Translations under genes and position numbers: made by a program | Source of the DNA: an uncultured Candidatus Binatia bacterium | GTDB lineage: Bacteria > Desulfobacterota > Binatia > UBA9968 > JAJDTQ01 | DNA: 64,000 nucleotides | Direction: 5' to 3' | Assembly: GCA_965213675.1 (NCBI GenBank) | Contig: OZ243916.1 | Span: forward strand, 2,912,001-2,976,000 | Notes under the pieces: generated by a model | The model's input: the letters and a program-made list of their open reading frames with translations, nothing else | Databases searched by the model: none | What the model was told of the DNA's origin: nothing | Shown: piece by piece, positions 1-64,000 of the stretch | Numbering within the stretch: the first letter of the stretch is position 1 | Layout: every line of letters starts with the position of its first letter

Positions 1-96
1 TTCCCGCGAAAGCGGGAATCCAGGCGGGGTAAGGCGGGGAATGCACTCGTTTCGCCCCTCTCCCCACCCCTGGATTCCCGCTTTCGCGGGAATGAC
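1..96. repeat. REP-like palindromic element, family A (truncated by window start)
   Basis: TTCCCGCGAAAGCGGGAATCCAG ... CTGGATTCCCGCTTTCGCGGGAATGAC inverted pair; the same unit recurs across the window. Confidence 0.9.
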
Positions 97-301
97 GAAC
101 CGGGGGACGGAATGACGAACCGGGGGACGGAACGACGAACCGGGGGACGGAACGACGAACCGGGGGACGGAACGACGAACCGGGGGACGGAACGACGAAC
201 CGGGGGACGGAACGACGAACCGGGGGACGGAATGACGAACCGGGGGCGGAATGACGAACCGGGGGCGGAATGACGAACCGGGGGGCGGGAATGACGAACC
301 G
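91..301. repeat. Tandem repeat, ~20-bp unit AA(T/C)GACGAACCGGGGGACGG, about 10.5 copies
   Basis: Directly visible; last units are 19-21 bp; no unique spacers. Confidence 0.95.
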
Positions 302-313
302 GAAGGGCCGCCT

Positions 314-952
314 TTACGCCTTTCCGGCCAGCAGGCTCCGGGCGTTGTCGCGCAGGCGCCGCAACGCGTGGGGATCGTTGCTGTTGTAGTAGCCGCGGAT
401 CTCCCCGTCGCGGTCCACCAGCACGAAGCGCGAGCTGTGGAACACCACCGGGTCCGGGGTGGCGTCGTCCACCGGGGCGGCGCTCAGGCGGAAGCCGTCC
501 TGGACGATGCGGCGGATCTGCGCCACGTCGCCGGTGAGGAACAGCCAGCGGTCCGGGTGGGCTCCGTAGCGCTCCGCGTACGCGGACAGCAAAGCCGGGG
601 AATCGGTCAGCGGGTCCACGGTGATGGAAACCGAGCGGACATCGCCGTAGTCTTCCAGGTCGGCTTGCAGCGCGGCCATGGAACGGCTCTGCAGCGGGCA
701 GGTGTCCTGGCACTTGGTGTAGATGAAGTCGGCGATCCACACGCGGCCGCGCAGGTCCCCGGCGGATACGGGCCTGCCGCTGCGTTCCACCAGGGAGAAG
801 TCCGGCGCCGGACCGTAGCGCGCCAGTTCCTCCAGGGCGGGTTGCCGGGGCATCGTCCGAGGCGTGCGGAGTTGCTGGACGACGAGCCCCGCGAGGATGA
901 CGAACAGCACCGATCCGACGGTCACCTGGATGGCGAAGCGTCGTTGCGTCAT
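314..952 (-). CDS. SCO1/SenC family copper chaperone
   Basis: N-terminal TM anchor, FIYTKCQDTCP (CxxxC), SITVDP, conserved His in VFHSSRFVLVD; ATG at 952 has GAGG upstream (GTG 976 is an alternative). Confidence 0.9.
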   Translation of the reverse strand: MTQRRFAIQVTVGSVLFVILAGLVVQQLRTPRTMPRQPALEELARYGPAPDFSLVERSGRPVSAGDLRGRVWIADFIYTKCQDTCPLQSRSMAALQADLEDYGDVRSVSITVDPLTDSPALLSAYAERYGAHPDRWLFLTGDVAQIRRIVQDGFRLSAAPVDDATPDPVVFHSSRFVLVDRDGEIRGYYNSNDPHALRRLRDNARSLLAGKA

Positions 953-1143
953 GGTGTAGGCCTCATCCCGCACCACGGCCGGCTGGCATGGCCGGGGGCT
1001 GCTTGCATACCTGTCTGACCCTCAGCGTCGTGCCGATCCAAAGGACCGCGGTCCTGATGCCCGCGCGCACGCGACGGCCGGCCGGACGCGGTGCGCCGCA
1101 GGACCCATGCGAAACCGCAGAGCCTGTTCCGCGGTCACGAGGG

Positions 1144-2604
1144 CTAACCGGGCGGAATCTTCTGGAGCAGCCGGCCATCTTCGTATAGCTCGTAGCCCTT
1201 GATGAGCAGTTCGTAGCCGCGCCCGGGATGATCGCTCAAGTCGAGCAGTTCCAGATCCAGCACCACCACCGTCGTCACACCCGGCTTCACGTCGAACCCG
1301 AGGCGGATCGGCTTCACGGCGTTCTTGACCTGGCCCGGCGCTCCGGTTTTCGCAAGAATGCCACGGATTTCAGCCAACTGCAGGTCGACGGCCGCGAAAC
1401 GGCGCGGCGCCAGCGCTCCCCGGTACACCGTGGCGGCGGCCTTCCCGTCCTTGTAACGGGTCAGTTCCATGCGGTCCAATCGGGGCGCCAGTTCGATCCA
1501 TCCCGGATCGGAGGAGCGCAGGCGCCCATGGGGCGCCAGCCGCAGCTTCCCCAGGCGCAAATCCACGCTGCGGAAGTCGTCGATGGCGTTGCGGTGGTCC
1601 TTGACCCGCACCTCCAGGGTCCCCCGCGCCTGCGCCTGGACCCGTGCCCGCGCGGGTGTCCCGCCGTTCTCGCCGGGGAACCTGTCCATCGGGTAGAACT
1701 GGTAGGTCACGTGGAACGCGCCGTGCTCGCCCGGCGTGTCGTAGTCCACGCGGAACACGAGCGGAAGTTCCTTCTCCTGGCCGGGTTCAAGGACCTGCCG
1801 CAGAAAGCAGAAACACTGGATGATGTCCAGGTACCTGGCGGCCGCTTCCCTGGGCGTGTCCACGTGGCGCGCCTTGGCGGTGACGGTCCGGTCCGACAGG
1901 TTGCGCGCGCGGTAGGCGGCGTGCAGGGTTTCCCCCGGCTGCGCCAGCACCATCTCCTGCACCGGCTCGAAGGCCCACGGAAGCCCTTCCTTGACCTCGG
2001 CGTGGAAGAACACCCGCACCGCGTCGCTCCAGTTGCGGAACACCGTCCAACGGCCGTCCTCCTTCAGAAGCTCCAGCGATTCTTCCCCGCTGACCACCGG
2101 CAAGCTGCCGGTGCGCGCCATTTCGGCCACCGCATCGAGGATCTGCCGGCGCTGCTCCAGCGTCAGCCGGTTCAGCTCGTCGGGGTCGAACCCGGCCAGG
2201 AGCTTGTTCAGTTCGGGAGAATTGGCGTCCGGGAGGCGGATGTCGAAACGGACCGTGGCGCTGTCGCCGCGGGTGGTGAACGTAAGGGGTCCCACCTCGA
2301 TCCGCTGCGCCAGACCGCGGGCCAGTTCCGCGGCCGCGCCGGTAAAGGAGGGGTTTTCGCGCAGGTAGTCCGCCGCGCTCTTGGCCGCCTTGTCGTGCTC
2401 CGAGACGTACCGGTAAGCCTCGGCGTAGTCCTGGGCGTACACCGCCTTGAGATAGCGCGACACCAGGTCGCGCGCTGCTTCGGCGTCCGCCTGAGCCGCG
2501 GCCGTGCCTACCCAGAGCAAGACAGCGATGGCCGCCGCGGCCAACCGGCCAACCTGGGTCCGGGGACATATCTTGTACTGATTGAAGTTCATAACCGCCT
2601 TCAC
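1144..2604 (-). CDS. Exported multidomain protein with a central CtaG/Cox11 copper-chaperone domain and a C-terminal DUF4382-like domain
   Basis: Signal peptide ending AAA-Q; QPGETLHAAYRARNLS...IIQCFCFLRQVLEPGQEKELPLVFRVD matches the Cox11 CFCF motif; start codon and flanking domain identities uncertain. Confidence 0.75.
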   Translation of the reverse strand: MKAVMNFNQYKICPRTQVGRLAAAAIAVLLWVGTAAAQADAEAARDLVSRYLKAVYAQDYAEAYRYVSEHDKAAKSAADYLRENPSFTGAAAELARGLAQRIEVGPLTFTTRGDSATVRFDIRLPDANSPELNKLLAGFDPDELNRLTLEQRRQILDAVAEMARTGSLPVVSGEESLELLKEDGRWTVFRNWSDAVRVFFHAEVKEGLPWAFEPVQEMVLAQPGETLHAAYRARNLSDRTVTAKARHVDTPREAAARYLDIIQCFCFLRQVLEPGQEKELPLVFRVDYDTPGEHGAFHVTYQFYPMDRFPGENGGTPARARVQAQARGTLEVRVKDHRNAIDDFRSVDLRLGKLRLAPHGRLRSSDPGWIELAPRLDRMELTRYKDGKAAATVYRGALAPRRFAAVDLQLAEIRGILAKTGAPGQVKNAVKPIRLGFDVKPGVTTVVVLDLELLDLSDHPGRGYELLIKGYELYEDGRLLQKIPPG

Positions 2605-2714
2605 GAACCAGTCTACAATTAAAGCATGATCCGGCGCCGAGTGCTGCCCCGGGACGTCTTTCCGCGGCGGAAGTCGTGCCGAGACTACGCTGGGTTACAA
2701 GATGGCCCCGACGC

Positions 2715-2829
2715 CACGAGTCGTCATTCCCGCGGAAGCGGGAATCCAGGGGCGGTGGTGGGGCACTACAGGGGCGTTTCCCGCCTCGCCACCCCTGGAT
2801 TCCCGCTTCCGCGGGAATGACGACTCGTG
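2715..2829. repeat. REP-like palindromic element, family A
   Basis: CACGAGTCGTCATTCCCGCGGAAGCGGGAATCCAGGGG ... CCCCTGGATTCCCGCTTCCGCGGGAATGACGACTCGTG. Confidence 0.9.
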
Positions 2830-2937
2830 CGGGCTCTGCTTCATCAGTCTTGACACGGCCTGTTTCGCGGGGATGACGTTTCGTGGTGTCCCTGCCTCAC
2901 GAGTCGTGGCCCGGGCTCGCAGGGCCAAGCCGGGCTC

Positions 2938-3759
2938 CTACCGGCTCCCCCGCAGCCAGCGCCGCCCTCCGACCATGAAGAAGACCAGCGCGAAGGTCAG
3001 CACGATCATGGCGCCGGAGGAGATGTCGATGAAGTAGCTCAGGTACATGCCCGCCGCGGCGCAGAGCGCGCCGATGACCGGGGTGATGAGGAGCAGGGTC
3101 TGGAACCGCTGGGTCAGGTAGCGCCCGATGACGGGCGGGATCACGACCGCCGCCGAAACCAGGGTGACGCCCAGGATGCGCGTGGACGCTACCACGGTCA
3201 CCGCCAGCAACAGGAGGAAGATCAACTCGGTGCGCCCGGTGGAGATGCCGTAGACCGGCGCCACCTCCGGGTCGAAGGTGGAGAACAGGAGTTCGTGGCG
3301 GATGACGATCATGACCAACGCCACCGCGGCGGAGGTGAGGGCGATGACCCAGAGGTCGGTGGCGGTGATGCCCAGGAGGTTGCCGAACAGCGCGGCCTCG
3401 AAGTCCAGCGTGAAGCGCCGGTAGGTGGACACCACCGCCACGCCCAAGGCGAAGCTCGAGGTGGTGACCACGCCGATGGCGGCGTCCGCGCCCACCAGGC
3501 GGCGGTGGCTGATGAGGTGGATCAACACCGCGCTGACCAGCGCCCAGACGCCGGCGCCGATGAAGAAATGGACTCCGACGACGGTACTCAGCACCGCGCC
3601 GCCGAAGAGCGCATGGGCGAGCCCGTGGCCGATGTAGCTCATGCGCCGGAGCACCACGTAGACCCCGACGTAGCCGCACACCGCCCCGACGATGACCGAG
3701 GCGATCATGCCGTTGCGGAAGAACTCGTAGGCGAAGGGTTCGAGGAGCGCGTTCACCAC
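2938..3759 (-). CDS. Zn/Mn ABC transporter permease (ABC-3, ZnuB/MntB family)
   Basis: GVYVVLRRMSYIGHGLAHALFGG, DAAIGVV, LFGNLLGI, FDPEVA; multiple TM helices. Confidence 0.93.
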   Translation of the reverse strand: MVNALLEPFAYEFFRNGMIASVIVGAVCGYVGVYVVLRRMSYIGHGLAHALFGGAVLSTVVGVHFFIGAGVWALVSAVLIHLISHRRLVGADAAIGVVTTSSFALGVAVVSTYRRFTLDFEAALFGNLLGITATDLWVIALTSAAVALVMIVIRHELLFSTFDPEVAPVYGISTGRTELIFLLLLAVTVVASTRILGVTLVSAAVVIPPVIGRYLTQRFQTLLLITPVIGALCAAAGMYLSYFIDISSGAMIVLTFALVFFMVGGRRWLRGSR

Positions 3760-3864
3760 CCGCCCTTGCGGCCGCGGCGGAAGCCCGCCGGCGCGCGCTT
3801 GGAGAACAACGGCCGGCGCGCCGGCCGCCGGTCGAGACGCTTCAGCGAAGAACCCATGGAGGTG

Positions 3865-4737
3865 TCAGCGCCCGTTGGGAGAGTGGGGCCGCTCGCCCAC
3901 CATGATCATGTCGCCGTGCTGGAACACCACCATCTCCCCCTTGTAGGTGTCCCCGAGGACTTCCGCGGTGAAGACCTCCTGCGGGTCGCCTTCGGCGATG
4001 ACGCGGCGGTTGAGGCACACCACCCAAGGCAGGTGCGCGGCCACCCAGTTGAGGTCGTGGCTGGTGATGAGGATGGCGACGCCCGAGTGGTTGATCTCGT
4101 GCAGGAAATGCACCACCTCGTCGCGCGAGCGGATGTCCAGGCCCGAGGTGGGCTCATCCAGCAGGATCAGCTCCGGCCCGCCCAGCAGCGCCCGGGCGAT
4201 GAACGCCGCCTGCTGCTGCCCGCCGGAAAGCTCGCGAATTTGCCGCTGGCGCAGTTCCAGCAGGTTCAGTCGCTCGAGGATCTCGTGCGCGCGGTCGCGC
4301 TCCCCGGCGCTGGCGCCGCGGAACCAGCGCCGTTGCCGGGACAGGCCCAGGAGCACCACCTCCTCCACCGTGATGGGAAAGCTCAGGTCGACCTGCTCCA
4401 GTTGCGGCACATAGCCCACGGACCCCAGGGACGAGGCGTTGGCCGGCGTCCCGTTGACGGTCACCTGGCCGTGACGGGGCCGGACGTGTCCCAGTATGGT
4501 GCGCAGGAGCGTCGTCTTGCCGCCGCCGTTGGGCCCCACCACCGCCAGGAACTGCGCCGGCCACAGCTTCAGGTTCACGCCGGCGATGCCCAGCGTCTGC
4601 CGGTAGCCGCTGGACACGTCCTCCAGTTCCACGATGGGCCGCCCCCGCTCGCTCCACTCGCGCCCCTCCCCGTGCCGGCGCCGGTGCAGCCGGCCATGCA
4701 CGTGATGGACCCTGTCGGTGTGCTTTTTGGTGATCAC
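3865..4737 (-). CDS. Zn/Mn ABC transporter ATP-binding protein with His-rich N-terminus
   Basis: GPNGGGKTT, YVPQ, LSGGQQQ, LLDEPTSGLD, SHDL; true start inferred at GTG 4737 inside the 3865..5721 ORF. Confidence 0.9.
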   Translation of the reverse strand: MITKKHTDRVHHVHGRLHRRRHGEGREWSERGRPIVELEDVSSGYRQTLGIAGVNLKLWPAQFLAVVGPNGGGKTTLLRTILGHVRPRHGQVTVNGTPANASSLGSVGYVPQLEQVDLSFPITVEEVVLLGLSRQRRWFRGASAGERDRAHEILERLNLLELRQRQIRELSGGQQQAAFIARALLGGPELILLDEPTSGLDIRSRDEVVHFLHEINHSGVAILITSHDLNWVAAHLPWVVCLNRRVIAEGDPQEVFTAEVLGDTYKGEMVVFQHGDMIMVGERPHSPNGR

Positions 4738-4819
4738 TGCTTCTCGGCCTGTCCAAGGCTTCGGGAGTTTGCTTCCTGCGGGCGCCGACATTCCACCGCC
4801 GTTCGATCCCAGCGTTCCG

Positions 4820-4856
4820 CCGTCATTCGTCCTGAGCGTAGCGCAGCGAAGTCGAG
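4820..4856. repeat. Partial interspersed palindrome, family B
   Basis: TTCGTCCTGAGCGTAGCGCAGCGAAGTCGA resembles the reverse complement of the copies at 19205 and 43415. Confidence 0.6.
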
Positions 4857-4880
4857 GCACGCAATTTCCGGAAACACCCC

Positions 4881-5912
4881 TCAAATCCTGTACAGCCGCT
4901 TGGGATTTTCCGACAAGATCCTGCGCTTCGATTCCGCCGAGACGTCCTCGCGGGCGAAAAAGGCGGGCAGGTCGCCGAAGAAGTCGGCGCGCCGGCGCTC
5001 GTGAGGGTAGTCCGACGGCCACACCAGCTTCTCGTCGCCCAGGAGCTGGATGAAGAAGGGCAGGGTCCGCTCCTCGATTTCGAAGGAGAAGTAGATGTTG
5101 GAGTCCATCAGATACTCGCTGGGTTTGCGCTTGAGGTCGCCGGCCCCCTTGCGCTCGAATTGCTCGTCGAGCACGTCCATGAGGTAGGGCACCCAGCCGC
5201 AGCCGGCCTCCAGGTACGCCACCCGCAGGTTCGGGTAGCGGTCGAACACGCCCTGGGAGATCATGCTGGTGGCGTGGCTCATGAGCGGCACCACGTGCTT
5301 GAGGGAGCGGACTTCCCGGTAGGTGCGCAGCGGATCGGCGAAGTTGTGCGCGCCCACGAAGCCGCCGTGGATCGCCACCATGGTGTCCATCTCGTTGGCG
5401 GTGGCGAAGATGGGGTCGAACTCGGGGTTGCCGTAGGCCATCAGCGGCGACGAGATGGACGGCAGGATGGCGCCCACGAAGCCCAACTCGCCGACGCAAC
5501 GGTGCAGTTCGGTGACGCAGGCGCCGACGTCGTGCACCGGCAGCAACGCGACCCCCAGCAGGCGCTCGCTCTGGCGCAGGAACTTGTCGTGCAGCCAGTC
5601 GTTGTACGCCCGCGCCAGGTCCACCGACCACTCCACCCGGCGCACCATGCCCACGGCCGCGGCGTTGCTGGGGTAGAGCACGGTGGCGCTGATGCCGGCC
5701 TCGTCCAGAAAGCTCAGCCACATGGCCGCGTCCGGCACGTCCTGCTTGTGCGGGTCCACCACCCCGAAAGCCCAGGCATCCTGGGGGAACAGCGAGTACT
5801 CGCGGTTCCCCGGAATGCGCCGGAACCGCTCCGGCAGGTACTGGGCCATCTCCTTGTCCGGCTCCACCACATGGCCGTCGCCGTCGATAATCGGGTAGTC
5901 CACGTTGATCAT
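4881..5912 (-). CDS. Amidohydrolase family 2 protein (LigW/ACMSD-like)
   Basis: IIDGDGHVVEP, ARAYNDWL, VAIHGG, LEAGCGWVP, WPSDYPH, ILSENPKRLY; ATG 5912 with AAAGGAAG upstream. Confidence 0.9.
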   Translation of the reverse strand: MINVDYPIIDGDGHVVEPDKEMAQYLPERFRRIPGNREYSLFPQDAWAFGVVDPHKQDVPDAAMWLSFLDEAGISATVLYPSNAAAVGMVRRVEWSVDLARAYNDWLHDKFLRQSERLLGVALLPVHDVGACVTELHRCVGELGFVGAILPSISSPLMAYGNPEFDPIFATANEMDTMVAIHGGFVGAHNFADPLRTYREVRSLKHVVPLMSHATSMISQGVFDRYPNLRVAYLEAGCGWVPYLMDVLDEQFERKGAGDLKRKPSEYLMDSNIYFSFEIEERTLPFFIQLLGDEKLVWPSDYPHERRRADFFGDLPAFFAREDVSAESKRRILSENPKRLYRI

Positions 5913-5959
5913 GGGGTGTCTTCCTTTCCGGTTCGGAACGCTCTGGAGGCCGTCTCTCT

Positions 5960-6937
5960 CTACCGGTATTTCGCCTGATGCCCCGCCACCGGCGACGGGT
6001 CCACCGCGTCGAGGGCGCCGGCGGAGCCGCCCAGGGCGGTGACGATGGCGCGGACGTTGGCCAGCATCATGCCGGTGTACGAATGTGCCGGGTCGCCGGG
6101 GTCGCCGGGGAGGTCGTCGTCCCGCAGGTCGGCGACAAATTGCGTCCCCGTTTCCCGGGCGATCTGCCGGAGCACGGGGCTGGGGAAGACCTCGGAGCCG
6201 AACACCGCGGGTACCCGCTCGCGGTTCAAATGGTCGATGAGCCGGGCCACCTCCCGGGGGCTTGGCTCGGCGAAGCTCGAGGGTTGCACCGCGCCCATGA
6301 CCGTGAAGCCGTAGCGCTGGGCGAAGTAGGGCCACGAATCGTGGTAGGTGAGGAGGCGGCGGTTTGGCTCCGGCACGGTGGCCGCGGCCGCGGCGATGGC
6401 CTTGTGGAGCGCATGGAGCCGGCGCAGGTAGCGTTCCGCGTTGGCCGCGTACACCGCGCGGCCCGCGGGGTCGGCCGCAATCAGGGCGTCGCGCACCAGG
6501 CGGGCGTAGTTCATGACGTGCACCGGGTCGAGCCACAGGTGCGGGTTGGGATGGCCCTTGTCCCTGGGGAAGCTGAAGTCGAAAACGTAGTCCTGTTCGG
6601 CCAGGGTGCGGTCGGCCAGCATCAGGATGGGCGTTTCCGCCCGCTTGTTGGCCCGCGCCAGCTTCAGCGTGGGTATCTCCAGGTTCAAGCCGTTCAGGAT
6701 GATGAGGTCCGCTCGCGCCAGGGTGCGGGCGTCGGACGGCACCGGCCGGAACGTGTGGGAGTTCACCCCCTCCGGGACGACGCCGGTGACCTGCGCACGA
6801 TCCCCGGCGACGTTCTCCACGATGCTGGTGATGGGCGCCACGGTGGTGACCACGCGCGGGGAGGCGGCGGAGAGCGCGGCGGGAAGCGCCAGGAGAACGG
6901 CGATGAGCAGCGCGGGGAACGCGCCTCTCCTCGCCAT
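5960..6937 (-). CDS. Zn/Mn ABC transporter substrate-binding protein (cluster A-I)
   Basis: Signal peptide, GVNSHTF, NGLNLE, PNPHLWLDP, TYHDSWPYF; the frame stays open upstream to 7234 through repeats, so the start is uncertain. Confidence 0.9.
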   Translation of the reverse strand: MARRGAFPALLIAVLLALPAALSAASPRVVTTVAPITSIVENVAGDRAQVTGVVPEGVNSHTFRPVPSDARTLARADLIILNGLNLEIPTLKLARANKRAETPILMLADRTLAEQDYVFDFSFPRDKGHPNPHLWLDPVHVMNYARLVRDALIAADPAGRAVYAANAERYLRRLHALHKAIAAAAATVPEPNRRLLTYHDSWPYFAQRYGFTVMGAVQPSSFAEPSPREVARLIDHLNRERVPAVFGSEVFPSPVLRQIARETGTQFVADLRDDDLPGDPGDPAHSYTGMMLANVRAIVTALGGSAGALDAVDPSPVAGHQAKYR

Positions 6938-6954
6938 TCCCGGCCCCACTGCCA

Positions 6955-7173
6955 TCATTCCCGCGAAAGCGGCTGTGGCAAAACGTGGCCCGGACGAGAA
7001 CCGGCGCCAGCCCCCCGATTCGTCATTCCCGCGGAAGCCCCTCCTTCTTGTTGTTTCCAGCCCCTTTTCCGTCATTCCCGCGAAAGCGGGAATCCAGGGG
7101 TGGGAAGGCGGGGGGCCGTTGCCGAGTCGTCCCCGCCCCACGCCGCCTGGATTCCCGCTTTCGCGGGAATGAC
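6955..7173. repeat. Cluster of family A REP-like elements
   Basis: Full inverted pair at ~7071-7173 plus partial CATTCCCGCG copies at ~6955 and ~7022. Confidence 0.85.
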
Positions 7174-7235
7174 GGAAAAGGGGCCGGGAATGGCGAAGGA
7201 ACGCCATGATGGAGTGAATCAGAGACACAATCAAC

Positions 7236-10200
7236 CTATCCTCCCGCCGCCCGCGCCCGTTCGGCGGCGCTCACAAGCTGGGTCATGACGAGGTTGGCGT
7301 AGAGGCCGCCCCCGCGCAGCAGGTCATCGTGGGCGCCCTGCTCGGCGATGGCGCCGGAGTCCATCACGACGATGCGGTCGGCGTCGCGGATGGTGGACAG
7401 GCGGTGGGCGATGACCAGGGTGGTGCGTCCCTGCACCAGCTCGGCCAGCGCCTGCTGGATCAGTTCTTCGTTGATGGCGTCGAGATGGGAGGTGGCCTCG
7501 TCCAGCACCAGCACGGGGGCGTCCTTGAGCAGGGCGCGGGCGATGGCGATGCGCTGACGCTGGCCGCCGGAGAGTTGCACGCCGCGTTCGCCCACCACCG
7601 TGTCGTAGCCCTCGGGCAGGCGCGTGATGAAGTTGTGGATGTGGGCCAGGGCCGCGGCCGCTTCCATGTCTTCCCGGGAGGCCTCGGGGCGGCCCAGGCA
7701 GAGGTTCTCGCCCAGCGTGGTGTTGAAGAGATAGGTGTCCTGGGAAACCAGGGAGATCTGCGCCCGCAGATGGTCCAGGGCGAACTCCCGCAGGTCCCGG
7801 CCCGCCAGCGTCACCGCGCCCCCGGCCGGGTCCCAGAAGCGCAGCAGCAGGTGCGCGCAGGTGCTTTTGCCCGCCCCCGACGGCCCCACCAGCGCCACGG
7901 TCTGGCCCGGCTCCACGTCCAGACACACGTCCCGCAGCGCGAGGCCGTGGCCGGCGTCGTAGCCGAAGTTCACGTGGTCGAAGCGAATGGCCGGCGGCGC
8001 GTGACCGTTGGCCGCAGGCGCTTGCGCCCCGGCGCCATCCCGGTCCCGTGGCGATACTCCGGTCCCATCCAGCACGGGCACGCCGGCGCCGTCCCGCACC
8101 GGCACCGGCTCGTCCTTCACCGCGAATACGCGCCGCCCGGACTCCAGTGTCTCCATCAGCTCCTTGAAGGTGCGCGCAACGTCGGTGATGGGGCCGAAGG
8201 CCAGGAGCGCCAGCACGCTGGCCAGCGGCAGGAGCGCGCGTTCCATCTGGAGCTGGCCCACCAGGTACACGCCGGTGCCCAGCACCGCCAGGGCGCCGAT
8301 GCCGGTCACCGCCTCGTTGAGGCTCGCCTGCACCGCCTGGTCCCGGTGGAACGCGAGCTGCGTCCGCGCGAGCTTCAGGCTCCGGGCCAGCACCGAGGCG
8401 AGCTGGCGCTTCTCGTGCCCGAAGGCGACCACCTCGCGCATGCCCTGGATGCTGTCCACCAGGTGGGCGTTGAGCTGGCCCAGCTCCCGGCGCACCGCTC
8501 CCCCCAGCCGGTCCGAGCGCTTCTGCGCCAGGAACGGCGACAGCGCCAGCAGCGCCAGGAAGGGCGCCAGCGCCAGCATCAGCGGCCACGCTACCAGGCC
8601 CAGCACGGTGAGAATGCCCACCGGCACCACCACGGCGATGAAGGCCGGGGAGATGGTGTGGGCGAAGAACAGCTCCACGGTCTCCACATCGCCGCCGGCG
8701 ATGCTCACCAAGTCGCCGGAGCGGCGGCGGGAGAGGTAGGCCGGGGCCAGCGGGTCCAGGGTGTCGTAGAAGTCGATGCGCATTTCGGCCAGAAGCTGGT
8801 AGGCGAGGTCATGGGGCAGCCAGCAGTCGGCCCACGCCAGGGCCGACGCCAGGGTCACCACCGTCCCCAGCACGATCAGGTGCCACATGATGCTGTCGCC
8901 CGAGATGAGCTGCCCCACCAGAAGCGCGCTGGCCGCGCCCGCGGCCACCACCGACGCCTGGAACAGCACTCCGGCCGAGAACGACACCGCCACCTTGTGC
9001 AGGAACGGGCGCACGAGCGCGCCCAGGCGGCGCAGCACGGTGAAGGCGGAAAGCGGCGCCACGGCGCGCGTGGACCCGGCCACGGGGGCCGCCGCGGGTT
9101 CGGCCGCCACCACGTCCGGTTCCTCGGCGGGCGCCTCCAACTTCTCCAGCGCCTCGCCGTCGCCCGCATGGGCCTGGGCCGCCATGAGCCGGGCGTAGGT
9201 GCCGCCGCCCGCCAAGAGTTCGGCGTGGCCGCCGGTCTCCGCTACCTGCCCGCGCTCCAGCACCAGGATGCGGTCGGCGTGGATGACGCTCGACAGGCGG
9301 TGCGCGATGATCAGCGTGGTGCGCCCCTCCATGAGCTTCTGCAGCGCTTCGTTGATCACCGCTTCGCTCTGGGCGTCCACGCTGGACAGGGCCTCGTCGA
9401 GCACCAGGATGGGCGCGTCCTTGAGGATCGCCCGGGCGATGGCGATGCGCTGGCGTTCGCCACCGGACAGGCGCGCGCCGCGCTCCCCCACCACGGTGTC
9501 GTATCCCTGTGGCAGCCCGGCGATGAAGTCGTGGATGTTGGCCGCCCGCGCCGCCGCCTCGATCTCTTCCCGCGTCGCCTCGGGCCGGGCCATGCGCAGG
9601 TTGTCGGCGATGGTGCCGTAGAACAGGTACATGTCCTGGGCCACCACCGCGATGTGGCGGCGCAGCACGCGCAGCGGAATGCCGCGGATGTCCCGCCCGC
9701 CCAGGAGCACGCGGCCCTCTTGCGGGTCGCCAAAGCGCAGCAGCAGGTTCACCAGGGTGGACTTCCCGGCGCCGCTGGGACCCACTACGCCGAGCTTCTC
9801 GCCGTGGCGGAGTTCGAACGAGACGCCCCGAAGCGCGGGCCGTGCGCCATCCCGGTACGCGAAGTTCACGTCCTCGAAACGGACCGCGGGCGTGAACGCC
9901 GTTTCGGTGGCGGGCGCGGGCTCGCGCACCGTCACCGGCGCCTCCAGCAGCTTGAAAATGCCCGCGGCCGAGGCCATGGCGTCGATGCCCTGGTGGTACA
10001 GGATCATCAGTTCGCGTGTGGGGCGGAAGATCTCCGCGCCCATGAGCAGGATGACGATGAGCGAGCGCAGCTCCAGCTCCCCGGCGCTCACTTTGAGGGC
10101 GCCCCAGCCCAGGGCGCAGGCGGTGCCACCCAAAATCCCGAAGGTAGTGATGCCCACCGACACCATGTTCACGGCCAGCACTCCCATGGTGGTGCGGTAG

Positions 10201-10883
10201 AGGTGGCGCGCGCGTTCGGCGAGGCGCGCGCCCTGGGCGCGGCTCCGGCCGAAGATCTTCAAGGTGGCGATGCCCTGGATGCTGTCCAGGAAGTCGGCGC
10301 TGAAGGCGCCGTAGGACGTGCGCCGGCGCTGGCTGGTCTCCTCGTTGTAGAGCATGAACAGCGGCGTGGTCACCAGCGTGATGAGCGCGAACACCACGAA
10401 GATGACCCCGATGACCACGTCGAAGGACGCCATGAGGAAGAAGATCAACACGGGCGCCACCGCCGCCACCACCATCTGCGGCAGGAACTGGCCGTAAAAC
10501 ACCTGAAGCCGCTCCACCCCCTCGCCCATGGACAGGAGCACGTCGCCGGTGCGCTCCTGGTTGAAGTGGCCGGGGCCGAGTTCGAGGGCGTGCCCGTACA
10601 GCTTGCCGTGGAGCGTTTGCTTCACCCGCGCCGCGGTCTCCTGGCTCACCACGTCGCGCAGGTACTGGAACACCGCGCGCAGGGCGATGAAGCCCGCCAC
10701 CGCCCCCAGGTAGGGGATCAACGACGCGAACGGCCGTCCAGTGAGGACGCCGGCGATAACCAGCCCGGAGAACGCCAGCCGCGCAATGCCCGCGGCCACG
10801 GCGCACAGCCCGAGCACGACGGCGGCGGCGATGCGCGCGCGCACGCCGCGGGTATGGGTCAGCAGTCGCCGGTCGAGGTACAT
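7236..10883 (-). CDS. Fused heterodimeric type IV ABC transporter (TMD-NBD-TMD-NBD; CydDC/IrtAB/YbtPQ-like)
   Basis: Two GPSGAGKST Walker A motifs, LSGGERQR and LSGGQRQR signatures, two LVLDEA Walker B motifs, two TMDs, 1215 aa. Confidence 0.9.
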   Translation of the reverse strand: MYLDRRLLTHTRGVRARIAAAVVLGLCAVAAGIARLAFSGLVIAGVLTGRPFASLIPYLGAVAGFIALRAVFQYLRDVVSQETAARVKQTLHGKLYGHALELGPGHFNQERTGDVLLSMGEGVERLQVFYGQFLPQMVVAAVAPVLIFFLMASFDVVIGVIFVVFALITLVTTPLFMLYNEETSQRRRTSYGAFSADFLDSIQGIATLKIFGRSRAQGARLAERARHLYRTTMGVLAVNMVSVGITTFGILGGTACALGWGALKVSAGELELRSLIVILLMGAEIFRPTRELMILYHQGIDAMASAAGIFKLLEAPVTVREPAPATETAFTPAVRFEDVNFAYRDGARPALRGVSFELRHGEKLGVVGPSGAGKSTLVNLLLRFGDPQEGRVLLGGRDIRGIPLRVLRRHIAVVAQDMYLFYGTIADNLRMARPEATREEIEAAARAANIHDFIAGLPQGYDTVVGERGARLSGGERQRIAIARAILKDAPILVLDEALSSVDAQSEAVINEALQKLMEGRTTLIIAHRLSSVIHADRILVLERGQVAETGGHAELLAGGGTYARLMAAQAHAGDGEALEKLEAPAEEPDVVAAEPAAAPVAGSTRAVAPLSAFTVLRRLGALVRPFLHKVAVSFSAGVLFQASVVAAGAASALLVGQLISGDSIMWHLIVLGTVVTLASALAWADCWLPHDLAYQLLAEMRIDFYDTLDPLAPAYLSRRRSGDLVSIAGGDVETVELFFAHTISPAFIAVVVPVGILTVLGLVAWPLMLALAPFLALLALSPFLAQKRSDRLGGAVRRELGQLNAHLVDSIQGMREVVAFGHEKRQLASVLARSLKLARTQLAFHRDQAVQASLNEAVTGIGALAVLGTGVYLVGQLQMERALLPLASVLALLAFGPITDVARTFKELMETLESGRRVFAVKDEPVPVRDGAGVPVLDGTGVSPRDRDGAGAQAPAANGHAPPAIRFDHVNFGYDAGHGLALRDVCLDVEPGQTVALVGPSGAGKSTCAHLLLRFWDPAGGAVTLAGRDLREFALDHLRAQISLVSQDTYLFNTTLGENLCLGRPEASREDMEAAAALAHIHNFITRLPEGYDTVVGERGVQLSGGQRQRIAIARALLKDAPVLVLDEATSHLDAINEELIQQALAELVQGRTTLVIAHRLSTIRDADRIVVMDSGAIAEQGAHDDLLRGGGLYANLVMTQLVSAAERARAAGG

Positions 10884-11020
10884 GAGGTCATCCGTCTCCG
10901 TTCCTGAGAATTAGAAGGTCGCCGCCGGGAATACAAGGCGCGCGGCCTGGGCCGGTCCAAGGCGTGCCAGCGCATCGCCGGGGTGGCTGCGCGCCTACCT
11001 CGGCGGTTATGGGAAAAAGA

Positions 11021-11044
11021 AAAACTTAGATAAAACAAAGTTTT
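11021..11044. promoter_or_regulatory. Putative metalloregulator (DtxR-family) operator in a divergent promoter region
   Basis: Imperfect palindrome AAAACTTAG-ATAAAA-CAAAGTTTT in an AT-rich stretch between the ABC gene and futA. Confidence 0.5.
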
Positions 11045-11110
11045 AATATTGCAGACAAGGGATATTTGGAGTATGAAGGCAGAAATATCTCTTGAAGGGA
11101 GAAGTAAACC

Positions 11111-12157
11111 ATGCTGAAAACGATTTCTGGAGGTCGGTTGGTGCGCAGGATGCGGGTGTTCCTGGCGGCGGTCGTCGGTATTTCCATGGGCATCGCGGGG
11201 ACCGCCGTCGCGGACGGCGAGGTCAACATCTACTCCTACCGGCAGCCGTTCCTCATCAAGCCGATGCTGAACGCGTTCACCCAACAGACCGGCATCAAGA
11301 CCAACGTGGTGTTCGCGCCCAAGGGGATGATCGAACGCCTCAAGCGGGAGGGACGGAACAGCCCCGCCGACATGATCCTGACCGTGGACATCGGGCGGAT
11401 CAACGACGCCGTGGCAGCGGACGTGTTGCAGCCGGTCAAGTCGAACAAGCTCCTGGCGAACATCCCCCCCCACAACCGCGACCCCGACGGTCTCTGGTAC
11501 GCCCTCACGCGACGCGCCCGCATCGTGTACGCTTCCAGGGAACGGGTGAAACCGGGAGAGCTTTCCACCTACGAGGGCCTCGCCGATTCCCGATGGAAGG
11601 GGCGCATCTGCATCCGTTCTTCACAGCACGTCTACAACGTGGCCCTGCTCGCGTCGCTGGTGGCGCACCATGGCGAGGCAAAGGCCGAGGAGTGGGCCAA
11701 GGGATTGAAGGCCAACCTGGCGCGCAAGCCGCAGGGCAACGACCGCGCCCAGGTCAAGGCGATCCACGCGGGCGAGTGCGACATCTCGCTGGGCAACTCC
11801 TACTACATGGGCAAGATGCTCACCAACGAGAAGCAGATTGCGTGGGCGGAGTCGGTGAACATCATCTTCCCCAACCAGAAGGACCGCGGCGCCCACATGA
11901 ACATCAGCGGCGCCGGCGTCACCAAGCACTCCCCGAACAAGGCGAACGCCATCAAGCTGCTGGAATTCCTGAGCGACGACCTGGCCCAGAAGATGTACGC
12001 GGAGCAGAACTTCGAGTACCCCGTGAAGCCCGGTGTGCCTTGGTCCGGTTTGGTGGAATCGTGGGGCAGGTTCAAGGCGGACAACCTCGACATGATCAAG
12101 GTCGCCAAGAATCGCGCCACGGCCATCAAGGTTTTTGACCGCGTCGGCATCCCGTAG
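11111..12157 (+). CDS. futA: Fe(3+) ABC transporter substrate-binding protein (FutA/FbpA)
   Basis: EVNIYSYRQ, EGRNSPAD, LTRRARI, ICIRSSQHVYN, PQGNDRAQVKAI, GNSYYMG, NFEYPV. Confidence 0.9.
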   Translation: MLKTISGGRLVRRMRVFLAAVVGISMGIAGTAVADGEVNIYSYRQPFLIKPMLNAFTQQTGIKTNVVFAPKGMIERLKREGRNSPADMILTVDIGRINDAVAADVLQPVKSNKLLANIPPHNRDPDGLWYALTRRARIVYASRERVKPGELSTYEGLADSRWKGRICIRSSQHVYNVALLASLVAHHGEAKAEEWAKGLKANLARKPQGNDRAQVKAIHAGECDISLGNSYYMGKMLTNEKQIAWAESVNIIFPNQKDRGAHMNISGAGVTKHSPNKANAIKLLEFLSDDLAQKMYAEQNFEYPVKPGVPWSGLVESWGRFKADNLDMIKVAKNRATAIKVFDRVGIP

Positions 12158-12252
12158 GGACGAATTCCTTCCTGTTGAAGGGAAGGCCGGGCCGGTGACG
12201 CCGTCTGGCGATGACAATCGCCGGACGGTTTCACCGGGTCATCAAATAAAGC

Positions 12253-12272
12253 AAATTTGACAACACAAAAAT
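12253..12272. promoter_or_regulatory. Second putative operator/promoter upstream of bfr
   Basis: AAATTTG-ACAACA-CAAAAAT has the same TTWG-N6-CAAA layout as 11021 and overlaps a TTGACA. Confidence 0.4.
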
Positions 12273-12504
12273 AACAGTTTGGACGCGCCACGCTCTTGCG
12301 GCATGGACGCATGGGTCGCCCGCGTTGTCTCTCAACAAGACGGGGTCGCATTCACCATTCGGTTGAAGACAGTTCCGCCTTTCAAAAGGGACCCAACTCG
12401 ACTATGGTCGCAGAAACCGGGACAGGGGACAGGGGAACGGGAACCCGGCGCCATGTCCGGACGCGGAGCCTTGGCGCCGGACAGGAAACCAGGGAGGATG
12501 CGAT

Positions 12505-13002
12505 ATGAAAGGCGACCCGAGGATCATAAAGGCGCTCAACGACGTGTTGCGGAAGGAGCTTACAGGGATCAATCAATACTTCATGCATTCACGGATGTGC
12601 CGCAACTGGGGTTACCAGGTACTGGATCAGTTCATTTGGAATGAATCGATCGAGGAGATGCGGCATGCGGACCAGATCATCAACCGCATCCTGCTGCTGG
12701 ACGGGGTCCCCAACGTGACCGGATACGACAAGATCATGGTCGGCAAGACCGTCAAGGAACAGTTGGAGAACGATCTCGGGCTGGAACAGGCCGCCATCAA
12801 GGTACTGCAGGCGAGCATTGCGACGTGCAACAAGGCGGGAGACCACGTGAGCCGCGAGTTGCTGGAACAGATTCTGACGGACGAGGAGAACCACGTGGAC
12901 TGGATCGAAGCCCAACACCACCTGATCCACGAGGTCGGACTGGAAAATTACCTGGCTCAGCAGATCTACAATGCTGGCGGTGGGAGTGGCGGGGGCGCGT
13001 AA
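12505..13002 (+). CDS. bfr: Bacterioferritin
   Basis: MKGDPRII, ELTGINQYFMHSRM, ESIEEMRHAD (heme Met and ferroxidase ligands), DEENHVDW; GGAGG RBS. Confidence 0.97.
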   Translation: MKGDPRIIKALNDVLRKELTGINQYFMHSRMCRNWGYQVLDQFIWNESIEEMRHADQIINRILLLDGVPNVTGYDKIMVGKTVKEQLENDLGLEQAAIKVLQASIATCNKAGDHVSRELLEQILTDEENHVDWIEAQHHLIHEVGLENYLAQQIYNAGGGSGGGA

Positions 13003-13036
13003 GGGCACCGTTCGTCGTTGACAGGGTGGGAGCATC

Positions 13037-13702
13037 GTGGCGGAAAAGCGTTCGGAAGCGACCGAAGACTATCTCAAGGCCATCTACAGCCTTGCGGAGG
13101 AGAACGATCAGGTCATCGCCGCGCGGGTGGCCGAAGACATCGGCGTGACTCCTTCGACCATGTTCAGCGCCCTTCGACGGCTCGAGAAGGAAGAGTTCGT
13201 GCGCGTGGAGCGGCGCAAGAACATCTACCTGACCCCCAAGGGCCGGGATGTGGCCGAGGCCATCCTGCGCCGGCATTTCCTCACGGAGCGGCTGTTGACC
13301 GACCTGCTGGGTCTCGACTGGGTGACGGCCCATCAGGAAGCGCACCACCTGGAGCACGCCATCTCGCCGGTGGTGGAGGAGCGCCTGGCCGCGATCCTCG
13401 ATAATCCTTCCTCCTGCCCCCACGGCAACCCCATCCCCGTGAAGGGAGAGGCCTCCCCGCGCCGCCAGTGGATCCCATTGAACACCGCGGAGGCGGGTCG
13501 CGACGTCATCTTCCGGTGCATCACCGAGACCGGAGAGCGCGACGAGCGGCTGCTCTCGTTCCTGTTCGATCACAACGTGCGTCCCGGCGCCAGGATCGAG
13601 ATCCTCGACGTCGCGCCGTCCCTGGGCACCATGAGTCTGCGGGTGGGTGAGGACGAGGTCGTTCTCGGCCTGGAGGCGGGCAAGAAGATCTACGTGGAGT
13701 GA
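13037..13702 (+). CDS. DtxR/MntR family metal-dependent regulator with C-terminal FeoA domain
   Basis: EDYLKAIY, LTPKGRDVA, RRHFLTERLL, EAHHLEHAIS, CPHGNPIP. Confidence 0.95.
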   Translation: MAEKRSEATEDYLKAIYSLAEENDQVIAARVAEDIGVTPSTMFSALRRLEKEEFVRVERRKNIYLTPKGRDVAEAILRRHFLTERLLTDLLGLDWVTAHQEAHHLEHAISPVVEERLAAILDNPSSCPHGNPIPVKGEASPRRQWIPLNTAEAGRDVIFRCITETGERDERLLSFLFDHNVRPGARIEILDVAPSLGTMSLRVGEDEVVLGLEAGKKIYVE

Positions 13703-13727
13703 CCGGAGCTTGGATCTGAGCTCGCCC

Positions 13728-14180
13728 ATGAACGCCGGAACCGGCACACGCCGTCGAGCCCGCGCGGCACTGCTCGCCGCCGCGGCTTAACTGACATTTC
13801 TCATCGTCGGCGCGCCCCATCGCGTCCACCACTTCTTCGACTTCCTGGAAACGCCCGGAACGGTGGCCTCCACGGCGCCGGCGCTGCCGGACGAACCCGG
13901 TTCCAATTCGGATCGCCATCACGCCCACGCCCATGACCATCACGGGCACGGCGACGGTGCGGACGGTCACGGACATCACGACACCAATCCGGAGACGGCT
14001 CCCGAGCCGCCGTGCGTCGTTCTGGCCGCCTTCGCGCAGAATCCAGATTTTTTCGCCAACCCGGCGGTTCACTCCATGGACCGCCCGGCGCTCGCGTTTT
14101 CCTTCGGCTCCGTGTCCGCCACGCCCAGGGTCGCGCGGGTCCAAACCCACCACAGCCGCGCACCGCCGCATCTGATCTGA
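13728..14180 (+). pseudogene. His-rich DUF2946-like leader protein ending in RAPP, with an in-frame TAA at codon 21
   Basis: MNAGTGTRRRARAALLAAAA*LTFLIVGAPHRVHHFFD...HHAHAHDHHGHGDGADGHGHHD...PPCVVLAA...HHSRAPPHLI; TAA at 13788-13790 lies within the hydrophobic signal/TM segment. Confidence 0.65.
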
Positions 14181-14334
14181 GCGGGCATCGTACTCGCGCC
14201 AAACGCCGGTGCGCGCATCTGCATCATTGGCGGTGCGGCCGGGCGCTGCGTGCGCCGTTCCGCATTCCCGTGCGCCGTTCGGTGTACTCGTGCGCCGCAT
14301 CGCGTTCCCATGCGCCGCATCGTCACCTTCTTCC

Positions 14335-14523
14335 GTCATTCCCGCGGAAGCGGCTGTGTCAAGAACCCACACGAACAGGGTATGTCACGGCCCCCCGCAT
14401 CGTCATTTCCCGCGAAAGCGGGAATCCAGGAGTGGCGAGGTGGGGAGTACGCCCGTATCGCGCGTCCCCACCCCTGGATTCCCGCTTTCGCGGGAATGAC
14501 GATGCGGGGGGCCGGGAATGACG
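14335..14523. repeat. Cluster of family A REP-like elements
   Basis: GTCATTCCCGCGGAAGCG partial plus inverted pair at ~14401-14500. Confidence 0.85.
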
Positions 14524-14650
14524 AAACGGGGGCCGGGACGGGCAAATAGGATACAGGTTGGCCCTTGGCGTCGTCGGGTCCAGGGGCTCGGGTTCCCCCT
14601 GCGCCGGCTCCAGGCGCACGGATGAGGCCAACGCAAAGGAGCGTATTCCC

Positions 14651-15086
14651 ATGATGCGAATGAAATGGCAGGCGGGGTGTCTGGCGGTTCTGCTGGCGGC
14701 AGTCGGCGGTGCCGACGACAAAAAATCCTCCGCAGATTATGACGCGAATTAACCAGACACCACACTAGGCTCCACCGAGCCTCCCGCTGCATACGGTCTC
14801 TGGACCGGGGCGGAGTGGGAACGGGCACGTTCGTTCAGCCCGCGTCCTCAAGGCCATCGCCCCCTACGGTCACAATGGCTCCGTCGCCACCCTGGAGGAC
14901 TGGCTCGACCACTACGTCGCCGTCACCAACGGCGAGTTCACCGACTTCGTCGGCCGCCTCGACGACGTCCTTCCCACCTTCCAGCCCACCGATGCGGAAC
15001 GGCGTGGGCTCATCGCCTTCCTGGGCTCCCTCAACTCGGACTACGGTTCGGAGTGGACACGGGATCCGGGCGCCGTCCCGCGCTGA
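14651..15086 (+). pseudogene. Remnant of a di-heme cytochrome c peroxidase/MauG-like gene (signal, short N-terminus and C-terminus only)
   Basis: AAGGAG RBS + MMRMKWQAGCLAVLLAAVGG; then GLWTGAEWERARSFSP; then, in another frame, KAIAPYGHNGSVATLEDWLDHY...PTDAERRGLIAFLGSL, typical of CcP C-termini. Confidence 0.6.
14710..14768. mobile_element. Right half of a family C MITE
   Basis: TGCCGACGACAAAAAATCCTCCGCAGATTATGAC...CCAGACACCACACTAG is near-identical to the end of 44851-45015. Confidence 0.8.
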
Positions 15087-15112
15087 TGGCCAAGGGCCCT
15101 CGCCCGGATGGT

Positions 15113-15418
15113 TCAGGGAGACCGGACCAAGGTTGACGCCCGTTGGACCCGTGCAATCAGTTGTTTCCTTTCGTTGGCAAGGGCCCGGAAGTCGCATTCG
15201 ACCTGAATCCCGTGCCAGAATTCGTCGGATTGCCCGAAAAAAGCCCCGAAACGGATGGACATGGCGGGTGTGATTGAGCGTTTGCCGTGAACGATCTCGT
15301 TGATCGCCCTTGGAGAAACACCGATGGCGCGGGCCATGGCATTCTGGGATAGGCTCATGGGTCTGAGGTAATCCTCGAGCAGGATCTCACCGGGCGTAAT
15401 GGAATCGCGCATGAGCAT
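15113..15418 (-). CDS. higA: HigA family antitoxin (Xre HTH)
   Basis: [28 protein letters not shown]...[24 protein letters not shown]...FWHGIQ. Confidence 0.9.
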
Positions 15419-15443
15419 TGCGTATGACGTTATGGGGGTGTTG

Positions 15444-15722
15444 TCAATGGTGGTCCACAATACGGACTTGTTCGGGTCCGTTCCCCGTCCAACGAAAAAC
15501 AATGCGCCACAGGTCATTGATGCGTATGGAATGAAAGCCCGTCAGGTCGCCCTGAAGCGCTTCCAGTTGGTTGCCGGGCGGGACGGCCAAGTCGCCAAGG
15601 GTCTGTGCATGGTTCATTTGAACCAGTTTCCGTAGCGCCACACGCGCGATAGCGGCGAAGCGCCGGCATTTTTCTGAATAGAACAGTGTCGCAGTGTCCT
15701 TGTCGGCGAAGGATTGGATGAT
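15444..15722 (-). CDS. higB: HigB (RelE/ParE) toxin with a non-canonical ATC start, possibly inactivated
   Basis: IQSFADKDT...ALRKLVQMN...[35 protein letters not shown]...IVDHH; GGAGG upstream but first codon is ATC. Confidence 0.8.
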
Positions 15723-15823
15723 GAAACCGCAGCCCTCCAGCCGATGATGGTAAGCAACAACGGTACCATCAGGGTGCCGGACCCGACCGGACGACTGGAT
15801 TGAGCTACTCCCGACAACGGTTC

Positions 15824-16693
15824 TCACGGCGTAGCGGCGGCGGCCGTGGCCACGCCGGCGGCAACCACCGCCATCCAGCACAGCCGCCGGAACCCGATGC
15901 GGTCGCCCAGCCAGATCCGCGCGGTGACCGCGGTAACGGCGGCGAAGCTCGAGAAGCCAATGGCGGCGCCCACCCGCTCGCCGCCCCCGGAGCCGGTGAG
16001 GAACAGGCCCAGTGCCCCCGTTTCCAGAACCGCCTGCAAGAACACAAGGGGCCACGTCGTGCCGGACGGCCACGCCAGCGGGCCGCGCCGCCGCTGGATG
16101 ACCATGAAGCCCACTGCGCCGGTCAGCGCGAAGACGCGATTCAGGTAGACCGCCGGAACCGTGCCCAGCGCCGCGCCCGCCTCCTGCGCGAGGAACATGC
16201 GTAACGCCACCGACACGGCGGCGCCGAGTCCCAGAAGCGCGGTGACGCGCAGCCAGGCGCGGTCGTAGCGTTCCTTCCCTGGCTGCTCGGGTTGGGCCAG
16301 CATCGCCACTCCGCCGAAGACCGTCAACGCTGCGACCCCGTGAAGCCAGTGATAGGAATGGCCGGCCAGCACGTTCAGCGCCACGAGGATCACCGTGAAG
16401 CTCGACGTGGCTGGAGACGCCACCGTCACCGGTCCCCGGACCAGCGCGCGGAAGAGCAGCCCCAACACCGCGACGTTCAGGAAGCCGGACAACACCGAGG
16501 CACCCCAGCCCCAGGCGTTCCAGGCAGGCCAACCGCCGCTCGCCGCAAACCAGATCGTCATGACGGCCAACGGAGGCACCATGATGAGAGCGATGAGCAC
16601 AGACAGGGAGACGCGGCTCGCCGTCACGCGTGCGACGCAATCGGAAACACCGATCAAACCGGCGCCGCACAATCCCCAAGCCAGTCCATTCAT
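15824..16693 (-). CDS. DMT/EamA family transporter
   Basis: About 10 hydrophobic helices in two repeats; ALVRGPVTVASP; IWLGDRIG. Confidence 0.85.
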   Translation of the reverse strand: MNGLAWGLCGAGLIGVSDCVARVTASRVSLSVLIALIMVPPLAVMTIWFAASGGWPAWNAWGWGASVLSGFLNVAVLGLLFRALVRGPVTVASPATSSFTVILVALNVLAGHSYHWLHGVAALTVFGGVAMLAQPEQPGKERYDRAWLRVTALLGLGAAVSVALRMFLAQEAGAALGTVPAVYLNRVFALTGAVGFMVIQRRRGPLAWPSGTTWPLVFLQAVLETGALGLFLTGSGGGERVGAAIGFSSFAAVTAVTARIWLGDRIGFRRLCWMAVVAAGVATAAAATP

Positions 16694-17063
16694 GAGAGTC
16701 TCCGGCTTTCCGATTCCATGCCTTGCGCCAATGCCAGAGCGCGCCAGGAGTTTTCGCGAATTCCTACGGCGCAAACTCCTGGGTTATCCCCATGGGCTGC
16801 AAGAATCCTCAAGCAGCATCGCGCCCGGATGAAACGGGTTCTCCGGTTGTGTGTCCAAGGCACCCTCCTTGTTCTTGGCGGATGATATCCGATAATGGTC
16901 GCAAGCAGAACGGCCTCGTGCCCCGGTGACTCAGCCTCGAAAAAGCAGCATGGCTGTGGTAGGTCTGCAAAGAGCCAGGAGTGCTCGGCTGCGGCGGTTC
17001 GTTTGCAGCCACTGAAGCGCGTCGGGCACGGCAGCCACTCAACGAGCGAGAAGGGAGAACTGA

Positions 17064-18497
17064 ATGCAACCGGTAACCGACATGCGGAGCTACCTCGAGC
17101 GACTGGACGCCATGGGCGAGATCAAGCGCATCGAGGGGGCGGACCTCGACACGGACGTGGGGGCGCTCACCGAGCACATGGGGGACATCGAGTCCCAGGC
17201 GCTGCTGTTCGACGGCTTCGCGGGGTTTCCCAAGGGCTTTCGTATCGTCTCCAACCTGTTCCGCACCTGTCCGCGCTCGGCGGTGGCCATGGGCCTGCCC
17301 ACGGATGTCCGGGGTGTGGACTTCCTCCACGCGTGGCGCAAGCGCAGCCTGGAGTTCCAGCCCGTGCCGTATGAGCAGGTGGAAGGCGGGCCGGTGTTCG
17401 ACAACCAGATGGACGAGGACGAGGTGGACCTGACCCGGTTCCCCACGCCCATGTGGCACGACCTCGACGGCGGGCGCTACATCGGCACCGGGTGCGGGAT
17501 CATCACCAAGGACCCGGAGTCCGGCGGCATCAACATCGGCACCTACCGGGTGATGATTCAGGAGAAGAACAAGGTCTCGGTAAAGATGAACAAGGGCAAG
17601 CACGGGCGCCTGGCCATGGAGCGCGCCCACGCCCGCGGCGAAGCCCTGCCCGTGGCCATCACCCTGGGGCAGGAGCCCAGCGTGATGCTGTCTTCGCAAA
17701 TGCCGCTGCCGCCGTCGGTGAACGAGTACGAGTTCGCCGGCTGGATGCAGGGCAGCCCCATCCCGGTGGTGCGCGGCGCCGTCACCGGCCTGCCCATCCC
17801 GGCCAACGGCGAAGTGGTGCTGGAGGGCGAGATCCCGCCGCTGCCGCCGGAGGAGTTGCCCAAGGAGGGCCCCTTCGGCGAGTGGCCAGGCTACTACACC
17901 GAGGCCACCGAAGGGGACGTGCCGCTCATGACCGTGAAGCGGGTGTACTACCGGAACGACCCCGTCATCCTGGGCGCTCCGCCGGTGCGGCCGCCCAACA
18001 GCTACCTGCCCATCCCCCTGGGCGCCATCACGCTGTGGGAGCAGTTGGAGAAGGCCGGCATCCCGGACGTCAAGGGGGTCTGGGGCTTCGTCTACGGCGG
18101 CCAGCCCGGTCCGTTCACGGTCATCTCCATCAAGCAGCGCTACACCGGCCACGCCAAGCAGGCGCTGCTGGTGGCGGCCGGCGCCCGCGCCGGCGCCTAC
18201 GGCGGCAAGATGGTGGTGGTGGTGGACGACGACGTGGACATCACCAACCCGGGGGAGGTCATCTGGGCCATGTCCACCCGCTGCGACCCGCGCGAGGGCA
18301 TCGACATCGTGAAGAACGTGTGGGCCTCGGTGTGCGAGCCGGTCATCTCCCCCATGGACCGGGACACCAGGGGCTACGTCACCGACCGCGTGCTCATCGA
18401 CGCCTGCCGCCCATACCAGTGGATCGACCGCTTCCCGCCGGTGAATGCGTTCGAGCCGACGTACAAGGAGCAGATCGCCAAGAAGTGGGGGGTATGA
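17064..18497 (+). CDS. UbiD family (de)carboxylase
   Basis: DGGRYIGTG, NIGTYRVM, VVLEGEI, EGPFGEWPGYY, VVVVDDDVDI, WAMSTRCDP, IDACRP. Confidence 0.95.
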   Translation: MQPVTDMRSYLERLDAMGEIKRIEGADLDTDVGALTEHMGDIESQALLFDGFAGFPKGFRIVSNLFRTCPRSAVAMGLPTDVRGVDFLHAWRKRSLEFQPVPYEQVEGGPVFDNQMDEDEVDLTRFPTPMWHDLDGGRYIGTGCGIITKDPESGGINIGTYRVMIQEKNKVSVKMNKGKHGRLAMERAHARGEALPVAITLGQEPSVMLSSQMPLPPSVNEYEFAGWMQGSPIPVVRGAVTGLPIPANGEVVLEGEIPPLPPEELPKEGPFGEWPGYYTEATEGDVPLMTVKRVYYRNDPVILGAPPVRPPNSYLPIPLGAITLWEQLEKAGIPDVKGVWGFVYGGQPGPFTVISIKQRYTGHAKQALLVAAGARAGAYGGKMVVVVDDDVDITNPGEVIWAMSTRCDPREGIDIVKNVWASVCEPVISPMDRDTRGYVTDRVLIDACRPYQWIDRFPPVNAFEPTYKEQIAKKWGV

Positions 18498-18510
18498 AGG
18501 AGCGGCGCGC

Positions 18511-19134
18511 ATGAAGGCGGTTCTCTGGAGAACGCTGACGACGGCGGCGTTGGCGCTGGCGTTCGTCATGGCGCCGGCCACGGAGGCGCCCGCCCACAAG
18601 TCCGTCCTCAAGGTGGAATTTGCGGAGCGACGCGAGTTCAACCTCCTCATCGACGACTTCGGCCTCACCGACCAGAACGGCAGGCGCGTGCGGTTCGGGC
18701 AGTTCCGGGGCAAACCGGTGGTGGTCAACTTCATGTACACGTCGTGCCCGGACGTGTGCCCGCTGCTCACCGCGAGCCTCAAGATCCTGCGCGACCACAT
18801 GGAGCCGGCGGAGTCCCGGGACATCCATTTCCTGTCCATCACCACCGACCCCGAGGTGGATACCCCCGAGGTACTCAAGGCGTACAGCAAGCGTCACAAA
18901 GCGGATGCGCCCAACTGGTCGTGGCTCACGGGGAACGAGCGGGCGCTGGCGCCGGTGTGGCAGGGCTTCGGTGTGAGTGTGCAGCGCATCGCCAAGGGAC
19001 TCATCGAGCACACCACGCTGACGGTGGTGGCGGACGCCAAAGGCTATATGCGCTTCGCCTACTTCGGCTCCGCGCCGGACCCGGACGTGATGTTGCAGGA
19101 TCTGCGGGCGCTCGCCAAGGAACCGGCCACCTGA
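18511..19134 (+). CDS. SCO1/SenC family protein
   Basis: Signal peptide, FGLTDQNG, FMYTSCPDVCP, SITTDPEVDTP, IEHTT; AAGGAG RBS. Confidence 0.9.
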   Translation: MKAVLWRTLTTAALALAFVMAPATEAPAHKSVLKVEFAERREFNLLIDDFGLTDQNGRRVRFGQFRGKPVVVNFMYTSCPDVCPLLTASLKILRDHMEPAESRDIHFLSITTDPEVDTPEVLKAYSKRHKADAPNWSWLTGNERALAPVWQGFGVSVQRIAKGLIEHTTLTVVADAKGYMRFAYFGSAPDPDVMLQDLRALAKEPAT

Positions 19135-19204
19135 CGACTCGTTCAATTCCCTGCGACTCCCGGGACAGATCCGGCGCAAAGGACGCGGCTCATGGGGTAT
19201 GGCG

Positions 19205-19339
19205 CCCTTCGACCTGGCTCAGGACACGCCCTCCGACTTCGCGCCGCTGACGCGGCGCTACGCTCAGGACGAACGGAGGTGCGGTTGCCAGTCGCGGTGA
19301 GCCAGGTCAAAGGACCTTTCCCGAGCGCAGTCGAAGGGC
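19205..19339. repeat. Interspersed palindrome, family B
   Basis: CCCTTCGAC...GCTCAGGAC...CGACTTCGCGCCGCTGACGCGGCGCTACGCTCAGGACGAACGG...GTCGAAGGG; similar to 43415-43538. Confidence 0.8.
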
Positions 19340-19359
19340 TGCCGGGGTTGGATTGAACC

Positions 19360-21510
19360 GTGGGATCGCTGCTGAGCGCCATCGTATGGGAGACCGTGGG
19401 GGTCTTTTACGAGGCCTCGGTGTACCTCCTCATCGGGTTTTTCGTCGCCGGACTCTTCCACGCATACCTGCCGGCGAATCTCATTGCCCGCTACCTGGGC
19501 CGCAACGACGTGCGCTCGGTGGGGCTGGCGGCGCTGTTCGGGGCGCCCATTCCCTTGTGCTCTTGCGGCGTCCTGCCGGCGGCGTCCTCGCTGCAAAGGC
19601 AGGGAGCCGGCCGGGCGCCACTGGTATCGTTTCTGATCTCGACTCCCGAGACCGGGGTGGACTCGGTGGCCCTGACCTACGGGCTCATGGGTCCGGTGAT
19701 GGCCGTGGTGCGTCCGGTGGTGGCGGTGGTGACGGCGCTGGTGGCTGGCATCGCCGCCATCGGCGTGCGTGAGGACCAGACGGAGGGTCGCCCCTCCACC
19801 GGCGCGGCCGCGGTTTGCGCCGATGCGTGTGCGCCAGGGGCCGCCGGCAAGGGCGCATGCGATGACACGCGCGCCCCGGCCGGTGGCCAGGATCCGTGCG
19901 CCGAGACGGACGCGGCGGCTCCTTCACCGAGGCGCCGTTTCCTTCATTCGCTGGAATACGGCTTCACCTCGGTGCTGGACGACATCGCGTTGTCGCTGGT
20001 CGCCGGCATGCTGCTGACCGGGATTCTCGCGGGCCTTCTGCCCGACAACTTCTTCGACGAGGTGCTCGGCTGGGGCTCGGGGATCATGCCCATGCTGGCC
20101 ATGATCGTGCTCGGGCTGCCGTTGTACCTCTGCGCCAGCGCGTCCACCCCGGTGGCCGCCGCGCTCATGGTCAAGGGGCTCTCTCCGGGAGCGGCGCTCG
20201 TGTTCCTGCTGGTGGGGCCGGCCACCAACCTTGCCACCATGACCGTGGTGGGGCAGCTCCTGGGGCGCCGTCTTCTCGGCGTCTACATCGGCGCCATCAT
20301 CCTCGTGAGCCTGCTGGCCGGACTCCTGGTGGACGCGACCCTGGCGGATTCCATCCAGGTGGCGGGCTTCGGCGATCTCGGGCAGGAACTCGACGCGGTC
20401 TTCGCGCTGAAGGCCCTGTCGGCCGTGGGCCTGGTGCTGCTGTTGCTGCGGAGTTTCGCACGCAAGGGCTTTCGCACGGTCTGGCGCGACGCTTCGGATC
20501 AGCTTCGCCAGACCGGCCAGGCCGTCAAGGCCCTCCGTCCCGGCCTCTTGTTGCGCGGCCCGGTGCTCGCGGCGGCCGCGGCCATCGCGGCGGTGGCGTC
20601 GGTTCCGGCGTTCACCCTGGTGGTCGAGCCCGGCCAGCGCGGCATCATCCAACGCTTCGGCCGAGTGGCCGCGGCGGACCTCGAGCCCGGCCTGTACTTC
20701 CATCTGCCGGCACCCTTCGGCCGGGGGACCGCGGTGGACGTGGCGCTGGTCCGACAGGTCTCCGTGGGCTTTCGGGGCAGCGTCAACGGGCGGCGGGAGG
20801 TTGTGGACGCGCAGGCCTTCTACCTCACCGCGGACGCCAACGTCATCGACATCCGCGCGGTGGTGCAGTACCGCGTGCGCGATCCGGCGGTGTACGCCCT
20901 GGGCGTCGAGGAGACCCCCGCGGTGGTCCTGGGGCTGGCCCGGCGTGAGCTGGTGAGCCTCTTGAGCCGCAAGCCCATCGACCGGGTCTATACGGTGGAC
21001 CGGCGCGGCACCGAGAGCGAACTGCGGGACCGGTTGGCCCGGCGCCTCGCCTCCCTGGGCATCGGCAGCGAAGTTCTGGACGTGCGGCTCCTGGACGTGC
21101 ACGCGCCCGGCCGGGTCCACGACGCCTTTCGCGACGTGGCCAGCGCACTGGAGGACCGCCAGCGCGACATCCACGTAGCCACCGGGGCGGCGACCCAGTC
21201 CACCACCGCGGCCACGGGCGAGGCGGAGCGCATCATGCAACGCGCCGAGGGCCGCGCCGTGCGCGAGATGCGCCGGGCCGAGGGCCGCGCCGCCGCGTTT
21301 CGCGATACGGCGGCGGTGCACCGGGCGAGTCCGTCGGTCACCGAAGCCCGCCTCTATCTGGAAACCCTCGAGCGGTCGCTGGAGCTGCCGCGCAAGTACA
21401 TCTACATGCCCGAGGCGGACGGCGGAGGCGACGTGGATATCTGGGTCGGCGCGCCCTCCGCGGACCTCCTGAACCTGGGCGCGCCCGTGCCCCGGAGCGG
21501 GCAGAGATAG
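19360..21510 (+). CDS. SO_0444/ArsP (DUF318)-type metal permease fused to a C-terminal SPFH/HflK domain
   Basis: GAPIPLCSCGVLP, FLISTPETGVDS, PLYLCASASTPVAAAL, GPATNLAT; then VEPGQRGIIQRFG...LTADANVIDI...VHDAFRDVASA...RLYLETLE. Confidence 0.88.
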   Translation: MGSLLSAIVWETVGVFYEASVYLLIGFFVAGLFHAYLPANLIARYLGRNDVRSVGLAALFGAPIPLCSCGVLPAASSLQRQGAGRAPLVSFLISTPETGVDSVALTYGLMGPVMAVVRPVVAVVTALVAGIAAIGVREDQTEGRPSTGAAAVCADACAPGAAGKGACDDTRAPAGGQDPCAETDAAAPSPRRRFLHSLEYGFTSVLDDIALSLVAGMLLTGILAGLLPDNFFDEVLGWGSGIMPMLAMIVLGLPLYLCASASTPVAAALMVKGLSPGAALVFLLVGPATNLATMTVVGQLLGRRLLGVYIGAIILVSLLAGLLVDATLADSIQVAGFGDLGQELDAVFALKALSAVGLVLLLLRSFARKGFRTVWRDASDQLRQTGQAVKALRPGLLLRGPVLAAAAAIAAVASVPAFTLVVEPGQRGIIQRFGRVAAADLEPGLYFHLPAPFGRGTAVDVALVRQVSVGFRGSVNGRREVVDAQAFYLTADANVIDIRAVVQYRVRDPAVYALGVEETPAVVLGLARRELVSLLSRKPIDRVYTVDRRGTESELRDRLARRLASLGIGSEVLDVRLLDVHAPGRVHDAFRDVASALEDRQRDIHVATGAATQSTTAATGEAERIMQRAEGRAVREMRRAEGRAAAFRDTAAVHRASPSVTEARLYLETLERSLELPRKYIYMPEADGGGDVDIWVGAPSADLLNLGAPVPRSGQR

Positions 21511-21520
21511 TGGAATCACC

Positions 21521-22474
21521 ATGACCAAACCCGTCGTCGCGGTCCTCGTTCTGGCGCTGCTCCTCTTCGCCGCCGCCACTTCGTTCGTGGTGGTGGATGA
21601 GAAGAGCCACGCGGTCATCACCCAGTTCGGCAAGCCGGTGTCGGTGCTGAGCGACGCCGGCCTCTACTTCAAGCTGCCGGTGCCGTTCCAGCGGGCCAAC
21701 CTGCTGGACAAGCGCATCCTCATCACCAACACGCGGGAGACGGAACTGCTCACCGCGGACAAGAAGAACGTCCTGGTCTCCACCTATATCTCCTGGAAGA
21801 TCGCCGATCCGGTGCGCTACCTGGCGGCGCTGCGCCGCCGGGACTTCGCGGAGAACCGGCTTGCCGCGCTGGTGCAGTCCGAGTTGGGCAGCGCGCTGGG
21901 CGGCCGGCCCTTCAGCACGATTCTGGGAATTTCCGGCAACGACGCCAGCTTGGCCGAGTTGGAGGCATCGGTGGAGCGGGCCGTGGCCCGGGTGGCGCGG
22001 AAGGACCTGGGCCTCGAGGTGGTGAGCCTGGGGGTGACGCGTCTCATCTTCCCGCAACAGAACCTGGACAGCGTGTTCGCGCGCATGCGCGCGGAGCGCG
22101 CGCGCATCGCCCGGGGCTTTCGCTCGGAGGGGCGCGCCGAGGCGCAGAAGATTGCCGCCCGTGCCGAGAAGGAACGCGCGCGCATCATCGCCGAGGCCGA
22201 GGCCACCGCCACCAGGCTGCGCGGCCGCGGCGAGGCCGAGGCGGCGCGCGTCTACGCCGAGGCCTACGAGGGTCACGCCGGGTTCTATCGTTTTCTGCGC
22301 ACGCTGGAAGCCTACAAGAAGGTGCTGAACGAGAAGACCACACTGGTCCTGCCCGCGGATTCACCGTTCCTGGAAATCCTGACCTCCAGGATCCCTGGCA
22401 CGCCGGAGCGGGAGCCGTCGGAGCGGGAGTCCGGCGTTGAGCCGCCGCCCACGCGGGGAGAGGTGCCCCGGTGA
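21521..22474 (+). CDS. hflC: HflC-like SPFH protein
   Basis: AVITQFGKP, GLYFKLP, LLTADKKNV, VFARMRAERARIA, RSEGRAEA, GEAEAARVYAEAY, FYRFLRTLEAY. Confidence 0.9.
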   Translation: MTKPVVAVLVLALLLFAAATSFVVVDEKSHAVITQFGKPVSVLSDAGLYFKLPVPFQRANLLDKRILITNTRETELLTADKKNVLVSTYISWKIADPVRYLAALRRRDFAENRLAALVQSELGSALGGRPFSTILGISGNDASLAELEASVERAVARVARKDLGLEVVSLGVTRLIFPQQNLDSVFARMRAERARIARGFRSEGRAEAQKIAARAEKERARIIAEAEATATRLRGRGEAEAARVYAEAYEGHAGFYRFLRTLEAYKKVLNEKTTLVLPADSPFLEILTSRIPGTPEREPSERESGVEPPPTRGEVPR

Positions 22475-23382
22475 CGGGACGGGGGCGACGATTCCCGGTT
22501 TTCCTTGGCTGTGCCGCCGTGCTCGCTGGCTGGCTTGCCTTGGGAATTTACAGCGTCGAATCCGACGAGAGCGCGGTGGCCTACTTCCTCGGCAAGGCCG
22601 TGGGCCGCGACGTGCTGCCGGGCATCCACTGGAACCCGCCTTGGCCGCTGGGCCGGGTGGTGGTGGCTCGGACGGCTACGAACTTTCTCATGCCGGTGGA
22701 GCACGAGGCGCCGGCGGACAGCGTGACCGGCGCGTCCGAGTCCCTGTGGCTTCTGGGGGACACCAACGTCGTCGTCGGCCGGGTGGGCATCCAGTACAGC
22801 ATCCGCAGCCTGACGCGCTTCGAGGTGTCGCACGAGGATCCGCGGGAACTGTTGCGCCGGGCCGGGCGGCGGATCGTGACACGGTTTCTCGCCAGCGAGA
22901 GCGTGGACGCCGCCCTCACCACGCGCCGGAACGATCTGCTGGACGCGGTGCAGCGGCAAGTGCAGGCGATACTCGATCATCACGGATCGGGCATCGAAAT
23001 CCAGTCCGTGAACGTCGAGGCGCTGGCCCCTCCGGAGCAGGGCGGCGTGCGGCAGGCCTTCCAGGAGGTGCAGAGCGCGCTGGCGGACAAGGAACGCGTG
23101 GTGGACGAGGCCCGCGCCGACCGCGCCCAGACCCTCGCCGAAGCAGAGGGGGAGGCCGAGCACCGCGTGACCCAGGCCGAGGCCGCGCGCCACCGGCGGG
23201 TGGAGATCGCCAAGGGCGAAGGGGAACGTTTCCGTCGCTTGGCCCGGGAGCACCGCAAGACCCCGCGACTCACCGAGGAACGGCTCTACCTGGAAACCAT
23301 CGAGGAGATCCTGCCGCGCATGGACACCTACGTGGTCCAGTCGGCCCCCGGCGGCAAGGTGAATCTGCGCGTGGTCAGGTGA
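22471..23382 (+). CDS. hflK: HflK-like SPFH protein
   Basis: GIYSVESDE, PGIHWNPPWP, GDTNVV, VRQAFQEVQSA, AKGEGERF, ERLYLETIEEILP; GTGA overlap with the hflC stop. Confidence 0.88.
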   Translation: MTGRGRRFPVFLGCAAVLAGWLALGIYSVESDESAVAYFLGKAVGRDVLPGIHWNPPWPLGRVVVARTATNFLMPVEHEAPADSVTGASESLWLLGDTNVVVGRVGIQYSIRSLTRFEVSHEDPRELLRRAGRRIVTRFLASESVDAALTTRRNDLLDAVQRQVQAILDHHGSGIEIQSVNVEALAPPEQGGVRQAFQEVQSALADKERVVDEARADRAQTLAEAEGEAEHRVTQAEAARHRRVEIAKGEGERFRRLAREHRKTPRLTEERLYLETIEEILPRMDTYVVQSAPGGKVNLRVVR

Positions 23383-23448
23383 AACTGGTGTCGTGTCCGG
23401 CAGAGGCAATTTACGCCTTATTGATATTAGTTGATCAACTACGCTCGT

Positions 23449-23481
23449 TTGACAGGCGAACATTTTGAGAGTAGTTTCTCA
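23449..23481 (+). promoter_or_regulatory. Sigma70 promoter with an overlapping palindromic operator (Fur/Zur-like)
   Basis: TTGACA (23449) - 17 bp - TAGTTT (23472); TGAGA-GTAGTT-TCTCA palindrome covers the -10. Confidence 0.6.
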
Positions 23482-23518
23482 TTAATCCATCATCCATGCG
23501 GGCCGAGGAGGAATCGAC

Positions 23519-24652
23519 ATGAAGACAGTGGGACGGATTCTGTTTGTAATGGTCGTGGGTCTTTTGACAGGGGCCCATCCGGCGTTCGCCAGCGAGAAGG
23601 GCGTGAGTGTGGTGGCCAGTATCCTTCCTGTCGCCTATCTGGCGCAGGAGTTGGGCGGGGAGCGCGTGCGCGTGGACCTGCTGGTGCCACCGGGGGCAAG
23701 TCCGCACACGTTCGAGCCGGTGCCGAGCGACATGATCAAGCTGCGACGCGCCCGGTTGTTCTTGCGGGTCGGCGCCAATCTGGACGGATGGACCGACAGG
23801 CTCCGGGGAGCGGCTTCCGATGGACTGGAGACGTTGACCCTGATGACGTTGCCCGGCATCAAGCCTCTTGAGGGGGGTCACGATCATGACCACGGCCACG
23901 GTCATGGCGAGAAGAAAGCGGAAGCACACGACGACCATGGGCACGGCGAGAGGCAGGCGAAGAAACACGACGACCATGGGCACGACCACGGCGAGAAGAA
24001 GGCGGAGGCGCATGACGACCATGGGCACGGTCATGACGAGAAGAAAGCGGAAGCGCATGACGACCACGGCCACGGCGACAAACATGCGGAGAAGCACCAC
24101 GGAGAAGCGGAGGCGGCGGGTGGCGAAGGGTTGGACCCGCACTTCTGGCTGGATCCGATCCGGGTTCGGGATGCGGTCGTCCCGGTCATTGTCGAGCATC
24201 TGGTGGAGGCGGATCCGGCCGGCAAGGAGTACTACGAGCAACGCGGCAAGGACTTCCGCCAACGCCTGACGGCGCTGGATGTCAAAGTCCGGGGGGAGCT
24301 GGCCAAGGCCAAATCCAGGAAGTTCGTGGCGTTCCACAGTGCCTGGGCCTACTTTTCCGAGCGATACGATCTCGAAGAGGTGGCGGTGGTGCAGGAGTTC
24401 GCCGGCGAAGAACCAACGCCGCGGGAGTTGGCCGCGCTGGTGAAGGGGGCGCGGGAGGCCGGGATCCGCAGTATCCTGGTGGAGCCGCAACTCAGCCCGC
24501 GGGTGGCGCAGACCATCGCCAGCGAGTTTGGCGGCGGGACGGCGCTGGTGGATCCCCTGGGGGACTCCGGCGATCCGGCGCGAGCGAGCTACGAAGGGTT
24601 GATGCTGTTCAACGCGCGAGCGTTCGCGCAGGCTCTGGGGGGGCAGAATTGA
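23519..24652 (+). CDS. znuA: Zn ABC transporter substrate-binding protein with a long repetitive His-rich loop
   Basis: GASPHTFEP, LDPHFWLDP, AFHSAWAYF, VEPQ; repeated HDDHGHG..EKKAEA; GAGGAGG RBS. Confidence 0.9.
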   Translation: MKTVGRILFVMVVGLLTGAHPAFASEKGVSVVASILPVAYLAQELGGERVRVDLLVPPGASPHTFEPVPSDMIKLRRARLFLRVGANLDGWTDRLRGAASDGLETLTLMTLPGIKPLEGGHDHDHGHGHGEKKAEAHDDHGHGERQAKKHDDHGHDHGEKKAEAHDDHGHGHDEKKAEAHDDHGHGDKHAEKHHGEAEAAGGEGLDPHFWLDPIRVRDAVVPVIVEHLVEADPAGKEYYEQRGKDFRQRLTALDVKVRGELAKAKSRKFVAFHSAWAYFSERYDLEEVAVVQEFAGEEPTPRELAALVKGAREAGIRSILVEPQLSPRVAQTIASEFGGGTALVDPLGDSGDPARASYEGLMLFNARAFAQALGGQN

Positions 24653-25443
24653 CAGAACTCAACCACGGAGTCGTGGTGGGGCTGAGTGGCGTGTCGGTGG
24701 AGTTGGGTGGCCGAAGCGTCCTGCACGACATCAACTTCAACGTGCACGAGGGCGGTTTCGTGGGCATCGTGGGTCCCAACGGAGCGGGCAAGACCACGCT
24801 GCTGCGCACGATTCTCGGTCTCGTGCCAGTGGTGAGCGGCAGAGTGGAAGTGTTCGGGCGTCCCCCGGGCCGCAACGCCTCCCAAGCCATCGGCTACGTG
24901 CCGCAGCGCCAGAGCATCGCCAGCAACTTCCCGGCCACGGTGGGGGACATGGTGATGATGGGACGGTTGCGGCATTTGGGGCTCATGCGCTTCCCCGGCC
25001 GAAAGGACTGGCAGCGGGTGGACGACAGCCTGCTCCTCGTGGGCATGCTGGACCGCAGAGACCGTGCCGTGGGGCGCCTGTCCGGAGGCGAGCAGCGCCG
25101 GGTCATGCTGGCCCAGGCGCTGTGCGCCAGCACCCGCCTGCTGGTGCTCGACGAGCCCACGGTGGGGCTCGACCTTCCCGCCGAGCACGAGTTCTACGCG
25201 CTGCTCCGAAAGCTCATCCGCGATCTGAGCCTGACCATCGTGGCGGTATCCCATGACCTGGTGGCCTTGGCCGGCGAGACCGACGAGCTGATCTGCATCA
25301 ACCACCGCATGCACATCCACGGCAACGCCGAGGACGTGATTCACAGCCACGCCATTCGCGAGGCCTATTGCTGCGAGTTCGACTTCCTGGCCGGCGAGTT
25401 GGCCCATCACGAGGGCCACGACCACACGGCGCCGGTTTCCTGA
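24649..25443 (+). CDS. znuC: Zn ABC transporter ATP-binding protein
   Basis: GPNGAGKTT, IGYVPQR, LSGGEQRR, LDEPTVGLD, SHDL; C-terminal CCEF...HHEGHDH tail. Confidence 0.9.
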   Translation: MTELNHGVVVGLSGVSVELGGRSVLHDINFNVHEGGFVGIVGPNGAGKTTLLRTILGLVPVVSGRVEVFGRPPGRNASQAIGYVPQRQSIASNFPATVGDMVMMGRLRHLGLMRFPGRKDWQRVDDSLLLVGMLDRRDRAVGRLSGGEQRRVMLAQALCASTRLLVLDEPTVGLDLPAEHEFYALLRKLIRDLSLTIVAVSHDLVALAGETDELICINHRMHIHGNAEDVIHSHAIREAYCCEFDFLAGELAHHEGHDHTAPVS

Positions 25444-25487
25444 ACACCCCGCGGTCACGCGTCGCACGTCATCCGACGGCCTCCCCC

Positions 25488-26288
25488 ATGTTCGAATTCG
25501 AATTCATGCAACGCGCCTTGGCGGCGGCGATCCTCGTGGGCCTGCTGTGCGGTATTCTGGGCTTCTTCGTGGTGCTCCGGCGTTTGGCGTTCATCGGCGT
25601 GGGCATTTCCCATTCCGCCATCGGCGGGGTGGCCATCGGCATCCTGGCAAGTTGGAACCCGCTGCTTACCGGCGCTGTCTTTGCGGTTGCCGTGGCCTTG
25701 GGCATCGCTCTGGTGAGCCAGACGGATCACATCGGCGAGGACACGGTCATCGGCGTCTTCTTCTCCGGCTCCATGGCGTTGGGGATCGTGCTCTTCAGCA
25801 TGAAGAGCGGCTACCAGCAGGATCTCTTCAGCTATCTGTTCGGCAACGTATTGGCGATCTCCACCGAGGAGCTGGTGGCGCTGGCCGCGGTGAGCGCGGT
25901 GATCATGGCGGTCGTCGTGCTCACGTTCAAGGAACATCTGCTGATCTCCTTTGACGAGGAAGTGGCCTCCGCCTACGGCCACAAGGTGGTGGTCCTCAAC
26001 GTGCTGCTGCTGGTGATGCTGGCCCTGACCGTGGTCATCGGGGTGCGCTTGGTGGGACTGTTGCTGATCCAGGCCCTCCTGGTGGTGCCCGCGGCCGTGG
26101 CCGCGCTGTGGGCAACCAACTTCCGCGGGCAGGTGCTTCTGGCGGCGTCCATCGGATCGCTGTCGGGCGTCACCGGCCTCGTGCTGGCCTATCAACTGGA
26201 CATCGCCGCGGGCGGCGCCATCGTGCTGGTGGCGGTGTCGCTTTTCTTCGTTGCCCTGCTCGCCCGCCTCCTGGCCGGGCGTGTATAG
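25488..26288 (+). CDS. znuB: Zn ABC transporter permease
   Basis: FMQRALAAA, VVLRRLAFIGVGISHSA, EDTVIGV, YLFGNVLAI, SFDEEVA. Confidence 0.9.
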   Translation: MFEFEFMQRALAAAILVGLLCGILGFFVVLRRLAFIGVGISHSAIGGVAIGILASWNPLLTGAVFAVAVALGIALVSQTDHIGEDTVIGVFFSGSMALGIVLFSMKSGYQQDLFSYLFGNVLAISTEELVALAAVSAVIMAVVVLTFKEHLLISFDEEVASAYGHKVVVLNVLLLVMLALTVVIGVRLVGLLLIQALLVVPAAVAALWATNFRGQVLLAASIGSLSGVTGLVLAYQLDIAAGGAIVLVAVSLFFVALLARLLAGRV

Positions 26289-26300
26289 CGCCAAGACGCG

Positions 26301-26438
26301 AGTGTCGTGTCCCGTAAATTCCTGCGATAAGTTGCGCAGGATATTATGTAGTCGGCAAGGCGCGATGACGAGCAGTGGGGGTTACCACGCGAGGAAGAGC
26401 CACGCAGCGGACGGCGACAAAGACCAGCAAGTTATCGC
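26301..26438. mobile_element. Family C MITE, truncated, in reverse orientation
   Basis: AGTGTCGTGTCCCGTAAATTCCTGCGA...GGCAAGGCGCGATGACGAGCAGTGG...GAGGAAGAGCCACGCAGC is the reverse complement of the 59681 element. Confidence 0.8.
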
Positions 26439-26654
26439 GCCGGTCCCGGCCGGAAGGCGGACCTGAACCGAGCGGCCCGGCTGCTCGATCCTCAGCATCA
26501 GCGTGCCGTCGGCGAGGCGGAGGCCCAAGAGCGTGGCCCCGCCTTCGGCCGCGAGTTGCACCAAGGGCCGGGCTGCGGCGGGCGCTTCTTCCAGCCCCAG
26601 GCCCGCAGGCCGTCCCATCCCTTGGCCCTCCGTGACATCGGCGAGCGCCGTGCC

Positions 26655-29600
26655 CTACCACCGCGCGGTCGCTTCGAGCCCCATGGTGTGCTCCGGCTCC
26701 GTCCAGTCGCTCTCCCGGCGCGTCCCCTTCAGCCCGAAGGAGACATCGGGCGCGTTGGCGCGGGTCGCCGGGGTGAGACGCCACCCCACGCTCCACCCCG
26801 AAGCCGGTCTCGGCATCGCCGCCGTCCTGGCGCATGCCCAGCTCCAGCTTGGGCGTCACATGGCTGCCCCGCGCCAGCGCGGCCTTCCAGCTTCCGGTGG
26901 CTCCGAGGTCACCGCCAGGGCGGGACCCGATCCTTCCGCCGGGGGCGCGATCACGTCGCCGCGCAGGCCAGCCGCCGCCATGGTCCAGGAGATGTCGGAG
27001 GTGAGGGAACCGCCTACCTCCGGCTCGAGCGTCACGTCGCCGGCGCCATAGCCCACCGCGCCCCAGAGCTTCAGCCGCTCCGAGACCCGGAGCGCGGCAT
27101 AGGGAACCGCCGCCGTCAGCGACGCCTCCACGTCGCCATCGCCCTCCCGCACGGCGCCGCTGCACACGACCCTCCGCGCTTCGGCATCCGGAGGTTGAGG
27201 GCAGCCTACGACATCCGTGCCGTTGCCTGCCCCGGACCCCGCCCCGCTGTCGGTATAGCCGCCATCCCCGCTGCTCCGCATCAGGGTCAGTCCGGCCAGC
27301 CAGTTGCCGCGCCCATAGTCGGCTCCCAGCATGGCCGTGGTGGCCTCGCCGTCGAGCGAGAACGTCCCCTCGCGGCCGTCGAAGCTCGACTGCGCTGCCC
27401 GGCCCCAGAAGGCCACGCTGCCGCCCATGCCGTCCTTCTCCCCGGTCGCCGTGAAACTGCTGCCCAGCAAGGCTTCCCGGGCCGTCATCGAGTAGGACTG
27501 CGCGCCGCTACTGCCGAAAGCGAAGCCATGAGTGTCATGGCCCAATGCCGATCCCGCACCGCCGGCGCCGAAACGGCCGCGGGCGACATCGGTCTGCACC
27601 AGCCGGCCAGTGCCGGACAGGCTGCCAGGGGCAGCATTTCTGCTCGCCGCGCCAACCGATCCGTCGGGGCCTGCCTGCGAGCCGGAGGAGCGGGGATCGA
27701 AGTTCAGCGCCTGTCCGGCGATGGTGCCCTGCACCCCGGCGTCGCGCGACGCCGCGATGCGCCCGGCTATGCCGTCCAGTGCCTGTTCCGCCGTCGTGCG
27801 ACCGAAGCGCGCCAGCCATGCCGCCGGCATCGGGTCCGAGTTGGTGATGGTGCCCACGGCAACCCCGTCCGCAATCGACACCGACACCCCGGGCGGACCG
27901 TTCACGGACGCGTCGAACAGCACCATCTCGAAGGTCTCCGGACCCTCGTCATGGCTGTCGTTGTAGAGGCGGACGTGGATCAGCGTTTCCGTCTGCCCCG
28001 GCCTGAACCGGGCCCGCAGCCGCCAGGACCGCTTCCACGCCAGGTAGTCCTGGCCCGCCACGGCCGACACCGGCGTTGAATCCCGCGTCGCGTAGTAGAC
28101 GACGACCGGCCAGTCCACCGGCTCGCTCAACGTCACCTTGAAATTCCCCGTTATTCCGTTCTCCTTGAGCGTGGCATCGGCAATCGAGATCGTTGGACCC
28201 GAGGACGCCGCATCGTTGTCGGACACCGCCACCGTGGCCGCGTTGTCCGGCGATGCCGCCACGGTGTAGCCGGTGCCGGTATCGACAGTTGCCGTGATCG
28301 AGCCGTCCGGCTCGTCCGTGCCGTCATCCACCGTGGTGACCTCGAAGGTGGCGCTGCCCGTGACCGGGATGGTGACCGTCCGCGATCCGGTCGCGCCCGA
28401 GGCGGCGAAGTCGCCGCTCTGGCCGACGGTCAGGGTCACGTCGAGCGGTGCGGCTGGCACCGGGCTGGCCGTGACCGTGAAGGAAGCCGAGGCACCTTCC
28501 GCCACTCCGCTGCCGGCGGCGATGCGTACCACCGGCTCGTCATTGTCGCGCACCGCCACCGCGGCGCTGCCCTTGCCCGTGGCCACGGTATAGCCCGTGC
28601 CCGTGCCGAGGGTGACGCTCACCGAGCCGTCGGCCTCGTCCGCCGCATCGTCCAGCGTGGCCACGGAGAGGTCGACGCTGGCCTCTCCCGCCGCCAGTGT
28701 CACCGTCCGGTGACCCGCGCCGGGGGCGTCCAGGTACTCGCCGCTCTGGGCGACGGTGTAGGTGACCGTGAGGTCGGTGGCCGGAGCCGGGTTGGCGGTG
28801 AGGGTGAAGGTGGCCTGGCCGCCCTCGTCCACGGCAGAGCCCGCCGAGAGGCTCAGTTCGGGGGTGGTGGGCGTCGCCGGTTGGACCTCCGCCGGTTCCG
28901 GCTGTTTCTGCGGTGCCGCCGCCAGGCATTGGAGCGCCGGCGCCACCGGCGCCCAGCGCTGCAGGCCGCGGTCCGCCTGCGCCTGCGCCTCGGCAACGGT
29001 CATCGGGTGGTTGCTGTAGCTGTTCTCCTCCCCGAAGGCGGCCAGCACGCGGCTCCAGCGCTCGACATGGCCCGGTGACGTCCGCCAGGTCTCGCCCGCA
29101 GCCTTCTGGGCGTCGGCCAGCAGGGCGTCGGAGACGCAGGCGGGTGTCTCAGCCTGCGCCGCCTGTGCGTCTTGTTGCGGCGAGCCCTGTCCGCCGCCGA
29201 CGGTGATGGTGACCCAGTCGAAGGCACGGCCGAGACCTTTGTAGCTCAGGATGCCGACCACTACTGGATTTGCGGCCAGCCTGAAGTGCAGGACCGTGGG
29301 CGCGGCCGGGGCGGTGAAGGTGGGTGCGGCGGCGGAGCTGCCGCCAGGCAGTACGTCATCGCCGATGATTGTGTTCGAAGCCGGGCCGTCCACCTGCCAC
29401 CAGTGAAGGCGGACATTGTCGCCCCAGGGGCCGCCGGCACCAGCGGTACCCGACAGGGTGACCTGCGCCCCGGCGGCCACCGTCTGGTCGGGGCCGGCAT
29501 CAGGGGCCGCCGGCCTGAACGGTACGCCGGGGTTTTCGGGCAGCCACAGGGCGTGCAGACTCCTGGTCCTGCGAAAGATATTCTCCGGCAGCGCCTGCAG

Positions 29601-31111
29601 CTGGTTCCTTCGCATCCACAGTGTATTCAATTTCGGATTGTGGTCGAAGATGCCGGCCGGCAGCGTGGTCAGGTCGAGATCTTCCATGTCCAGCGTCTGC
29701 AGCCTAGCAAGATTGTCGAAGATGCCCGCCGGCAGCGATGCGATGCTGTTGTCATGCAGGTCCAGATACGCGACGGAGGTGAGGTCGTCGAAGATGCCCG
29801 CCGGCAGTGTCGTAAACTGGTTTCTGTCCAGATCCAGACGAGTCAGCGCCGTGAGGCCGTCGAAATCGCCAGCCTGCAGGCTGCTCAAGTTCCGCAGCTC
29901 CAGATTCAGTCTGCCGCCGATGCCCGCAAGGTGTTGGGGGGTCACGTCGCGGCAGTTGCTGACGCCGCCGATCCTGCCGACAATGGCTTGGCGCACCGTG
30001 GGCGTGCGCCCGCAGATGCCGGCCTCGCCATCCAATACCCTCGCCACGATGTCAAAGGCGGGAATTGAATCATCCTTGCGGCCAGTGGCGTAACGCCGGG
30101 TCCTCTGGTCGTAGAACGGTCCGTTGAAGGAGTGCCTTATCGTGAAATGCTCGTCGTTATCGTCATCGTCATGAGGCACCTTGACAATAATCGTCTTGGT
30201 CTTGCCCCCGGGTTGCAGCCAGTCGGCCCGGGTCCATGTTACGCTCGTCGGATTGAAAGTCACGTCGCCGTCGCGTGTTTCCGGGCCGAAATTGTGATGC
30301 GGCCACTGGTAATCGACGCTGGGCGTAACCGTGAGGGTTTCCCCTGGCTTCGGGGGCTGGTGCAGGGTCAGGTCGTATGACGTCTTCCCGCCTTCATCGA
30401 CATTGAGACAGCCGTCGTACTTGTAGGGCAACTCGGAATTTCGATCCGGCCATGGGTGACCTGGATGTCATGGGTGATCTCGGCATCGAATACGCCATCA
30501 AGATCCCTGTCGATCTCCACGATCAGGGTGTCGGGCCTGAGGAAATTTTCAAAGACCAGTGTTCCGGAAGTATTTCGATCGCTGCGGGTTCTTCCGACGA
30601 TCCCCACGGTGTAGCCCGTGTTCCACATGTCACGCTCGATTTCCATGTCGTATGTCGTTCGGCTTGCGGATGTCATTCTGGGCTGTGACCAGTCTACACG
30701 AGCGAATCTGATCGGCTCGTTGCCGCGCAGGAACCGATACGAGCGCTTCGTCTGCGTTGTGATTCGCACATGGACTAGATCCGTAGGCTGCTTGTTAAGC
30801 TTGACGGTAAAATTGCGATCCCGGTCCAAGCTGAGCATCATGGGCTCGGTTGCGGTATCCAGGTCGATCACGGGTAGCACCTGCTGCGCCTGAGCGTGTT
30901 CGCTTTCAGCGAACCCGAGCCCCAGCGCCAGGCAAAGCGCCACCGGCACCAGGCCGCGCCGCAAACGGCGGGCAGACGCGAGGGGCTTGCCGCGTTTATC
31001 AACCCCTGCGCTGCGACCATGTGCGTCGCGGCCGCCGTGTGCGCCCAAGAGCGCTGCGAATGCCGCTCCCATCGCTCGGGCGGCTGCCCCAACTTCGCCC
31101 GCCATGTTCAT
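26655..31111 (-). pseudogene. Large LRR/PKD-like/Calx-beta autotransporter adhesin, frameshifted, with deletions in the beta-barrel
   Basis: Extended signal region; frameshift near 30435; LRRs (LPAGIFDDLT), APDAGPDQTV, Calx-beta repeats (DEADGSVSVTL, DEGPETFEMVL), AWLARFGRT, ELGMRQDGGDAETGFGVE, final GWRLTP...GLEATARW* ending at 26655 in shifted frames. Confidence 0.8.
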
Positions 31112-31325
31112 CGCGATCCCTCCGAACCTGTCGCCCGGCCTGCCGGTGCGCACAGCGCACAAATATGCCGAGCGTCGCCTACTCAGTTTGGCGTACTCTG
31201 TATCGAACCAGCGGAAACCGCCGGCGCATTGTCGGATAATACACCACAACGTCAATGGCAACCCCAGAGCGGGTGAAAACTCGACCTGCCATCACGGGGA
31301 GCGGGCGAGTTTGGTATGTCGAGAC

Positions 31326-31650
31326 ATGGCAGACATTCCAGGCGATGATCGTTCGCAGCAACTGCTTCTTCCGGATGCGGTGGGGGGGACAATCCGGTTC
31401 GTTTCATAGATGCCTTTGTGGATGGGCTTGACCTTGAGCGGGCCGGTTTCGAGCGGGTACAGGCCAACAGGACGGGGTGGCCAGGCTACGACCCGGCGGA
31501 CCTCCTCAAACTTTACCTCTACGGGTACCTGAACCGCATCCGTTCGAGTTGCGGCCGCGCTGCACGGCCGACACGCATCGTCGCATCTCCCGCTACGCGA
31601 ACGAAACCATCCTGGAGCGCATGGCCGAACGCCTGGCAGCGCGGCCGTGC
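31326..31650 (+). mobile_element. IS1182-family transposase remnant (frameshifted, internally deleted)
   Basis: DRSQQLLLP / DNPVRFIDAFVDGLDL...GYDPADLLKLYLYGYLNRIRSS, then a C-terminal piece LRPRCT...ETILERMAERL. Confidence 0.8.
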
Positions 31651-31761
31651 CTGGCGCCCGCCGTCCGATTCCGGAGAAGCCGGTAGCCATGACGGCCACG
31701 TCTTGCGACGGATTTTTCCTTCGCGCGGGGCGTTGATTTGGCCGGAAGGAGGGAGGGACAG

Positions 31762-32167
31762 CTACATGCCGAGGTCGAAGTCGCGCGACTTCTGCTTCGG
31801 CTCGGCAGCCTTTTCGAGTTCGGACTGGCGGAAAACTCTCGACTGGCGCTCGGCAACGTGCGCCGTCTCCCAGACCGCCGCGTCGCCCGCCGCATAGCCC
31901 GGACCCGCGAACAGGTCCGGGCCGGTGCGCGATGCTGCCGTCGATCTCCCTGCGCCCGAGACGGCGCCCGCCCGGAACCTCGCCTTCGAGCACCGACCGG
32001 AAGCGTTCGGGATCCACCGGACCGGAGAGGCCCAGCGCCTCAGCGCCCCGGCCCGCCCAGGCGCTCGCCTCGCGGTGCACCCCGTCGTCCCTGGCGTAGT
32101 AGCCGTCCTTCTCGAAATAGCCCACGCCCTGCGACGGCGAGGCGATCTTCCCGATGGCGGCTACCAT
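31762..32167 (-). pseudogene. MobF/TrwC conjugative relaxase remnant
   Basis: MVAAIGKIASPSQGVGYFEKDGYYA...SAWAGRGAEALGLSGPVDPERFRSVLEG...HRPG, then a jump to a probable C-terminus PKQKSRDFDLGM*. Confidence 0.8.
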
Positions 32168-32384
32168 CGCGGCAGCCCCGCGACGGAGGCGAAATAAGCG
32201 GATTCCCGTCGGTCCATGCAGGCCAGATATGCGCTCTCGGATCGCAGAACAAGGGACGAAGGAACGGCCTCATCGTCCTGTCCCCGCATGTCCGCAATTG
32301 GCGCCCGAAATCGTCCCCGCAGGGACTTGCATGTCCTACGACAGCCTGATATCAATTTGATAACTGACAGCGGGAGGCGAATCC

Positions 32385-32645
32385 ATGGTGACGATCAATG
32401 TGCGGCGGCTCGACGACGACGTGGTGGACCGCCTCAAGCAGCGTGCAGCGCAGAACAACCGCTCCCTGGAGGGCGAAGCACGCCACATCCTGCAATGCGC
32501 GGCCGACGACGACATGGCGGCGAAGCGCGCCGCGTTCCGGGAAACCATGAAACGGCTGCGTCCCCTGACCGAAGGGCGCAAGCACACCCCGGCGGAGGTA
32601 CTGATCCGCGAGGATCGCGACCACGGCCATCGCGACAACTTCTGA
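32385..32645 (+). CDS. FitA-like ribbon-helix-helix antitoxin
   Basis: INVRRLDDDVVDRLKQRAAQNNRSLEGEARHIL...AEVLIREDRD; GGAGG RBS. Confidence 0.9.
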   Translation: MVTINVRRLDDDVVDRLKQRAAQNNRSLEGEARHILQCAADDDMAAKRAAFRETMKRLRPLTEGRKHTPAEVLIREDRDHGHRDNF

Positions 32646-33073
32646 TGCGCTTCGTCGTCGATGCGAGCGTGGCGGTCAAGTGGCTGGTCGCCGAGGACGA
32701 GACGGAAGTTGCGGAGGAACTGGCGACGAGCGGCCACGACCTTCACGCGCCGCGACTGATGGCTTCCGAGGTCGCCAATGCAATCTGGCGCAAGGCGCGG
32801 ACGGGCGAGATAGAGCGTCGCGCTGCGGGCATCCTTTTGGCGGACGTGCCGGACATGCCGGTGCGCTGGGGCGCCGACGAGCTGGTCTCCGCCGACGCGG
32901 TGCGTCTGGCGCTGGCGCTCGACCGCCCGATCTACGATTGCATGTATCTCGCGCTCGCCCATCGCATCGGCGCGGTCATGCTGACGGCGGACAGTCGATT
33001 CGCTAATGCCGTTGCGCTGACCGAGCACGGCGGGTCCATCCTGACGCTGGCCGATTACGCAGAAACGCGATGA
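32645..33073 (+). CDS. vapC: VapC PIN-domain toxin
   Basis: MRFVVDASVAVKW, EVANAIW, IYDCMYLALA, MLTADSRF; TGATG overlap with the antitoxin. Confidence 0.92.
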   Translation: MRFVVDASVAVKWLVAEDETEVAEELATSGHDLHAPRLMASEVANAIWRKARTGEIERRAAGILLADVPDMPVRWGADELVSADAVRLALALDRPIYDCMYLALAHRIGAVMLTADSRFANAVALTEHGGSILTLADYAETR

Positions 33074-33144
33074 TCGCGAAATTTTTTCGATCATCCTCCA
33101 GGCATCCCCTGTCCCTTGATGTCCTGACAGGAGAGGCCGTGTGG

Positions 33145-33401
33145 GGACAGCGGGCCGCTTCCATCGAGGACCAGTTCCGGGTCTGCCGCGAGCACGCGGA
33201 ACGCGAGGGCTGGAAGATCGCCGGCGCCTACCGCGACGCGGCCATATCGGGCGACAGCGTGATTCTGCGCCCCGGCATCCAGGGGCAGATGGAGGACGCG
33301 CAGCGGGGCCTGTTCGAGGTTGTGGTCGCCAAGGCGCTCGACAGGGTGAGCCGCGACCAGGCCGACGTTGCGACCCTCTACAAGCATCTGCGCTTCGCGG
33401 G
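33145..33401 (+). pseudogene. Large serine recombinase fragment
   Basis: QRAASIEDQFRVCREHAEREGW...YRDAAISG...RPGIQ...ALDRVSRDQADVATLYKHL; lacks the N-terminal YARYS motif and the C-terminal domains. Confidence 0.8.
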
Positions 33402-33447
33402 CACGCCTACGCCTGTTCAGGAGTGGGCGGCTCGTCCATTGTCGCCC

Positions 33448-34260
33448 CTACATGCGAGCGGCGACGCCCGGTGTGCGCCGGGGCCGGCGCAGGCGCGTGA
33501 GCACGAACAGCGCCAGCGCCGCGGTCACGATGGAGGGTCCCGACGGGGTGTCGAATGTGGCCGAGGCGAACAGCCCGCCGGCGATGGCGAGGACGCCCGC
33601 GGCCGCCGCGCCCGCGGCCATCCTCTCGGGACTGGACGCGAAGCGCCGCACCGTGGCCGGCGGTATTACCAGCAACGCCACGATCAGCAGGATGCCGACG
33701 ATCTTGACGGCCACGGCGATGAGCGCCGCCACCAGGAAACCGAACACCAGCCGTGCGCGTTCCGGCCGGAGCCCGGCGACGGCGGCGATGTCGGCGCTCA
33801 CGGTAGCCGCCAGGAGCGGGCGCCAGATCCATCCAAGGACCGCCAGGGCGGCGGCGCCGCCCGCCCAGATCACGGCGATGTCCGAGCGCGTCACGGCGAG
33901 AATGTCGCCGAAGAGCAAGCCGTGCAGGTCGAAGCGCATGCTCGGGAAGAACGCCAGCACCACCAGGCCCAGCGACAGTCCCCCGTGGGCAAGCAGGCCC
34001 AGGATGGTGTCGGCGGGCAGTGTCTCGCTCCGTTCGAGATGGTGCATGATCAGCACCACCGTCGAGGCCGTGGCGAAGATGCCGATGGAAAGGTCGATTT
34101 CCAGGACGAGGGCCGCCGCCACCCCCAGCAGCGCCGAGTGCGCGATGGTCTCGCCGAAGTAGGCCAGCCGCCGCCACACCACGAAACAACCGGTGGGCCC
34201 GGTGACCAGCGCCAGCCCGACTCCGGCCAGCAGCGCGCGCGTGAAGAAGTCGTCCAGCAT
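33448..34260 (-). CDS. znuB: Zn ABC transporter permease
   Basis: MLDDFFTRALLAGVG, GCFVVWRRLAYFGETIAHSALLG, DTILGLLAH, LLFGDILAV (proteobacterial ZnuB type). Confidence 0.93.
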   Translation of the reverse strand: MLDDFFTRALLAGVGLALVTGPTGCFVVWRRLAYFGETIAHSALLGVAAALVLEIDLSIGIFATASTVVLIMHHLERSETLPADTILGLLAHGGLSLGLVVLAFFPSMRFDLHGLLFGDILAVTRSDIAVIWAGGAAALAVLGWIWRPLLAATVSADIAAVAGLRPERARLVFGFLVAALIAVAVKIVGILLIVALLVIPPATVRRFASSPERMAAGAAAAGVLAIAGGLFASATFDTPSGPSIVTAALALFVLTRLRRPRRTPGVAARM

Positions 34261-34263
34261 CGT

Positions 34264-34980
34264 TCAGCCGGGCGTTCGGCGTCGGGACGCGGGCGAGGAG
34301 TCCTCGTCGTCGCGGGCGAGTTCCTTGAACCCGCTGATGCCGAAGGGAGGGTTGTCGTGCTCGTGGGGCACCAGAACCACGAGGTCGTCGGCCGTGTCCA
34401 TGGCCTTCTGGAGATCGTGGGAGACGATGAGGACGCCGCAGCCGAGGTCGCGGCGAATGCCCTCGATCAGTTCGTGCACGACGTCTGTCCCAGTGGCGTC
34501 GACGCCCTGTGCCGGTTCGTCGAGCACCAACAGGTCCGGCCGGTGGATCAGCGCCCGCGCCAGCAGCAGCCGCTGGAACTCACCGCCGGACAGGGTGGTG
34601 ACAGGCGGGTCGCCGAGGCGTTCCAGGCCCACGGCGGTGAGGGAGGCGTCGATTCTGCTTGCGGCGAAACGACCGGTGAGCGTCATCATGCGGCGCAGGG
34701 TCAAGGGCAGCGTGGGGGTCACGGGCAGTCTTTGCGGCACGTAGCCCACCTGGAGATCCGGTGCCCGCGCCACGTGCCCTTCGTCCACGTCAAGCAGGCC
34801 CAGCGCGGCCTTGACACAGGTGGACTTGCCCGCGCCGTTGGCGCCGATGAGGAATACCAGCTTGCCGCGCGCCACCTTGAGGTCCACGTGCCGGATGATC
34901 CAGCGTTCACCCCGCCGTACACCGATTCCTCGGGCGTTGACGAGCAGGCTGGGAACGTTTTCGCGTGAAGATGCCGTCAT
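34264..34980 (-). CDS. znuC: Zn ABC transporter ATP-binding protein
   Basis: GANGAGKST, VGYVPQRL, PTLPLT, LSGGEFQR, LDEPAQGVD, VSHDL. Confidence 0.9.
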   Translation of the reverse strand: MTASSRENVPSLLVNARGIGVRRGERWIIRHVDLKVARGKLVFLIGANGAGKSTCVKAALGLLDVDEGHVARAPDLQVGYVPQRLPVTPTLPLTLRRMMTLTGRFAASRIDASLTAVGLERLGDPPVTTLSGGEFQRLLLARALIHRPDLLVLDEPAQGVDATGTDVVHELIEGIRRDLGCGVLIVSHDLQKAMDTADDLVVLVPHEHDNPPFGISGFKELARDDEDSSPASRRRTPG

Positions 34981-35214
34981 CCGTGAGAGGCTCGAAAACC
35001 GGCCACGATGGATGGTACCAGTGTATTGTATTCACGATCATCAGGGCAACTCGTTCAGCATGGCGACCCCACGCTGATCGAGGATTGGCGTACAGGGCTG
35101 GCTGGGTCCGTTCCAGTCCTCACGAGGGCGTGTGCCGAACCGTGGACTTCCGCGCGAATCGGCAGTGTGGGATAATCCTGCTCGTCCAGAAAACGGCCGG
35201 CTCATGGAGGGGTC

Positions 35215-36150
35215 ATGAAGAACACCATCTGCGCGGCAGTCCTGCTCGCTGGTTCAATCGTTGTATCTTTCCCGGCTCACGCGGCGGACCGGGTCGTGGC
35301 GACGTTAAAGCCGGTGCATTCACTGGTGAGCGCGGTGATGGCCGGGGTGGGCGACCCTTACCTGATCATGCGCGGCGCGGAGTCGCCGCACACCTACCGC
35401 ATGCGCCCCTCCGATGCCGGGGTCATCGGCAAGGCCCGCGTCATCTTCATGATCGGTGAACTCACCGAGACGACCTTGGTGGGCCCCATCCGCAAGCTCG
35501 GCCGCAAGGTCCGGGTGGTGGAGTTGGCCGAAGCGCCGGCGCTGGTGCGCCGGCCGTTGCGCACCGGCGGCGGCTTCGAGGACGGCGATGACGGACACGC
35601 CCACGGCCACGGCCATGGAGAGCATGACGAATTCGACATGCACGTGTGGCTCGACCCGGTGAACGCCGGATGGATGACCCTGGCCATCGCCCGAGCGTTG
35701 TCGGAAACCGATCCGGCCAACGCCGCGAAGTACCAAGCCAACGCGGACGCGCTGATCATCCGCCTGGAAGCCCTGCAGGCCGAGTTGGCCGCGGAACTGG
35801 CGCCTGTGCGGAAAGAGCCCTTCATCGTGTTCCACGACGCGTATCAGTATTTCGAGAAGCGTTTCGGGTTGAACGCCGCGGGCTCGGCTGTGGTCAGCGC
35901 CAGCCGGACGCCCGGTGTCCGCCGCGTCCGGGAGCTGCGCCGCAAGGTGCGCGAGTTGGGCGTGGTGTGCGTGCTCGCCGAACCACGCCACGATCCCCGC
36001 TTCGTCAGGGTCATCACGGAAGGCACGGATGCGCGCGCCGGCGCCGTCGACCCCACCGGCGTCGCCATCGAACCCGGCCCCGACATGTACTTCGCCTTGT
36101 TGCGCAACATGGCCGCGTCCTTCAAGGCATGCCTGGCCCCGTCGGGTTAG
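35215..36150 (+). CDS. znuA: Zn ABC transporter substrate-binding protein
   Basis: LKPVHSLVSAVMAGVG, SPHTYRMRPSDA, His loop, DMHVWLDP, VFHDAYQYFE; divergent from znuCB. Confidence 0.93.
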   Translation: MKNTICAAVLLAGSIVVSFPAHAADRVVATLKPVHSLVSAVMAGVGDPYLIMRGAESPHTYRMRPSDAGVIGKARVIFMIGELTETTLVGPIRKLGRKVRVVELAEAPALVRRPLRTGGGFEDGDDGHAHGHGHGEHDEFDMHVWLDPVNAGWMTLAIARALSETDPANAAKYQANADALIIRLEALQAELAAELAPVRKEPFIVFHDAYQYFEKRFGLNAAGSAVVSASRTPGVRRVRELRRKVRELGVVCVLAEPRHDPRFVRVITEGTDARAGAVDPTGVAIEPGPDMYFALLRNMAASFKACLAPSG

Positions 36151-36187
36151 AAGGTTCCCAAGACGTCATCCCCCCGCCCTTCTCCTC

Positions 36188-36285
36188 GTCATTCCCGCGG
36201 AAGCTGGAATCCATGGGTGAGGAGGGGCCGAAACCGGTGTGTCTCCCGCCTCACCTCGCGAAAAACCCGCTTTCGCGGGAATGAT
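36188..36285. repeat. Degenerate family A REP-like element
   Basis: GTCATTCCCGCGGAAGCTGGAATCCA ... CCCGCTTTCGCGGGAATGA. Confidence 0.75.
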
Positions 36286-36344
36286 GTTTCGAGGCGTTAG
36301 AGTTTGAAACGCAGTCCCAGTGCTCTCAAGGGGTTTCTCGACAC

Positions 36345-38930
36345 CTACGGCACCTGCGCACCCACACGCACTTGGAGACGATCTCGGATCTCCTGGTAGA
36401 CAGGAACGCCTTGCCCGGTTTCAACGGTGACGGCAATTCCGTAGTTGATGTGCTGATCGAGTTTACCTGCCTGTTCCCTGCAAAAGATGTGCAACAGGAT
36501 TTGTCCGTCATCGACAAACGGTATCGCTTTATTGCCCTCGTATCGAGTATGGAACACCGTGCCGCGGGGAACCGATTTGTCGGACGGCTGGTCGCTCGAC
36601 CTTGCGACCCCGGCAGCGGCATCGAATTTCTTGGCTGGGCTGACTTCCAGCTTTGCCCTGCGATACGCTTGATGGCGCGGGTTAGTAGGCGAAAACCAGG
36701 CAGCGCTCACGGTAATGGCTCTCGGTTCCGTGACCCTTTCCAGGCTCGGCGGCAGAGGAATACGATGAATATTCGTGTCGCCGGCAGCAATGGTTCCGTA
36801 ACCCACCATTGTCGCTCGGTTCGGAGCACACTCCATCGCCTCTTCGATACGAGGAACGCCGTAGCCCAACAACCGGCTTACGTTGTCGAGACGCTCGACA
36901 TGTCGCCCTCGTCCGTGGGGGCCATAGAGGTCGTTCAACCGCGTCGCATGGCTTCCCCATTTCGTTCGATGAACAAGTAACGCCTTTATCACGACCGCAT
37001 AGAATCGTGGATCCATGTTTGCGAGCATGGATCCACCAGCCACGTCCATCAGAGCCTCGAACAAGCGATGCGCGGCGCGTGTCGCCAAGGCCGTGGCGGC
37101 ACTGGTCCCATTTATCGGCCTTGTGCGGTCGAGAGCTCCGGCAGGGTCCGGGCAAGCGGCGGCCAAACCGTATCGCCCCCCGGGAACGACGTTGAGCGGC
37201 CCGCCGCCTGACTGAAACCGCACATGTTCGCGACCGCCGGGTAGATGCAAGTCGGGCTTGATCACCTTGCGGTGGCCCGGGCCCAACGCGGAGCTGATGT
37301 TGGGCAAGTTCCCGTCTCGATAAGGATCCACGGCCATCGCGCCCCGCGACCCATCAAGCGTGTCTTCATGCGCCGCTCCGACTGTCACGACATTGAGCGC
37401 TTCCGCTGGAGACAGGAGGGTTCGGTACGCCTTTTGGTCGAACAGAGCTTGAAGCACCTTGCTCTCGCGCTTTTCCGCCGATGCGCCTTCAAAAGTCGTC
37501 CAATCGGAAAACCCGTCGATTGGAAGTGGTCGGTTCACGTTGCCGGCGCTTACCAGGAAGAGAATACCATATCGTTCGGAGAGATAGTCGAGGAGTCTTG
37601 CCCACGGGCTCATCGGACGGCTGAAGGGCCGTCTCGGGTCCCCCAGGGAGAGATTCACCAGGAACACTTCCGGAGCTGTCGCCGCGCCTTGCCCGTCCCC
37701 TTCCTTCATGCGCCTCACCGCGCGATATATGACGTCGACCAGAAGGCGATCCTGCCTCGGCTGCTCGTGGAGACCGTTTCCCGGCGCGTAGAGGACGGGC
37801 CGCACGTGGATCCTGCGATTGATCGAAGGTTGGCCAAGGTTTCGGTCGCCGTGCAGAATCAACGAGGCCATTGCGGTTCCGTGCTGGCGCTCAGCAACAG
37901 TGCTCATGGGTTCAAGGTTGTCCGCATCGTCGACATCCAGCCGTCCGTCCAGCAGGTGGTGGTTTTGCACCGGGATTCCGTCCAGCAACGCCGCTATCGG
38001 CGGAAGGTTCTCGGGAGGTTCGGTTGGATGAACGGGTTCGGCCTGTGGTGGGTCACCAGGTTCCGAGATATCGACCGAGGATTGCGGACGCAGGAACATG
38101 ACATCGTCGCAGATGGCCAAGGGGATCGCCTCACGGGAAATGAGACGGGTGATCTCGGAAGCCGGGAGGTCGATCAGGGCCGCGTGGTACCCAATCTCTT
38201 GAATGACCTGATGATCGATGATATTGCCGTTTGCACTAGACACCGCGGCTTCAAGTTGACGGTATGCCCCTTGTCTCAATGCATCGCTGTGGCGGAACCA
38301 CAGTTCAGCTTCAATCCGGCGGACTTCTCCCGAGTATTCCTCGAGTTCTTCCCTCCATTGCTCCGCAGTCTCGTCAGTGATTCGATCCGCCAATCCCCAC
38401 GGCCTGATGTCGCGCAGACTCGAAAAAATATCACGCCACCGAGTCAGCCCACGTGGGAGGGCTTCTCCGCTTTGCCACCGGCTCCAGAGCGATACCAACT
38501 GGTTCAAAGCGCCGACGTCGGGCATTGCCAGATACAGCCGGCCACCGACGTTCTTGTCCGTTCGACGCTCTCTCTCCCTACCCTGACGAGTGTCTTCCAC
38601 GAAGAAATCGTCGTCCGACTCAAACTCGATCTCTTCACCAGCGAGAAACTCCAGTCCCTCGACTTGTCCCGCCAGCGCGTAGAAATCGCCCACTGAGCCA
38701 ACGACCTCCAGGACGAGCGCACGCTCTGGCGCGATGCTCGATGGGTCATTGCGGAGTGATAGCTCGGCGGACTCCGATGACAGGACGTTCTGCAGGCGAT
38801 TGAATCTGGCTCCGAGACGTTGTCCTTGGCGTTCCTGGGACAGGCTACGGCTACTCGGTACGAAACGACTTGGCTGGGGTCGGATGCCCCGTTCGAACTG
38901 TGGGAGGGGTAGAAGTGGATACTCCGGCAT
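36345..38930 (-). CDS. S8 subtilase-family peptidase (IetS/Y4bN-like)
   Basis: Triad motifs ALLDGIP, QHGTAMASLILHGD, NGTSAATA; NLSLGD, LLSPAEALNVVTVGA, LLGYG. Confidence 0.9.
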   Translation of the reverse strand: MPEYPLLPLPQFERGIRPQPSRFVPSSRSLSQERQGQRLGARFNRLQNVLSSESAELSLRNDPSSIAPERALVLEVVGSVGDFYALAGQVEGLEFLAGEEIEFESDDDFFVEDTRQGRERERRTDKNVGGRLYLAMPDVGALNQLVSLWSRWQSGEALPRGLTRWRDIFSSLRDIRPWGLADRITDETAEQWREELEEYSGEVRRIEAELWFRHSDALRQGAYRQLEAAVSSANGNIIDHQVIQEIGYHAALIDLPASEITRLISREAIPLAICDDVMFLRPQSSVDISEPGDPPQAEPVHPTEPPENLPPIAALLDGIPVQNHHLLDGRLDVDDADNLEPMSTVAERQHGTAMASLILHGDRNLGQPSINRRIHVRPVLYAPGNGLHEQPRQDRLLVDVIYRAVRRMKEGDGQGAATAPEVFLVNLSLGDPRRPFSRPMSPWARLLDYLSERYGILFLVSAGNVNRPLPIDGFSDWTTFEGASAEKRESKVLQALFDQKAYRTLLSPAEALNVVTVGAAHEDTLDGSRGAMAVDPYRDGNLPNISSALGPGHRKVIKPDLHLPGGREHVRFQSGGGPLNVVPGGRYGLAAACPDPAGALDRTRPINGTSAATALATRAAHRLFEALMDVAGGSMLANMDPRFYAVVIKALLVHRTKWGSHATRLNDLYGPHGRGRHVERLDNVSRLLGYGVPRIEEAMECAPNRATMVGYGTIAAGDTNIHRIPLPPSLERVTEPRAITVSAAWFSPTNPRHQAYRRAKLEVSPAKKFDAAAGVARSSDQPSDKSVPRGTVFHTRYEGNKAIPFVDDGQILLHIFCREQAGKLDQHINYGIAVTVETGQGVPVYQEIRDRLQVRVGAQVP

Positions 38931-38937
38931 CGGCCAT

Positions 38938-39918
38938 CTAGGCTACGTCCCGCTGACGCGCCCTCCTCTTCCACACCTTTAGCTGCTCGGCGACGATCGC
39001 TTTCAGCGGTTTCTCGCCCATCGACAAGGCATGTCGTCGGCGCACGCCGCGACAGAACTCCTCCGCTTCCGCGTAGCTGATTTTGCCAAGTGACCTTGCC
39101 ATGGTCTCCGCGGCTATCCCCAAGGACTCATTGGACCTGTCCGCAAAGGCTTTTACATAGCGGCTGATGTCAGCCTGCGACGGCGCTGGCAATTCAAGCC
39201 GAAGTTGAAAGCGTCGCCAGACAGCGCGGTCGAGAAGTTCGGGATGGTTCGACGCCGTCACGACCACGGTGTATGTTGGCAGGTCGTCAACCTGCATGAG
39301 CAACGAAGTCACGACGCGTTTGATTTCGCCCGTTTCGTTGACGTCACCGCGTTCCTTGCCCACGGCATCGAACTCGTCAAAGAAGAGGACACATGGTGTC
39401 GTCCGGGCATAGTCGAAGACGCGCCTTAGGCGGCTCGCCGTTTCGCCGAGGAAACTGCCGATGATTGCGTCATAGCGGACTACAAAAAACTGAACCGCCA
39501 TCGCTTCTGCAATAGCCTCGGCGAGTGAAGTCTTCCCGTTGCCGGGCGGGCCGACCAGCAGGACGCGATGACGTGGCTCCAGGCTGTGGGAACGCAGCAA
39601 CCCGGCACGGTTCTGCTCCTCGACCAGCTCACGGCACGCCCGTTCACAGAGTTCTGGCAAAAAGAGCTCTTCAAGACGTTTTCGCGGCGTGACTTCCAGA
39701 AGGTAGTCTCGCGCACGCATGCTTGGTTCCATCGCAAGGAATCCCGTGTGGCGGCCGTTGCCGTTGTTTTTCAACGCACGTGCCAAGCGTTCGGCAAGGA
39801 CGTTGTGTTGTTTGGCACGCTCCTCCGCGATGATCGCTTCGACAGTCGACACCATTTCGTTCCGGTCACCGGAAGCACCGGCCTTGACTAGGGAAATGAG
39901 GAGGTCGCTACGAGCCAT
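38938..39918 (-). CDS. AAA+ ATPase (IetA-like)
   Basis: MARSDLL, GPPGNGKTSLAEA, SFLGETA, LFFDEFDAVGKER, GEIKRVV, LDRAVWRRF. Confidence 0.92.
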   Translation of the reverse strand: MARSDLLISLVKAGASGDRNEMVSTVEAIIAEERAKQHNVLAERLARALKNNGNGRHTGFLAMEPSMRARDYLLEVTPRKRLEELFLPELCERACRELVEEQNRAGLLRSHSLEPRHRVLLVGPPGNGKTSLAEAIAEAMAVQFFVVRYDAIIGSFLGETASRLRRVFDYARTTPCVLFFDEFDAVGKERGDVNETGEIKRVVTSLLMQVDDLPTYTVVVTASNHPELLDRAVWRRFQLRLELPAPSQADISRYVKAFADRSNESLGIAAETMARSLGKISYAEAEEFCRGVRRRHALSMGEKPLKAIVAEQLKVWKRRARQRDVA

Positions 39919-40129
39919 ACCGATTACTCCGTCGTTTCTCCTGCCGCTCAAGCTTCTCCGCAGCAGCTTCCAGCAACCAGTTGTTGCGGGAGATGGGCAC
40001 GTCTCTCGTCTCGATGTACCTATCGATCTGACGCAGCAACGCCTCCGGAAACCGCATCGTAACGGCTATCCTATCTTTTCCTTTGACCTGGTGTGCCGGA
40101 GTCAAGCGATTTCTCATAAAACGATCCAC
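39908..40129 (-). CDS. Small ribbon-helix-helix-like DNA-binding protein
   Basis: IAVTMRFPEALLRQIDRY...ISRNNWLLEAAAEKL; overlaps the ATPase start. Confidence 0.6.
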   Translation of the reverse strand: MDRFMRNRLTPAHQVKGKDRIAVTMRFPEALLRQIDRYIETRDVPISRNNWLLEAAAEKLERQEKRRSNRYGS

Positions 40130-40213
40130 CGACTAAACATGATGTCATTATGCCACCATAAGAAGTTCGGAAGAATCAATCAATAGCCGACGACCCCATG
40201 CTCCAGTACAAGG

Positions 40214-41722
40214 TCACCGGATGACCTCGGCTCGTCCTCCGGCTGGTGTCTGTACACCGGCCCTCCTCGCCAGGTCTAGGGCGTATCCCTCACCGCGCAC
40301 TTGTATGTGTGCGTAGTCCGTCCGTCGCGTGAGCCCCTCCACCAGCCACGTTACCGGCTCTGACTCGAAGGGATATTCCCGGGGCGGACCGGCCGCGCGC
40401 ATGGTGTCGATCTCGTCGCGGGTCAGGAAATAGCGCAGCAGCAGTTCCTCGTCCGAGACGCCGGGGCCGCCGTACCTGGAGCGCAGCTCTGGGAGGGTGG
40501 GCTCGGGCGGTTCCCACGCGGCCAGCTCCCGGGCGCGCGGGGACGCCAGGATGCGGTCCTTCACATCCGGGTCCATGGAGTCGCTCCCTTCCCGCCCCCA
40601 GCGCCCCAAGGCGTAGAGAATCACTTGGTCGGTGACGGACTTGTAGCGCTCGCCGACGATGATGTTGATGGCCGCCTGGCTGCCCACGAACTGGGACAAG
40701 GGCGTCACCATGATGGGGTAGCCCAGCTCTTCGCGCACCCGCACCACTTCTTCCATGGCCCGTTCCATGTGGCCGTCCAGGCCCACCCGCGCGAGTTGGT
40801 GGCGCAGGTTGGAGATCATGCCGCCCGGGACCTGGTGCAGGTACTGGTTGTAGTCGTATTCCACGGGCGCGCCGATGGGCAGGCCCTCGCGCCGGGCGAC
40901 CCCGGTGAAGTATGCGGAGACCGGCCGCAGCGCCTCTTCGTCCACCGCGGTTTCGTAGCCCAGGCTGCGGGCGTTGGCGGCGACATTGAACAGCGACGGG
41001 TTGGAGGAGCCATTGGCCAAAGGCGGCAGCGCGGTGTTGATGATGCGGATCCCCTGGCGAATGGCCTCCAGAGCGCACAACGGCCCGAGTCCGGTGGTGC
41101 AATGGGTGTGGAACTCCAACGGGATGTCGCCGATGTTCGCCTTGATGAGCGGCACCAGCGCGCGGGTACGGTCCGGCGTCAAGAGCCCTCCCGGGTCCTT
41201 GAAGCAGATACGCGCCACCGGCACCGTTGCCGCTTGGCGCGCGCGCTCGGCGAAGTATTCGTCGGTATGCTTGGGCGAAACCGAGTAGATGATATTGAGG
41301 ATCGGCTCGAGGCCGGCTTCGGTGGCGATGCGCACGGTCTTGCGCCACCCGGCGACGTCGTTCCATTCATCCGAGATGCGCCCCTGGCGCACGCCGTTGG
41401 CCGCCATGCGCTCCAGGAAAATGCGCTGGATGACCTCCGGGGTCAGCTCGAAGCCGTTGCGGCTGCCGATGATGACCCGGAGGGGCGTCTCCCGGATCTT
41501 CCCGGCCACCCGCCGGATGCGCTCCCAAGGGTCCTCGTGCAGTTCGCGCACGCACTTCTTGATATGCGAGCTGGACATGAGCTCCATGCCCCGGAAGCCC
41601 GCCCGGTCCATGCGCTCGCCCACGGCGAGCATCATCCCCGTGCGCATGGACTCCGCCCACAGGCTCTGGTGTCCGTCGCGGAGCGTCGTGTCGACGAATT
41701 CGATGGGCTCCGATTGAGTCAT
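40214..41722 (-). CDS. Pyruvate/oxaloacetate carboxyltransferase (PycB/OadA-like), no biotinyl domain
   Basis: DTTLRDGHQSL, EDPWERIR, FKDPGGLLTP, FHTHCTTG, HQVPGGMISNL, GYPIMVTPLSQFVGSQA. Confidence 0.9.
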   Translation of the reverse strand: MTQSEPIEFVDTTLRDGHQSLWAESMRTGMMLAVGERMDRAGFRGMELMSSSHIKKCVRELHEDPWERIRRVAGKIRETPLRVIIGSRNGFELTPEVIQRIFLERMAANGVRQGRISDEWNDVAGWRKTVRIATEAGLEPILNIIYSVSPKHTDEYFAERARQAATVPVARICFKDPGGLLTPDRTRALVPLIKANIGDIPLEFHTHCTTGLGPLCALEAIRQGIRIINTALPPLANGSSNPSLFNVAANARSLGYETAVDEEALRPVSAYFTGVARREGLPIGAPVEYDYNQYLHQVPGGMISNLRHQLARVGLDGHMERAMEEVVRVREELGYPIMVTPLSQFVGSQAAINIIVGERYKSVTDQVILYALGRWGREGSDSMDPDVKDRILASPRARELAAWEPPEPTLPELRSRYGGPGVSDEELLLRYFLTRDEIDTMRAAGPPREYPFESEPVTWLVEGLTRRTDYAHIQVRGEGYALDLARRAGVQTPAGGRAEVIR

Positions 41723-41763
41723 TGAGGTTTCCTTTCACTGGTGCAGGGAAACGGATTCACGTG

Positions 41764-43293
41764 TCAGCGCGGTTCCGCCGCGGCGTTGCGCCCGGCAATG
41801 CGGCCGAAGGCCAGCACCTCGGTGAGGTTGCTGGCGCCGGGATAGTTCTGGGACCACAGGGAGCCCAGCTCGCCGGCGCTGTACAGGCCCGGGATGGGGC
41901 GGCCCCAGGCGTTCAGCACCTGGGCGCGGGCGTTGCGGCGCGGGCCGCCCTGGGTGTTGAACAGGCTGGGCCACAGGGCGGCGCCGTAGAACGGGGGGTG
42001 CGCCAAGGGGCGCAACGTGTCGGGAGAGCGCCCGAGGGCTTCGTCCCGGCCGGTGGCGCACGCTTGGTTGTACTCGTTCACGGTCCGCTCCAGATCAGCG
42101 GGGTCGAGGCCCAGGGCGCCCGCCAGCGCGGTCGGGGTGTCGCCCTGCTTGATCCAGCCCCGGGCCACCTCGGCGGCGTTGTCCGCGCTCCAGCGGTTGT
42201 GTTCGGCCGCCGCGCAGTGCCGCGCGGTCGGCTCACGCAATGCCTCCAGGTTCTCGCTCCAGCGACAGGGATCGGTCACGGCGCCCCGGTCGGTGTTGGC
42301 CACGGGACCCGCCTTGCAAGTCGCGTCGTCGAAAACCACGAAGGAGGGAACCCGTGGCCGTTCCATGCTCTCCAGGTCCAGTTCCTTCACCAGCGAGCCC
42401 ACGGCGTGGGCGTCCATGGCGGTTTCGTTCACGAAGCGGCGCGCGCGCCGATCCACGTAGATGAAGCCGGGGCCGGGCATGGCGTGGATGATGGCGCCGT
42501 CGAAGCCGTCCACGCGGTAGCCGAAGCCCGCGGCCACAGCGTTCATGTGCCACAGGGACGCACCCGCGTCCGCGGCCAGGCGGATGCCGTCGCCGGTGTG
42601 GCCGGACGCGCCCAAAGACCAGAACCGCTGCCCCAGAAACTGGAGTTGCATGTCGGCGTCCTGCTCGTAGCCGCCGCAGGTCAGGATCACCGCCTTGCGC
42701 GCATGGATAACGATCTCCTCGCCCCCACGCCGTGCGGTGAGCCCGGTGACCGCGCCGTCGCCATCGCGCAGCAACCGCACCGCCGGGCACTCGAACAGCA
42801 CCGGAATGCCGCGCTCGTCGACGTTGCGCGCCAGCAGGTCCCACAGGTCCCGGCCGTTGGCGGTGGTGTCGCCCTTGACCCGGAGCCGCGGCCCGACGCC
42901 GTCCGCGCCGGGCTGCTCCGGCGAGGCGGCGCCGGTGGGATAGACGGGATAGCTCGCGGGCGCGGCCTGGAGCGGGTCTACCACCACGTCGCCGCCGAGG
43001 GAGCGCAGCCAGGGCTCGTTGTCGTGGCTCTCGCGCACCAGGGTCTCGATGACCTCCGGGTCCGTGGCGCCGCCGCACAGGAAGGTGATGTGCTCCACCG
43101 CCCGTTCCACCGCTCCGAAGGTACGCACCGAGCCGGCGGACAGCCGCGTGTTACCGCCGCCCGCGGCGGCCTTCTCCACGATCAGCACCTTGGCGCCCAT
43201 GTCGGCGGCGGTGATGGCCGCCGCGGCGCCGGCGCCGCCGTAGCCCACCACGGCCACGTCGGTTTCGCGGGACGACACCATGACCTTGCTCAT
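41764..43293 (-). CDS. FAD-binding oxidoreductase (FAD_binding_2; fumarate reductase/ketosteroid dehydrogenase-like)
   Basis: DVAVVGYGGAGAAAA, GGNTRLSAG, VILTCGGYE, HTGDGI, RFVNE, NTQGGP, IPGLYSAGE, FGRIAG. Confidence 0.92.
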   Translation of the reverse strand: MSKVMVSSRETDVAVVGYGGAGAAAAITAADMGAKVLIVEKAAAGGGNTRLSAGSVRTFGAVERAVEHITFLCGGATDPEVIETLVRESHDNEPWLRSLGGDVVVDPLQAAPASYPVYPTGAASPEQPGADGVGPRLRVKGDTTANGRDLWDLLARNVDERGIPVLFECPAVRLLRDGDGAVTGLTARRGGEEIVIHARKAVILTCGGYEQDADMQLQFLGQRFWSLGASGHTGDGIRLAADAGASLWHMNAVAAGFGYRVDGFDGAIIHAMPGPGFIYVDRRARRFVNETAMDAHAVGSLVKELDLESMERPRVPSFVVFDDATCKAGPVANTDRGAVTDPCRWSENLEALREPTARHCAAAEHNRWSADNAAEVARGWIKQGDTPTALAGALGLDPADLERTVNEYNQACATGRDEALGRSPDTLRPLAHPPFYGAALWPSLFNTQGGPRRNARAQVLNAWGRPIPGLYSAGELGSLWSQNYPGASNLTEVLAFGRIAGRNAAAEPR

Positions 43294-43414
43294 GGCGATG
43301 TCACTCTCATGGCGGCGTCACCCTCCTCCAACTTCACCGGCTTCCAATGCTGCACGTCCTTGGGGAAACGCTGATGGATTGCCCCTTGGACGGTGGCCTC
43401 CTTCGAAACGGCGT

Positions 43415-43538
43415 CCTTCGACTTCGCGCCGCTGGCGCGGCGCTACGCTCGGGACGAACGGTTGTAGGGCCCACTACCCGTTCGTGCTGAGCCCTTCGAC
43501 AAGCTCAGGACAGACCTTGCGGAGCGAAGTCGAAGGGC
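43415..43538. repeat. Interspersed palindrome, family B
   Basis: CCTTCGACTTCGCGCCGCTGGCGCGGCGCTACGCTCGGGACGAACGG...CCCTTCGACAAGCTCAGGACAG...GTCGAAGGG. Confidence 0.8.
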
Positions 43539-44588
43539 TCACTCCGGCTTCACCAGGCGTCCCTCTCGTACCAGCCGCTCGATGATCTTGCGCGCCTCGG
43601 CGCGGGTCTCGACAGTGTCCTGCAGCTTGCGGTCGCGCCAGCCGTCGTTGGGCCAGCGCTTGGCCTTGGCGTAGACGGGCGCGTACATGTCGCTGCGCAG
43701 CTCGATGAGGAAGTTCCACACGTGGCCCGAGTCGGTCATGCGCGTGCGCTCCCAGCGCAGGTTGTCGATATCCACCATGCCGGTGACCACCGCCTCGCCC
43801 GGGGCATCGGCCGACGCCTGCACGTGGCCCATGTAGTCGATGACCTGGGTCATGCCGCGGTAGCCGCCGGTGGGGCGGTTGGAGCCCACGAAGGCGCCGC
43901 AGTTGACCGACAGGAAGTAGCACAGGTTCTCGTAGGCGCGGGCGCGCCGGAGCACGTCCCAGGCCTCGCCCTCGGGCGCGTAGGGCTCGGCGGTGGGGTG
44001 GATCAGCACCTCCGCGCCGCGCAACGCCAGGCAGCGGGCCATCTCCGGGAACACCACGTCGGTGCAGGTGAGGCACCCCAGCCGGCCGATCTCGGTATCC
44101 GCCACCGGGAACATGGCGTCCTCGCCGTAGCGCTCGGTGTACTCGGTGTAGACATCGCCGGGTCCGGTGTAGGTGGTGTTGAGGTTGTTCGGCCCGTTGT
44201 TCTTCCGGTACTTGAGGACGATGTTGCCGTCCGGGTCGATGATGAAACTCGTGTTGAAGAGCCGGCCGGGCCAGTCGTCGTCGCGCTCGTAGAGGTTGCC
44301 GGCGATGTGGCAGCCGCGCTCCTTGGCCTTGCGGCCGATCTGGTCGGTGACGTCGCCGGGGATGGTCTCGGCCAGGGCCAGCCACTCGTCCACCGACCGC
44401 GGCCGGTACTGGCCGATGATGCCGTACTCCGAGAACACCGCCAGCTTCACGTCCCCCAGGCGCAACGCGGTCCAGTCCAACAGCTCGAAGATGCGCCCGA
44501 GGTTCTCGTCGATGATCGCGTTGCGCTCCTTCGGTTCGACGATGACGCGGGTCTGTTGCTGTATCAGTGCGACTCGATAGGGTCTCAT
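43539..44588 (-). CDS. Nitrilase/carbon-nitrogen hydrolase family protein
   Basis: Catalytic E-K-C context: VFSEY, FNTSFII...KYRK, DTEIGRLGCLTCTD, FPEMARCLALRGAEV, RARAYEN. Confidence 0.9.
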   Translation of the reverse strand: MRPYRVALIQQQTRVIVEPKERNAIIDENLGRIFELLDWTALRLGDVKLAVFSEYGIIGQYRPRSVDEWLALAETIPGDVTDQIGRKAKERGCHIAGNLYERDDDWPGRLFNTSFIIDPDGNIVLKYRKNNGPNNLNTTYTGPGDVYTEYTERYGEDAMFPVADTEIGRLGCLTCTDVVFPEMARCLALRGAEVLIHPTAEPYAPEGEAWDVLRRARAYENLCYFLSVNCGAFVGSNRPTGGYRGMTQVIDYMGHVQASADAPGEAVVTGMVDIDNLRWERTRMTDSGHVWNFLIELRSDMYAPVYAKAKRWPNDGWRDRKLQDTVETRAEARKIIERLVREGRLVKPE

Positions 44589-44646
44589 GAGGCCTCCAAC
44601 GTTGTGTCAATACTCCGCTCGGAAGAGAAATGGCACGCACGACCCG

Positions 44647-44754
44647 AATCGTCATTCCCGCGGAAGCGGGAATCCAGGGGTGGGGAGGGGCAAACGGCGT
44701 CGCTTCCCGGCCCCACCACCCCTGGATTCCCGCTTCCGCGGGAATGACGATTCG
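44647..44754. repeat. REP-like palindromic element, family A
   Basis: GAATCGTCATTCCCGCGGAAGCGGGAATCCAGGGG ... CCCCTGGATTCCCGCTTCCGCGGGAATGACGATTC. Confidence 0.9.
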
Positions 44755-44850
44755 TAACGGTTCCGTCTCACGAGTTTTGACACAGCCTGTTTCGAGGAGA
44801 TGACGATACGGGGCGTCGGCCTCACCCCGTGCTCACGCGGAGTCCTGGCA

Positions 44851-45015
44851 CTAGTGTGGTGTCTGGATAACTCGCGTCATAAACTGCGGGTTTTTTTCGC
44901 CGTCGGCTGCGTTGCTCTTCCTTGCGTGGTACCCGCCACTGCTCGTCATCGCGCCTTGCCGACGACAAAAAATCCTCCGCAGATTATGACCCGAATCAAC
45001 CAGACACCACACTAG
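44851..45015. mobile_element. Family C MITE (165 bp, CTAG-bounded, ~39-bp imperfect terminal inverted repeats)
   Basis: CTAGTGTGGTGTCTGGATAACTCGCGTCATAAACTGCGG ... CCGCAGATTATGACCCGAATCAACCAGACACCACACTAG. Confidence 0.85.
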
Positions 45016-45914
45016 CGCCATGTGCTGTTCACCGTCTCCAGGTACCACTCCGCCATTTCCTCGCGCTTGGGATACCACACTCCGTCGAAGGATTTCACGT
45101 AGTCCACGAACTCGCGCAGGGCGCGGATGGCGTAGGCCTGGCCCATGACGTGGGGGTGCATGCCGACGTTCATGATGCGGCCGCTGTCGGCGCCTTCGAG
45201 GTAGAGCTGGTCGAACTGTTCCTTGAACAGGTCCAGCGCCTGGGAGGTGGTGCGGCCGCCGCGGGAGAACACGGCAAAGTCGTTGACGTCGTTGGAGTAG
45301 GGGATGCACACCAGCGGTCCGTGGCGGGTGTTCAGTAGATAGGGCTGGTCGTCGTTCAGGTAGTCCGCCTGGAACAGCAGGCCCAGCTCCTTCAGGATGT
45401 GGGGCGTCTCGTGGGTGCTCCGGAGCGACGACGACAGCCATCCCCGGGCCGGCCGCCCCACCGTTTCGGCATACACGTCCAGAGTGCGGCGAATGATCTC
45501 GCGCTCCTGGTCCGGCTGGTAGGCGTAGTAGGTGAGCACGTCGTTCTGGGCGTAGTTGTGCGCCAGGATTTCCCAACCGCGCTCGTTGACCGCATCGATG
45601 ATGCGCCGGCGCTCGATACCCGTGAGCGCGTTCATGGTGCAGGTCGCCGGCACCCCGGCCTTGTCGAACACGTCGATGATGCGCCACACGCCCACGCGCT
45701 GGCCGTACTCCCGCCAGGTCCAGTTGGCGTAGTCCGGGACGTTGCCCGGCACCACGTGGGGAATGGTCGCCGGCCCGCCGGGATAGAGTGGCTCCTTGGT
45801 GTCGCGGGTGATCTCCCAGTACTCGATGTTGATGGTGAAGATCATGGCCACCCGCGCGCCGCCGGGCCAACGCAGCGGCGGTCGGTCGGGAAAGGCGACG
45901 TAGTCGTAGAGCAT
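45012..45914 (-). CDS. Polysaccharide deacetylase family protein (PuuE-like)
   Basis: RPPLRWPGGARVA, INIEYW, WREYGQRVGVWR, WEILAHNY, ARGWLS, NDDQPY, IPYSNDVND, MHPHVMGQ. Confidence 0.9.
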   Translation of the reverse strand: MLYDYVAFPDRPPLRWPGGARVAMIFTINIEYWEITRDTKEPLYPGGPATIPHVVPGNVPDYANWTWREYGQRVGVWRIIDVFDKAGVPATCTMNALTGIERRRIIDAVNERGWEILAHNYAQNDVLTYYAYQPDQEREIIRRTLDVYAETVGRPARGWLSSSLRSTHETPHILKELGLLFQADYLNDDQPYLLNTRHGPLVCIPYSNDVNDFAVFSRGGRTTSQALDLFKEQFDQLYLEGADSGRIMNVGMHPHVMGQAYAIRALREFVDYVKSFDGVWYPKREEMAEWYLETVNSTWR

Positions 45915-46154
45915 GGGAAGCTCCTTTCGGGGTTGGGATCGGATTCGGGCAGGGTAGCATTTCCCTGCCCCCGCGTCCTGAGCCACGGTTCCTCTGCCAG
46001 GGCCGGCTCCATGCGGACAGGGCATCCGCTGCGCTGCGTCAGGTTACGCGGTTTGCGGGCATGACCGACGTGAACCCTGGAAACAGATCACAAGCGGTCG
46101 ACGGTTGCGCACGCACGCCAACACGCGCACAATGACCATGGAGGTGCGAAAACC

Positions 46155-46691
46155 ATGCGACGATTTCAAACCAGGACGCGGGCCTTGGCGGTGGCGTTGC
46201 TGCTGGCCGTTGCGCTCTTGGCGGCGGCCGGGAACGCGGCGGCTTCGCTGGTGGGCAGGCAGGCGCCGGAGTTCACCAACGATACCTGGATCCACACGGA
46301 GGGGGCGGCGCTGCGGCTGAAGGACCTGCGTGGGAAAGTGGTCCTCATCGAGTTCTGGACCTACGGCTGATACAACTGTGTCAACACACTCCCATCGTTG
46401 GTGGGATGGCACAAGGAATACGGCCCCCGGGGCCTCGTCGTCGTGGGAATCCACTCGCCGGAGTTTTCCCACGAACACTCGCTGGAAAACGTCAGGAACG
46501 CCTGCAAGGAACTGGGCATCGAGTTCCCGGTGGCGCAGGACAACGACTTCGCCACCTGGAAACGCTACGGCACACGCTACTGGCCCACGATCCACATCAT
46601 CGACAAGAAAGGCGTGATCCAGTACACGCGCTTCGGCGAGGGCGGCTACGACGAGATGGAAGGGATCATCCAGCGGTTGCTGGCCGAGTAG
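46155..46691 (+). CDS. Exported TlpA/DipZ-like thioredoxin (redoxin), predicted selenoprotein (UGA at 46368 read as Sec; U-Y-N-C active site)
   Basis: ORFs 46155..46370 and 46398..46691 are in one frame: LRGKVVLIEFWTYG-TGA-YNCVNTLP...GLVVVGIHSPEF...VAQDNDFATW...YWPT...GEGGY; the TGA aligns with the first Cys of the family WTYxCxNC motif. Confidence 0.88.
46377..46413 (+). other. Candidate bacterial SECIS hairpin
   Basis: Lower stem TGTGTCA/TGGCACA, bulge ACACAC, upper stem TCCCATC/GGTGGGA, apical loop GTT starting 26 nt after the UGA. Confidence 0.65.
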
Positions 46692-46945
46692 ACGCTGGCC
46701 CTGTCAAGATGGGTCACGGTGTCGCGGTATTGGGGCGGGCTCTTTGCGGTGAACCCTTCGAACAGGCCTTCCATCCGGGCCATGCGCTGGCGCACGTCTG
46801 ATACGTCCCGCCGCAACTCGCCGATGGCTGCGTTCGGTTCCTGCTGGCCGTTGCGAATCACACGGTGCAGCGTGATTCCTGTGCCAAATATGGCGACCCT
46901 GAGCATGGCGACCCTGACCGCAACAAGACCGATCACGGGTTCCAT
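46646..46945 (-). CDS. Small hypothetical membrane-anchored coiled-coil protein (possibly degenerate)
   Basis: Hydrophobic N-terminus then IGELRRDVSDVRQRMARMEGLFEGF; overlaps the redoxin 3' end. Confidence 0.45.
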   Translation of the reverse strand: MEPVIGLVAVRVAMLRVAIFGTGITLHRVIRNGQQEPNAAIGELRRDVSDVRQRMARMEGLFEGFTAKSPPQYRDTVTHLDRASVYSASNRWMIPSISS

Positions 46946-46977
46946 GATTTGAACTTTACGTCACGGATCGCGTGGTT

Positions 46978-47625
46978 TCAGCCCGCAGCCGGGCAGCTTA
47001 CCCCGGTGCCGCCCAAGCCGCAGTAGCCCCAGGGGTTCTTGGCGAGGTACTGCTGGTGATAGTCCTCGGCGAAGTAGAAATCGCCGGCGTCCAGGATTTC
47101 GGTGGTGATGGCGCCGTAGCCGGCCTTGGACATTTCTTCTTGATAGCGCTCGCGTGATGCTTCGGCGGCCTGCTTCTGGGCGTCGCCGTGCGTATAAATC
47201 CCGGAGCGGTACTGCGTGCCCACATCGTTGCCTTGGCGCATGCCCTGGGTGGGGTCGTGGGCTTCCCAGAACACCCTGAGCAGGGAGCTGTAGGTCACCA
47301 CCTTGGGATCGAACACCGCCAGCACTACCTCGTTGTGCCCGGTCCTGCCGGTGCACACCTCCTCGTAGCTGGGATTCGGCGTCAAGCCGCCGGCGTATCC
47401 CACGGCCGTGGTGTAGACTCCGTCGAGCTGCCAGAAACAACGCTCCGCGCCCCAGAAACAGCCCAGTCCGAACACCGCCTGCTCCATGCCCTCGGGATAC
47501 GGCGGCTCCAGCGGATGGCCGTTCACGAAATGCGTTTCCGGCACGGGCATCTTGTCCTGCCTTCCGGGCAGTGCCCTGGCCGCGTCCGGCATCTTCGTCT
47601 TCTTGCCCAGCAAGCCCCAAAGCAT
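46978..47625 (-). CDS. msrA: Peptide-methionine (S)-S-oxide reductase
   Basis: [72 protein letters not shown]. Confidence 0.98.
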
Positions 47626-47755
47626 CGATTCCTCCTTTCGCAGGAACCGCGCGCATCGCGATTCGCCGCTCTCTTAACCATGCCATGTTGGGGGACGGTT
47701 GCAAGACGGGGCGCGGGGGTCGGACGGAGGCGGGACCCGCCGGGGGGGGGGAGCG

Positions 47756-47794
47756 TGCTGTACCAAACGCCAGTCTAGTTGCGTTTGGTAGCAC
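47756..47794. promoter_or_regulatory. Inverted repeat just upstream of the AAA_14 gene
   Basis: TACCAAACGC-CAGTCTAGTT-GCGTTTGGTA, perfect 10-bp arms. Confidence 0.45.
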
Positions 47795-47816
47795 TATATG
47801 CAAACGTGCTATGCAT

Positions 47817-48950
47817 ATGGTACGGCGAAGCCACTGGATCAGGACCATCGAGGAGCTTTGGGGAACGAAGTCCGTGATCTGGCTCGCAGGCGTCCGCAGA
47901 GCGGGAAAGACATTTCTTTGTCAATCCTTGCCGGATGTCGAGTATCTTGATTGCGAGCTGCCGAGCGTGCGCCGAACGTTGGAGGACCCGGAAGGCTTCC
48001 TCCGGGATGTGGTGGCTCGCAGGGTGATCCTCGACGAGGTCCACCGCCTCCCCAATCCGTCGGAACTCCTGAAGATCGCCGCGGACTACCACCGCGACAC
48101 GAGGATCATCGCAACGGGGTCCTCCTCGCTGGGAGCGTCCCGAAGATTCCGGGACACGCTCACCGACCGGAAGCGCGACCTGTGGCTGACACCCATGTTG
48201 ATGCAGGACGAGCAGGAGTTCGGCGCCCGGGGGCTCGATCACCGTTTCCGGTTCGGCGGTCTTCCGCCGTTCTACCTGGCCGAGGCGGTGCCCGAGGGCG
48301 GCTTTCAGGACTGGATCGATTCCTATTGGGCCAAGGATGTCCAGGAACTGTTCCAGGTGGGGCGTCGCTGGTCCTTCATGCGGTTCGTCGAGCTGATGTT
48401 CGCCCAAAGCGGCGGCATGTTCGAAGCCGCACGGTTGGCGGGTGACTGCGAGGTCAGCCGCACGACCATCACCCACTATCTGCGGATCCTCGAAGACACC
48501 TTCGTCATCCAGGTCATTCGGCCCTACAGCACACGGCGCGCCACCGAGATCGTCGCGGCGCCAAAGGTCTACGGCTTCGACACGGGGTTCGTCAGCCGGT
48601 TCAAAGGGTGGGAGAGTTTGCGCAACGAAGACCGCGGCGCCCTGTGGGAACACTACGTTTTGAACGAGTACCTGGGCCGCCGGCAGAAACGAGACGTGCA
48701 CTACTGGCGCGACAAGCGCGGCCACGAGGTGGACTTCGTCACCCTTCGGCGCGGGATGCCGGTCGCCATCGAATGCAAGTGGCGCGCTGACCGCTTCGAT
48801 CCGCGCAACTTTCACGCGTTCCGCAAGGCGTACCCCGAGGGGGAAAATTTCGTGGTCACTCCCGATACGGAACGGTCCTACACGCGGCGCGACGGGCACG
48901 TCCAGTACCGGTTCGTGGGGCTGGCAGACTTGGTCCGGCGGCTGGCGTAG
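47817..48950 (+). CDS. AAA_14 ATPase with DUF4143 domain
   Basis: GVRRAGKT, ILDEVHR, IATGSS, FGGLP, APKVYGFDTG, GALWEHYV, YWRDKRGHEVDFV, AIECKW. Confidence 0.9.
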   Translation: MVRRSHWIRTIEELWGTKSVIWLAGVRRAGKTFLCQSLPDVEYLDCELPSVRRTLEDPEGFLRDVVARRVILDEVHRLPNPSELLKIAADYHRDTRIIATGSSSLGASRRFRDTLTDRKRDLWLTPMLMQDEQEFGARGLDHRFRFGGLPPFYLAEAVPEGGFQDWIDSYWAKDVQELFQVGRRWSFMRFVELMFAQSGGMFEAARLAGDCEVSRTTITHYLRILEDTFVIQVIRPYSTRRATEIVAAPKVYGFDTGFVSRFKGWESLRNEDRGALWEHYVLNEYLGRRQKRDVHYWRDKRGHEVDFVTLRRGMPVAIECKWRADRFDPRNFHAFRKAYPEGENFVVTPDTERSYTRRDGHVQYRFVGLADLVRRLA

Positions 48951-49026
48951 CCTACGTCACCGGCCCAGGCGGGCCGGCTACAACCTGTTGCTTCCGGGCC
49001 GCTCCGCGCGGTGCTATCCCCTAGTC

Positions 49027-49917
49027 ATGGAAACCGGCATCGCCTATGCGCTGGCGGCGGCGCTGTTCTGGGGCATTTCGCCGGTGCTGGTGAAGCGCGG
49101 GCTCCGGGACGCCAATCTGAGCGGCGCGGTGTTGCTGCAGCAGGCGGGGTCGGTGCTGACCATGCTGGCCATCATGGCGCTCTCGTCGGGCGCGGCGTCC
49201 CTGCGCATGCCTTGGACGGCCGCCGGGGTGTTCGTTTCCGTGGGCCTGGTGGGGAGCTTTCTTGGCCGCACCTTCGTGCTCAAGGGCATCGACGAGATCG
49301 GCGCCTCCAAGGCCAATTCCATCGCCAACTCCGCCCCGCTGCTCACCGCGATCTATGCCATCGTGTTGTTGGGCGAGACCGCCACCGCGGGCATTCTGGT
49401 GGGTGTCGTGCTCATCGTGGGGGGACTGTTGCTGATTACCCGCGGCGGGCCGGACGGCGACCCACGCGGCCCGGTGCCTTTCAAGGCTTTCCTCAATCCG
49501 CTTCTGTCCATCATCTTCTTCGGCTTCGGCCCCATCCTCAAGAAGCTCGCGATCCTCTCCGGCGGCACGCCGATCCCCGGCGCGCTCTTGACGCACCTCA
49601 CCGGCCTGGCGCTGGTGGTCACCTGCGGGCGCTTCCTGCGCATCGACTGGCGCGAGGGAATCCGCATCTCGGCGAAAGGCTACGCCGTTCTGTTACTGTC
49701 GGGAGTCGCCCAAGGGGTGGGATCGGTCCTCACCTATCTCGCCGTAACCCATGCCCCGGCCATCATCGTCGCGCCCGTGTGGAATGTGCAGCCGCTCATC
49801 ACCTTCTCCCTCGCCCGGCTGATCCTGCGCGAAGACGAGACCGTGACACTCAAGGACGGCCTTGCCGCGGTGCTGGTGGTGGCGGGGGTGTTCTTCCTGT
49901 TTCAGGCGCGGGGGTAG
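49027..49917 (+). CDS. DMT/EamA family transporter
   Basis: ALAAALFWG, GIDEIGASKA, VLLGET; about 10 TM helices. Confidence 0.88.
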   Translation: METGIAYALAAALFWGISPVLVKRGLRDANLSGAVLLQQAGSVLTMLAIMALSSGAASLRMPWTAAGVFVSVGLVGSFLGRTFVLKGIDEIGASKANSIANSAPLLTAIYAIVLLGETATAGILVGVVLIVGGLLLITRGGPDGDPRGPVPFKAFLNPLLSIIFFGFGPILKKLAILSGGTPIPGALLTHLTGLALVVTCGRFLRIDWREGIRISAKGYAVLLLSGVAQGVGSVLTYLAVTHAPAIIVAPVWNVQPLITFSLARLILREDETVTLKDGLAAVLVVAGVFFLFQARG

Positions 49918-50024
49918 CCGTCATTCCCGCGAGACCGGATTGGCCGAAACGCCCCAGACACCATACTAGGAGCCTTGTGTTAATCCAATATTGGACTATA
50001 ACTAATTCTGAATTGGAGACACCC

Positions 50025-50462
50025 GTGGCCGTCACACCCGCATATCCCGAGACACGTCATGAAGCACCCGGTTTGGTAGACTTGTCAAATCGCGCTGAAC
50101 GAGCCCGCCTCACCCCCGATGCGGTGCGTGCGTTCTTCAACATCATGGGCTGCTGGAAGATCCGGGACGACGATGCGCGCCGGTTGCTTGGGGGGATCTC
50201 GAACGGCGCCTACTACACGCTCAAGAAGGGATCTCGCCGGCCGCTCGACGAAGACAGGCTGCGGCGGATCTCCTTCTTGGTGGGTATCTTCAAGGCATTG
50301 AACACTCTCTACGGCGACGAGTTGGCCGATCTCTGGGTGCAACGTCCGAACCGGAACCGGATTTTCGGTGGGTTGACTCCGTACGAGTATCTCGCCCGAG
50401 GCGGTTTGCCGGCCTTCGCAACCGTGCGGCAGCTGTTGGATGCGCGGCGGAGCGGCCATTGA
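50025..50462 (+). CDS. Xre/MbcA/ParS antitoxin
   Basis: AVRAFFNIMGCWKI...ARRLLGG...RISFLVGIFKALNTLY...WVQRPN...FGGLTP...VRQLLDARR; GTG start after GGAG. Confidence 0.88.
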   Translation: MAVTPAYPETRHEAPGLVDLSNRAERARLTPDAVRAFFNIMGCWKIRDDDARRLLGGISNGAYYTLKKGSRRPLDEDRLRRISFLVGIFKALNTLYGDELADLWVQRPNRNRIFGGLTPYEYLARGGLPAFATVRQLLDARRSGH

Positions 50463-51151
50463 AGATTCCGGTTCTTTCCCGGCTACGGCAATCCGATACA
50501 CACCGGTTGATTCCGTCGAAGTACAGCGGGAGTGGAGACAACGTCCTGGCCCGCATCGCGGACAGTGACGACCACCTTCGTGGGATCATGGAACTCGATC
50601 TCGCCACCGACGCGCGCCGCATGGCTGAAGCCGGTCGGTTGCCGGGCATCGGCATTGACGAACTCGTCGCCGGCATTCCCCATGCCGGCATCATCAATGC
50701 CGTCTTTACCTACGCCCACCCGCTGGGAAGCCGCTTCAACGGTCCGGGACGCGGTGCTTGGTATGCAGGCGCCGAACTGGCCACGTCACAGGCCGAAGTC
50801 GCATGGCACAAGTGGATCGAGCTTGTGGAGGTCGACTGGCTGGAGGAGAGCGTCACTTACGACGACTATCTCGCGGACTTCGCCGGCGAGTTCCACGACA
50901 TCCGGGGCGACCTTGCCTTCGAAGGTTGCATGGATCCCGACAGCTACATCGAGTCCCAATCACTCGGCGAGACACTTCTCCAACAGGGATCGTCCGGCAT
51001 CGTCTACCCCAGCGTGCGCCGCAAGGGCGGCGTCTGTATGGCCTGTTTCCGGCCCGCCTTGGTGGACAACGTCCGCAAGAGTGCGCGGTACCGGTTTACC
51101 TGGCTCGGGTCGCCGACGCCGGTGATCCGGCTTGAGCAGAGTTACCCGTGA
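50459..51151 (+). CDS. RES-domain toxin (NAD+ phosphorylase family)
   Basis: THRLIPSKY, GSRFNGPGRGAWYA, QAEVAWH, YIESQ, GIVYPSVRR, CFRPALV. Confidence 0.9.
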   Translation: MKIPVLSRLRQSDTHRLIPSKYSGSGDNVLARIADSDDHLRGIMELDLATDARRMAEAGRLPGIGIDELVAGIPHAGIINAVFTYAHPLGSRFNGPGRGAWYAGAELATSQAEVAWHKWIELVEVDWLEESVTYDDYLADFAGEFHDIRGDLAFEGCMDPDSYIESQSLGETLLQQGSSGIVYPSVRRKGGVCMACFRPALVDNVRKSARYRFTWLGSPTPVIRLEQSYP

Positions 51152-51188
51152 TGCGGGCAAAACGGGGCCTGCGGCGCCGGGTGAATGG

Positions 51189-51521
51189 CTACGTCAGCTC
51201 CCCGAACACGGCGATCCAGATGCATGGCGGCATCCGGCTCGTGTAGTCGACGCGGTGGCGTTGATGGGCGGGAATGAGCACGTGGTCGCCGGCGTTGAGT
51301 GGGAGTTTCTCGCCGTTCCCGTATTCCAGTACGGCCTGGCCCTGGATCAGCGCGACCCATTCGTCGCGGTCCTGGTCGTACCATTCCCCGGCGCGCGAGG
51401 TCTGACCGGCAGAGACGATGCGCTCGATCTTCACGCCCCGGTGGGGGATGAGGTCGACGGACTCCTCGTCGTCCGGGAGCGGACGGGGCACGTTGAAGAG
51501 ATTGGCCGGTTTATTCTCCAT
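51189..51521 (-). CDS. Cupin domain protein
   Basis: VKIERIVSAGQTS...WYDQDRDEWVALIQG...GDHVLIPAHQRHRV. Confidence 0.85.
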   Translation of the reverse strand: MENKPANLFNVPRPLPDDEESVDLIPHRGVKIERIVSAGQTSRAGEWYDQDRDEWVALIQGQAVLEYGNGEKLPLNAGDHVLIPAHQRHRVDYTSRMPPCIWIAVFGELT

Positions 51522-51622
51522 CAAGTCCCCTGAACCCGAAAGTCCTGCGGCGCAAGCTCCTGGCGCCCGCCCGCTTCACGAAGAGGGTCGTCGTGGCGAC
51601 ACCACACTAGCCGTGTCCGGCC

Positions 51623-52690
51623 TCAACGTCCGCCGGCCGGCGGACGGAACAGCGCGAACACCTTGTCGGAATTGGAGATCCACGATTCCAGGAAGACGAT
51701 GTCGTCGGGCTTGCGGCCGATCTCCGACATGGCGCCGGCCAGGGCGAACCAGTTGAGCAACTCGTGGTGGCCGCGGTCCTCGGCCTCGGGCAGGCTGGTC
51801 TTGCGCCAGGTTTCCCAGTCGCCATCCCGGAGCGCGGCGAAGTAGCGCTTGTCCGACTCCACGTCGGGATACATGAACGAGTGCTTGGCGGTGAGAAACG
51901 AGTGGGACCAACTCGATGAAGCGATGAGGGCCACGCGCCAGGGGCTGTCCGCGAAGGCGCGGGCGGTGGCGGCGCCGATGTCGAAGCAGCGCCAGGGCTG
52001 GGGGCCAGGCGGGTCGAACCGGTCGGCGATGTTTTGGGCGGCGGAGGGGGTCAGCGGTACGCCCCGGCTGCCCACAAGCTTGCGGCCGTAGGCGTTGACG
52101 GTGAATGGCACCAGCGGGTACGGGAATCCCTGCCGGTCCCAGTCCAGGTACAGGATCGAGTTGATGAAGGCGTGTCCCAAGCCCCGGTGGAGCGGCTTGT
52201 AGGAGTAGGCCACGTCGAAGCCGTTGTCCAGCAGGCTCGACGCCAGGTGCTTGCCGGCCTCCTGGTGCCCGTTGATGGTGAAGACCTTGTCGTCGGGTTC
52301 GTCCCACATGTTGGCGCCACGGCGTGTGTGGGTCCACGGCTGCGATTCCACCGAGTCGTAGGCCAGAATGGAGAACGCGGGCACGCAGTCTTCCTGGTAG
52401 TTTTCGTACTGGTCATCGCCCCACAGGACGCACAGGTCGGGCTGGAATTCGTCCAGGGCGCGGCGGGCGATGCGGAAGCGGTGGATGAGTTCCTGGCGGT
52501 GGGCGTCGGAGTGGCCCTGTCCGTCGTCCGCGCCCCACTGCTCGCGCATGGGCGCGGGCCAGTTCTCCAGGTGGCGCAACCGCTCCGGCAACGCGGGGTC
52601 CTCCAGGCACATCCGGATGCGCCGGGTCATGTTCCCCTGGAATCCGAGTCCGGGGTAGTGCGTGATGCCCAGTCCGAGTATTTCTCCCAT
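51623..52690 (-). CDS. Class III extradiol ring-cleavage dioxygenase (LigB-like)
   Basis: LGITHYP, WGDDQYEN, GLGHAF, ALIASSSWSH, GHHELLNW. Confidence 0.85.
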   Translation of the reverse strand: MGEILGLGITHYPGLGFQGNMTRRIRMCLEDPALPERLRHLENWPAPMREQWGADDGQGHSDAHRQELIHRFRIARRALDEFQPDLCVLWGDDQYENYQEDCVPAFSILAYDSVESQPWTHTRRGANMWDEPDDKVFTINGHQEAGKHLASSLLDNGFDVAYSYKPLHRGLGHAFINSILYLDWDRQGFPYPLVPFTVNAYGRKLVGSRGVPLTPSAAQNIADRFDPPGPQPWRCFDIGAATARAFADSPWRVALIASSSWSHSFLTAKHSFMYPDVESDKRYFAALRDGDWETWRKTSLPEAEDRGHHELLNWFALAGAMSEIGRKPDDIVFLESWISNSDKVFALFRPPAGGR

Positions 52691-52799
52691 GCCCGTGCTC
52701 CCTTCCCTGGATGACCTGCCTGTTCGTCCCGAGTCCGGTCAACCAGGCGTCCTTCGACATCGCGCCGCGAAGCAGGTGGATGCGAACCTGCCGCCGCCC

Positions 52800-53624
52800 T
52801 CACACGGCGATGGTCTGCCCCCCGTCCACCACCAGAGCGTGGCCAGTGACGAAGGAGGCTTCGTCGGACACCAGGAACAGCACGCCGTAGGCCATCTCTT
52901 CGGGCCGCGCCATGCGCAGCAGGGCCTTGTTGCTGTCGGCCATGCGCTTGCGCTGTTCGGGGGTGGCGGCCTGGAGCGACGGCACCGGCGGGTGTCCGCG
53001 AAAGCGCGGGGTCTCGGTGGCGCCCGGACAGATGCAGTTCACGCGGATGCCCTTGGGGCCGTAGTCCAGCGCCATCTGCCGGGTCAGGCTGATCACCGCA
53101 GCCTTGGTGGCGCAGTAGGCCGGATAGTTCGCAGAGGCCAGCAGTCCGAAGGTCGACGCCGTGCTCACGATGTTGCCGCTGCCCTTCTCGATCATGTGGG
53201 GCACCGCCGCCCGGACGCTCCTCTGGATGGCGTTCAGGTTGAGGGCCATGATGAAGTTCCATTCCTCGTCGGTGTGTTCATGGACCTGCTTGCGGATGCC
53301 GCCGCCGGCGTTGTTGTAGAGGATATCCACGCCGCCGTAGGTGTCGATGGCTGTCCGCACCATCTCCTCGGGACCGCCATCCGCGGTCACGTTCACATTC
53401 AGAAAGGTGGCCGCACCGCCCTCGTCGATGATGAGCTGGTCCACCCGCGGCGTCAGGGTCTCCTGGATGTCGCAGCACACGACGCTGGCGCCTTCGCGCG
53501 CGAACAGCCGGGACGTGGCCCGTCCGATGCCGCTGTTGGCCCCGGTAATGATGGCCACTTTGCCCCGTAGCCGCCCCCGCCCCTCCCCCAGCATGGGATG
53601 CTCGTCGTTGTTGGCGTTCGCCAT
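52800..53624 (-). CDS. Short-chain dehydrogenase/reductase
   Basis: TGANSGIG, NNAG, YCATK, IRVNCICPG, VDGG. Confidence 0.95.
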   Translation of the reverse strand: MANANNDEHPMLGEGRGRLRGKVAIITGANSGIGRATSRLFAREGASVVCCDIQETLTPRVDQLIIDEGGAATFLNVNVTADGGPEEMVRTAIDTYGGVDILYNNAGGGIRKQVHEHTDEEWNFIMALNLNAIQRSVRAAVPHMIEKGSGNIVSTASTFGLLASANYPAYCATKAAVISLTRQMALDYGPKGIRVNCICPGATETPRFRGHPPVPSLQAATPEQRKRMADSNKALLRMARPEEMAYGVLFLVSDEASFVTGHALVVDGGQTIAV

Positions 53625-53764
53625 GGTTTGCCTCCTTGATTTGTGCGCCTCGCGGCTCGTTCTCCCTTATCGGATCGACTGGTGATTTCCAAGCGGGTAC
53701 CCTTCGAATCGTTGTCCCGCGCATCAGGCTTTGTGAAAACTCGTGAGGCGGGGACCCGGCGGAT

Positions 53765-53863
53765 CGTCATGCCAGCGGAAGCGGGAATCCAGGGGTGGGA
53801 GAGATCGCGTCGCCGTGGGCCACAACTCCACCCCGCCGGGATTCCCGCTTCCGCTGGAATGAC
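53765..53863. repeat. Family A REP-like element (variant)
   Basis: GTCATGCCAGCGGAAGCGGGAATCC ... GGATTCCCGCTTCCGCTGGAATGAC. Confidence 0.85.
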
Positions 53864-53959
53864 ATAAACACTTATACAAGGTTGGCGCCCGGGATCCGGG
53901 TCTGCGGGTTAACGTCGCCGGCACAATTCGCTACAGTGAAGCCATCGGGGAGGATTGAA

Positions 53960-54844
53960 ATGGACCAAGCGGACGAAAGATTCGTGGATGTGGACGGCGT
54001 TCGCACGCGCTACTTCGAGAAGGGCAGCGGCGAACCGCTGGTGCTGTTCCACGGCGGCAACTTCGGCTCCAACGACGCGGCGGACTGCAGCCTCGACTGG
54101 AATCGCAACTTTGACGCCTTGGCAAAGTGGTTTCACGTCTACGCGGTGGACAAGCTGGGACAGGGGCTGACCGGCAACCCCAAGAGCGACGACGACTACA
54201 CCATGGCCGCCACGGTGCATCACGCCCTCGCCTTCCTGGAGACCCTGAAGCTCGGCAACGTGCACCTGGTGGGGCATTCCCGCGGCGCCTACCTGGTGGC
54301 GCGCATGACGCTGGAACGGGCGGACCTGGTCAAGTCCGTGATCCCGGTGGACACCAACACGCTGGCGCCGGGCGTGGGGCGCAACGACATCGTCTTCGCC
54401 AACGCGCCGCAGCCGCGCCTGAGCCGCGAGAGCCAGCGCTGGGTGTACGAGCGCTACTCCTACGACCACAACCACATCACCGACGACTGGCTCGACGCCT
54501 GCGTGGCCATCGCCCAACTGCCCAAGTACCAGGTGGCGGTGGAGAAGATGGAGATGCAGGGCCTCAAGGTCAACCTCTTCCTGGCCCGGCACGGGCGCCA
54601 GAAGGAAGAGACCCTGGGCTGGATCCGCGACCGCGGCCTGCAGCGCCCCACGCTCCTGGTGTGGGGCTACAACGACCCCACTGCCACCCTCGACCAGGGC
54701 CTGCGCCTCTACGATCTCATGGCCGGCAGCGAGCGCCGCACCCAGATGCACATCATCAACCAGGCCGGCCACTTCTCGTACCGCGAGCACCCCGCGGAGT
54801 TCAACGAGGTGCTGCGCGCGTTCATCGCAAGCCAGTCCGGGTAA
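53960..54844 (+). CDS. Alpha/beta hydrolase (meta-cleavage product hydrolase-like)
   Basis: LFHGG, DKLGQG, GHSRG nucleophile elbow, WGYNDP, AGHF. Confidence 0.9.
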   Translation: MDQADERFVDVDGVRTRYFEKGSGEPLVLFHGGNFGSNDAADCSLDWNRNFDALAKWFHVYAVDKLGQGLTGNPKSDDDYTMAATVHHALAFLETLKLGNVHLVGHSRGAYLVARMTLERADLVKSVIPVDTNTLAPGVGRNDIVFANAPQPRLSRESQRWVYERYSYDHNHITDDWLDACVAIAQLPKYQVAVEKMEMQGLKVNLFLARHGRQKEETLGWIRDRGLQRPTLLVWGYNDPTATLDQGLRLYDLMAGSERRTQMHIINQAGHFSYREHPAEFNEVLRAFIASQSG

Positions 54845-54972
54845 CGGCGGGGCGGTGCCCGGCGCGCCGTTCGAGAAGGCCTCCCGGATGCTTGAAAAGA
54901 CCCGCCGGGGTGAATGGTCACCGTCGAGAACTGGCGTATTGAACACTGATGTCGTGAACAGGAGGGAAACGC

Positions 54973-55314
54973 ATGGGCAAATACATGTTCCACACCACGT
55001 ATACCGGCAAGGGGCTGGTGGGGCTCTTGAAGGAGGGCGGCAGCCGGCGGCGGGCGGCGTTGACCCAGACCATCGAGGGCATGGGCGGCAGCGTGGAGGG
55101 GCTTTACTACGCCTTTGGCGACACCGACCTGTACATCATCGCCGAGCTGCCGGACGATGCCACGGCGTCGGCCGTTTCGCTCCACATCGCCAACGCGGGC
55201 GCCCTCAATATCAAGTGCACGGTGCTGATCACGCCGGAGACCGTGGACGAGGCCGTCAAAAAGAAGGTGCCGTACCGGCCGCCGGGCGCACGGGCAACCC
55301 GCGGCCGGAAGTAG
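54973..55314 (+). CDS. GYD domain protein
   Basis: GLLKEGGSRRR, GGSVEGLYYAFGDTDLYIIAELPD. Confidence 0.85.
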   Translation: MGKYMFHTTYTGKGLVGLLKEGGSRRRAALTQTIEGMGGSVEGLYYAFGDTDLYIIAELPDDATASAVSLHIANAGALNIKCTVLITPETVDEAVKKKVPYRPPGARATRGRK

Positions 55315-55363
55315 GCGCATTCGCGGCGGCACCGGCAGAAGCGGGCGCCGGTGCCTTCCACAC

Positions 55364-57274
55364 ATGCCCCTCGTAAACTTCGAAGACATCTCGCTGGAAC
55401 TGGGCGACCAGCGGTTGCTGGCCCACGCCGAGTTCGCCATCGAGCCGGGGGAGCGGGTCTGCCTCATCGGCCGCAACGGCGCGGGCAAGACCTCCCTGCT
55501 GCGGCTCATTACCGGGAGGCTCGAACCCGACCACGGCGAGATCCACTACCAGAGCCGCATCCGCGTGAGCGAGCTGGAGCAGGCGCTGCCCGAGGAACTC
55601 GGGCAGACGGTGCGGGAATACGTCACCACCGGGCTGGCGGACCTGCAGGGGCTCATCGATCTCTACCAGCAGCGTTCCCGGGAGACCCTGGACCGCAAGG
55701 GATTGCTGGAGCTGGAGGCGCTGCACCGGGAGATTGACGCCCACGGCGGCTGGAACGTGGACCAGCGCGTGGACACGGTGCTGAGCGAGCTGGACCTGCC
55801 GGCGGAGCGGCGGCTGGGGGAATTGTCCGGCGGCTGGCAGCGGCGCGTGGGGCTGGCCCGGGCCATGGTCGGCAACGCTGAATTGCTGCTCCTCGACGAG
55901 CCCACGAACCACCTCGACCTGAGCACCATCCAGTGGCTCGAGGACCGAATCTACCACTACGCCGGCAGCGTCCTGTTCATCACCCACGACCGCGCCTTCC
56001 TGCGTCGCCTGGCCACCCGCATCGTGGAGCTGGACCGCACCCGGCTCACGAGCTGGCCCGGCACCTACGACCACTTCCTCCGGCTCAAGGAGGAAAGCCT
56101 GGCGGAGGAGTCCCGTCACGATGCCTTGTTCGACAAGCGGCTGGCCCAGGAGGAGGCGTGGATACGCCGGGGAATCAAGGCGCGGCGCACGCGCAACGAG
56201 GGACGGGTGCGCGCGCTCATGGCCATGCGCGAGGAGGCGGCCCAGCGCCTCAAGCCCCAGAGTCACGCCCGCATCCATGTGCAGCAGGGGGGCCAGTCGG
56301 GCCGCAAGGTTGTGGAGTTGCGCAACGTCACCCACGGCTACGGCGGCGAACCCGTGATACGGAATTTCTCGCTGCGCCTCATGCGCGGCGACCGCATCGG
56401 CCTCATCGGCAACAACGGCGTGGGCAAGAGCACGCTCCTGCGCATCCTCGTGGGTGAGATCAAGCCCGACTCCGGCACCGTGGAGATGGGCGCTAACCTG
56501 GAGTTCGGCTATTTCGATCAAATGCGGCGCCAACTGGACCCGGACAAGACCGTGGCGGACACCGTGGCGGACGGCCGCGACCACGTCTTCGTCAACGGCA
56601 AACCGCGCCACGTAGTGGGCTATCTCAAGGGTTTCCTGTTCAGTCCCAAGCGCGCCTTGAGCCCGGTGGGCGCGCTCTCCGGCGGCGAGTGCAACCGCGT
56701 CATCCTGGCGCGCCTGCTCACGCAGCCCGCCAACCTCCTGGTGCTGGACGAACCCACCAACGACCTCGACATCGAGACCCTCGAAGTGTTGGAGCATCAA
56801 CTCGTGCGCTACCGTGGGACGCTGCTGGTGGTGAGCCACGACCGGAGCTTCCTGGACAACTGCGTCACCAGCACTCTGGTGTTCGAGGACACGGGCGCGA
56901 TCCAGCGCCACGCCGGCGGCTACACCGACTGGCTGCGCCGCGGCAAGGCCCTGGCCGTTACCGACGATCCCAACCGCGGGAGTTCCCGGGAGCCGGCGCG
57001 GGACCGGCGGGAGACCCGGTCCCGCCCCACCAAGCTCAGCTACAAGCTGCAACGGGAGCTGGACGGGCTGCCGGGCCGGATCGAAGTCGTGGAACAGGCC
57101 GTGGCCGCGCTGGAAGAGAAGACCCGGCAGCCCGACTTCTACGCTCAGCCCTTCGCCGACGTGCAGCCGGTCCTGGACGAATTGAAGACGGCCAAGGCGG
57201 CTCTGGACGAAGCCCTGGAGCGCTGGACCGAGCTGGAGACGCTGAAGGAGGAGGCGGAGGGGCGCTCGCGGTGA
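55364..57274 (+). CDS. uup: ABC-F family ATPase Uup
   Basis: Two NBDs and no TMDs; EEAWIRRGIKARRTRNEGRVRAL; C-terminal KLSYKLQREL...ERWTELE. Confidence 0.93.
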   Translation: MPLVNFEDISLELGDQRLLAHAEFAIEPGERVCLIGRNGAGKTSLLRLITGRLEPDHGEIHYQSRIRVSELEQALPEELGQTVREYVTTGLADLQGLIDLYQQRSRETLDRKGLLELEALHREIDAHGGWNVDQRVDTVLSELDLPAERRLGELSGGWQRRVGLARAMVGNAELLLLDEPTNHLDLSTIQWLEDRIYHYAGSVLFITHDRAFLRRLATRIVELDRTRLTSWPGTYDHFLRLKEESLAEESRHDALFDKRLAQEEAWIRRGIKARRTRNEGRVRALMAMREEAAQRLKPQSHARIHVQQGGQSGRKVVELRNVTHGYGGEPVIRNFSLRLMRGDRIGLIGNNGVGKSTLLRILVGEIKPDSGTVEMGANLEFGYFDQMRRQLDPDKTVADTVADGRDHVFVNGKPRHVVGYLKGFLFSPKRALSPVGALSGGECNRVILARLLTQPANLLVLDEPTNDLDIETLEVLEHQLVRYRGTLLVVSHDRSFLDNCVTSTLVFEDTGAIQRHAGGYTDWLRRGKALAVTDDPNRGSSREPARDRRETRSRPTKLSYKLQRELDGLPGRIEVVEQAVAALEEKTRQPDFYAQPFADVQPVLDELKTAKAALDEALERWTELETLKEEAEGRSR

Positions 57275-57386
57275 GACGGGCGTGAATTCTTCCAGATTCA
57301 GGTAGTTCGTCAGGGGTACGGTACATTCAGGGCCCTACATTGCCTGCCCCTGGAACTTCCGATAAGAAGGTGTGCGGAGACAACCC

Positions 57387-59684
57387 ATGAGAAAACAACG
57401 ATTGTCAGTGGCCGGGCACAGCTCCATGCGCGTGGACGCGATGGAGAAGGTGTCGGGGACGGCGTTCTACACCGGCGACATGGAGCTTCCGGGGATGGCC
57501 CATGCCAGGATCCTGCGGAGTCCCGTGCCCCACGCGCGCCTGCTCAAGGTGGACGCCGCCAAGGCAAGGGCGCTGCCCGGGGTCATCGACGTGCTCACCC
57601 GGGACGAGCTGGCCGGCCTCAACTACATGTACGGCGCCACCTACAAGGACCAGGCGGTGGTGGCGGTGGACAAGGTGCGCTACGTGGGCGACCCGGTGGC
57701 GGCGGTGCTGTCCGCGGACGAACTGGTGGCGGAGGAGGCGCTGGCGCTCATCGACGTGGAGTACGAGGAACTGCCGTTCGTGGACAACGTGGATGACGCG
57801 TTGGCGCCGGGCGCGCCACTGGTGCACGAAGGAGACGTGGCCAGGGCCGAGCTTCGGGGCTCCACCTACGGCGCGCCGGAACGGTTCAAGGGCACCAACG
57901 TCTGTTATTACTTCGGCTACTCCCGGGGCAATGTGGATCAGGGCTTTGACAAGTCCGACCACGTGTTCGAGGACGTCTTCCGCTTCTCCAAGGTGCAGCA
58001 TTACTCGCTGGAACCGCACATCTGCGTCGCCCACCATGACGGCGAGCGCCTGACGGTGTGGAGTTCGTGCCAGGACCCGTTTACCCTCCGGGGGCACTTG
58101 GCCGGGATCTTCAAGCTGCCGCTCAACCGGGTGCGGGTGGTGGTGCCCTACGTCGGCGGCGGCTACGGCGGCAAACTCTACGTCAAGGCCGACCCCATCG
58201 CCGCGGCGCTGTCGGTGCGCAACCGCCGTCCGGTCAAGCTGGCCATGAGCGCCAATGACAGCTTCAAGACGGTGACGCGCCATCCCGCGCGCATCCGTAT
58301 CAAGACCGGGGTCACGAAGAAGGGCTTGATGGTGGCGCGGGAGCTGGAAATCTATATGGACACCGGCGCCTACGCCGACGCCGGACCGCGGGTGACCCAG
58401 AAGGCGGGCTATCGAGCGGTGGGTCCCTACCGCGTGGCCAACGTCAAGATCGACGCCCACGGCGTCTACAGCAACACGGTGCCGGCGGGCGCGTTCCGCG
58501 GCTTCGGCGCGGTGCAGGTGGCTTGGGCCTACGAGTCCCAGATGGACATGATCGCCAGGCGTCTGGGCATGGACCCGCTGGACTTCCGCCTCAAGAACCT
58601 GCTGGACAAGGGCGAGCCGTACACCCCCGGCGACACCCCGGTGGACTGCGACCTCAAGCAGGGGCTGCGCAAGGTGGCGCGGACGCTGGACTGGAAGAAG
58701 CCGACGCCGCCCAACGTGGGCCGGGGTGTGAGCGTTTGTCTGAAGGACGCCGGCGGCACCTACAAGGTGGCCGGGGCCACGGTCAAGATGTCGTCGGACG
58801 GTAGCGCCGTGTTGCTTACGGGCACCGTGGAGGTGGGACAGGGCAGCCGCACGGCGCTGAGCCAGGTGGTGGCGGAGGAGTTGGGCATCAAGCTGGAGCA
58901 GGTGTCCGTGGCCCAGTTGGACACGGACGTGACGCCCTTCGACGTGTCCACCAGCGCCAGCAGCTCCATGACCGTCATGGGCCTCGCCACCCAGCGGGCC
59001 GCCCAGGACGTGAAGAAGCAGTTGCTCAAGGCCGCGGCCAAAGTCATGGGAGAGAAGGCCGCCGACCTGAAGCTCAAGGGCGGCCGGGTGCGCGGCGCCA
59101 AGGGGCGCGGGACGCCCTACAGCGAGGTCATTGCCGGCTACTACGGCAGCTCCGCCACCGAGATCGTCGGCCGCGGCGGCTACCAGGACAGGAAGAGCAA
59201 GACCGCGGTGCTGGGTTCCCCCACCACCTTCTGGGAGGTGGGCTGGGGCGGCGTGGAGCTGGAGGTGGACCCGGAAACCGGGGTCATCCGCATCCTCAAG
59301 TTCGTGTCCATGGCGGATGTGGGCCGGGCCATCAACCCCCTGCAGTGCCAAGGCCAGGACGAGGGCGGCGTTCTCTTTGGCATCGGGCACACCATCCTGG
59401 AAGACATGGTGTACGAGAACGGCCAGCCCTTGAACCCCAACCTCATCGATTACCGTGTCCCCAACTTCCACGACCTGCCGGAGAATTTCATCTCGGAGCT
59501 GATGGAAAGCGGCAATGGCCCCGGCCCCTTCGGGGCCAAGGGCATGGGCGAGGGCGGAGTGTTGCCGGCCGCATCCGCCATTGCCGCGGCCGTGGAAGAC
59601 GCCGTGGGCGTACGCATCTGCGACCTGCCACTGTCGCCCCCCAAGGTGTGGCAGCGGCTGCAGGAGAGGGAGAGCGGGGGCTAG
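57387..59684 (+). CDS. Xanthine dehydrogenase family molybdopterin-binding subunit
   Basis: LRSPVPHA, KVRYVGDPVAAV, VGGGYGGK, AFRGFG, EVGQG, DVGRAINP, GPFGAKGMGE. Confidence 0.93.
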   Translation: MRKQRLSVAGHSSMRVDAMEKVSGTAFYTGDMELPGMAHARILRSPVPHARLLKVDAAKARALPGVIDVLTRDELAGLNYMYGATYKDQAVVAVDKVRYVGDPVAAVLSADELVAEEALALIDVEYEELPFVDNVDDALAPGAPLVHEGDVARAELRGSTYGAPERFKGTNVCYYFGYSRGNVDQGFDKSDHVFEDVFRFSKVQHYSLEPHICVAHHDGERLTVWSSCQDPFTLRGHLAGIFKLPLNRVRVVVPYVGGGYGGKLYVKADPIAAALSVRNRRPVKLAMSANDSFKTVTRHPARIRIKTGVTKKGLMVARELEIYMDTGAYADAGPRVTQKAGYRAVGPYRVANVKIDAHGVYSNTVPAGAFRGFGAVQVAWAYESQMDMIARRLGMDPLDFRLKNLLDKGEPYTPGDTPVDCDLKQGLRKVARTLDWKKPTPPNVGRGVSVCLKDAGGTYKVAGATVKMSSDGSAVLLTGTVEVGQGSRTALSQVVAEELGIKLEQVSVAQLDTDVTPFDVSTSASSSMTVMGLATQRAAQDVKKQLLKAAAKVMGEKAADLKLKGGRVRGAKGRGTPYSEVIAGYYGSSATEIVGRGGYQDRKSKTAVLGSPTTFWEVGWGGVELEVDPETGVIRILKFVSMADVGRAINPLQCQGQDEGGVLFGIGHTILEDMVYENGQPLNPNLIDYRVPNFHDLPENFISELMESGNGPGPFGAKGMGEGGVLPAASAIAAAVEDAVGVRICDLPLSPPKVWQRLQERESGG

Positions 59685-59844
59685 TGTCGCGTCCCGTAAA
59701 TTCCTGGGATAATTTGCGGGTCTGTTTCGCCGTCGGCTGCGTGGCTCTTCCTCGCGTGGTGCCCGCCACTGCTCGTCATCGCGCCTTGCCGACAAAAAAG
59801 ATCCTGCGCAACTTGTCGCAGGAATTTACGGGACACGATACCAG
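59681..59844. mobile_element. Family C MITE
   Basis: CTAGTGTCGCGTCCCGTAAATTCCTG ... CAGGAATTTACGGGACACGATACCAG; core shared with the 44851 element. Confidence 0.85.
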
Positions 59845-59961
59845 GAGCCCGTCGCCGCAAGAGATTGGTTGAATCGTCATGCCCTGTTGACTCCGTCATT
59901 CCCGTTTTCCAGGCTGTGTTGAAACTTCACCCGAACAGGAAATGGCACGGTCCTCCCATAC

Positions 59962-60052
59962 CGTCATTCCCGCGGAAGCGGGAATCCAGGAGGGGTGAGG
60001 CGGGGCAAAACGTGCCCCTCCCCACCCCTGATTCCCGCTCTGCGGGATGACG
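59962..60052. repeat. Family A REP-like element
   Basis: CGTCATTCCCGCGGAAGCGGGAATCCAGG ... GATTCCCGCTCTGCGGGATGACG. Confidence 0.8.
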
Positions 60053-60132
60053 GTAATGGGGGCGTCGTTGCCCCGGGAGTTTGGAAACAGCCTGTCCCAC
60101 GGTAATGGCGCTGCGGGGCCAAGGAGCCCATC

Positions 60133-61137
60133 ATGTCAGACCCCACCCGTTTTCGAGCCATGGTCGTCAGCGAGAGGGAGGACAAGACTTTCTCCCGCGT
60201 CATCACGGAGAAGTCGGCGGACGACCTGCCGGAAGGCGATCTGCTGGTGTCGGTGGCTTATTCCTCTCTCAACTACAAGGACGCGCTGTCGGCCTCCGGC
60301 AACAAGGGCGTCACCCGCAACTTTCCCCACACCCCCGGCATCGACGCGGCGGGCACGGTGGTGGAGAGCAGCGTGGGCGATTTCGCCGCAGGCGATGAGG
60401 TGGTGCTCACCGGCTTCGACCTGGGGGCCAACACGGACGGCGGCTTCGCCGAATACGCGCGGGTGCCGGCCGCCTGGGCGGTAAAGCGTCCGGACGGCTT
60501 GAGCCTCAAGGAAAGCATGGTGTACGGCACCGCCGGCTTCACCGCGGCGCTGTCGGTGCTGCGCCTCCTGGAGGGCGGAGTCACCCCGGAGTCGGGCGAC
60601 GTGCTGGTGACCGGCGCCACCGGCGGCGTTGGCTGCCTGGCCGTGGCCATACTGGCCCAGGCCGGCTACCGGGTAGTGGCGTCCACCGGCAAGGAGGCGG
60701 AGAAGGACTTTCTCACGGGTCTGGGCGCGGCCGACGTCATCTCGCGGGAGGACGCGGACGATCAGTCCGGCCGCCCCTTGCTTCGGGGTCTTTGGGCGGG
60801 TGTCGTGGATACCGTCGGCGGCAACATCCTCGCCACCGCCATCAAGGCCTCCAAGTACGGCGGGGTGGTGACGTGCTGCGGCAACGTGGCCTCGGTGGAG
60901 TTGAACACCACGGTGTTCCCGTTCATTCTGCGGGACGTGCGCCTCATCGGCGTGGCCACGCCGGACTGCCCCGCGGACATCCGCGCCACCCTGTGGCAGA
61001 AGATGGCCGGCGAGTGGAAGTTGCCCAACCTGGACGCGGTCACCATCGACTGCTCGCTGGACGAGTTGGACACCCACATCGAGAGCATACTCAAGGGCGG
61101 GGTGCGCGGCCGCGTGGTGGTGGACCTTTCGCGCTGA
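60133..61137 (+). CDS. acuI: YhdH/AcuI family acrylyl-CoA reductase-like oxidoreductase (MDR)
   Basis: YSSLNYKDAL, PGIDAAG, GTAGFTAAL, VTGATGGVG, VDTVGG, TVFPFILR. Confidence 0.88.
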   Translation: MSDPTRFRAMVVSEREDKTFSRVITEKSADDLPEGDLLVSVAYSSLNYKDALSASGNKGVTRNFPHTPGIDAAGTVVESSVGDFAAGDEVVLTGFDLGANTDGGFAEYARVPAAWAVKRPDGLSLKESMVYGTAGFTAALSVLRLLEGGVTPESGDVLVTGATGGVGCLAVAILAQAGYRVVASTGKEAEKDFLTGLGAADVISREDADDQSGRPLLRGLWAGVVDTVGGNILATAIKASKYGGVVTCCGNVASVELNTTVFPFILRDVRLIGVATPDCPADIRATLWQKMAGEWKLPNLDAVTIDCSLDELDTHIESILKGGVRGRVVVDLSR

Positions 61138-61159
61138 CGGACACTCCGACTATCTCGGC

Positions 61160-61285
61160 AACGTGCAGACGCCGTTCGACGAGGACGACGTGCGGCGGGC
61201 GGTGGCAAGCCTCAAGGAGAAGGAAGTCGAGGCGGTGGCCGTCAACTTCCTCTTCAGCTTCCGGAACTCCGATCACGAGGAGTGC
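61160..61285 (+). pseudogene. Hydantoinase/oxoprolinase A fragment
   Basis: QTPFDEDDVRRAVASLKEKEVEAVAVNFLFSFRNSDHEE matches the family motif V(E/D)AVAVxFLxSxxNPxHE. Confidence 0.7.
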
Positions 61286-61295
61286 GGTGGCGAAC

Positions 61296-63485
61296 TCAGG
61301 GGTTGTGTACGATGTCGAGGGCGGCGTCGTCGAGGCCCAGCGATCCGAGCACCGGACCGAAGTACCCCGCGAACGTGCCCGTCACGGAACCGTCCACGAT
61401 CACAGGCTGATCGTCGCCGCAACGGACCACAAGGGCATCCGCCAAGGGGCGGGACAAACGGCTGAAACGAACCTCGTCCTTCGGGCAGATTCTCGGCGCG
61501 CCGTCGTCGAGTGTGAGATCCTCCTTCGGAACGTCCCCCACAACCACGCGGTCGGCAAACAGGAGCACCCAGCGCGCCCGAGCGTTGCCCGACGACGCCT
61601 CGAACACCGCGACAGCCGGCTTCTGAACGTCTGGAGCAACGACGCGGTCTGCCGGCGCACGACCTGCCTGCGCGCCGACCTGACGCAGGATCGCCGGAGC
61701 CGACACTGGCGGAACGGTTGAAAGCGTACCGTACTCCAGGCGGGCACGCAGGCGCGACTCCACCGCCTTCAGATATCGTGACCAGAGCGCAGCGATCTGC
61801 TTGCGCTCCGGGAGCAATACCGAAGCGTTGAACAGCATCATTTGGTCGTGCTCCACTGGCCAGTCCGCCGGTGCGTGGGTCGCCAGCAGATCGACGAAGG
61901 ATGAGAGCAGTGGTTCGGCCAAGGGGTCTCCCACCAGATCGCCTGGGGGCTCGATCCAATGCGGCTCACCGTCGGCAACGCTGTCAGCATTGAGGTCGCC
62001 ATGGTCGAAGGCGACGGACATCGCCTTGTCCAACAGCACGCGGTGCATGCCGGCATCGCCAATGCGCTCACGCGCCACCACGGCGAACGCGCTGTTTGCG
62101 ATCACCTGCCGCGCCTCCCCGATGTCGAGGCGGCACCAGTCGCAGGCGAGTATCGCGAGCTGAACGAATCCCTCCTCGATGCGTATCTCCTCGCGGCTGC
62201 CGGCGCCGATCAGATCGACCTGCAGGCCCATGGACAGCCGCTTCTCCAACTCCTCTATCGCCTTGCTGGGCTCCGGCTCGTTCAAACCGCGCATGTCCCG
62301 CAGGACCGCGCCGAGAGACTCGGCAATGGCGTGGCGTTGCGCGGGGCGCAAAGACGCGAAGTCGGTGGGCGGCGTCAGGGTGGAATCCAGTTCCGCGTCG
62401 TCCGCCAGCGCGCGCAGCAGCGCCAGCTTGGCGAATTCGTCCGGAATCTGCGCGCGCAGAATGCGGTCCAACAGGAGCTTGCGGTTGTGGTCGATGCCCG
62501 GAATCAGCGTGTGAATGCGAAGCGCCTCGACGAGCCCCAGCCAGTCCGCGCTCCGATACGTGTGTCGCGGATCGTAAGTGCGCGCCACCTGCAGATAGAC
62601 CAGCGCGACGGAACCCTCCAGCAGTTCCTTGAGCCAGCCCTCGCCGTATGTCTTGAGAACGTGGGTGCCGACTCGTGTCATCGCTTCCCCGGCGAGGGTC
62701 GTTGCCACAAGCGTCACCGGATTCATGCCGAGAGCAATGCGCCAGGCCATCGCCGCACCGCGCAGGTAATGCTTCCAGGGGGTGTACATCCCGTAAAGGT
62801 GGCGAACCTTCTGCACCCGTTCGAGCCACACCATGACTTCCCTCACGGTCCAGCCGGGGACGTCGACCACCGGCGCCTGCCGCGCCACTTGCAGGAGTTC
62901 GCTGATGGCGGACCGGGCGGCGAGGGCGATGTCGCCGATGCGCGCATCGAGTTCCGCCCGCTCGGCATCCTTCCCGTACAGCCGGGCGACTTCCTTTACG
63001 ACGTCGCGGATCTCCTCGAACACGGCGCTGGCGTTGACCCCGGCGATCTCCCCGTGTTCCTGCTTTACGTAGCGCCGGTCGCGGATGCCATCCCAGACAC
63101 GGTCGCAGCGGGTCTGGATCATCTTGCCGAGCCGTGCGTCCAGTTCCGGCGGCGCCTCATCCGTTTCCGGGCCGTGAGACCCCTGGAGCTTACGCCAGGC
63201 CTGCTCCGCCGGCGACATGCCCTCGGCCGCCCAGCGCGTCTGAACCTCTTTCAGATCCTGCTCGCGCAGTTCGTTGATGTGCTGCCCCACCTCTGCGGCG
63301 ATCCTTCGGTCCGCGGCAGCGGATCGCGTGAGGCCCGCCGCGAAGCCGAACGCGCCGGCGCCGAAGAGGCACACCGCCGCCCCGACTTCCACCGAGACCA
63401 GGATGAAGAGAGCAATTCCGGAGATCGTGACGCCGCATCCGGCCAGGAGCCAGCCCACGGACGCGTTCATTCGGAACAATCGCAT
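61296..63485 (-). CDS. Hypothetical protein (~729 aa) with two N-terminal TM helices
   Basis: Long ORF; ATG 63485 preceded by AAGGAGG; no family recognised. Confidence 0.75.
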   Translation of the reverse strand: MRLFRMNASVGWLLAGCGVTISGIALFILVSVEVGAAVCLFGAGAFGFAAGLTRSAAADRRIAAEVGQHINELREQDLKEVQTRWAAEGMSPAEQAWRKLQGSHGPETDEAPPELDARLGKMIQTRCDRVWDGIRDRRYVKQEHGEIAGVNASAVFEEIRDVVKEVARLYGKDAERAELDARIGDIALAARSAISELLQVARQAPVVDVPGWTVREVMVWLERVQKVRHLYGMYTPWKHYLRGAAMAWRIALGMNPVTLVATTLAGEAMTRVGTHVLKTYGEGWLKELLEGSVALVYLQVARTYDPRHTYRSADWLGLVEALRIHTLIPGIDHNRKLLLDRILRAQIPDEFAKLALLRALADDAELDSTLTPPTDFASLRPAQRHAIAESLGAVLRDMRGLNEPEPSKAIEELEKRLSMGLQVDLIGAGSREEIRIEEGFVQLAILACDWCRLDIGEARQVIANSAFAVVARERIGDAGMHRVLLDKAMSVAFDHGDLNADSVADGEPHWIEPPGDLVGDPLAEPLLSSFVDLLATHAPADWPVEHDQMMLFNASVLLPERKQIAALWSRYLKAVESRLRARLEYGTLSTVPPVSAPAILRQVGAQAGRAPADRVVAPDVQKPAVAVFEASSGNARARWVLLFADRVVVGDVPKEDLTLDDGAPRICPKDEVRFSRLSRPLADALVVRCGDDQPVIVDGSVTGTFAGYFGPVLGSLGLDDAALDIVHNP

Positions 63486-63802
63486 GCCATCCTCCTTCGG
63501 GGAGTGGTGTGCCGCCGGCTGGAGCCGTAGCGCAGGGCCCGGCAGCCCCATCCCTGGCGGTCGGCTCCGGCCGCGGGTCGAATTGGCACTTGAGTGAATC
63601 GTGGGATGTTCTTCCCCTTCCATGCGTTGTAGGCCAAAATGGACTCGGCTCCAACAATCCAGTGTTGGCGCGCGCCACGGGGACATTGCCGGCGGAGACA
63701 CACCCCACAACTCCAGGGCGCCTTGCGACGTATGTGGCCGGCGCAGTAGCTTGTCGGGAAGGAGTTCCAGGCCATCGAGTTCAACGTGTCGCCCGGACGC
63801 GT

Positions 63803-63942
63803 GATGAGCCCGGAGTTTCCGGCGACCGTCAACCACCATTCCCCAACCCCGCACTTGGTCTACAACTGCGTCCTCGCCGCCATCGGGAAGTTCAACCCGA
63901 ACCGGGCGGTGGCCCCGTCCGGCTTCGGCATCGGCGCCCTTG
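63803..63942 (+). pseudogene. Hydantoinase/oxoprolinase B fragment
   Basis: SPEFPATVNHHSPTPHLVYNCVLAAIGKFNPNRAVAPSGFGIGAL resembles the PxxPA(P/A)V...ALxxxxPxRxxA segment of hydantoinase B. Confidence 0.5.
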
Positions 63943-63968
63943 ACCTTCTCCTGCAGGGGTCCTAAACT
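63940..63968 (+). promoter_or_regulatory. Putative sigma70 promoter for a gene beyond the window
   Basis: TTGACC - 17 bp - TAAACT. Confidence 0.4.
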
Positions 63969-64000
63969 AGCGACAATACCCCTTGCGGTTTCGACCGCAG

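What the first reader, a model, noticed from the sequence alone, without database searches (positions are those of the whole stretch)
19360..26288. Metal permease fused to an SPFH domain, plus HflC, HflK and a Zn ABC importer: candidate SPFH-caged metal transport system
Seen: a 716-aa protein joins a two-repeat SO_0444/ArsP-type permease (PLCSCGVLP and PLYLCASASTP motifs, with a 4-Cys linker CADAC...C...C) to a full HflK-like SPFH domain. An hflC-like gene follows 10 bp later, then an overlapping second hflK-like gene, then znuA/C/B-like genes; a SCO gene lies upstream. There is no ftsH, hflX or purA context in the window. Known: HflK/HflC form a large cage around FtsH, and SPFH proteins scaffold membrane microdomains. 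Inference: the cage has been repurposed so that a Cys-based Cu/Zn permease is a covalent subunit, creating a membrane compartment for metal transport or hand-off, or coupling metal status to proteolysis. I know of no characterised system with this layout. This is my top candidate.
Basis: partly seen in the sequence, partly recalled or inferred. Interest (0 to 1): 0.87.

Follow-up and report, generated by a model that had tools for sequence, protein, structure and literature searches.

The report
Metal permease fused to SPFH cage
A zinc/copper-type membrane transporter is permanently joined to an HflK-like scaffold protein and always travels with two more scaffold genes, forming a widespread but unstudied module that may show how bacteria wrap a transporter in a protein cage.

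Summary
Window 19360-21510 encodes a 716-aa protein: an SO_0444-family Cys-motif permease (NCBIfam 354.5 bits, cut-off 300) joined by a cytoplasmic linker helix and one TM helix to an HflK-like periplasmic SPFH/coiled-coil part. An HflC-like gene follows after 10 bp, and a second HflK-like gene overlaps that one by 4 bp.

The fusion is not an artefact:
- All 120 listed database homologues carry both domains.
- In 27 species-level loci from at least 8 named phyla, the HflC-like gene follows in 26 of 26 testable loci and the second HflK-like gene in 24 of 24.
- None of 53 unfused SO_0444 loci has an SPFH neighbour.

The genome also holds canonical hflKC and a single ftsH, both elsewhere. The three module SPFH proteins form their own co-diverging clades.

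Zinc importers (znuACB or ZIP) adjoin 8 of the 27 loci. SCO is a neighbour only within the genus, and the 4-Cys loop is lineage-specific. Three congeners have secondarily lost exactly the SPFH part and both SPFH genes but kept the permease, so the cage is an accessory layer.

Function remains inferred. My reading is an HflK/C-type dome with a tethered elevator-type Zn/Cu permease. I found no publication describing it. It is a new variant of known kinds.

The parts
18445..19134 (+). SCO1/SenC-family periplasmic thiol/copper protein. It is a neighbour only within this genus. The true start may be the internal Met at residue 23.
   Evidence: Pfam SCO1-SenC 1.4e-26. It is syntenic in 3 congeners. 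There is no tblastn hit of 45 bits or more in the 27 fusion loci.
19360..21510 (+). Fusion protein (716 aa): SO_0444/ArsP_1 permease joined to an HflK-like SPFH subunit ('fusK').
   Evidence: The AF2 model has mean pLDDT 81.7.
19360..20466 (+). Permease domain (residues 1-369). It has two inverted repeats. Each repeat has a broken helix carrying Cys (C67/C69; C258) and a helical hairpin (85-110; 276-301). One extra TM helix follows (345-369).
   Evidence: NF033936 at 354.5 bits. Invariant C67, S68, C69 and C258 in 62 of 62 fusions and in 30 of 30 mixed fused and unfused sequences. AF2 gives pLDDT 82.7 and pTM 0.81. The fold matches ArsB, YdaH, TRAP-QM, DASS and CNT transporters at Z 13.4-8.1, and the next row drops to 4.9.
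19762..19926 (+). Variable central loop (residues 135-189), rich in metal-ligand residues. It carries 4 Cys in this lineage and is inferred to be cytoplasmic.
   Evidence: pLDDT is below 50 for residues 155-183. Across 62 sequences, C+H is 9.4% in the loop against 2.1% elsewhere, and D+E is 25% against 9.4%. 60 of 62 loops have at least 2 Cys/His. The Cys positions are not conserved.
20470..20613 (+). K/R-rich cytoplasmic linker helix (residues 371-391) followed by the HflK-type TM helix (400-418).
   Evidence: Hydropathy and charge count: 8 K/R in residues 363-394. AF2 helices. Residues 387-673 align to E. coli HflK 76-345.
20614..21378 (+). Periplasmic SPFH1/2 domains (residues 419-583) and coiled-coil helices (584-673). 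It carries the clade-specific residues H581, H587 and E598; W695 lies in the tail.
   Evidence: Band_7. HflK 7vhp_E at 4.1e-42. Foldseek 7vhq_E at 1.4e-12. Clade-specific invariants.
21521..22474 (+). HflC-like subunit ('C2'), with one N-terminal TM helix.
   Evidence: TIGR01932 at 190.6 bits against a cut-off of 134.4. TM helix at residues 5-23. It follows the fusion in 26 of 26 loci whose contig continues.
22471..23382 (+). Second, unfused HflK-like subunit ('K3'), with one N-terminal TM helix.
   Evidence: TIGR01933 at 151.7 bits against a cut-off of 159.4. It is present in 24 of 24 loci whose contig continues past C2. It groups with canonical HflK (98*) but as its own group.
23466..23481 (.). 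Palindrome TGAGAGTAGTTTCTCA downstream of a TTGACA. It is a candidate Zur/Fur-family operator of the znuA promoter.
   Evidence: The same position and motif occur upstream of znuA in L123, L124, L125 and L126. It is the only site in the window. The count alone is not significant: chance mean 0.98.
23519..24652 (+). ZnuA-type periplasmic metal-binding protein with a long His/Asp-rich loop.
   Evidence: Pfam ZnuA 3.1e-73. It scores below the NCBIfam ZnuA and AztC cut-offs. The loop is read.
24649..25443 (+). ABC ATPase of the metal importer (ZnuC/AztA/MntA-like).
25488..26288 (+). ABC-3 permease of the metal importer (ZnuB/AztB-like). The start is taken at Met41 of the listed ORF 25368-26288.
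   Evidence: Pfam ABC-3 8e-70, matching from residue 44.

Best explanation
The locus encodes a conserved three-gene module. Its products most likely assemble into a heteromeric HflK/HflC-type SPFH dome on the periplasmic face of the inner membrane, made of three subunit types: fusK, C2 and K3.

One subunit type (fusK) carries an SO_0444-type transporter at its cytoplasmic N-terminus, in place of the disordered tail of ordinary HflK. This transporter is Cys-thiolate based and elevator-fold. By family analogy it moves Zn(II)/Cu(I) out of the cytoplasm. The unfused K3 probably fills the remaining HflK positions, so that not every position carries a bulky permease.

The SPFH assembly is an accessory layer. 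It corrals, anchors or gates the tethered permeases in a fenced membrane patch. It is not the housekeeping FtsH modulator, which the genome encodes separately.

Shown here:
- the domain architecture;
- conservation and strict co-occurrence of the three genes;
- their distinctness from canonical hflKC;
- dispensability of the SPFH layer for keeping the permease;
- recurrent neighbourhood with Zn importers.

Inferred:
- assembly into one cage;
- transport substrate and direction;
- that fusK-specific periplasmic His581/His587/Glu598 bind metal;
- what the cage does to the permease.
For: Architecture:
- Topology is an 8-crossing permease, a K/R-rich cytoplasmic linker, one TM helix and a periplasmic SPFH part, as in E. 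coli HflK.
- Residues 387-673 align to HflK 76-345, E 4.1e-42. Foldseek's top hits are HflK chains 7vhq_E and 9cz2.

Permease:
- It scores above the SO_0444 equivalog cut-off.
- C67-S68-C69 and C258 are invariant in 62 of 62 fusions.
- SO_0444 itself is required for growth under ZnSO4 or CuCl2 stress (PMC3219624, passages read).
- The fold matches ArsB and 12 other elevator-type transporters at Z 13.4-8.1, then drops to 4.9.

The module is real and widespread:
- All 120 listed homologues (47-100% identity) carry both Pfam domains.
- 27 full-length loci come from 8 named phyla plus 5 unnamed, including two cultured Bradyrhizobium.
- C2 follows in 26 of 26 testable loci and K3 in 24 of 24.
- 0 of 53 unfused SO_0444 loci have an SPFH neighbour.

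Distinct from housekeeping HflKC:
- The own genome has canonical hflK and hflC at C1:3.76 Mb.
- 5 of 5 other fusion genomes searched also hold a separate adjacent SPFH pair.
- In the tree of 96 SPFH rows, K3 is one group (85), canonical HflK is one group (92), fusK lies outside both, and sub-clades match across fusK, C2 and K3.

fusK-only invariants: H581 26/26, H587 24/26, E598 26/26 and W695 26/26. These differ in K3 and in canonical HflK.

Binding: complex prediction (fusK 395-690 + C2 + K3, K3 scored) gave weak support. The score was 0.56 against a best control of 0.00. The mark was reached by 58 of 80 solved complexes and 2 of 110 mismatched pairs. At 0.60 or under it was reached by only 7 of the 80 solved complexes and by both passing mismatches. 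Runs agree in at least 92% of contacts, and the partner's pLDDT is at least 77. HflK/C complexes are solved, so the pass may come from memory.

Metal context:
- znuACB is adjacent in L013, L014, L015, L037 and L031. A ZIP gene is adjacent in L018, L019 and L023. This makes 8 of 27 loci.
- K3 and the importer gene abut or overlap in L014, L015 and L018.

Precedent: human stomatin domes encapsulate AQP1 and UT-B (PMC12407830, abstract read; PDB 9zd2 appears).
Against: - No experiment or expression data exist. No RNA run holds the locus.
- Assembly rests on homology and on a weak complex score that may reflect memory of solved HflK/C structures.
- The permease survives intact without the SPFH layer in 3 of 24 congeners. 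The cage is therefore not needed for basic permease function.
- A paralogous second module in G027 lacks the H581 and H587 equivalents. A His/His/Glu metal site cannot be general to all such fusions.
- Adjacency to Zn importers sits oddly with an efflux role. It is seen in only 8 of 27 loci, several of them related.
- In this genus znuACB has its own promoter and operator.
- No metal-sensing regulator recurs next to the module.
- Whether FtsH joins the assembly could not be tested.
Confidence: 0.55

Rival explanations
1. FtsH-coupled turnover device. The three SPFH proteins form an HflK/C-like cage that still houses the cell's single FtsH. Fusing the permease to a cage subunit keeps it permanently beside the protease, so transporter abundance can be set by conditional degradation that depends on metal status.
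For: - The closest solved relatives are HflK and HflC of the FtsH-HflKC complex.
- C2 passes the hflC equivalog cut-off, and it is not cleanly separated from canonical HflC in the tree.
- K3 is sister to canonical HflK at 98*.
- HflK/C is known to control FtsH proteolysis of membrane proteins (PMC12048511, passages read).
Against: - No ftsH lies in any of the 27 neighbourhoods, and none is near this locus.
- The genome keeps a separate canonical hflKC, so a second FtsH cage would compete for the single FtsH.
- fusK and K3 both score below the hflK equivalog cut-off.
- My attempt to check the published HflK-FtsH contact residue was inconclusive.
Confidence: 0.2
2. Generic stabiliser or microdomain anchor. 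The SPFH part and its two partners only stabilise, oligomerise or localise the permease, or provide the fixed scaffold that an elevator-type transporter needs. The cage has no metal-specific role, and the periplasmic His/Glu residues are structural.
For: - SPFH proteins scaffold many unrelated membrane proteins. Stomatin with AQP1/UT-B is one example.
- The elevator fold needs an immobile scaffold (fold match; the mechanism is general knowledge).
- The second paralogous module lacks the His pair.
- The permease persists without the SPFH layer in 3 congeners.
- No common metal neighbour is found across all loci.
Against: - H581, H587 and E598 are invariant or nearly so across 26 fusions from many phyla, and differ in K3 and canonical HflK.
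- Zn-importer genes, or a gene for a signal-peptide-bearing FmdA-like hydrolase, recur beside the module in 14 of 27 loci.
- The need for two extra, co-diverging subunit types is more than a simple anchor would require.
Confidence: 0.2
3. Artefact: a lost stop codon, a misassembly or a gene-calling error joined a permease gene to an hflK gene in this assembly.
For: A few short database proteins match only the SPFH part. P0130 starts at the linker and P0146 starts in the last permease helix. Split or truncated forms may therefore exist.
Against: - All 120 listed homologues are fused.
- 27 independent species-level loci are fused with one continuous frame.
- 14 of 24 congeners are fused with no internal stop.
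- The linker helix and TM helix are modelled with confidence.
Confidence: 0.01

Closest known systems
E. coli HflK/HflC cage with FtsH (PDB 7vhp, 7wi3, 9cz2)
   Same: - One TM helix, then periplasmic SPFH1/2 and coiled-coil helices.
- Adjacent K-type and C-type genes.
- Residues 387-673 align to HflK 76-345.
- C2 passes the hflC equivalog cut-off.
   Different: - There are three subunit types instead of two.
- The disordered cytoplasmic N-tail of HflK is replaced by a roughly 370-residue permease.
- fusK and K3 score below the hflK equivalog cut-off.
- They form separate clades from the canonical pair kept in the same genome.
- There is no ftsH, hfq or hflX-type context in the 27 loci. No ftsH appears. 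I did not search for hflX or hfq by name.
- fusK has its own invariant His/His/Glu/Trp residues.
SO_0444 of Shewanella oneidensis (Cu/Zn efflux permease; Pfam ArsP_1, NCBIfam NF033936)
   Same: It scores above the family cut-off, and it has the CSC motif and the second-repeat Cys. SO_0444 mutants are sensitive to Zn and Cu (PMC3219624).
   Different: - SO_0444 is unfused and sits with a ZntR-like regulator.
- Here the permease is fused to an SPFH subunit.
- Pfam on 8 flanking ORFs of the window returned no regulator-family match.
- The neighbours include Zn importers.
- 0 of 53 unfused relatives have SPFH neighbours.
Human stomatin dome enclosing aquaporin-1 or urea transporter UT-B (PMC12407830; PDB 9zd2)
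   Same: An SPFH oligomer is associated with a specific channel or transporter. The stomatin chain is a Foldseek hit of the model.
   Different: - That association is non-covalent, uses a homo-oligomeric dome, and sits on the cytoplasmic face in a eukaryote.
- Here the link is covalent, the assembly is presumably hetero-oligomeric, and it faces the periplasm.
- I read only the abstract.
SPFH-NfeD operon pairs (e.g. QmcA-YbbJ, PDB 8z5g)
   Same: A bacterial SPFH protein is encoded with a dedicated membrane partner. QmcA is a weak sequence and fold hit.
   Different: - The partner here is a transporter, and it is fused rather than separate.
- The SPFH type is HflK/C (periplasmic), not the stomatin type.
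- No NfeD family appears among the top 25 neighbour families.
ArsB and other elevator-type transporters of the ion-transporter superfamily (PDB 10tp, 4r0c, 8b01, 4f35)
   Same: The predicted fold has inverted repeats, two helical hairpins and two broken helices. Z is 13.4-8.1 over 246-299 aligned residues.
   Different: - Sequence identity is 6-14%.
- The domain is smaller (about 330 residues).
- The substrate site is built from Cys thiolates at the helix breaks.
- Z values in this range can arise for helical bundles, so this shows a shared fold and does not establish membership.

Membership tests
SO_0444 family Cu/Zn efflux transporter (NF033936) | Whole-protein score above the curated equivalog cut-off | tested here: met
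   354.5 bits against a cut-off of 300, residues 14-364.
SO_0444 family Cu/Zn efflux transporter (NF033936) | Cys-Ser-Cys motif in the first repeat, and a conserved Cys in the second repeat | tested here: met
   C67, S68, C69 and C258 are invariant in 62 of 62 fusions and in 30 of 30 fused plus unfused relatives. The motif's significance is described in the preprint 10.1101/2022.07.06.499078 (passages read).
SO_0444 family Cu/Zn efflux transporter (NF033936) | Confers tolerance to excess Zn and Cu (efflux) | not testable with these tools
   Known only for SO_0444 itself (PMC3219624).
SO_0444 family Cu/Zn efflux transporter (NF033936) | Operon with a ZntR/MerR-type metal regulator, as in Shewanella | tested here: not met
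   Pfam on 8 flanking ORFs of the window returned no regulator-family match (UbiD, HigB-like and LRR/Calx-beta; the rest had no match), and SCO lies directly upstream. No MerR family appears among the top 25 neighbour families of the 27 loci. This feature is a context of the type member and does not define the family.
HflK (TIGR01933 equivalog) | Score above the curated cut-off | tested here: not met
   fusK scores 146.8 bits and K3 scores 151.7 bits against a cut-off of 159.4. The genome's canonical HflK scores 286.6 bits.
HflK (TIGR01933 equivalog) | N-in single TM helix, periplasmic SPFH domains and coiled coil, with an adjacent hflC partner | tested here: met
HflK (TIGR01933 equivalog) | Forms a complex with FtsH and modulates it | not testable with these tools
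   The only FtsH lies about 710 kb away. The contact-residue check was inconclusive.
HflC (TIGR01932 equivalog) | Score above the curated cut-off | tested here: met
   P0002 scores 190.6 bits against a cut-off of 134.4. In the tree, C2 and canonical HflC are not cleanly separated.
SPFH/Band_7 cage-forming proteins | SPFH domain followed by long coiled-coil helices, as used for ring and dome assembly | tested here: met
   Band_7 hits all three proteins. AF2 models helices 584-656 and 658-673. Foldseek matches HflK, stomatin, prohibitin, erlin and flotillin chains.
SPFH/Band_7 cage-forming proteins | Subunits bind one another in a ring | tested here: inconclusive
   Complex prediction gave weak support: 0.56 against a best control of 0.00. 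This is possibly from memory of solved HflK/C structures.
ZnuABC-type (cluster A-I) zinc ABC importer | ZnuA-fold binding protein, ABC-3 permease and ABC ATPase in one operon | tested here: met
   Pfam ZnuA 3.1e-73, ABC-3 8e-70 and ABC_tran 2.6e-29.
ZnuABC-type (cluster A-I) zinc ABC importer | Zinc specificity (equivalog score; His-rich loop; Zur control) | tested here: inconclusive
   It scores below the NCBIfam ZnuA (154.3 against 268) and AztC (155.5 against 350) cut-offs. A long His/Asp-rich loop is present. A conserved palindrome lies at the promoter, but no regulator was identified.
Ion-transporter superfamily elevator transporters (ArsB, AbgT, DASS, TRAP-QM, CNT) | Inverted repeats with two re-entrant hairpins and broken helices | tested here: inconclusive
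   13 chains of these families score Z 13.4-8.1, and the next row scores 4.9. The tool warns that helical models can reach such Z values by arrangement alone. Sequence identity is 6-14%.

The most novel reading that the evidence does not exclude
The module builds a dedicated periplasmic metal nanocompartment. It is an FtsH-independent HflK/C-type dome made of three subunit types. Elevator-type thiolate Zn/Cu exporters are covalent wall subunits that discharge metal into the enclosed chamber. There a fusK-specific His581/His587/Glu598 site holds or senses the metal, for protected hand-off to periplasmic clients. In different lineages the candidate clients are ZnuA-type binding proteins, SCO, or the signal-peptide-bearing FmdA-like hydrolase encoded inside the module. 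This would be the first SPFH cage with a transport function built into its own shell.
Probability: 0.15. Interest if true: 0.88.

Novelty: new variant of a known kind. Interest (0 to 1): 0.68.

Why it matters
SPFH cages (HflK/C, prohibitin, stomatin, flotillin, erlin) have recently been shown to be closed or nautilus-like domes. What they do to the membrane proteins inside them is still an open question. In this module evolution has hard-wired the client to the cage. A metal transporter of known type is a covalent part of an HflK-like subunit. The module has a fixed set of two partner subunits, is conserved from Myxococcota to Bradyrhizobium, and has natural cage-less alleles in sister species.

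That gives a genetically simple bacterial system for three questions. Does the client sit inside or outside the fence? Does an SPFH dome gate, stabilise or compartmentalise a transporter? Can HflK/C-type cages work without FtsH?

It also adds an unrecognised layer to bacterial zinc and copper homeostasis. Current annotation calls these proteins either 'Cu/Zn efflux transporter' or 'HflK', which hides the fusion.

Tried and rejected
2. The look-up of sequencing runs listed no RNA holder. Four holders from one study hold the DNA.
3. FtsH contact test. The paper PMC12048511 quotes HflK Arg191 contacting FtsH residues 62-64. In the HMMER alignments to 7vhp_E I could not match that number to an Arg with certainty: Arg185 and Arg193 are the nearest by my count. 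I dropped the test.
4. Foldseek on the whole model returned only SPFH chains at E<=0.001 and nothing for the permease part. The permease was therefore folded alone and searched with VIA-align.
5. Sequence search of the PDB found no solved relative of the permease part.
6. Search for stand-alone fusK-type SPFH proteins ('shorter' search). It gave 91 hits, and 18 have 42% identity or more. Most are on contigs under 4.1 kb and are probably cut.
7. My first gene-calling pass by longest ORF picked antisense ORFs in these high-GC loci. I replaced it with a GC3-contrast filter, which is still imperfect.
8. The inverted-repeat search of the two intergenic regions found nothing at its settings. The znuA operator was seen only by comparing five loci.
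9. The pattern count for that operator is not above chance: 2 strand-matches of one site against a chance mean of 0.98.
10. No K3-specific invariant residues were found, and only N83 is fully invariant (24/24) among the three C2-specific positions found.
11. Literature. No paper describing an ArsP/SO_0444-SPFH fusion turned up in four searches:
   - 'SPFH, HflK, permease, fusion' (5 papers, none relevant by title or abstract);
   - 'PF03773, PF01145' (0 papers);
   - SPFH operon terms;
   - UPF0718/YraQ/DUF318/ArsP with HflK/SPFH (none of the 15 listed holds both kinds of term).
   Hinderhofer 2009 (PMC2636767) has no occurrence of 'permease' or 'fused'.

Full report
OBSERVATION

- The 716-aa product of 19360-21510 has Pfam ArsP_1 (residues 16-324) and Band_7 (421-609).
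- It passes the NCBIfam equivalog 'SO_0444 family Cu/Zn efflux transporter' at 354.5 bits against a cut-off of 300.
- Its C-terminal part scores 146.8 bits on hflK, against a cut-off of 159.4.
- The next gene starts after a 10-bp gap and passes the hflC equivalog (190.6 against 134.4).
- The third gene overlaps the second by 4 bp and is HflK-like (151.7 bits, just under the cut-off).
- A ZnuA/ABC ATPase/ABC-3 permease set follows, and an SCO1/SenC gene precedes.

ANATOMY OF THE FUSION

Hydropathy and charge, together with an AlphaFold2 model (mean pLDDT 81.7), give this order:
- a permease of about 370 residues;
- a K/R-rich cytoplasmic helix (371-391);
- one TM helix (400-418);
- SPFH domains (419-583);
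- long coiled-coil helices (584-673);
- a disordered tail.

Residues 387-673 align to E. coli HflK residues 76-345 (E 4.1e-42). The top Foldseek hits are HflK chains. The permease therefore replaces the cytoplasmic N-tail of an HflK. By the positive-inside rule the SPFH part faces the periplasm, as in HflK. This topology is inferred.

Folded alone (pLDDT 82.7, pTM 0.81), the permease matches 13 elevator-type transporters: ArsB, YdaH, TRAP-QM, VcINDY-like, CNT, Pho90 and NaS1. Z runs from 13.4 to 8.1 over 246-299 residues, and the next row falls to 4.9. The tool cautions that helical models can reach such Z values.

The invariant Cys67-Ser-Cys69 and Cys258 sit at the breaks of the two broken helices.

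The central loop (135-189) is poorly modelled and not conserved in sequence. It is always rich in Cys/His (9.4% against 2.1% in the rest) and in Asp/Glu (25% against 9.4%). 60 of 62 sequences have at least two Cys/His in the loop. The '4-Cys linker' is this lineage's version of that loop.

IS IT REAL AND HOW WIDE?

A search of 5.8 billion proteins gave 1314 hits among 8000 scored. All 120 listed hits (47-100% identity, 638-780 aa) carry both Pfam domains. Their source names are either 'SO_0444 family Cu/Zn efflux transporter' or 'HflK protein'.

A scan of one genome per species returned 80 loci.
- 27 hold a full-length fusion. By phylum: Myxococcota 5, Pseudomonadota 5 (including the cultured Bradyrhizobium erythrophlei GAS478 and B. 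australiense WSM 1791), Planctomycetota 4, Gemmatimonadota 2, Acidobacteriota 2, Rokuibacteriota 2, Eiseniibacteriota 1, Spirochaetota 1, unnamed 5.
- 53 hold unfused SO_0444 permeases.

In the fusion loci an HflC-like gene follows directly wherever the contig continues (26 of 26; L032 ends inside the fusion). A second HflK-like gene follows wherever the contig continues further (24 of 24; L016 and L026 end in C2). Apparent frame breaks occur in L038 and L039. None of the 53 unfused loci has an SPFH neighbour at 50 bits or more. The unit is therefore a three-gene module, and the SPFH partners are tied to the fused form.

NOT THE HOUSEKEEPING HflKC

The window's genome has seven Band_7 matches:
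- the three in this module;
- two singletons;
- an adjacent pair at C1:3.76 Mb.

That pair scores 286.6 bits on hflK and 246.7 bits on hflC. Five other fusion genomes each also hold a separate adjacent SPFH pair. The genome has one FtsH, about 710 kb away.

I built a quick maximum-likelihood tree of 96 SPFH rows (SH-aLRT only). Two frameshifted pieces of L039, rows with envelopes under 180 aa and duplicate rows were left out. The tree shows the following:
- An HflC side (97*) and an HflK side (100*).
- On the HflK side, K3 plus canonical HflK form a group (98*).
- Within that group, K3 is one group (85) and canonical HflK is one group (92).
- fusK lies outside them, unresolved at the base.
- The same sub-clades recur in fusK, C2 and K3, so the module is inherited as a unit.
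- C2 is not cleanly separated from canonical HflC.

Against K3 and canonical HflK, fusK alone has invariant H581 (26/26), H587 (24/26), E598 (26/26) and W695 (26/26). The first three lie at the SPFH2/coiled-coil junction on the periplasmic side. That they form a metal site is my inference.

A complex prediction of fusK(395-690) + C2 + K3 gave weak support. The score was 0.56 against a best control of 0.00, and the calibration counts are given in the For line. It may reflect memory of solved HflK/C complexes.

NEIGHBOURHOOD

I clustered the neighbours of the 27 loci and ran Pfam on them. 85 of 124 candidate ORFs were scanned, chosen as the nearest ones. The recurrent neighbours are:
- znuACB in 5 loci. 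It is downstream in L013, L014, L015 and L037, abutting or overlapping K3 in L014 and L015. It is upstream in L031.
- A ZIP transporter in 3 loci (L018, L019, L023). It starts 2 bp after K3 in L018.
- An FmdA/AmdA-family gene plus an extra upstream HflC-like gene in 7 loci (L023, L026-L029, L032, L039).
- An Fe/Mn-SOD gene plus a TPR gene in 4 related loci.

The FmdA-like protein of Bradyrhizobium has a signal-peptide-like N-terminus. Its best solved relative is a putative acetamidase/formamidase (5ubu).

No ftsH and no recurrent metal regulator were seen. Related lineages share synteny, so these counts are not independent events.

WITHIN THE GENUS

Of 24 other species of the genus:
- 14 have the full fusion (79-89% identity);
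- 3 (G009, G010, G018) have only the permease (361-375 aa ORFs, about 75% identity);
- 7 have neither, and one of these is only 76% complete.

In 16 genomes of other families of the order, no fusion was found with this query.

In the three permease-only species the locus is UbiD-SCO-permease-znuACB. DNA similarity to the window stops at 20458-20518 and resumes near 23570. G009 still encodes the first part of the fusion-specific linker before its stop. In a tree of 36 rows the three unfused proteins nest inside the fused genus clade (99*), with fused outgroups. The SPFH part, C2 and K3 were therefore lost secondarily while the permease stayed intact.

Five congeners carry a second, paralogous complete module about 12 kb away. 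In G027 it is an 840-aa fusion plus an HflC-like and an HflK-like gene. That module is 32% identical, keeps the E598 and W695 equivalents, and lacks the two His.

REGULATION

Upstream of znuA, five loci of the genus share a TTGACA followed by the palindrome TGAGA-N6-TCTCA (window 23466-23481). It is the only such site in the window, and the count alone is not above chance. This looks like a Zur/Fur-family operator, which is my inference. It means that in this genus znuACB is its own unit.

The SCO-fusion spacer is 225 bp in the window and holds a palindromic repeat element. The element is also present in L124 and L126. The spacer is only 55-65 bp in L123 and L125.

WHAT IT MOST LIKELY IS

It is a heteromeric HflK/C-type periplasmic SPFH assembly with a tethered thiolate-based Zn/Cu permease. 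SO_0444 is needed under Zn and Cu stress (PMC3219624). The CSC motif is discussed in 10.1101/2022.07.06.499078.

The cage is an accessory layer for the permease. Natural cage-less alleles exist, and the cell keeps ordinary HflKC and a single distant FtsH. I rate this reading at about 0.55. The rivals are an FtsH-coupled turnover device (0.2) and a purely structural anchor (0.2). An artefact is excluded.

The closest precedents are the HflK/C-FtsH complex and the non-covalent enclosure of AQP1 and UT-B by human stomatin (PMC12407830, abstract).

I found no publication on this fusion or module. Supplements were closed and earlier scan notes were unavailable.

VERDICT

This is a real, conserved and uncharacterised architecture, best classed as a new variant of known kinds. 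Its mechanism is open and can be tested directly.

Noticed in passing
window 23466-23481, and upstream of znuA in L123, L124, L125 and L126: A conserved TTGACA followed by the palindrome TGAGA-N6-TCTCA at the znuA promoter. It is a candidate Zur/Fur-family operator, and no such site lies upstream of the fusion gene.
   Followed up: partly
window about 19200-19345 (SCO-fusion spacer); also L124 and L126: A palindromic repeat element with arms such as CCTTCGAC...GCTCAGGACGAACGG. It sits in the spacer in some species, while the spacer is only 55-65 bp without it in L123 and L125. It looks like a REP/MITE-type insertion.
   Followed up: no
L126:4969-9685 (G027); also G013, G020, G022 and G023: A second, paralogous complete module about 12 kb from the first: an 840-aa ArsP_1+Band_7 fusion, an HflC-like gene and a 429-aa HflK-like gene. 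It is 32% identical to the first and lacks the His pair of the main clade.
   Followed up: partly
L023, L026, L027, L028, L029, L032 and L039 (e.g. L027:7767-9894): A five-gene variant of the module in Alpha- and Betaproteobacteria and Rokuibacteriota. An extra HflC-like gene and a signal-peptide-bearing FmdA/AmdA-family (acetamidase/formamidase-like) gene sit directly upstream of the fusion.
   Followed up: partly
L048:1551-2552: An unfused SO_0444-type permease match with an in-frame TGA in its Cys-rich central loop (context CG*PS). It may be a selenocysteine codon or a sequencing error. Selenoprotein members of this family are reported for the CSC motif (preprint read).
   Followed up: no
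window 15444-16679 (-): A 411-aa ORF whose last 90 or so residues match the HigB-like RelE toxin domain (3.3e-13). The ORF is probably over-extended upstream of a small toxin gene.
   Followed up: no
window 26856-30431 (-): A 1191-aa protein with leucine-rich repeats, a Calx-beta domain and a weak LapA-domain match. It lies immediately downstream of the importer genes on the opposite strand.
   Followed up: no
window 17064-18497 (+): A UbiD-family decarboxylase gene directly upstream of SCO. It is 92-94% identical in three congeners, far more conserved than the metal genes beside it.
   Followed up: no
G000:C1:618571-618942 (outside the window): A second, partial ArsP_1 match (profile positions 13-135, 191-aa open frame). 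It may be a fragment or a half-size relative of the permease.
   Followed up: no
window 39067-39564 (-): An AAA-domain ORF (375-aa open frame) gives a sub-threshold FtsH-family hit (90.6 bits against a cut-off of 600). It is not an FtsH.
   Followed up: no

Follow-up and report, generated by a model that had tools for sequence, protein, structure and literature searches.

A UGA-containing gene of a Candidatus Binatia genome encodes a predicted exported thioredoxin-fold selenoprotein with a proposed part in envelope oxidative repair

We analysed a 64,000-nucleotide stretch of DNA from an uncultured Candidatus Binatia bacterium (hereafter the window) and found that the gene at 46155-46691 is almost certainly a selenoprotein gene, in which a UGA would specify selenocysteine (Sec) at the first redox position of a U-x-x-C active site. 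Judged by sequence, the product, which we call seleno-redoxin, is a genuine selenoprotein with a predicted export signal and belongs to the known UxxC thioredoxin-fold selenoproteins. The proposal as a whole, an exported DipZ-C/TlpA-type Sec oxidoreductase serving oxidative repair in the envelope, is given a probability of roughly 0.85.

Reading frame and gene structure

The preliminary description of this locus reported a TGA-interrupted frame otherwise free of lesions up to its C-terminus, and translation of 46155-46691 bears this out, with the TGA at 46368-46370 as the sole internal stop (...LIEFWTYG-U-YNCVNTLPSLVGWH...). The gene has the following features.

46140..46144, + strand: Shine-Dalgarno-like GGAGG, 10 nt 5' of the ATG, read from the sequence
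46155..46691, + strand: complete coding sequence of seleno-redoxin, 178 codons including U72, from ATG at 46155 to TAG at 46689-46691
46155..46244, + strand: predicted signal peptide, residues 1-30, with a basic n-region, an Ala/Leu-rich h-region and A-A-A before S31, where cleavage is predicted
46368..46370, + strand: UGA as selenocysteine U72, first redox residue of U-x-x-C, from translation and alignment of orthologues and homologues
46377..46379, + strand: TGT, resolving Cys75 of U-x-x-C, Cys in 36/36 orthologues
46584..46586, + strand: CCC, Pro144 of R-Y-W-P, the expected cis-proline, aligned with RYWP of DipZ

Most orthologues likewise have a GGAGG-like motif ahead of the start codon chosen for them. 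Scanning for promoters and terminators gave no promoter-like sites and three weak terminator-like sites, all on the minus strand. A 99-aa ORF between the redoxin gene and msrA (46646-46945, minus strand) was rejected as spurious, with a counterpart in none of the other loci. Gene callers split the gene, as had been anticipated: translation table 11 yields a 71-aa ORF (46155-46370) and a 97-aa ORF (46398-46691), and close relatives are present in public protein sets only as fragments of 96 and 67-71 aa.

Fold and family

Seleno-redoxin exceeded the Pfam cut-offs for AhpC-TSA (65.4 bits, cut-off 26), Redoxin (51.8, cut-off 26.6) and Thioredoxin_8 (37.4, cut-off 27), and its best PDB match was the C-terminal domain of Mycobacterium tuberculosis DipZ (2hyx; E 3.5e-41, residues 27-176); at the level of sequence, the thioredoxin-like fold is settled. 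In 2hyx, the first Cys of C-I-N-C is the residue opposite the TGA, in keeping with the first assignment of the TGA to the attacking Cys of the TlpA/DipZ motif. In the DipZ alignment, the active site W68-T-Y-G-U72-Y-N-C75 and the cis-Pro loop R-Y-W-P144 follow the TlpA/ResA/DipZ-C pattern, and the Pro144 column (alignment column 117) is Pro in all 36 Sec orthologues. The alignment of seleno-redoxin with DipZ takes in a GEG motif as well as RYWP, with its cis-Pro, and the active-site context [FW]-x-Y-x-C-x-N-C. The two differ in that DipZ (chains of 352-360 residues) has Cys at the position held by Sec and joins its redoxin to a CcdA-like membrane domain and to a further domain at the C-terminus, whereas seleno-redoxin is a stand-alone redoxin behind a predicted signal peptide and a stand-alone CcdA is encoded by a separate gene 73 kb away (DsbD_TM, 70.4 bits), with nothing linking the two genes. 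The C-terminal thioredoxin-like domain of DipZ lies on the extracytoplasmic side, as is predicted for seleno-redoxin.

The closest solved relatives are disulfide reductase domains, namely DipZ (2hyx, 5cyy), SOQ1 (7djj), NHLRC2 (6gc1) and ResA. This bears on an alternative that we consider unlikely, in which the protein would be a periplasmic, peroxiredoxin-like seleno-peroxidase whose U72 takes H2O2, organic peroxides or HOCl, not protein disulfides, as its direct substrates. AhpC-TSA is the top Pfam match, GSHPx follows weakly at 21.5 bits, under its cut-off, and T69-Y-G-U72 resembles the TxxC/TxxU peroxidatic motif given for Sec-peroxiredoxins in a family account (PMC13188914), with Thr present in all 36 Sec forms and most Cys forms. 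Yet a 2-Cys peroxiredoxin reached only E 3.8e-4 against 3.5e-41 for DipZ, the peroxiredoxin motif P-x-x-x-T/S-x-x-C is matched at T-x-x-U but lacks its Pro (I65 is there instead), and a U-x-x-C followed further on by a cis-Pro is how thioredoxin/TlpA proteins are arranged. The association with msrPQ described below, a known oxidant-stress system, would fit a peroxidase equally.

Seleno-redoxin shares its Pfam domains and its U-x-x-C motif with the predicted UxxC selenoprotein families listed in review accounts, which include 'Prx-like thiol:disulfide oxidoreductase' (PF00578), 'Redoxin family protein' and 'Thiol-disulfide isomerase-like protein' (PF13905/cd02966) (PMC13188914, PMC9312934). These accounts define a family by a conserved domain plus a Sec motif, so seleno-redoxin falls inside the UxxC families, placed there by description and not by reference sequences; their family descriptions make no mention of a DipZ-type WTYGUxNC clade, of export, of a Binatia-like lineage or of msrPQ linkage. 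The protein is not a member of the NCBIfam ResA-like selenoprotein model WAxxUGC_long (NF041054; 28.4 bits, cut-off 300), with which it shares a TlpA/ResA-like fold and Sec in the active-site region, but from which it differs in having U-x-x-C where the model has U-G-C. It also scored below the cut-offs of the equivalog models ResA (NF002854; 69.5 vs 170 bits), TlpA (32.4 vs 230) and DsbE (28.2 vs 123).

Conservation of the UGA and its replacement by Cys

We surveyed 61 related genomes for orthologues and matched 41 places, 38 of which cover the TGA site. Exactly one in-frame TGA was found in 36 of these 38, at identities ranging from 99 to 44%: in the window's own genome, in 23/23 same-genus matches and in 12 same-order matches. 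All 36 read W-T-[YH]-G-U-x-N-C and keep the frame on both sides of the TGA. Downstream of it, many columns hold their residue under varying codons, among them Gly, Pro and Val columns that are invariant (36/36) yet use three to four codons each, which indicates that the part 3' of the TGA is translated. More distant homologous loci had TGC or TGT at the Sec site (63/63), 10 of 11 places in a phylum sample had no stop there, and Nitrospira homologues, about 50% identical, are Cys forms. The conserved TGA/Cys pairing for which a homologue search had been suggested is therefore present.

A tree of Sec and Cys forms, built on a quick version of the search, separated two Sec groups, one of f1 and f2 (28 rows, SH-aLRT 98) and one of f3 (8 Sec rows with 2 Cys rows nested inside, SH-aLRT 99), with no resolution at the join between them.

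That the gene appears as two ORFs under table 11, and as fragments in public gene calls, is what would be expected of a pseudogene, of two separate small genes or of a sequencing error. We regard the probability of any of these as negligible, since the same TGA recurs in 36 genomes with amino-acid conservation in both halves and the split point would sever the fold at the active site. The TGA is also found in 17/17 close public records, the closest of which are labelled as MAGs of Candidatus Binatia, Deltaproteobacteria or Thermodesulfobacteriota. Contigs from two metatranscriptomic libraries, which come from different studies, span the TGA with 46368-46370 unchanged; none differed there, which is weak evidence against TGC or TGT in the reads, a result that would have counted against Sec.

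Selenocysteine machinery and the SECIS-like hairpin

The genes selA (517.7 bits), selB (wing domain, 75.5 bits) and selD (377 bits) are clustered at C1:2714015-2718389 in the window's own genome, which also has a tRNA-Sec (75.2 bits, anticodon TCA), so the complete selA/selB/selC/selD set, with a UCA tRNA-Sec, is in place. SelA occurs in 59 of the 61 relatives, among them every genome carrying the TGA form, and its co-occurrence therefore has no discriminating power. The selD gene of the same genome has its own TGA, at the known Sec/Cys site. Two further sources of SECIS controls were sought in this genome: its formate dehydrogenase alpha genes lack an in-frame stop, and a molybdoenzyme gene near tRNA-Sec lacks a Sec-type TGA interruption. 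A crude genome-wide scan for TGA, a GU-loop hairpin and high GC3 returned 78 candidates, mostly spurious, missed selD by design and was dropped.

The candidate SECIS element comprises two nested features.

46390..46406, + strand: SECIS-like hairpin, 7-bp stem 46390-46396/46400-46406 with apical loop GUU at 46397-46399
46377..46413, + strand: extended stem-bulge-stem, adding the lower stem 46377-46383/46407-46413

The stem-bulge-stem first described at 46377-46413 was reproduced as the minimum-energy fold of 46360-46430, with the lower stem, the upper stem and the GUU loop, which lies 26 nt 3' of the UGA. Its energy in the single window sequence was not significant (z = -1.33; 22 of 200 shuffles folded at least as well), and synonymous-codon shuffles were at least as stable in 28% of cases when weighted by usage and in 17% when uniform. 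Fixed-column covariation gave 71.9% paired compared to 71.3% in shuffles, with one pair changed on both sides, and RNAalifold did not recover the hairpin; a weak long-range alternative that it returned (-1.93 kcal/mol) was not adopted. The hairpin is constant in position, but clades differ by one in its pairing register, which accounts for the lack of support from fixed columns and RNAalifold, and covariation tests were replaced by per-sequence folds, comparison of Sec with Cys forms and codon-level tests. Folded individually, all 19 distinct Sec windows had the hairpin (-8.8 to -12.8 kcal/mol), compared to -0.1 to -7.6 kcal/mol at the same position in the 63 distant Cys forms, while 2 of 72 Cys forms (L053, L056) reached -8.8 kcal/mol and were as stable as Sec-form hairpins. 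The Leu codon that forms the loop is TTG in 36/36 Sec forms, a codon that accounts for 21/331 (6.3%) at the remaining conserved Leu columns and for about 8.5% genome-wide, and synonymous entropy was lower at the hairpin (0.53 vs 1.17, Mann-Whitney p = 0.005; the sequences are related). The hairpin is under nucleotide-level constraint in Sec forms. The earlier structure thus stands in its upper stem, which all Sec forms have and Cys forms largely lack, but not in its lower stem (46377-46383/46407-46413), which is kept in the closest relatives only and is not maintained in L027-L050.

In selD, a hairpin of like geometry, GACCUG-GUG-CAGGUC, has the G of its loop 28 nt past the UGA, compared to 27 nt in seleno-redoxin, and we defined a local SECIS-like consensus from these two genes of the same genome. 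Bacterial SECIS elements of the Escherichia coli fdhF type are hairpins directly 3' of the UGA within the coding region, with G-U in the apical loop. The candidate hairpin is likewise just 3' of the UGA, inside the coding sequence and with G-U in its loop, but differs in its stem of just 5-7 bp, its loop of 3-5 nt and the position of the loop 26 nt past the UGA. Rfam, searched over 45900-47000 with E values up to 10, gave three chance-level matches, none to a SECIS family.

The modest energy of the window's own hairpin would be compatible with readthrough of the UGA, with its suppression by an ordinary tRNA (for Trp, Cys or Gly) or with another genetic code, and hence with a protein free of selenium. 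Such decoding is very improbable, given that the Sec apparatus is complete and includes a UCA tRNA-Sec, that homologues carry Cys at the site and not Trp or Gly, that the GUU-loop hairpin is nucleotide-constrained and lacking in Cys forms (2/72 excepted) and that selD has both a TGA at its known Sec/Cys site and a matching hairpin after it.

Export signal and gene neighbourhood

Signal-like N-termini, claimed at first for the window protein, were found in 36/36 orthologues by hydropathy and motif. The maximum 12-residue hydropathy was 3.20 in the window protein and 2.27-3.34 across all 36 Sec orthologues, each of which has an AxA-like motif after the hydrophobic segment. We infer that seleno-redoxin is exported and works outside the cytoplasm.

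The neighbouring gene in the window is convergent.

46978..47625, - strand: msrA, Cys-type GCFWG (PMSR 212 bits; TIGR00401 226.5 bits)

The preliminary description took msrA as a hint of oxidative repair while observing that its product has no obvious signal peptide. The latter point holds, as the MsrA N-terminus has no hydrophobic segment and the protein looks cytoplasmic. The hint itself is weakened in its original form, with convergent genes and an adjacency confined to the genus (20/24 same-genus loci, 0/12 outside it), and gains from another quarter, as msrP or msrPQ adjoins 11 of the 12 Sec loci outside the genus. In these sister families, the redoxin gene is in an apparent operon with msrP-msrQ (msrP matching NF003767 at 471-491 bits and msrQ matching NF003831), and msrP/msrQ are also beside the Cys forms L051, L053, L144 and L152. 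In the window's own genus the redoxin gene is not beside msrPQ, which is located on contig C1 at a distance of about 2.37 Mb and has no adjoining redoxin.

The recurrence of msrP/msrQ also bears on a role in maturing cofactors or metal centres, in which a selenoprotein like TlpA, ResA or CcmG would act on the Cys of apocytochrome c or copper chaperones and not in repair. We consider this improbable: no cytochrome c maturation or copper-chaperone genes were found in the 14 loci scanned, and the weak NCBIfam similarities that would favour it (ResA, TlpA and DsbE) lie far under their cut-offs. A YHS-domain (metal-binding) gene upstream in two f2 loci is the neighbourhood feature that fits it.

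Thioredoxin-like partners of envelope methionine sulfoxide reductases include the N-terminal domain of Neisseria PilB/MsrAB and pneumococcal Etrx1/2, which work with MsrAB2. These are extracytoplasmic TlpA-like redoxins tied to Met-sulfoxide repair, and they are Cys-based and reduce thiol-dependent MsrA/B. Seleno-redoxin matches NF010625 (MsrA/MsrB bifunctional) at residues 46-161 through the thioredoxin-like part of that model, and its PDB matches include three chains named 'thioredoxin family protein' (2yp6, 4hqz, 4hqs). It differs from the PilB and Etrx systems in using Sec, not Cys, and in that the neighbour is the molybdenum enzyme MsrP. MsrP is described as receiving its electrons from MsrQ (PMC8945050), and a direct reductant role of seleno-redoxin for MsrP is therefore not expected on that account.

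Proposed function and mechanism

The gene would encode a thiol/selenol-disulfide oxidoreductase of the DipZ-C/TlpA type, exported, thioredoxin-folded and with the active site U72-Y-N-C75. We infer the following course for Sec insertion and export, for the substrates and for CcdA as reductant. SelB and Sec-tRNA(UCA) would bind the short GUU-loop hairpin during translation, so that Sec is inserted in place of termination, and the signal peptide would direct the product through the cytoplasmic membrane. On the far side, the selenolate may attack oxidised sulfur, as disulfides or sulfenates, of envelope proteins, Cys75 would resolve the selenenylsulfide, and a CcdA-type membrane electron shuttle would probably re-reduce the protein. 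Judged from the msrP-msrQ linkage in sister families, the gene may be part of an envelope oxidative-repair set. Gene neighbourhood and family analogy together put a repair-reductase role at about even odds.

A narrower version, in which the MsrPQ envelope repair system of this lineage has seleno-redoxin as its dedicated third component, is put forward tentatively and is on balance doubtful. The selenol would then reduce sulfenates or disulfides on the same oxidised periplasmic clients whose Met-sulfoxides MsrP repairs or, alternatively, would keep MsrP itself reduced under hypochlorite-type stress, and the need to work in an oxidising compartment would be the reason for the recruitment of Sec. 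If this were true, seleno-redoxin would be a Sec enzyme that serves protein repair in the periplasm and has a defined partner system.

Implications

Because a conserved gene is systematically cut in two in MAG annotations, both the redox-defence inventory and the selenoproteome of these organisms are under-counted. The compact local SECIS-like pattern, a 5-7 bp stem whose GU-containing loop comes about 26-27 nt past the UGA, as drawn from seleno-redoxin and selD, could be used to find more selenoprotein genes in Binatia-type genomes. The linkage to msrP-msrQ would offer a concrete handle on the role of a periplasmic DipZ-type redoxin, and seleno-redoxin provides a study case for the replacement of Cys by Sec in an oxidising compartment.

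Conservation of the in-frame TGA

We consider it very probable (about 0.93), from comparative sequence evidence, that the redoxin locus holds a genuine selenoprotein gene of a known class, conserved across relatives yet unannotated. The gene at 46155-46691 (+) has 178 codons in one frame, whose sole internal stop on translation is the TGA at 46368-46370 within the active-site stretch ...KVVLIEFWTYG-U-YNCVNTLPSLVGWH...; the terminal stop is TAG at 46689-46691, and GGAGG stands 10 nt upstream of the ATG. Read with table 11, the frame gives two ORFs of 71 and 97 aa. The preliminary description had predicted that gene callers would split such a gene, and this was borne out: the best full-length relatives among 5.8 billion clustered proteins are at most 59% identical (named in one source as thiol-disulfide isomerase/thioredoxin or redoxin), and every relative at 70-95% identity is recorded as a C-terminal fragment of 96 aa or an N-terminal one of 67-71 aa, in some cases on a multi-Mb contig.

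We searched 61 genomes (the window's own and 60 relatives) in six frames and obtained 41 matching places, spread over 40 genomes; 38 of the places span the active site. Exactly one in-frame TGA was found in 36 of these 38, namely in the window's own genome, in 23/23 same-genus matches (from 27 other genomes of the genus searched) and in 12 same-order matches, at identities from 99% to 44% and always within the motif W-T-[YH]-G-U-x-N-C (36/36). The site-spanning places without a stop were in genome G050, a Cys form (TGC or TGT at the site), and at G049:C31, where the active-site motif was not located. Downstream of the TGA, residues are kept and their codons interchange freely (Gly, Pro and Val columns, for instance, are conserved in 36/36 with 3-4 codons each), which is the pattern expected if this sequence is translated.

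In a phylum sample of 401 genomes, 10 further places had no stop and a single remote form carried TGA. A one-genome-per-species scan retained 80 loci of 293 relatives. Among these 80, TGA was present in 17/17 loci at 68-93% identity, from records titled Candidatus Binatia, Deltaproteobacteria, Thermodesulfobacteriota or Syntrophobacterales MAGs, and TGC or TGT in 63/63 loci at ≤58% identity, mostly from Nitrospira, Gammaproteobacteria and Chloroflexota. The TGA/Cys pairing across homologues that the preliminary description had looked to is thus found, and its TGA also stands in sequencing data. Two DNA runs yielded contigs that include the stretch and leave 46368-46370 unchanged, one of them near-identical and possibly the source of this DNA; in two metatranscriptomic libraries, each from a different study, contigs of ~91% identity span the site and retain the TGA, a weak hint of continuous RNA.

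The remote TGA redoxin (L063, G096:C258) reads FWTYC-U-INC, a different motif, and has neither a signal-like N-terminus nor a matching hairpin (-8.0 kcal/mol, other shape). Its genome also encodes a Cys paralogue, L058, and L063 may be a separate Sec family.

Because the TGA and the frame are conserved across relatives and contigs, and given the downstream codon pattern, a pseudogene, a split gene and a sequencing error are excluded for practical purposes.

Selenocysteine machinery and the selD control

In line with the earlier claim of a selenoprotein, selA, selB, selD and tRNA-Sec were all found in the window's own genome, on contigs C1 and C4.

Sec machinery of the window's own genome
within C1:2714015-2718389, outside the window: selA, 517.7 bits
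within C1:2714015-2718389, outside the window: selB, SelB-specific winged-helix domain 75.5 bits
within C1:2714015-2718389, outside the window: selD, 377 bits, one TGA at C1:2717493 (KAAG-U-AAK)
C1:323217-323307, minus strand: tRNA-Sec, 75.2 bits, anticodon TCA
C4:3174-3264, plus strand: tRNA-Sec, 75.2 bits, anticodon TCA

The three protein genes form one cluster. SelA was detected in 59/61 relatives, including every genome with a TGA form, and since it is nearly universal its co-occurrence is consistent with the selenoprotein reading and unable to discriminate. selD is a selenoprotein gene in its own right, its TGA falling on the known Sec/Cys site. In the hairpin that follows, GACCUG-GUG-CAGGUC (6 bp, GUG loop), the loop G is nucleotide 28 after UGA, compared with nucleotide 27 in the redoxin; this hairpin serves as an internal positive control for that of the redoxin.

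A molybdoenzyme gene flanking the tRNA-Sec also matches twice (C1:324118-325035 and C4:1446-2366). The doubling is either a real duplication or a sign that C4 is a redundant copy; the assembly contamination figure is 8.03.

A putative SECIS downstream of the TGA

Folding 46360-46430 gives the stem-bulge-stem described from the sequence (lower stem 46377-46383/46407-46413; upper stem 46390-46396/46400-46406 closed by the loop GUU at 46397-46399), of which the upper hairpin occurs in all Sec forms of the order and the lower stem is retained in the nearest relatives only. Alone, this fold is unremarkable (z = -1.33; 22/200 shuffles fold equally well), and synonymous-codon shuffles of the window's peptide were as stable in 28% (usage-weighted) or 17% (uniform) of trials; 20/20 tested sequences were nonetheless more stable than their own shuffle mean. 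A fixed-column pair count was no better than shuffles (71.9% vs 71.3% paired, with one two-sided-change pair, in 4 cells), RNAalifold did not recover the hairpin because the pairing register shifts by one base between clades, and no Rfam family matched.

All 19 distinct 27-nt windows from Sec forms of the order form a hairpin of -8.8 to -12.8 kcal/mol with the same centre and a loop of GUU, AGUU or AGUUG. The hairpin persists as the peptide changes from PSLVGW to PQLAGW, PSLVDW, PRLADW, PQLRGW or PQLRAW, its arms change jointly (CCCAUC/GGUGGG to CCGUC/GACGG to CCCGC/GCGGG), and in one lineage the Ser codon moved from TCG to AGT with the GUU loop retained and a bulged U now present. The Leu codon that gives the loop UUG is TTG in 36/36 Sec forms. 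By comparison, TTG makes up 6.3% (21/331) of the codons at the ten remaining conserved Leu columns and roughly 8.5% of all Leu codons in the genome. Among columns at least four-fold degenerate, synonymous entropy was 0.53 at codons +1 to +13 (n=7) vs 1.17 elsewhere (n=57; Mann-Whitney p = 0.005, overstated as rows are related). The same region folded at just -0.1 to -7.6 kcal/mol in 63 Cys forms, and two of 9 further Cys forms reached about -10.5, which makes Sec-like stability 2/72. These comparisons lead us to conclude that selection acts at the nucleotide level on the upper hairpin, GU loop included, and that this hairpin is a putative SECIS.

The two Cys forms with a stable hairpin at the SECIS position are L053 (-10.9 kcal/mol) and L056 (-10.4 kcal/mol). 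That of L053 (G335:C7) is CCGCG-CUG-CGCGG, with a loop lacking GU, and this locus also adjoins msrP/msrQ.

Protein family, export and evolution

Among solved structures the nearest is that of the thioredoxin-like domain at the C-terminus of M. tuberculosis DipZ (2hyx, E 3.5e-41, residues 27-176); the alignment puts U72 on the first Cys of its C-I-N-C and R-Y-W-P144 on its cis-Pro motif. The SOQ1 and NHLRC2 Trx-like domains follow, then ResA and other TlpA-like proteins; a maturation role like that of ResA or TlpA is quite improbable in our judgement. No NCBIfam equivalog reached its cut-off (ResA 69.5 vs 170 bits), and the model of a ResA-like WAxxUGC selenoprotein scored 28.4 vs a cut-off of 300. 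Pfam matches, each above cut-off, are AhpC-TSA (65.4 bits), Redoxin (51.8) and Thioredoxin_8 (37.4). That AhpC-TSA is the best of these, together with the T-x-x-U motif, would favour a peroxidase, which we regard as unlikely, if less so than a maturation role.

The N-terminus, MRRFQTRTR-ALAVALLLAVALLAAA-GNAAA|S, resembles a signal peptide, as the preliminary description had held, and all 36 Sec-type orthologues have such a segment (maximum 12-residue hydropathy 2.27-3.34, then an AxA-like motif), from which we infer that the redoxin is exported.

Among predicted bacterial selenoproteins, UxxC proteins with a thioredoxin fold make up the commonest class. Two reviews (PMC13188914, PMC9312934) name three such families, all with the UxxC motif: 'Prx-like thiol:disulfide oxidoreductase' (PF00578), 'Thiol-disulfide isomerase-like protein' (PF13905/cd02966) and 'Redoxin family protein'. 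Judged by the domain and motif rule that the reviews apply, the redoxin belongs among them.

A quick tree (108 rows, 141 columns) was built without loci L076-L092, assumed to be from the same species as loci already included, and without rows lacking the motif or containing stops. Sec forms fell into two groups, one of families f1 and f2 (28 rows, SH-aLRT 98) and one of family f3 (8 Sec rows and 2 nested Cys rows from other phyla, SH-aLRT 99), with no resolved link between them; at least 3 label changes are forced when the remote G096 form is included.

The nested Cys rows, L127 and L150 (Rokuibacteriota and Anaerolineaceae records), have a decayed hairpin region (...TTGCGGGA..., -4.3 and -6.2 kcal/mol) and could be Sec-to-Cys conversions after transfer.

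Gene neighbourhood and function

Two further genes lie divergently upstream of the redoxin, and both are restricted to the same genus.

Genes upstream of the redoxin
45012-46025, minus strand: polysaccharide-deacetylase-like gene, in 21/49 loci searched
43539-44588, minus strand: carbon-nitrogen hydrolase gene, in 16/49 loci searched

The convergent msrA had suggested a role in oxidative repair. The adjacency holds in 20/24 same-genus loci (2 of the 4 exceptions are at contig edges) and in 15/17 close public records, but in 0/12 Sec loci outside the genus. This msrA is Cys-type (GCFWG) and, as first described, has no obvious signal peptide, its N-terminus not being hydrophobic; the link is weak functional evidence because it is confined to one genus, to convergent transcription units and to an apparently cytoplasmic enzyme.

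The spacer between the redoxin and msrA stops (46692-46977, ~290 bp) is unique to this genome, the genes nearly abutting in relatives, and a 99-aa ORF reaching into it (46646-46945, minus strand) has no counterpart elsewhere.

MsrPQ repairs Met-sulfoxide in the periplasm by means of molybdenum and heme (PMC8945050) and has been linked to defence against hypochlorite (PMC4436054). We found msrP adjoining 11/12 Sec loci outside the genus (the exception is L048), seven of which also have msrQ. At nine, msrP directly follows the redoxin gene on the same strand, with msrQ next in five and the remaining four ending at or shortly past msrP; one has the order msrP-msrQ-redoxin, and in one more the redoxin frame continues into msrP. 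Neighbour identity rests on NCBIfam equivalogs (MsrP NF003767, 471-491 bits, cut-off 207; MsrQ NF003831, 153-195 bits, cut-off 130). Cys forms L051, L053, L144 and L152 share an msrPQ-type neighbourhood, and two f2 loci have an ECF-type sigma factor gene upstream. In the window's own genome msrP-msrQ lie at C1:586141-587091 and onward, and no redoxin adjoins them. No paper on this Sec redoxin clade or its MsrPQ link was found in the full-text literature, subscription journals being outside that scope.

At L049 (G035:C21, 488-1900) the Sec-redoxin frame runs stop-free into the C-terminal half of MsrP (Oxidored_molyb positions 102-169), followed by msrQ, which reflects either a deletion-fusion or an assembly artefact. 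Many Nitrospira Cys forms (within L093-L155) have a gene before or after them that is ~30% identical to part of MsrP, probably another sulfite-oxidase-family molybdoenzyme.

What is modestly new here is the msrPQ association, together with the compact, lineage-specific putative SECIS. Since MsrP needs no thiol reductant, we read the redoxin-MsrPQ relation as co-function, not electron donation. The seleno-redoxin would work in the envelope, reducing cysteines that have been oxidised to disulfides or sulfenates, and CcdA, of which a stand-alone copy is encoded at C1:2884570-2885214, would recharge it; we put this functional reading as a whole at about even odds.
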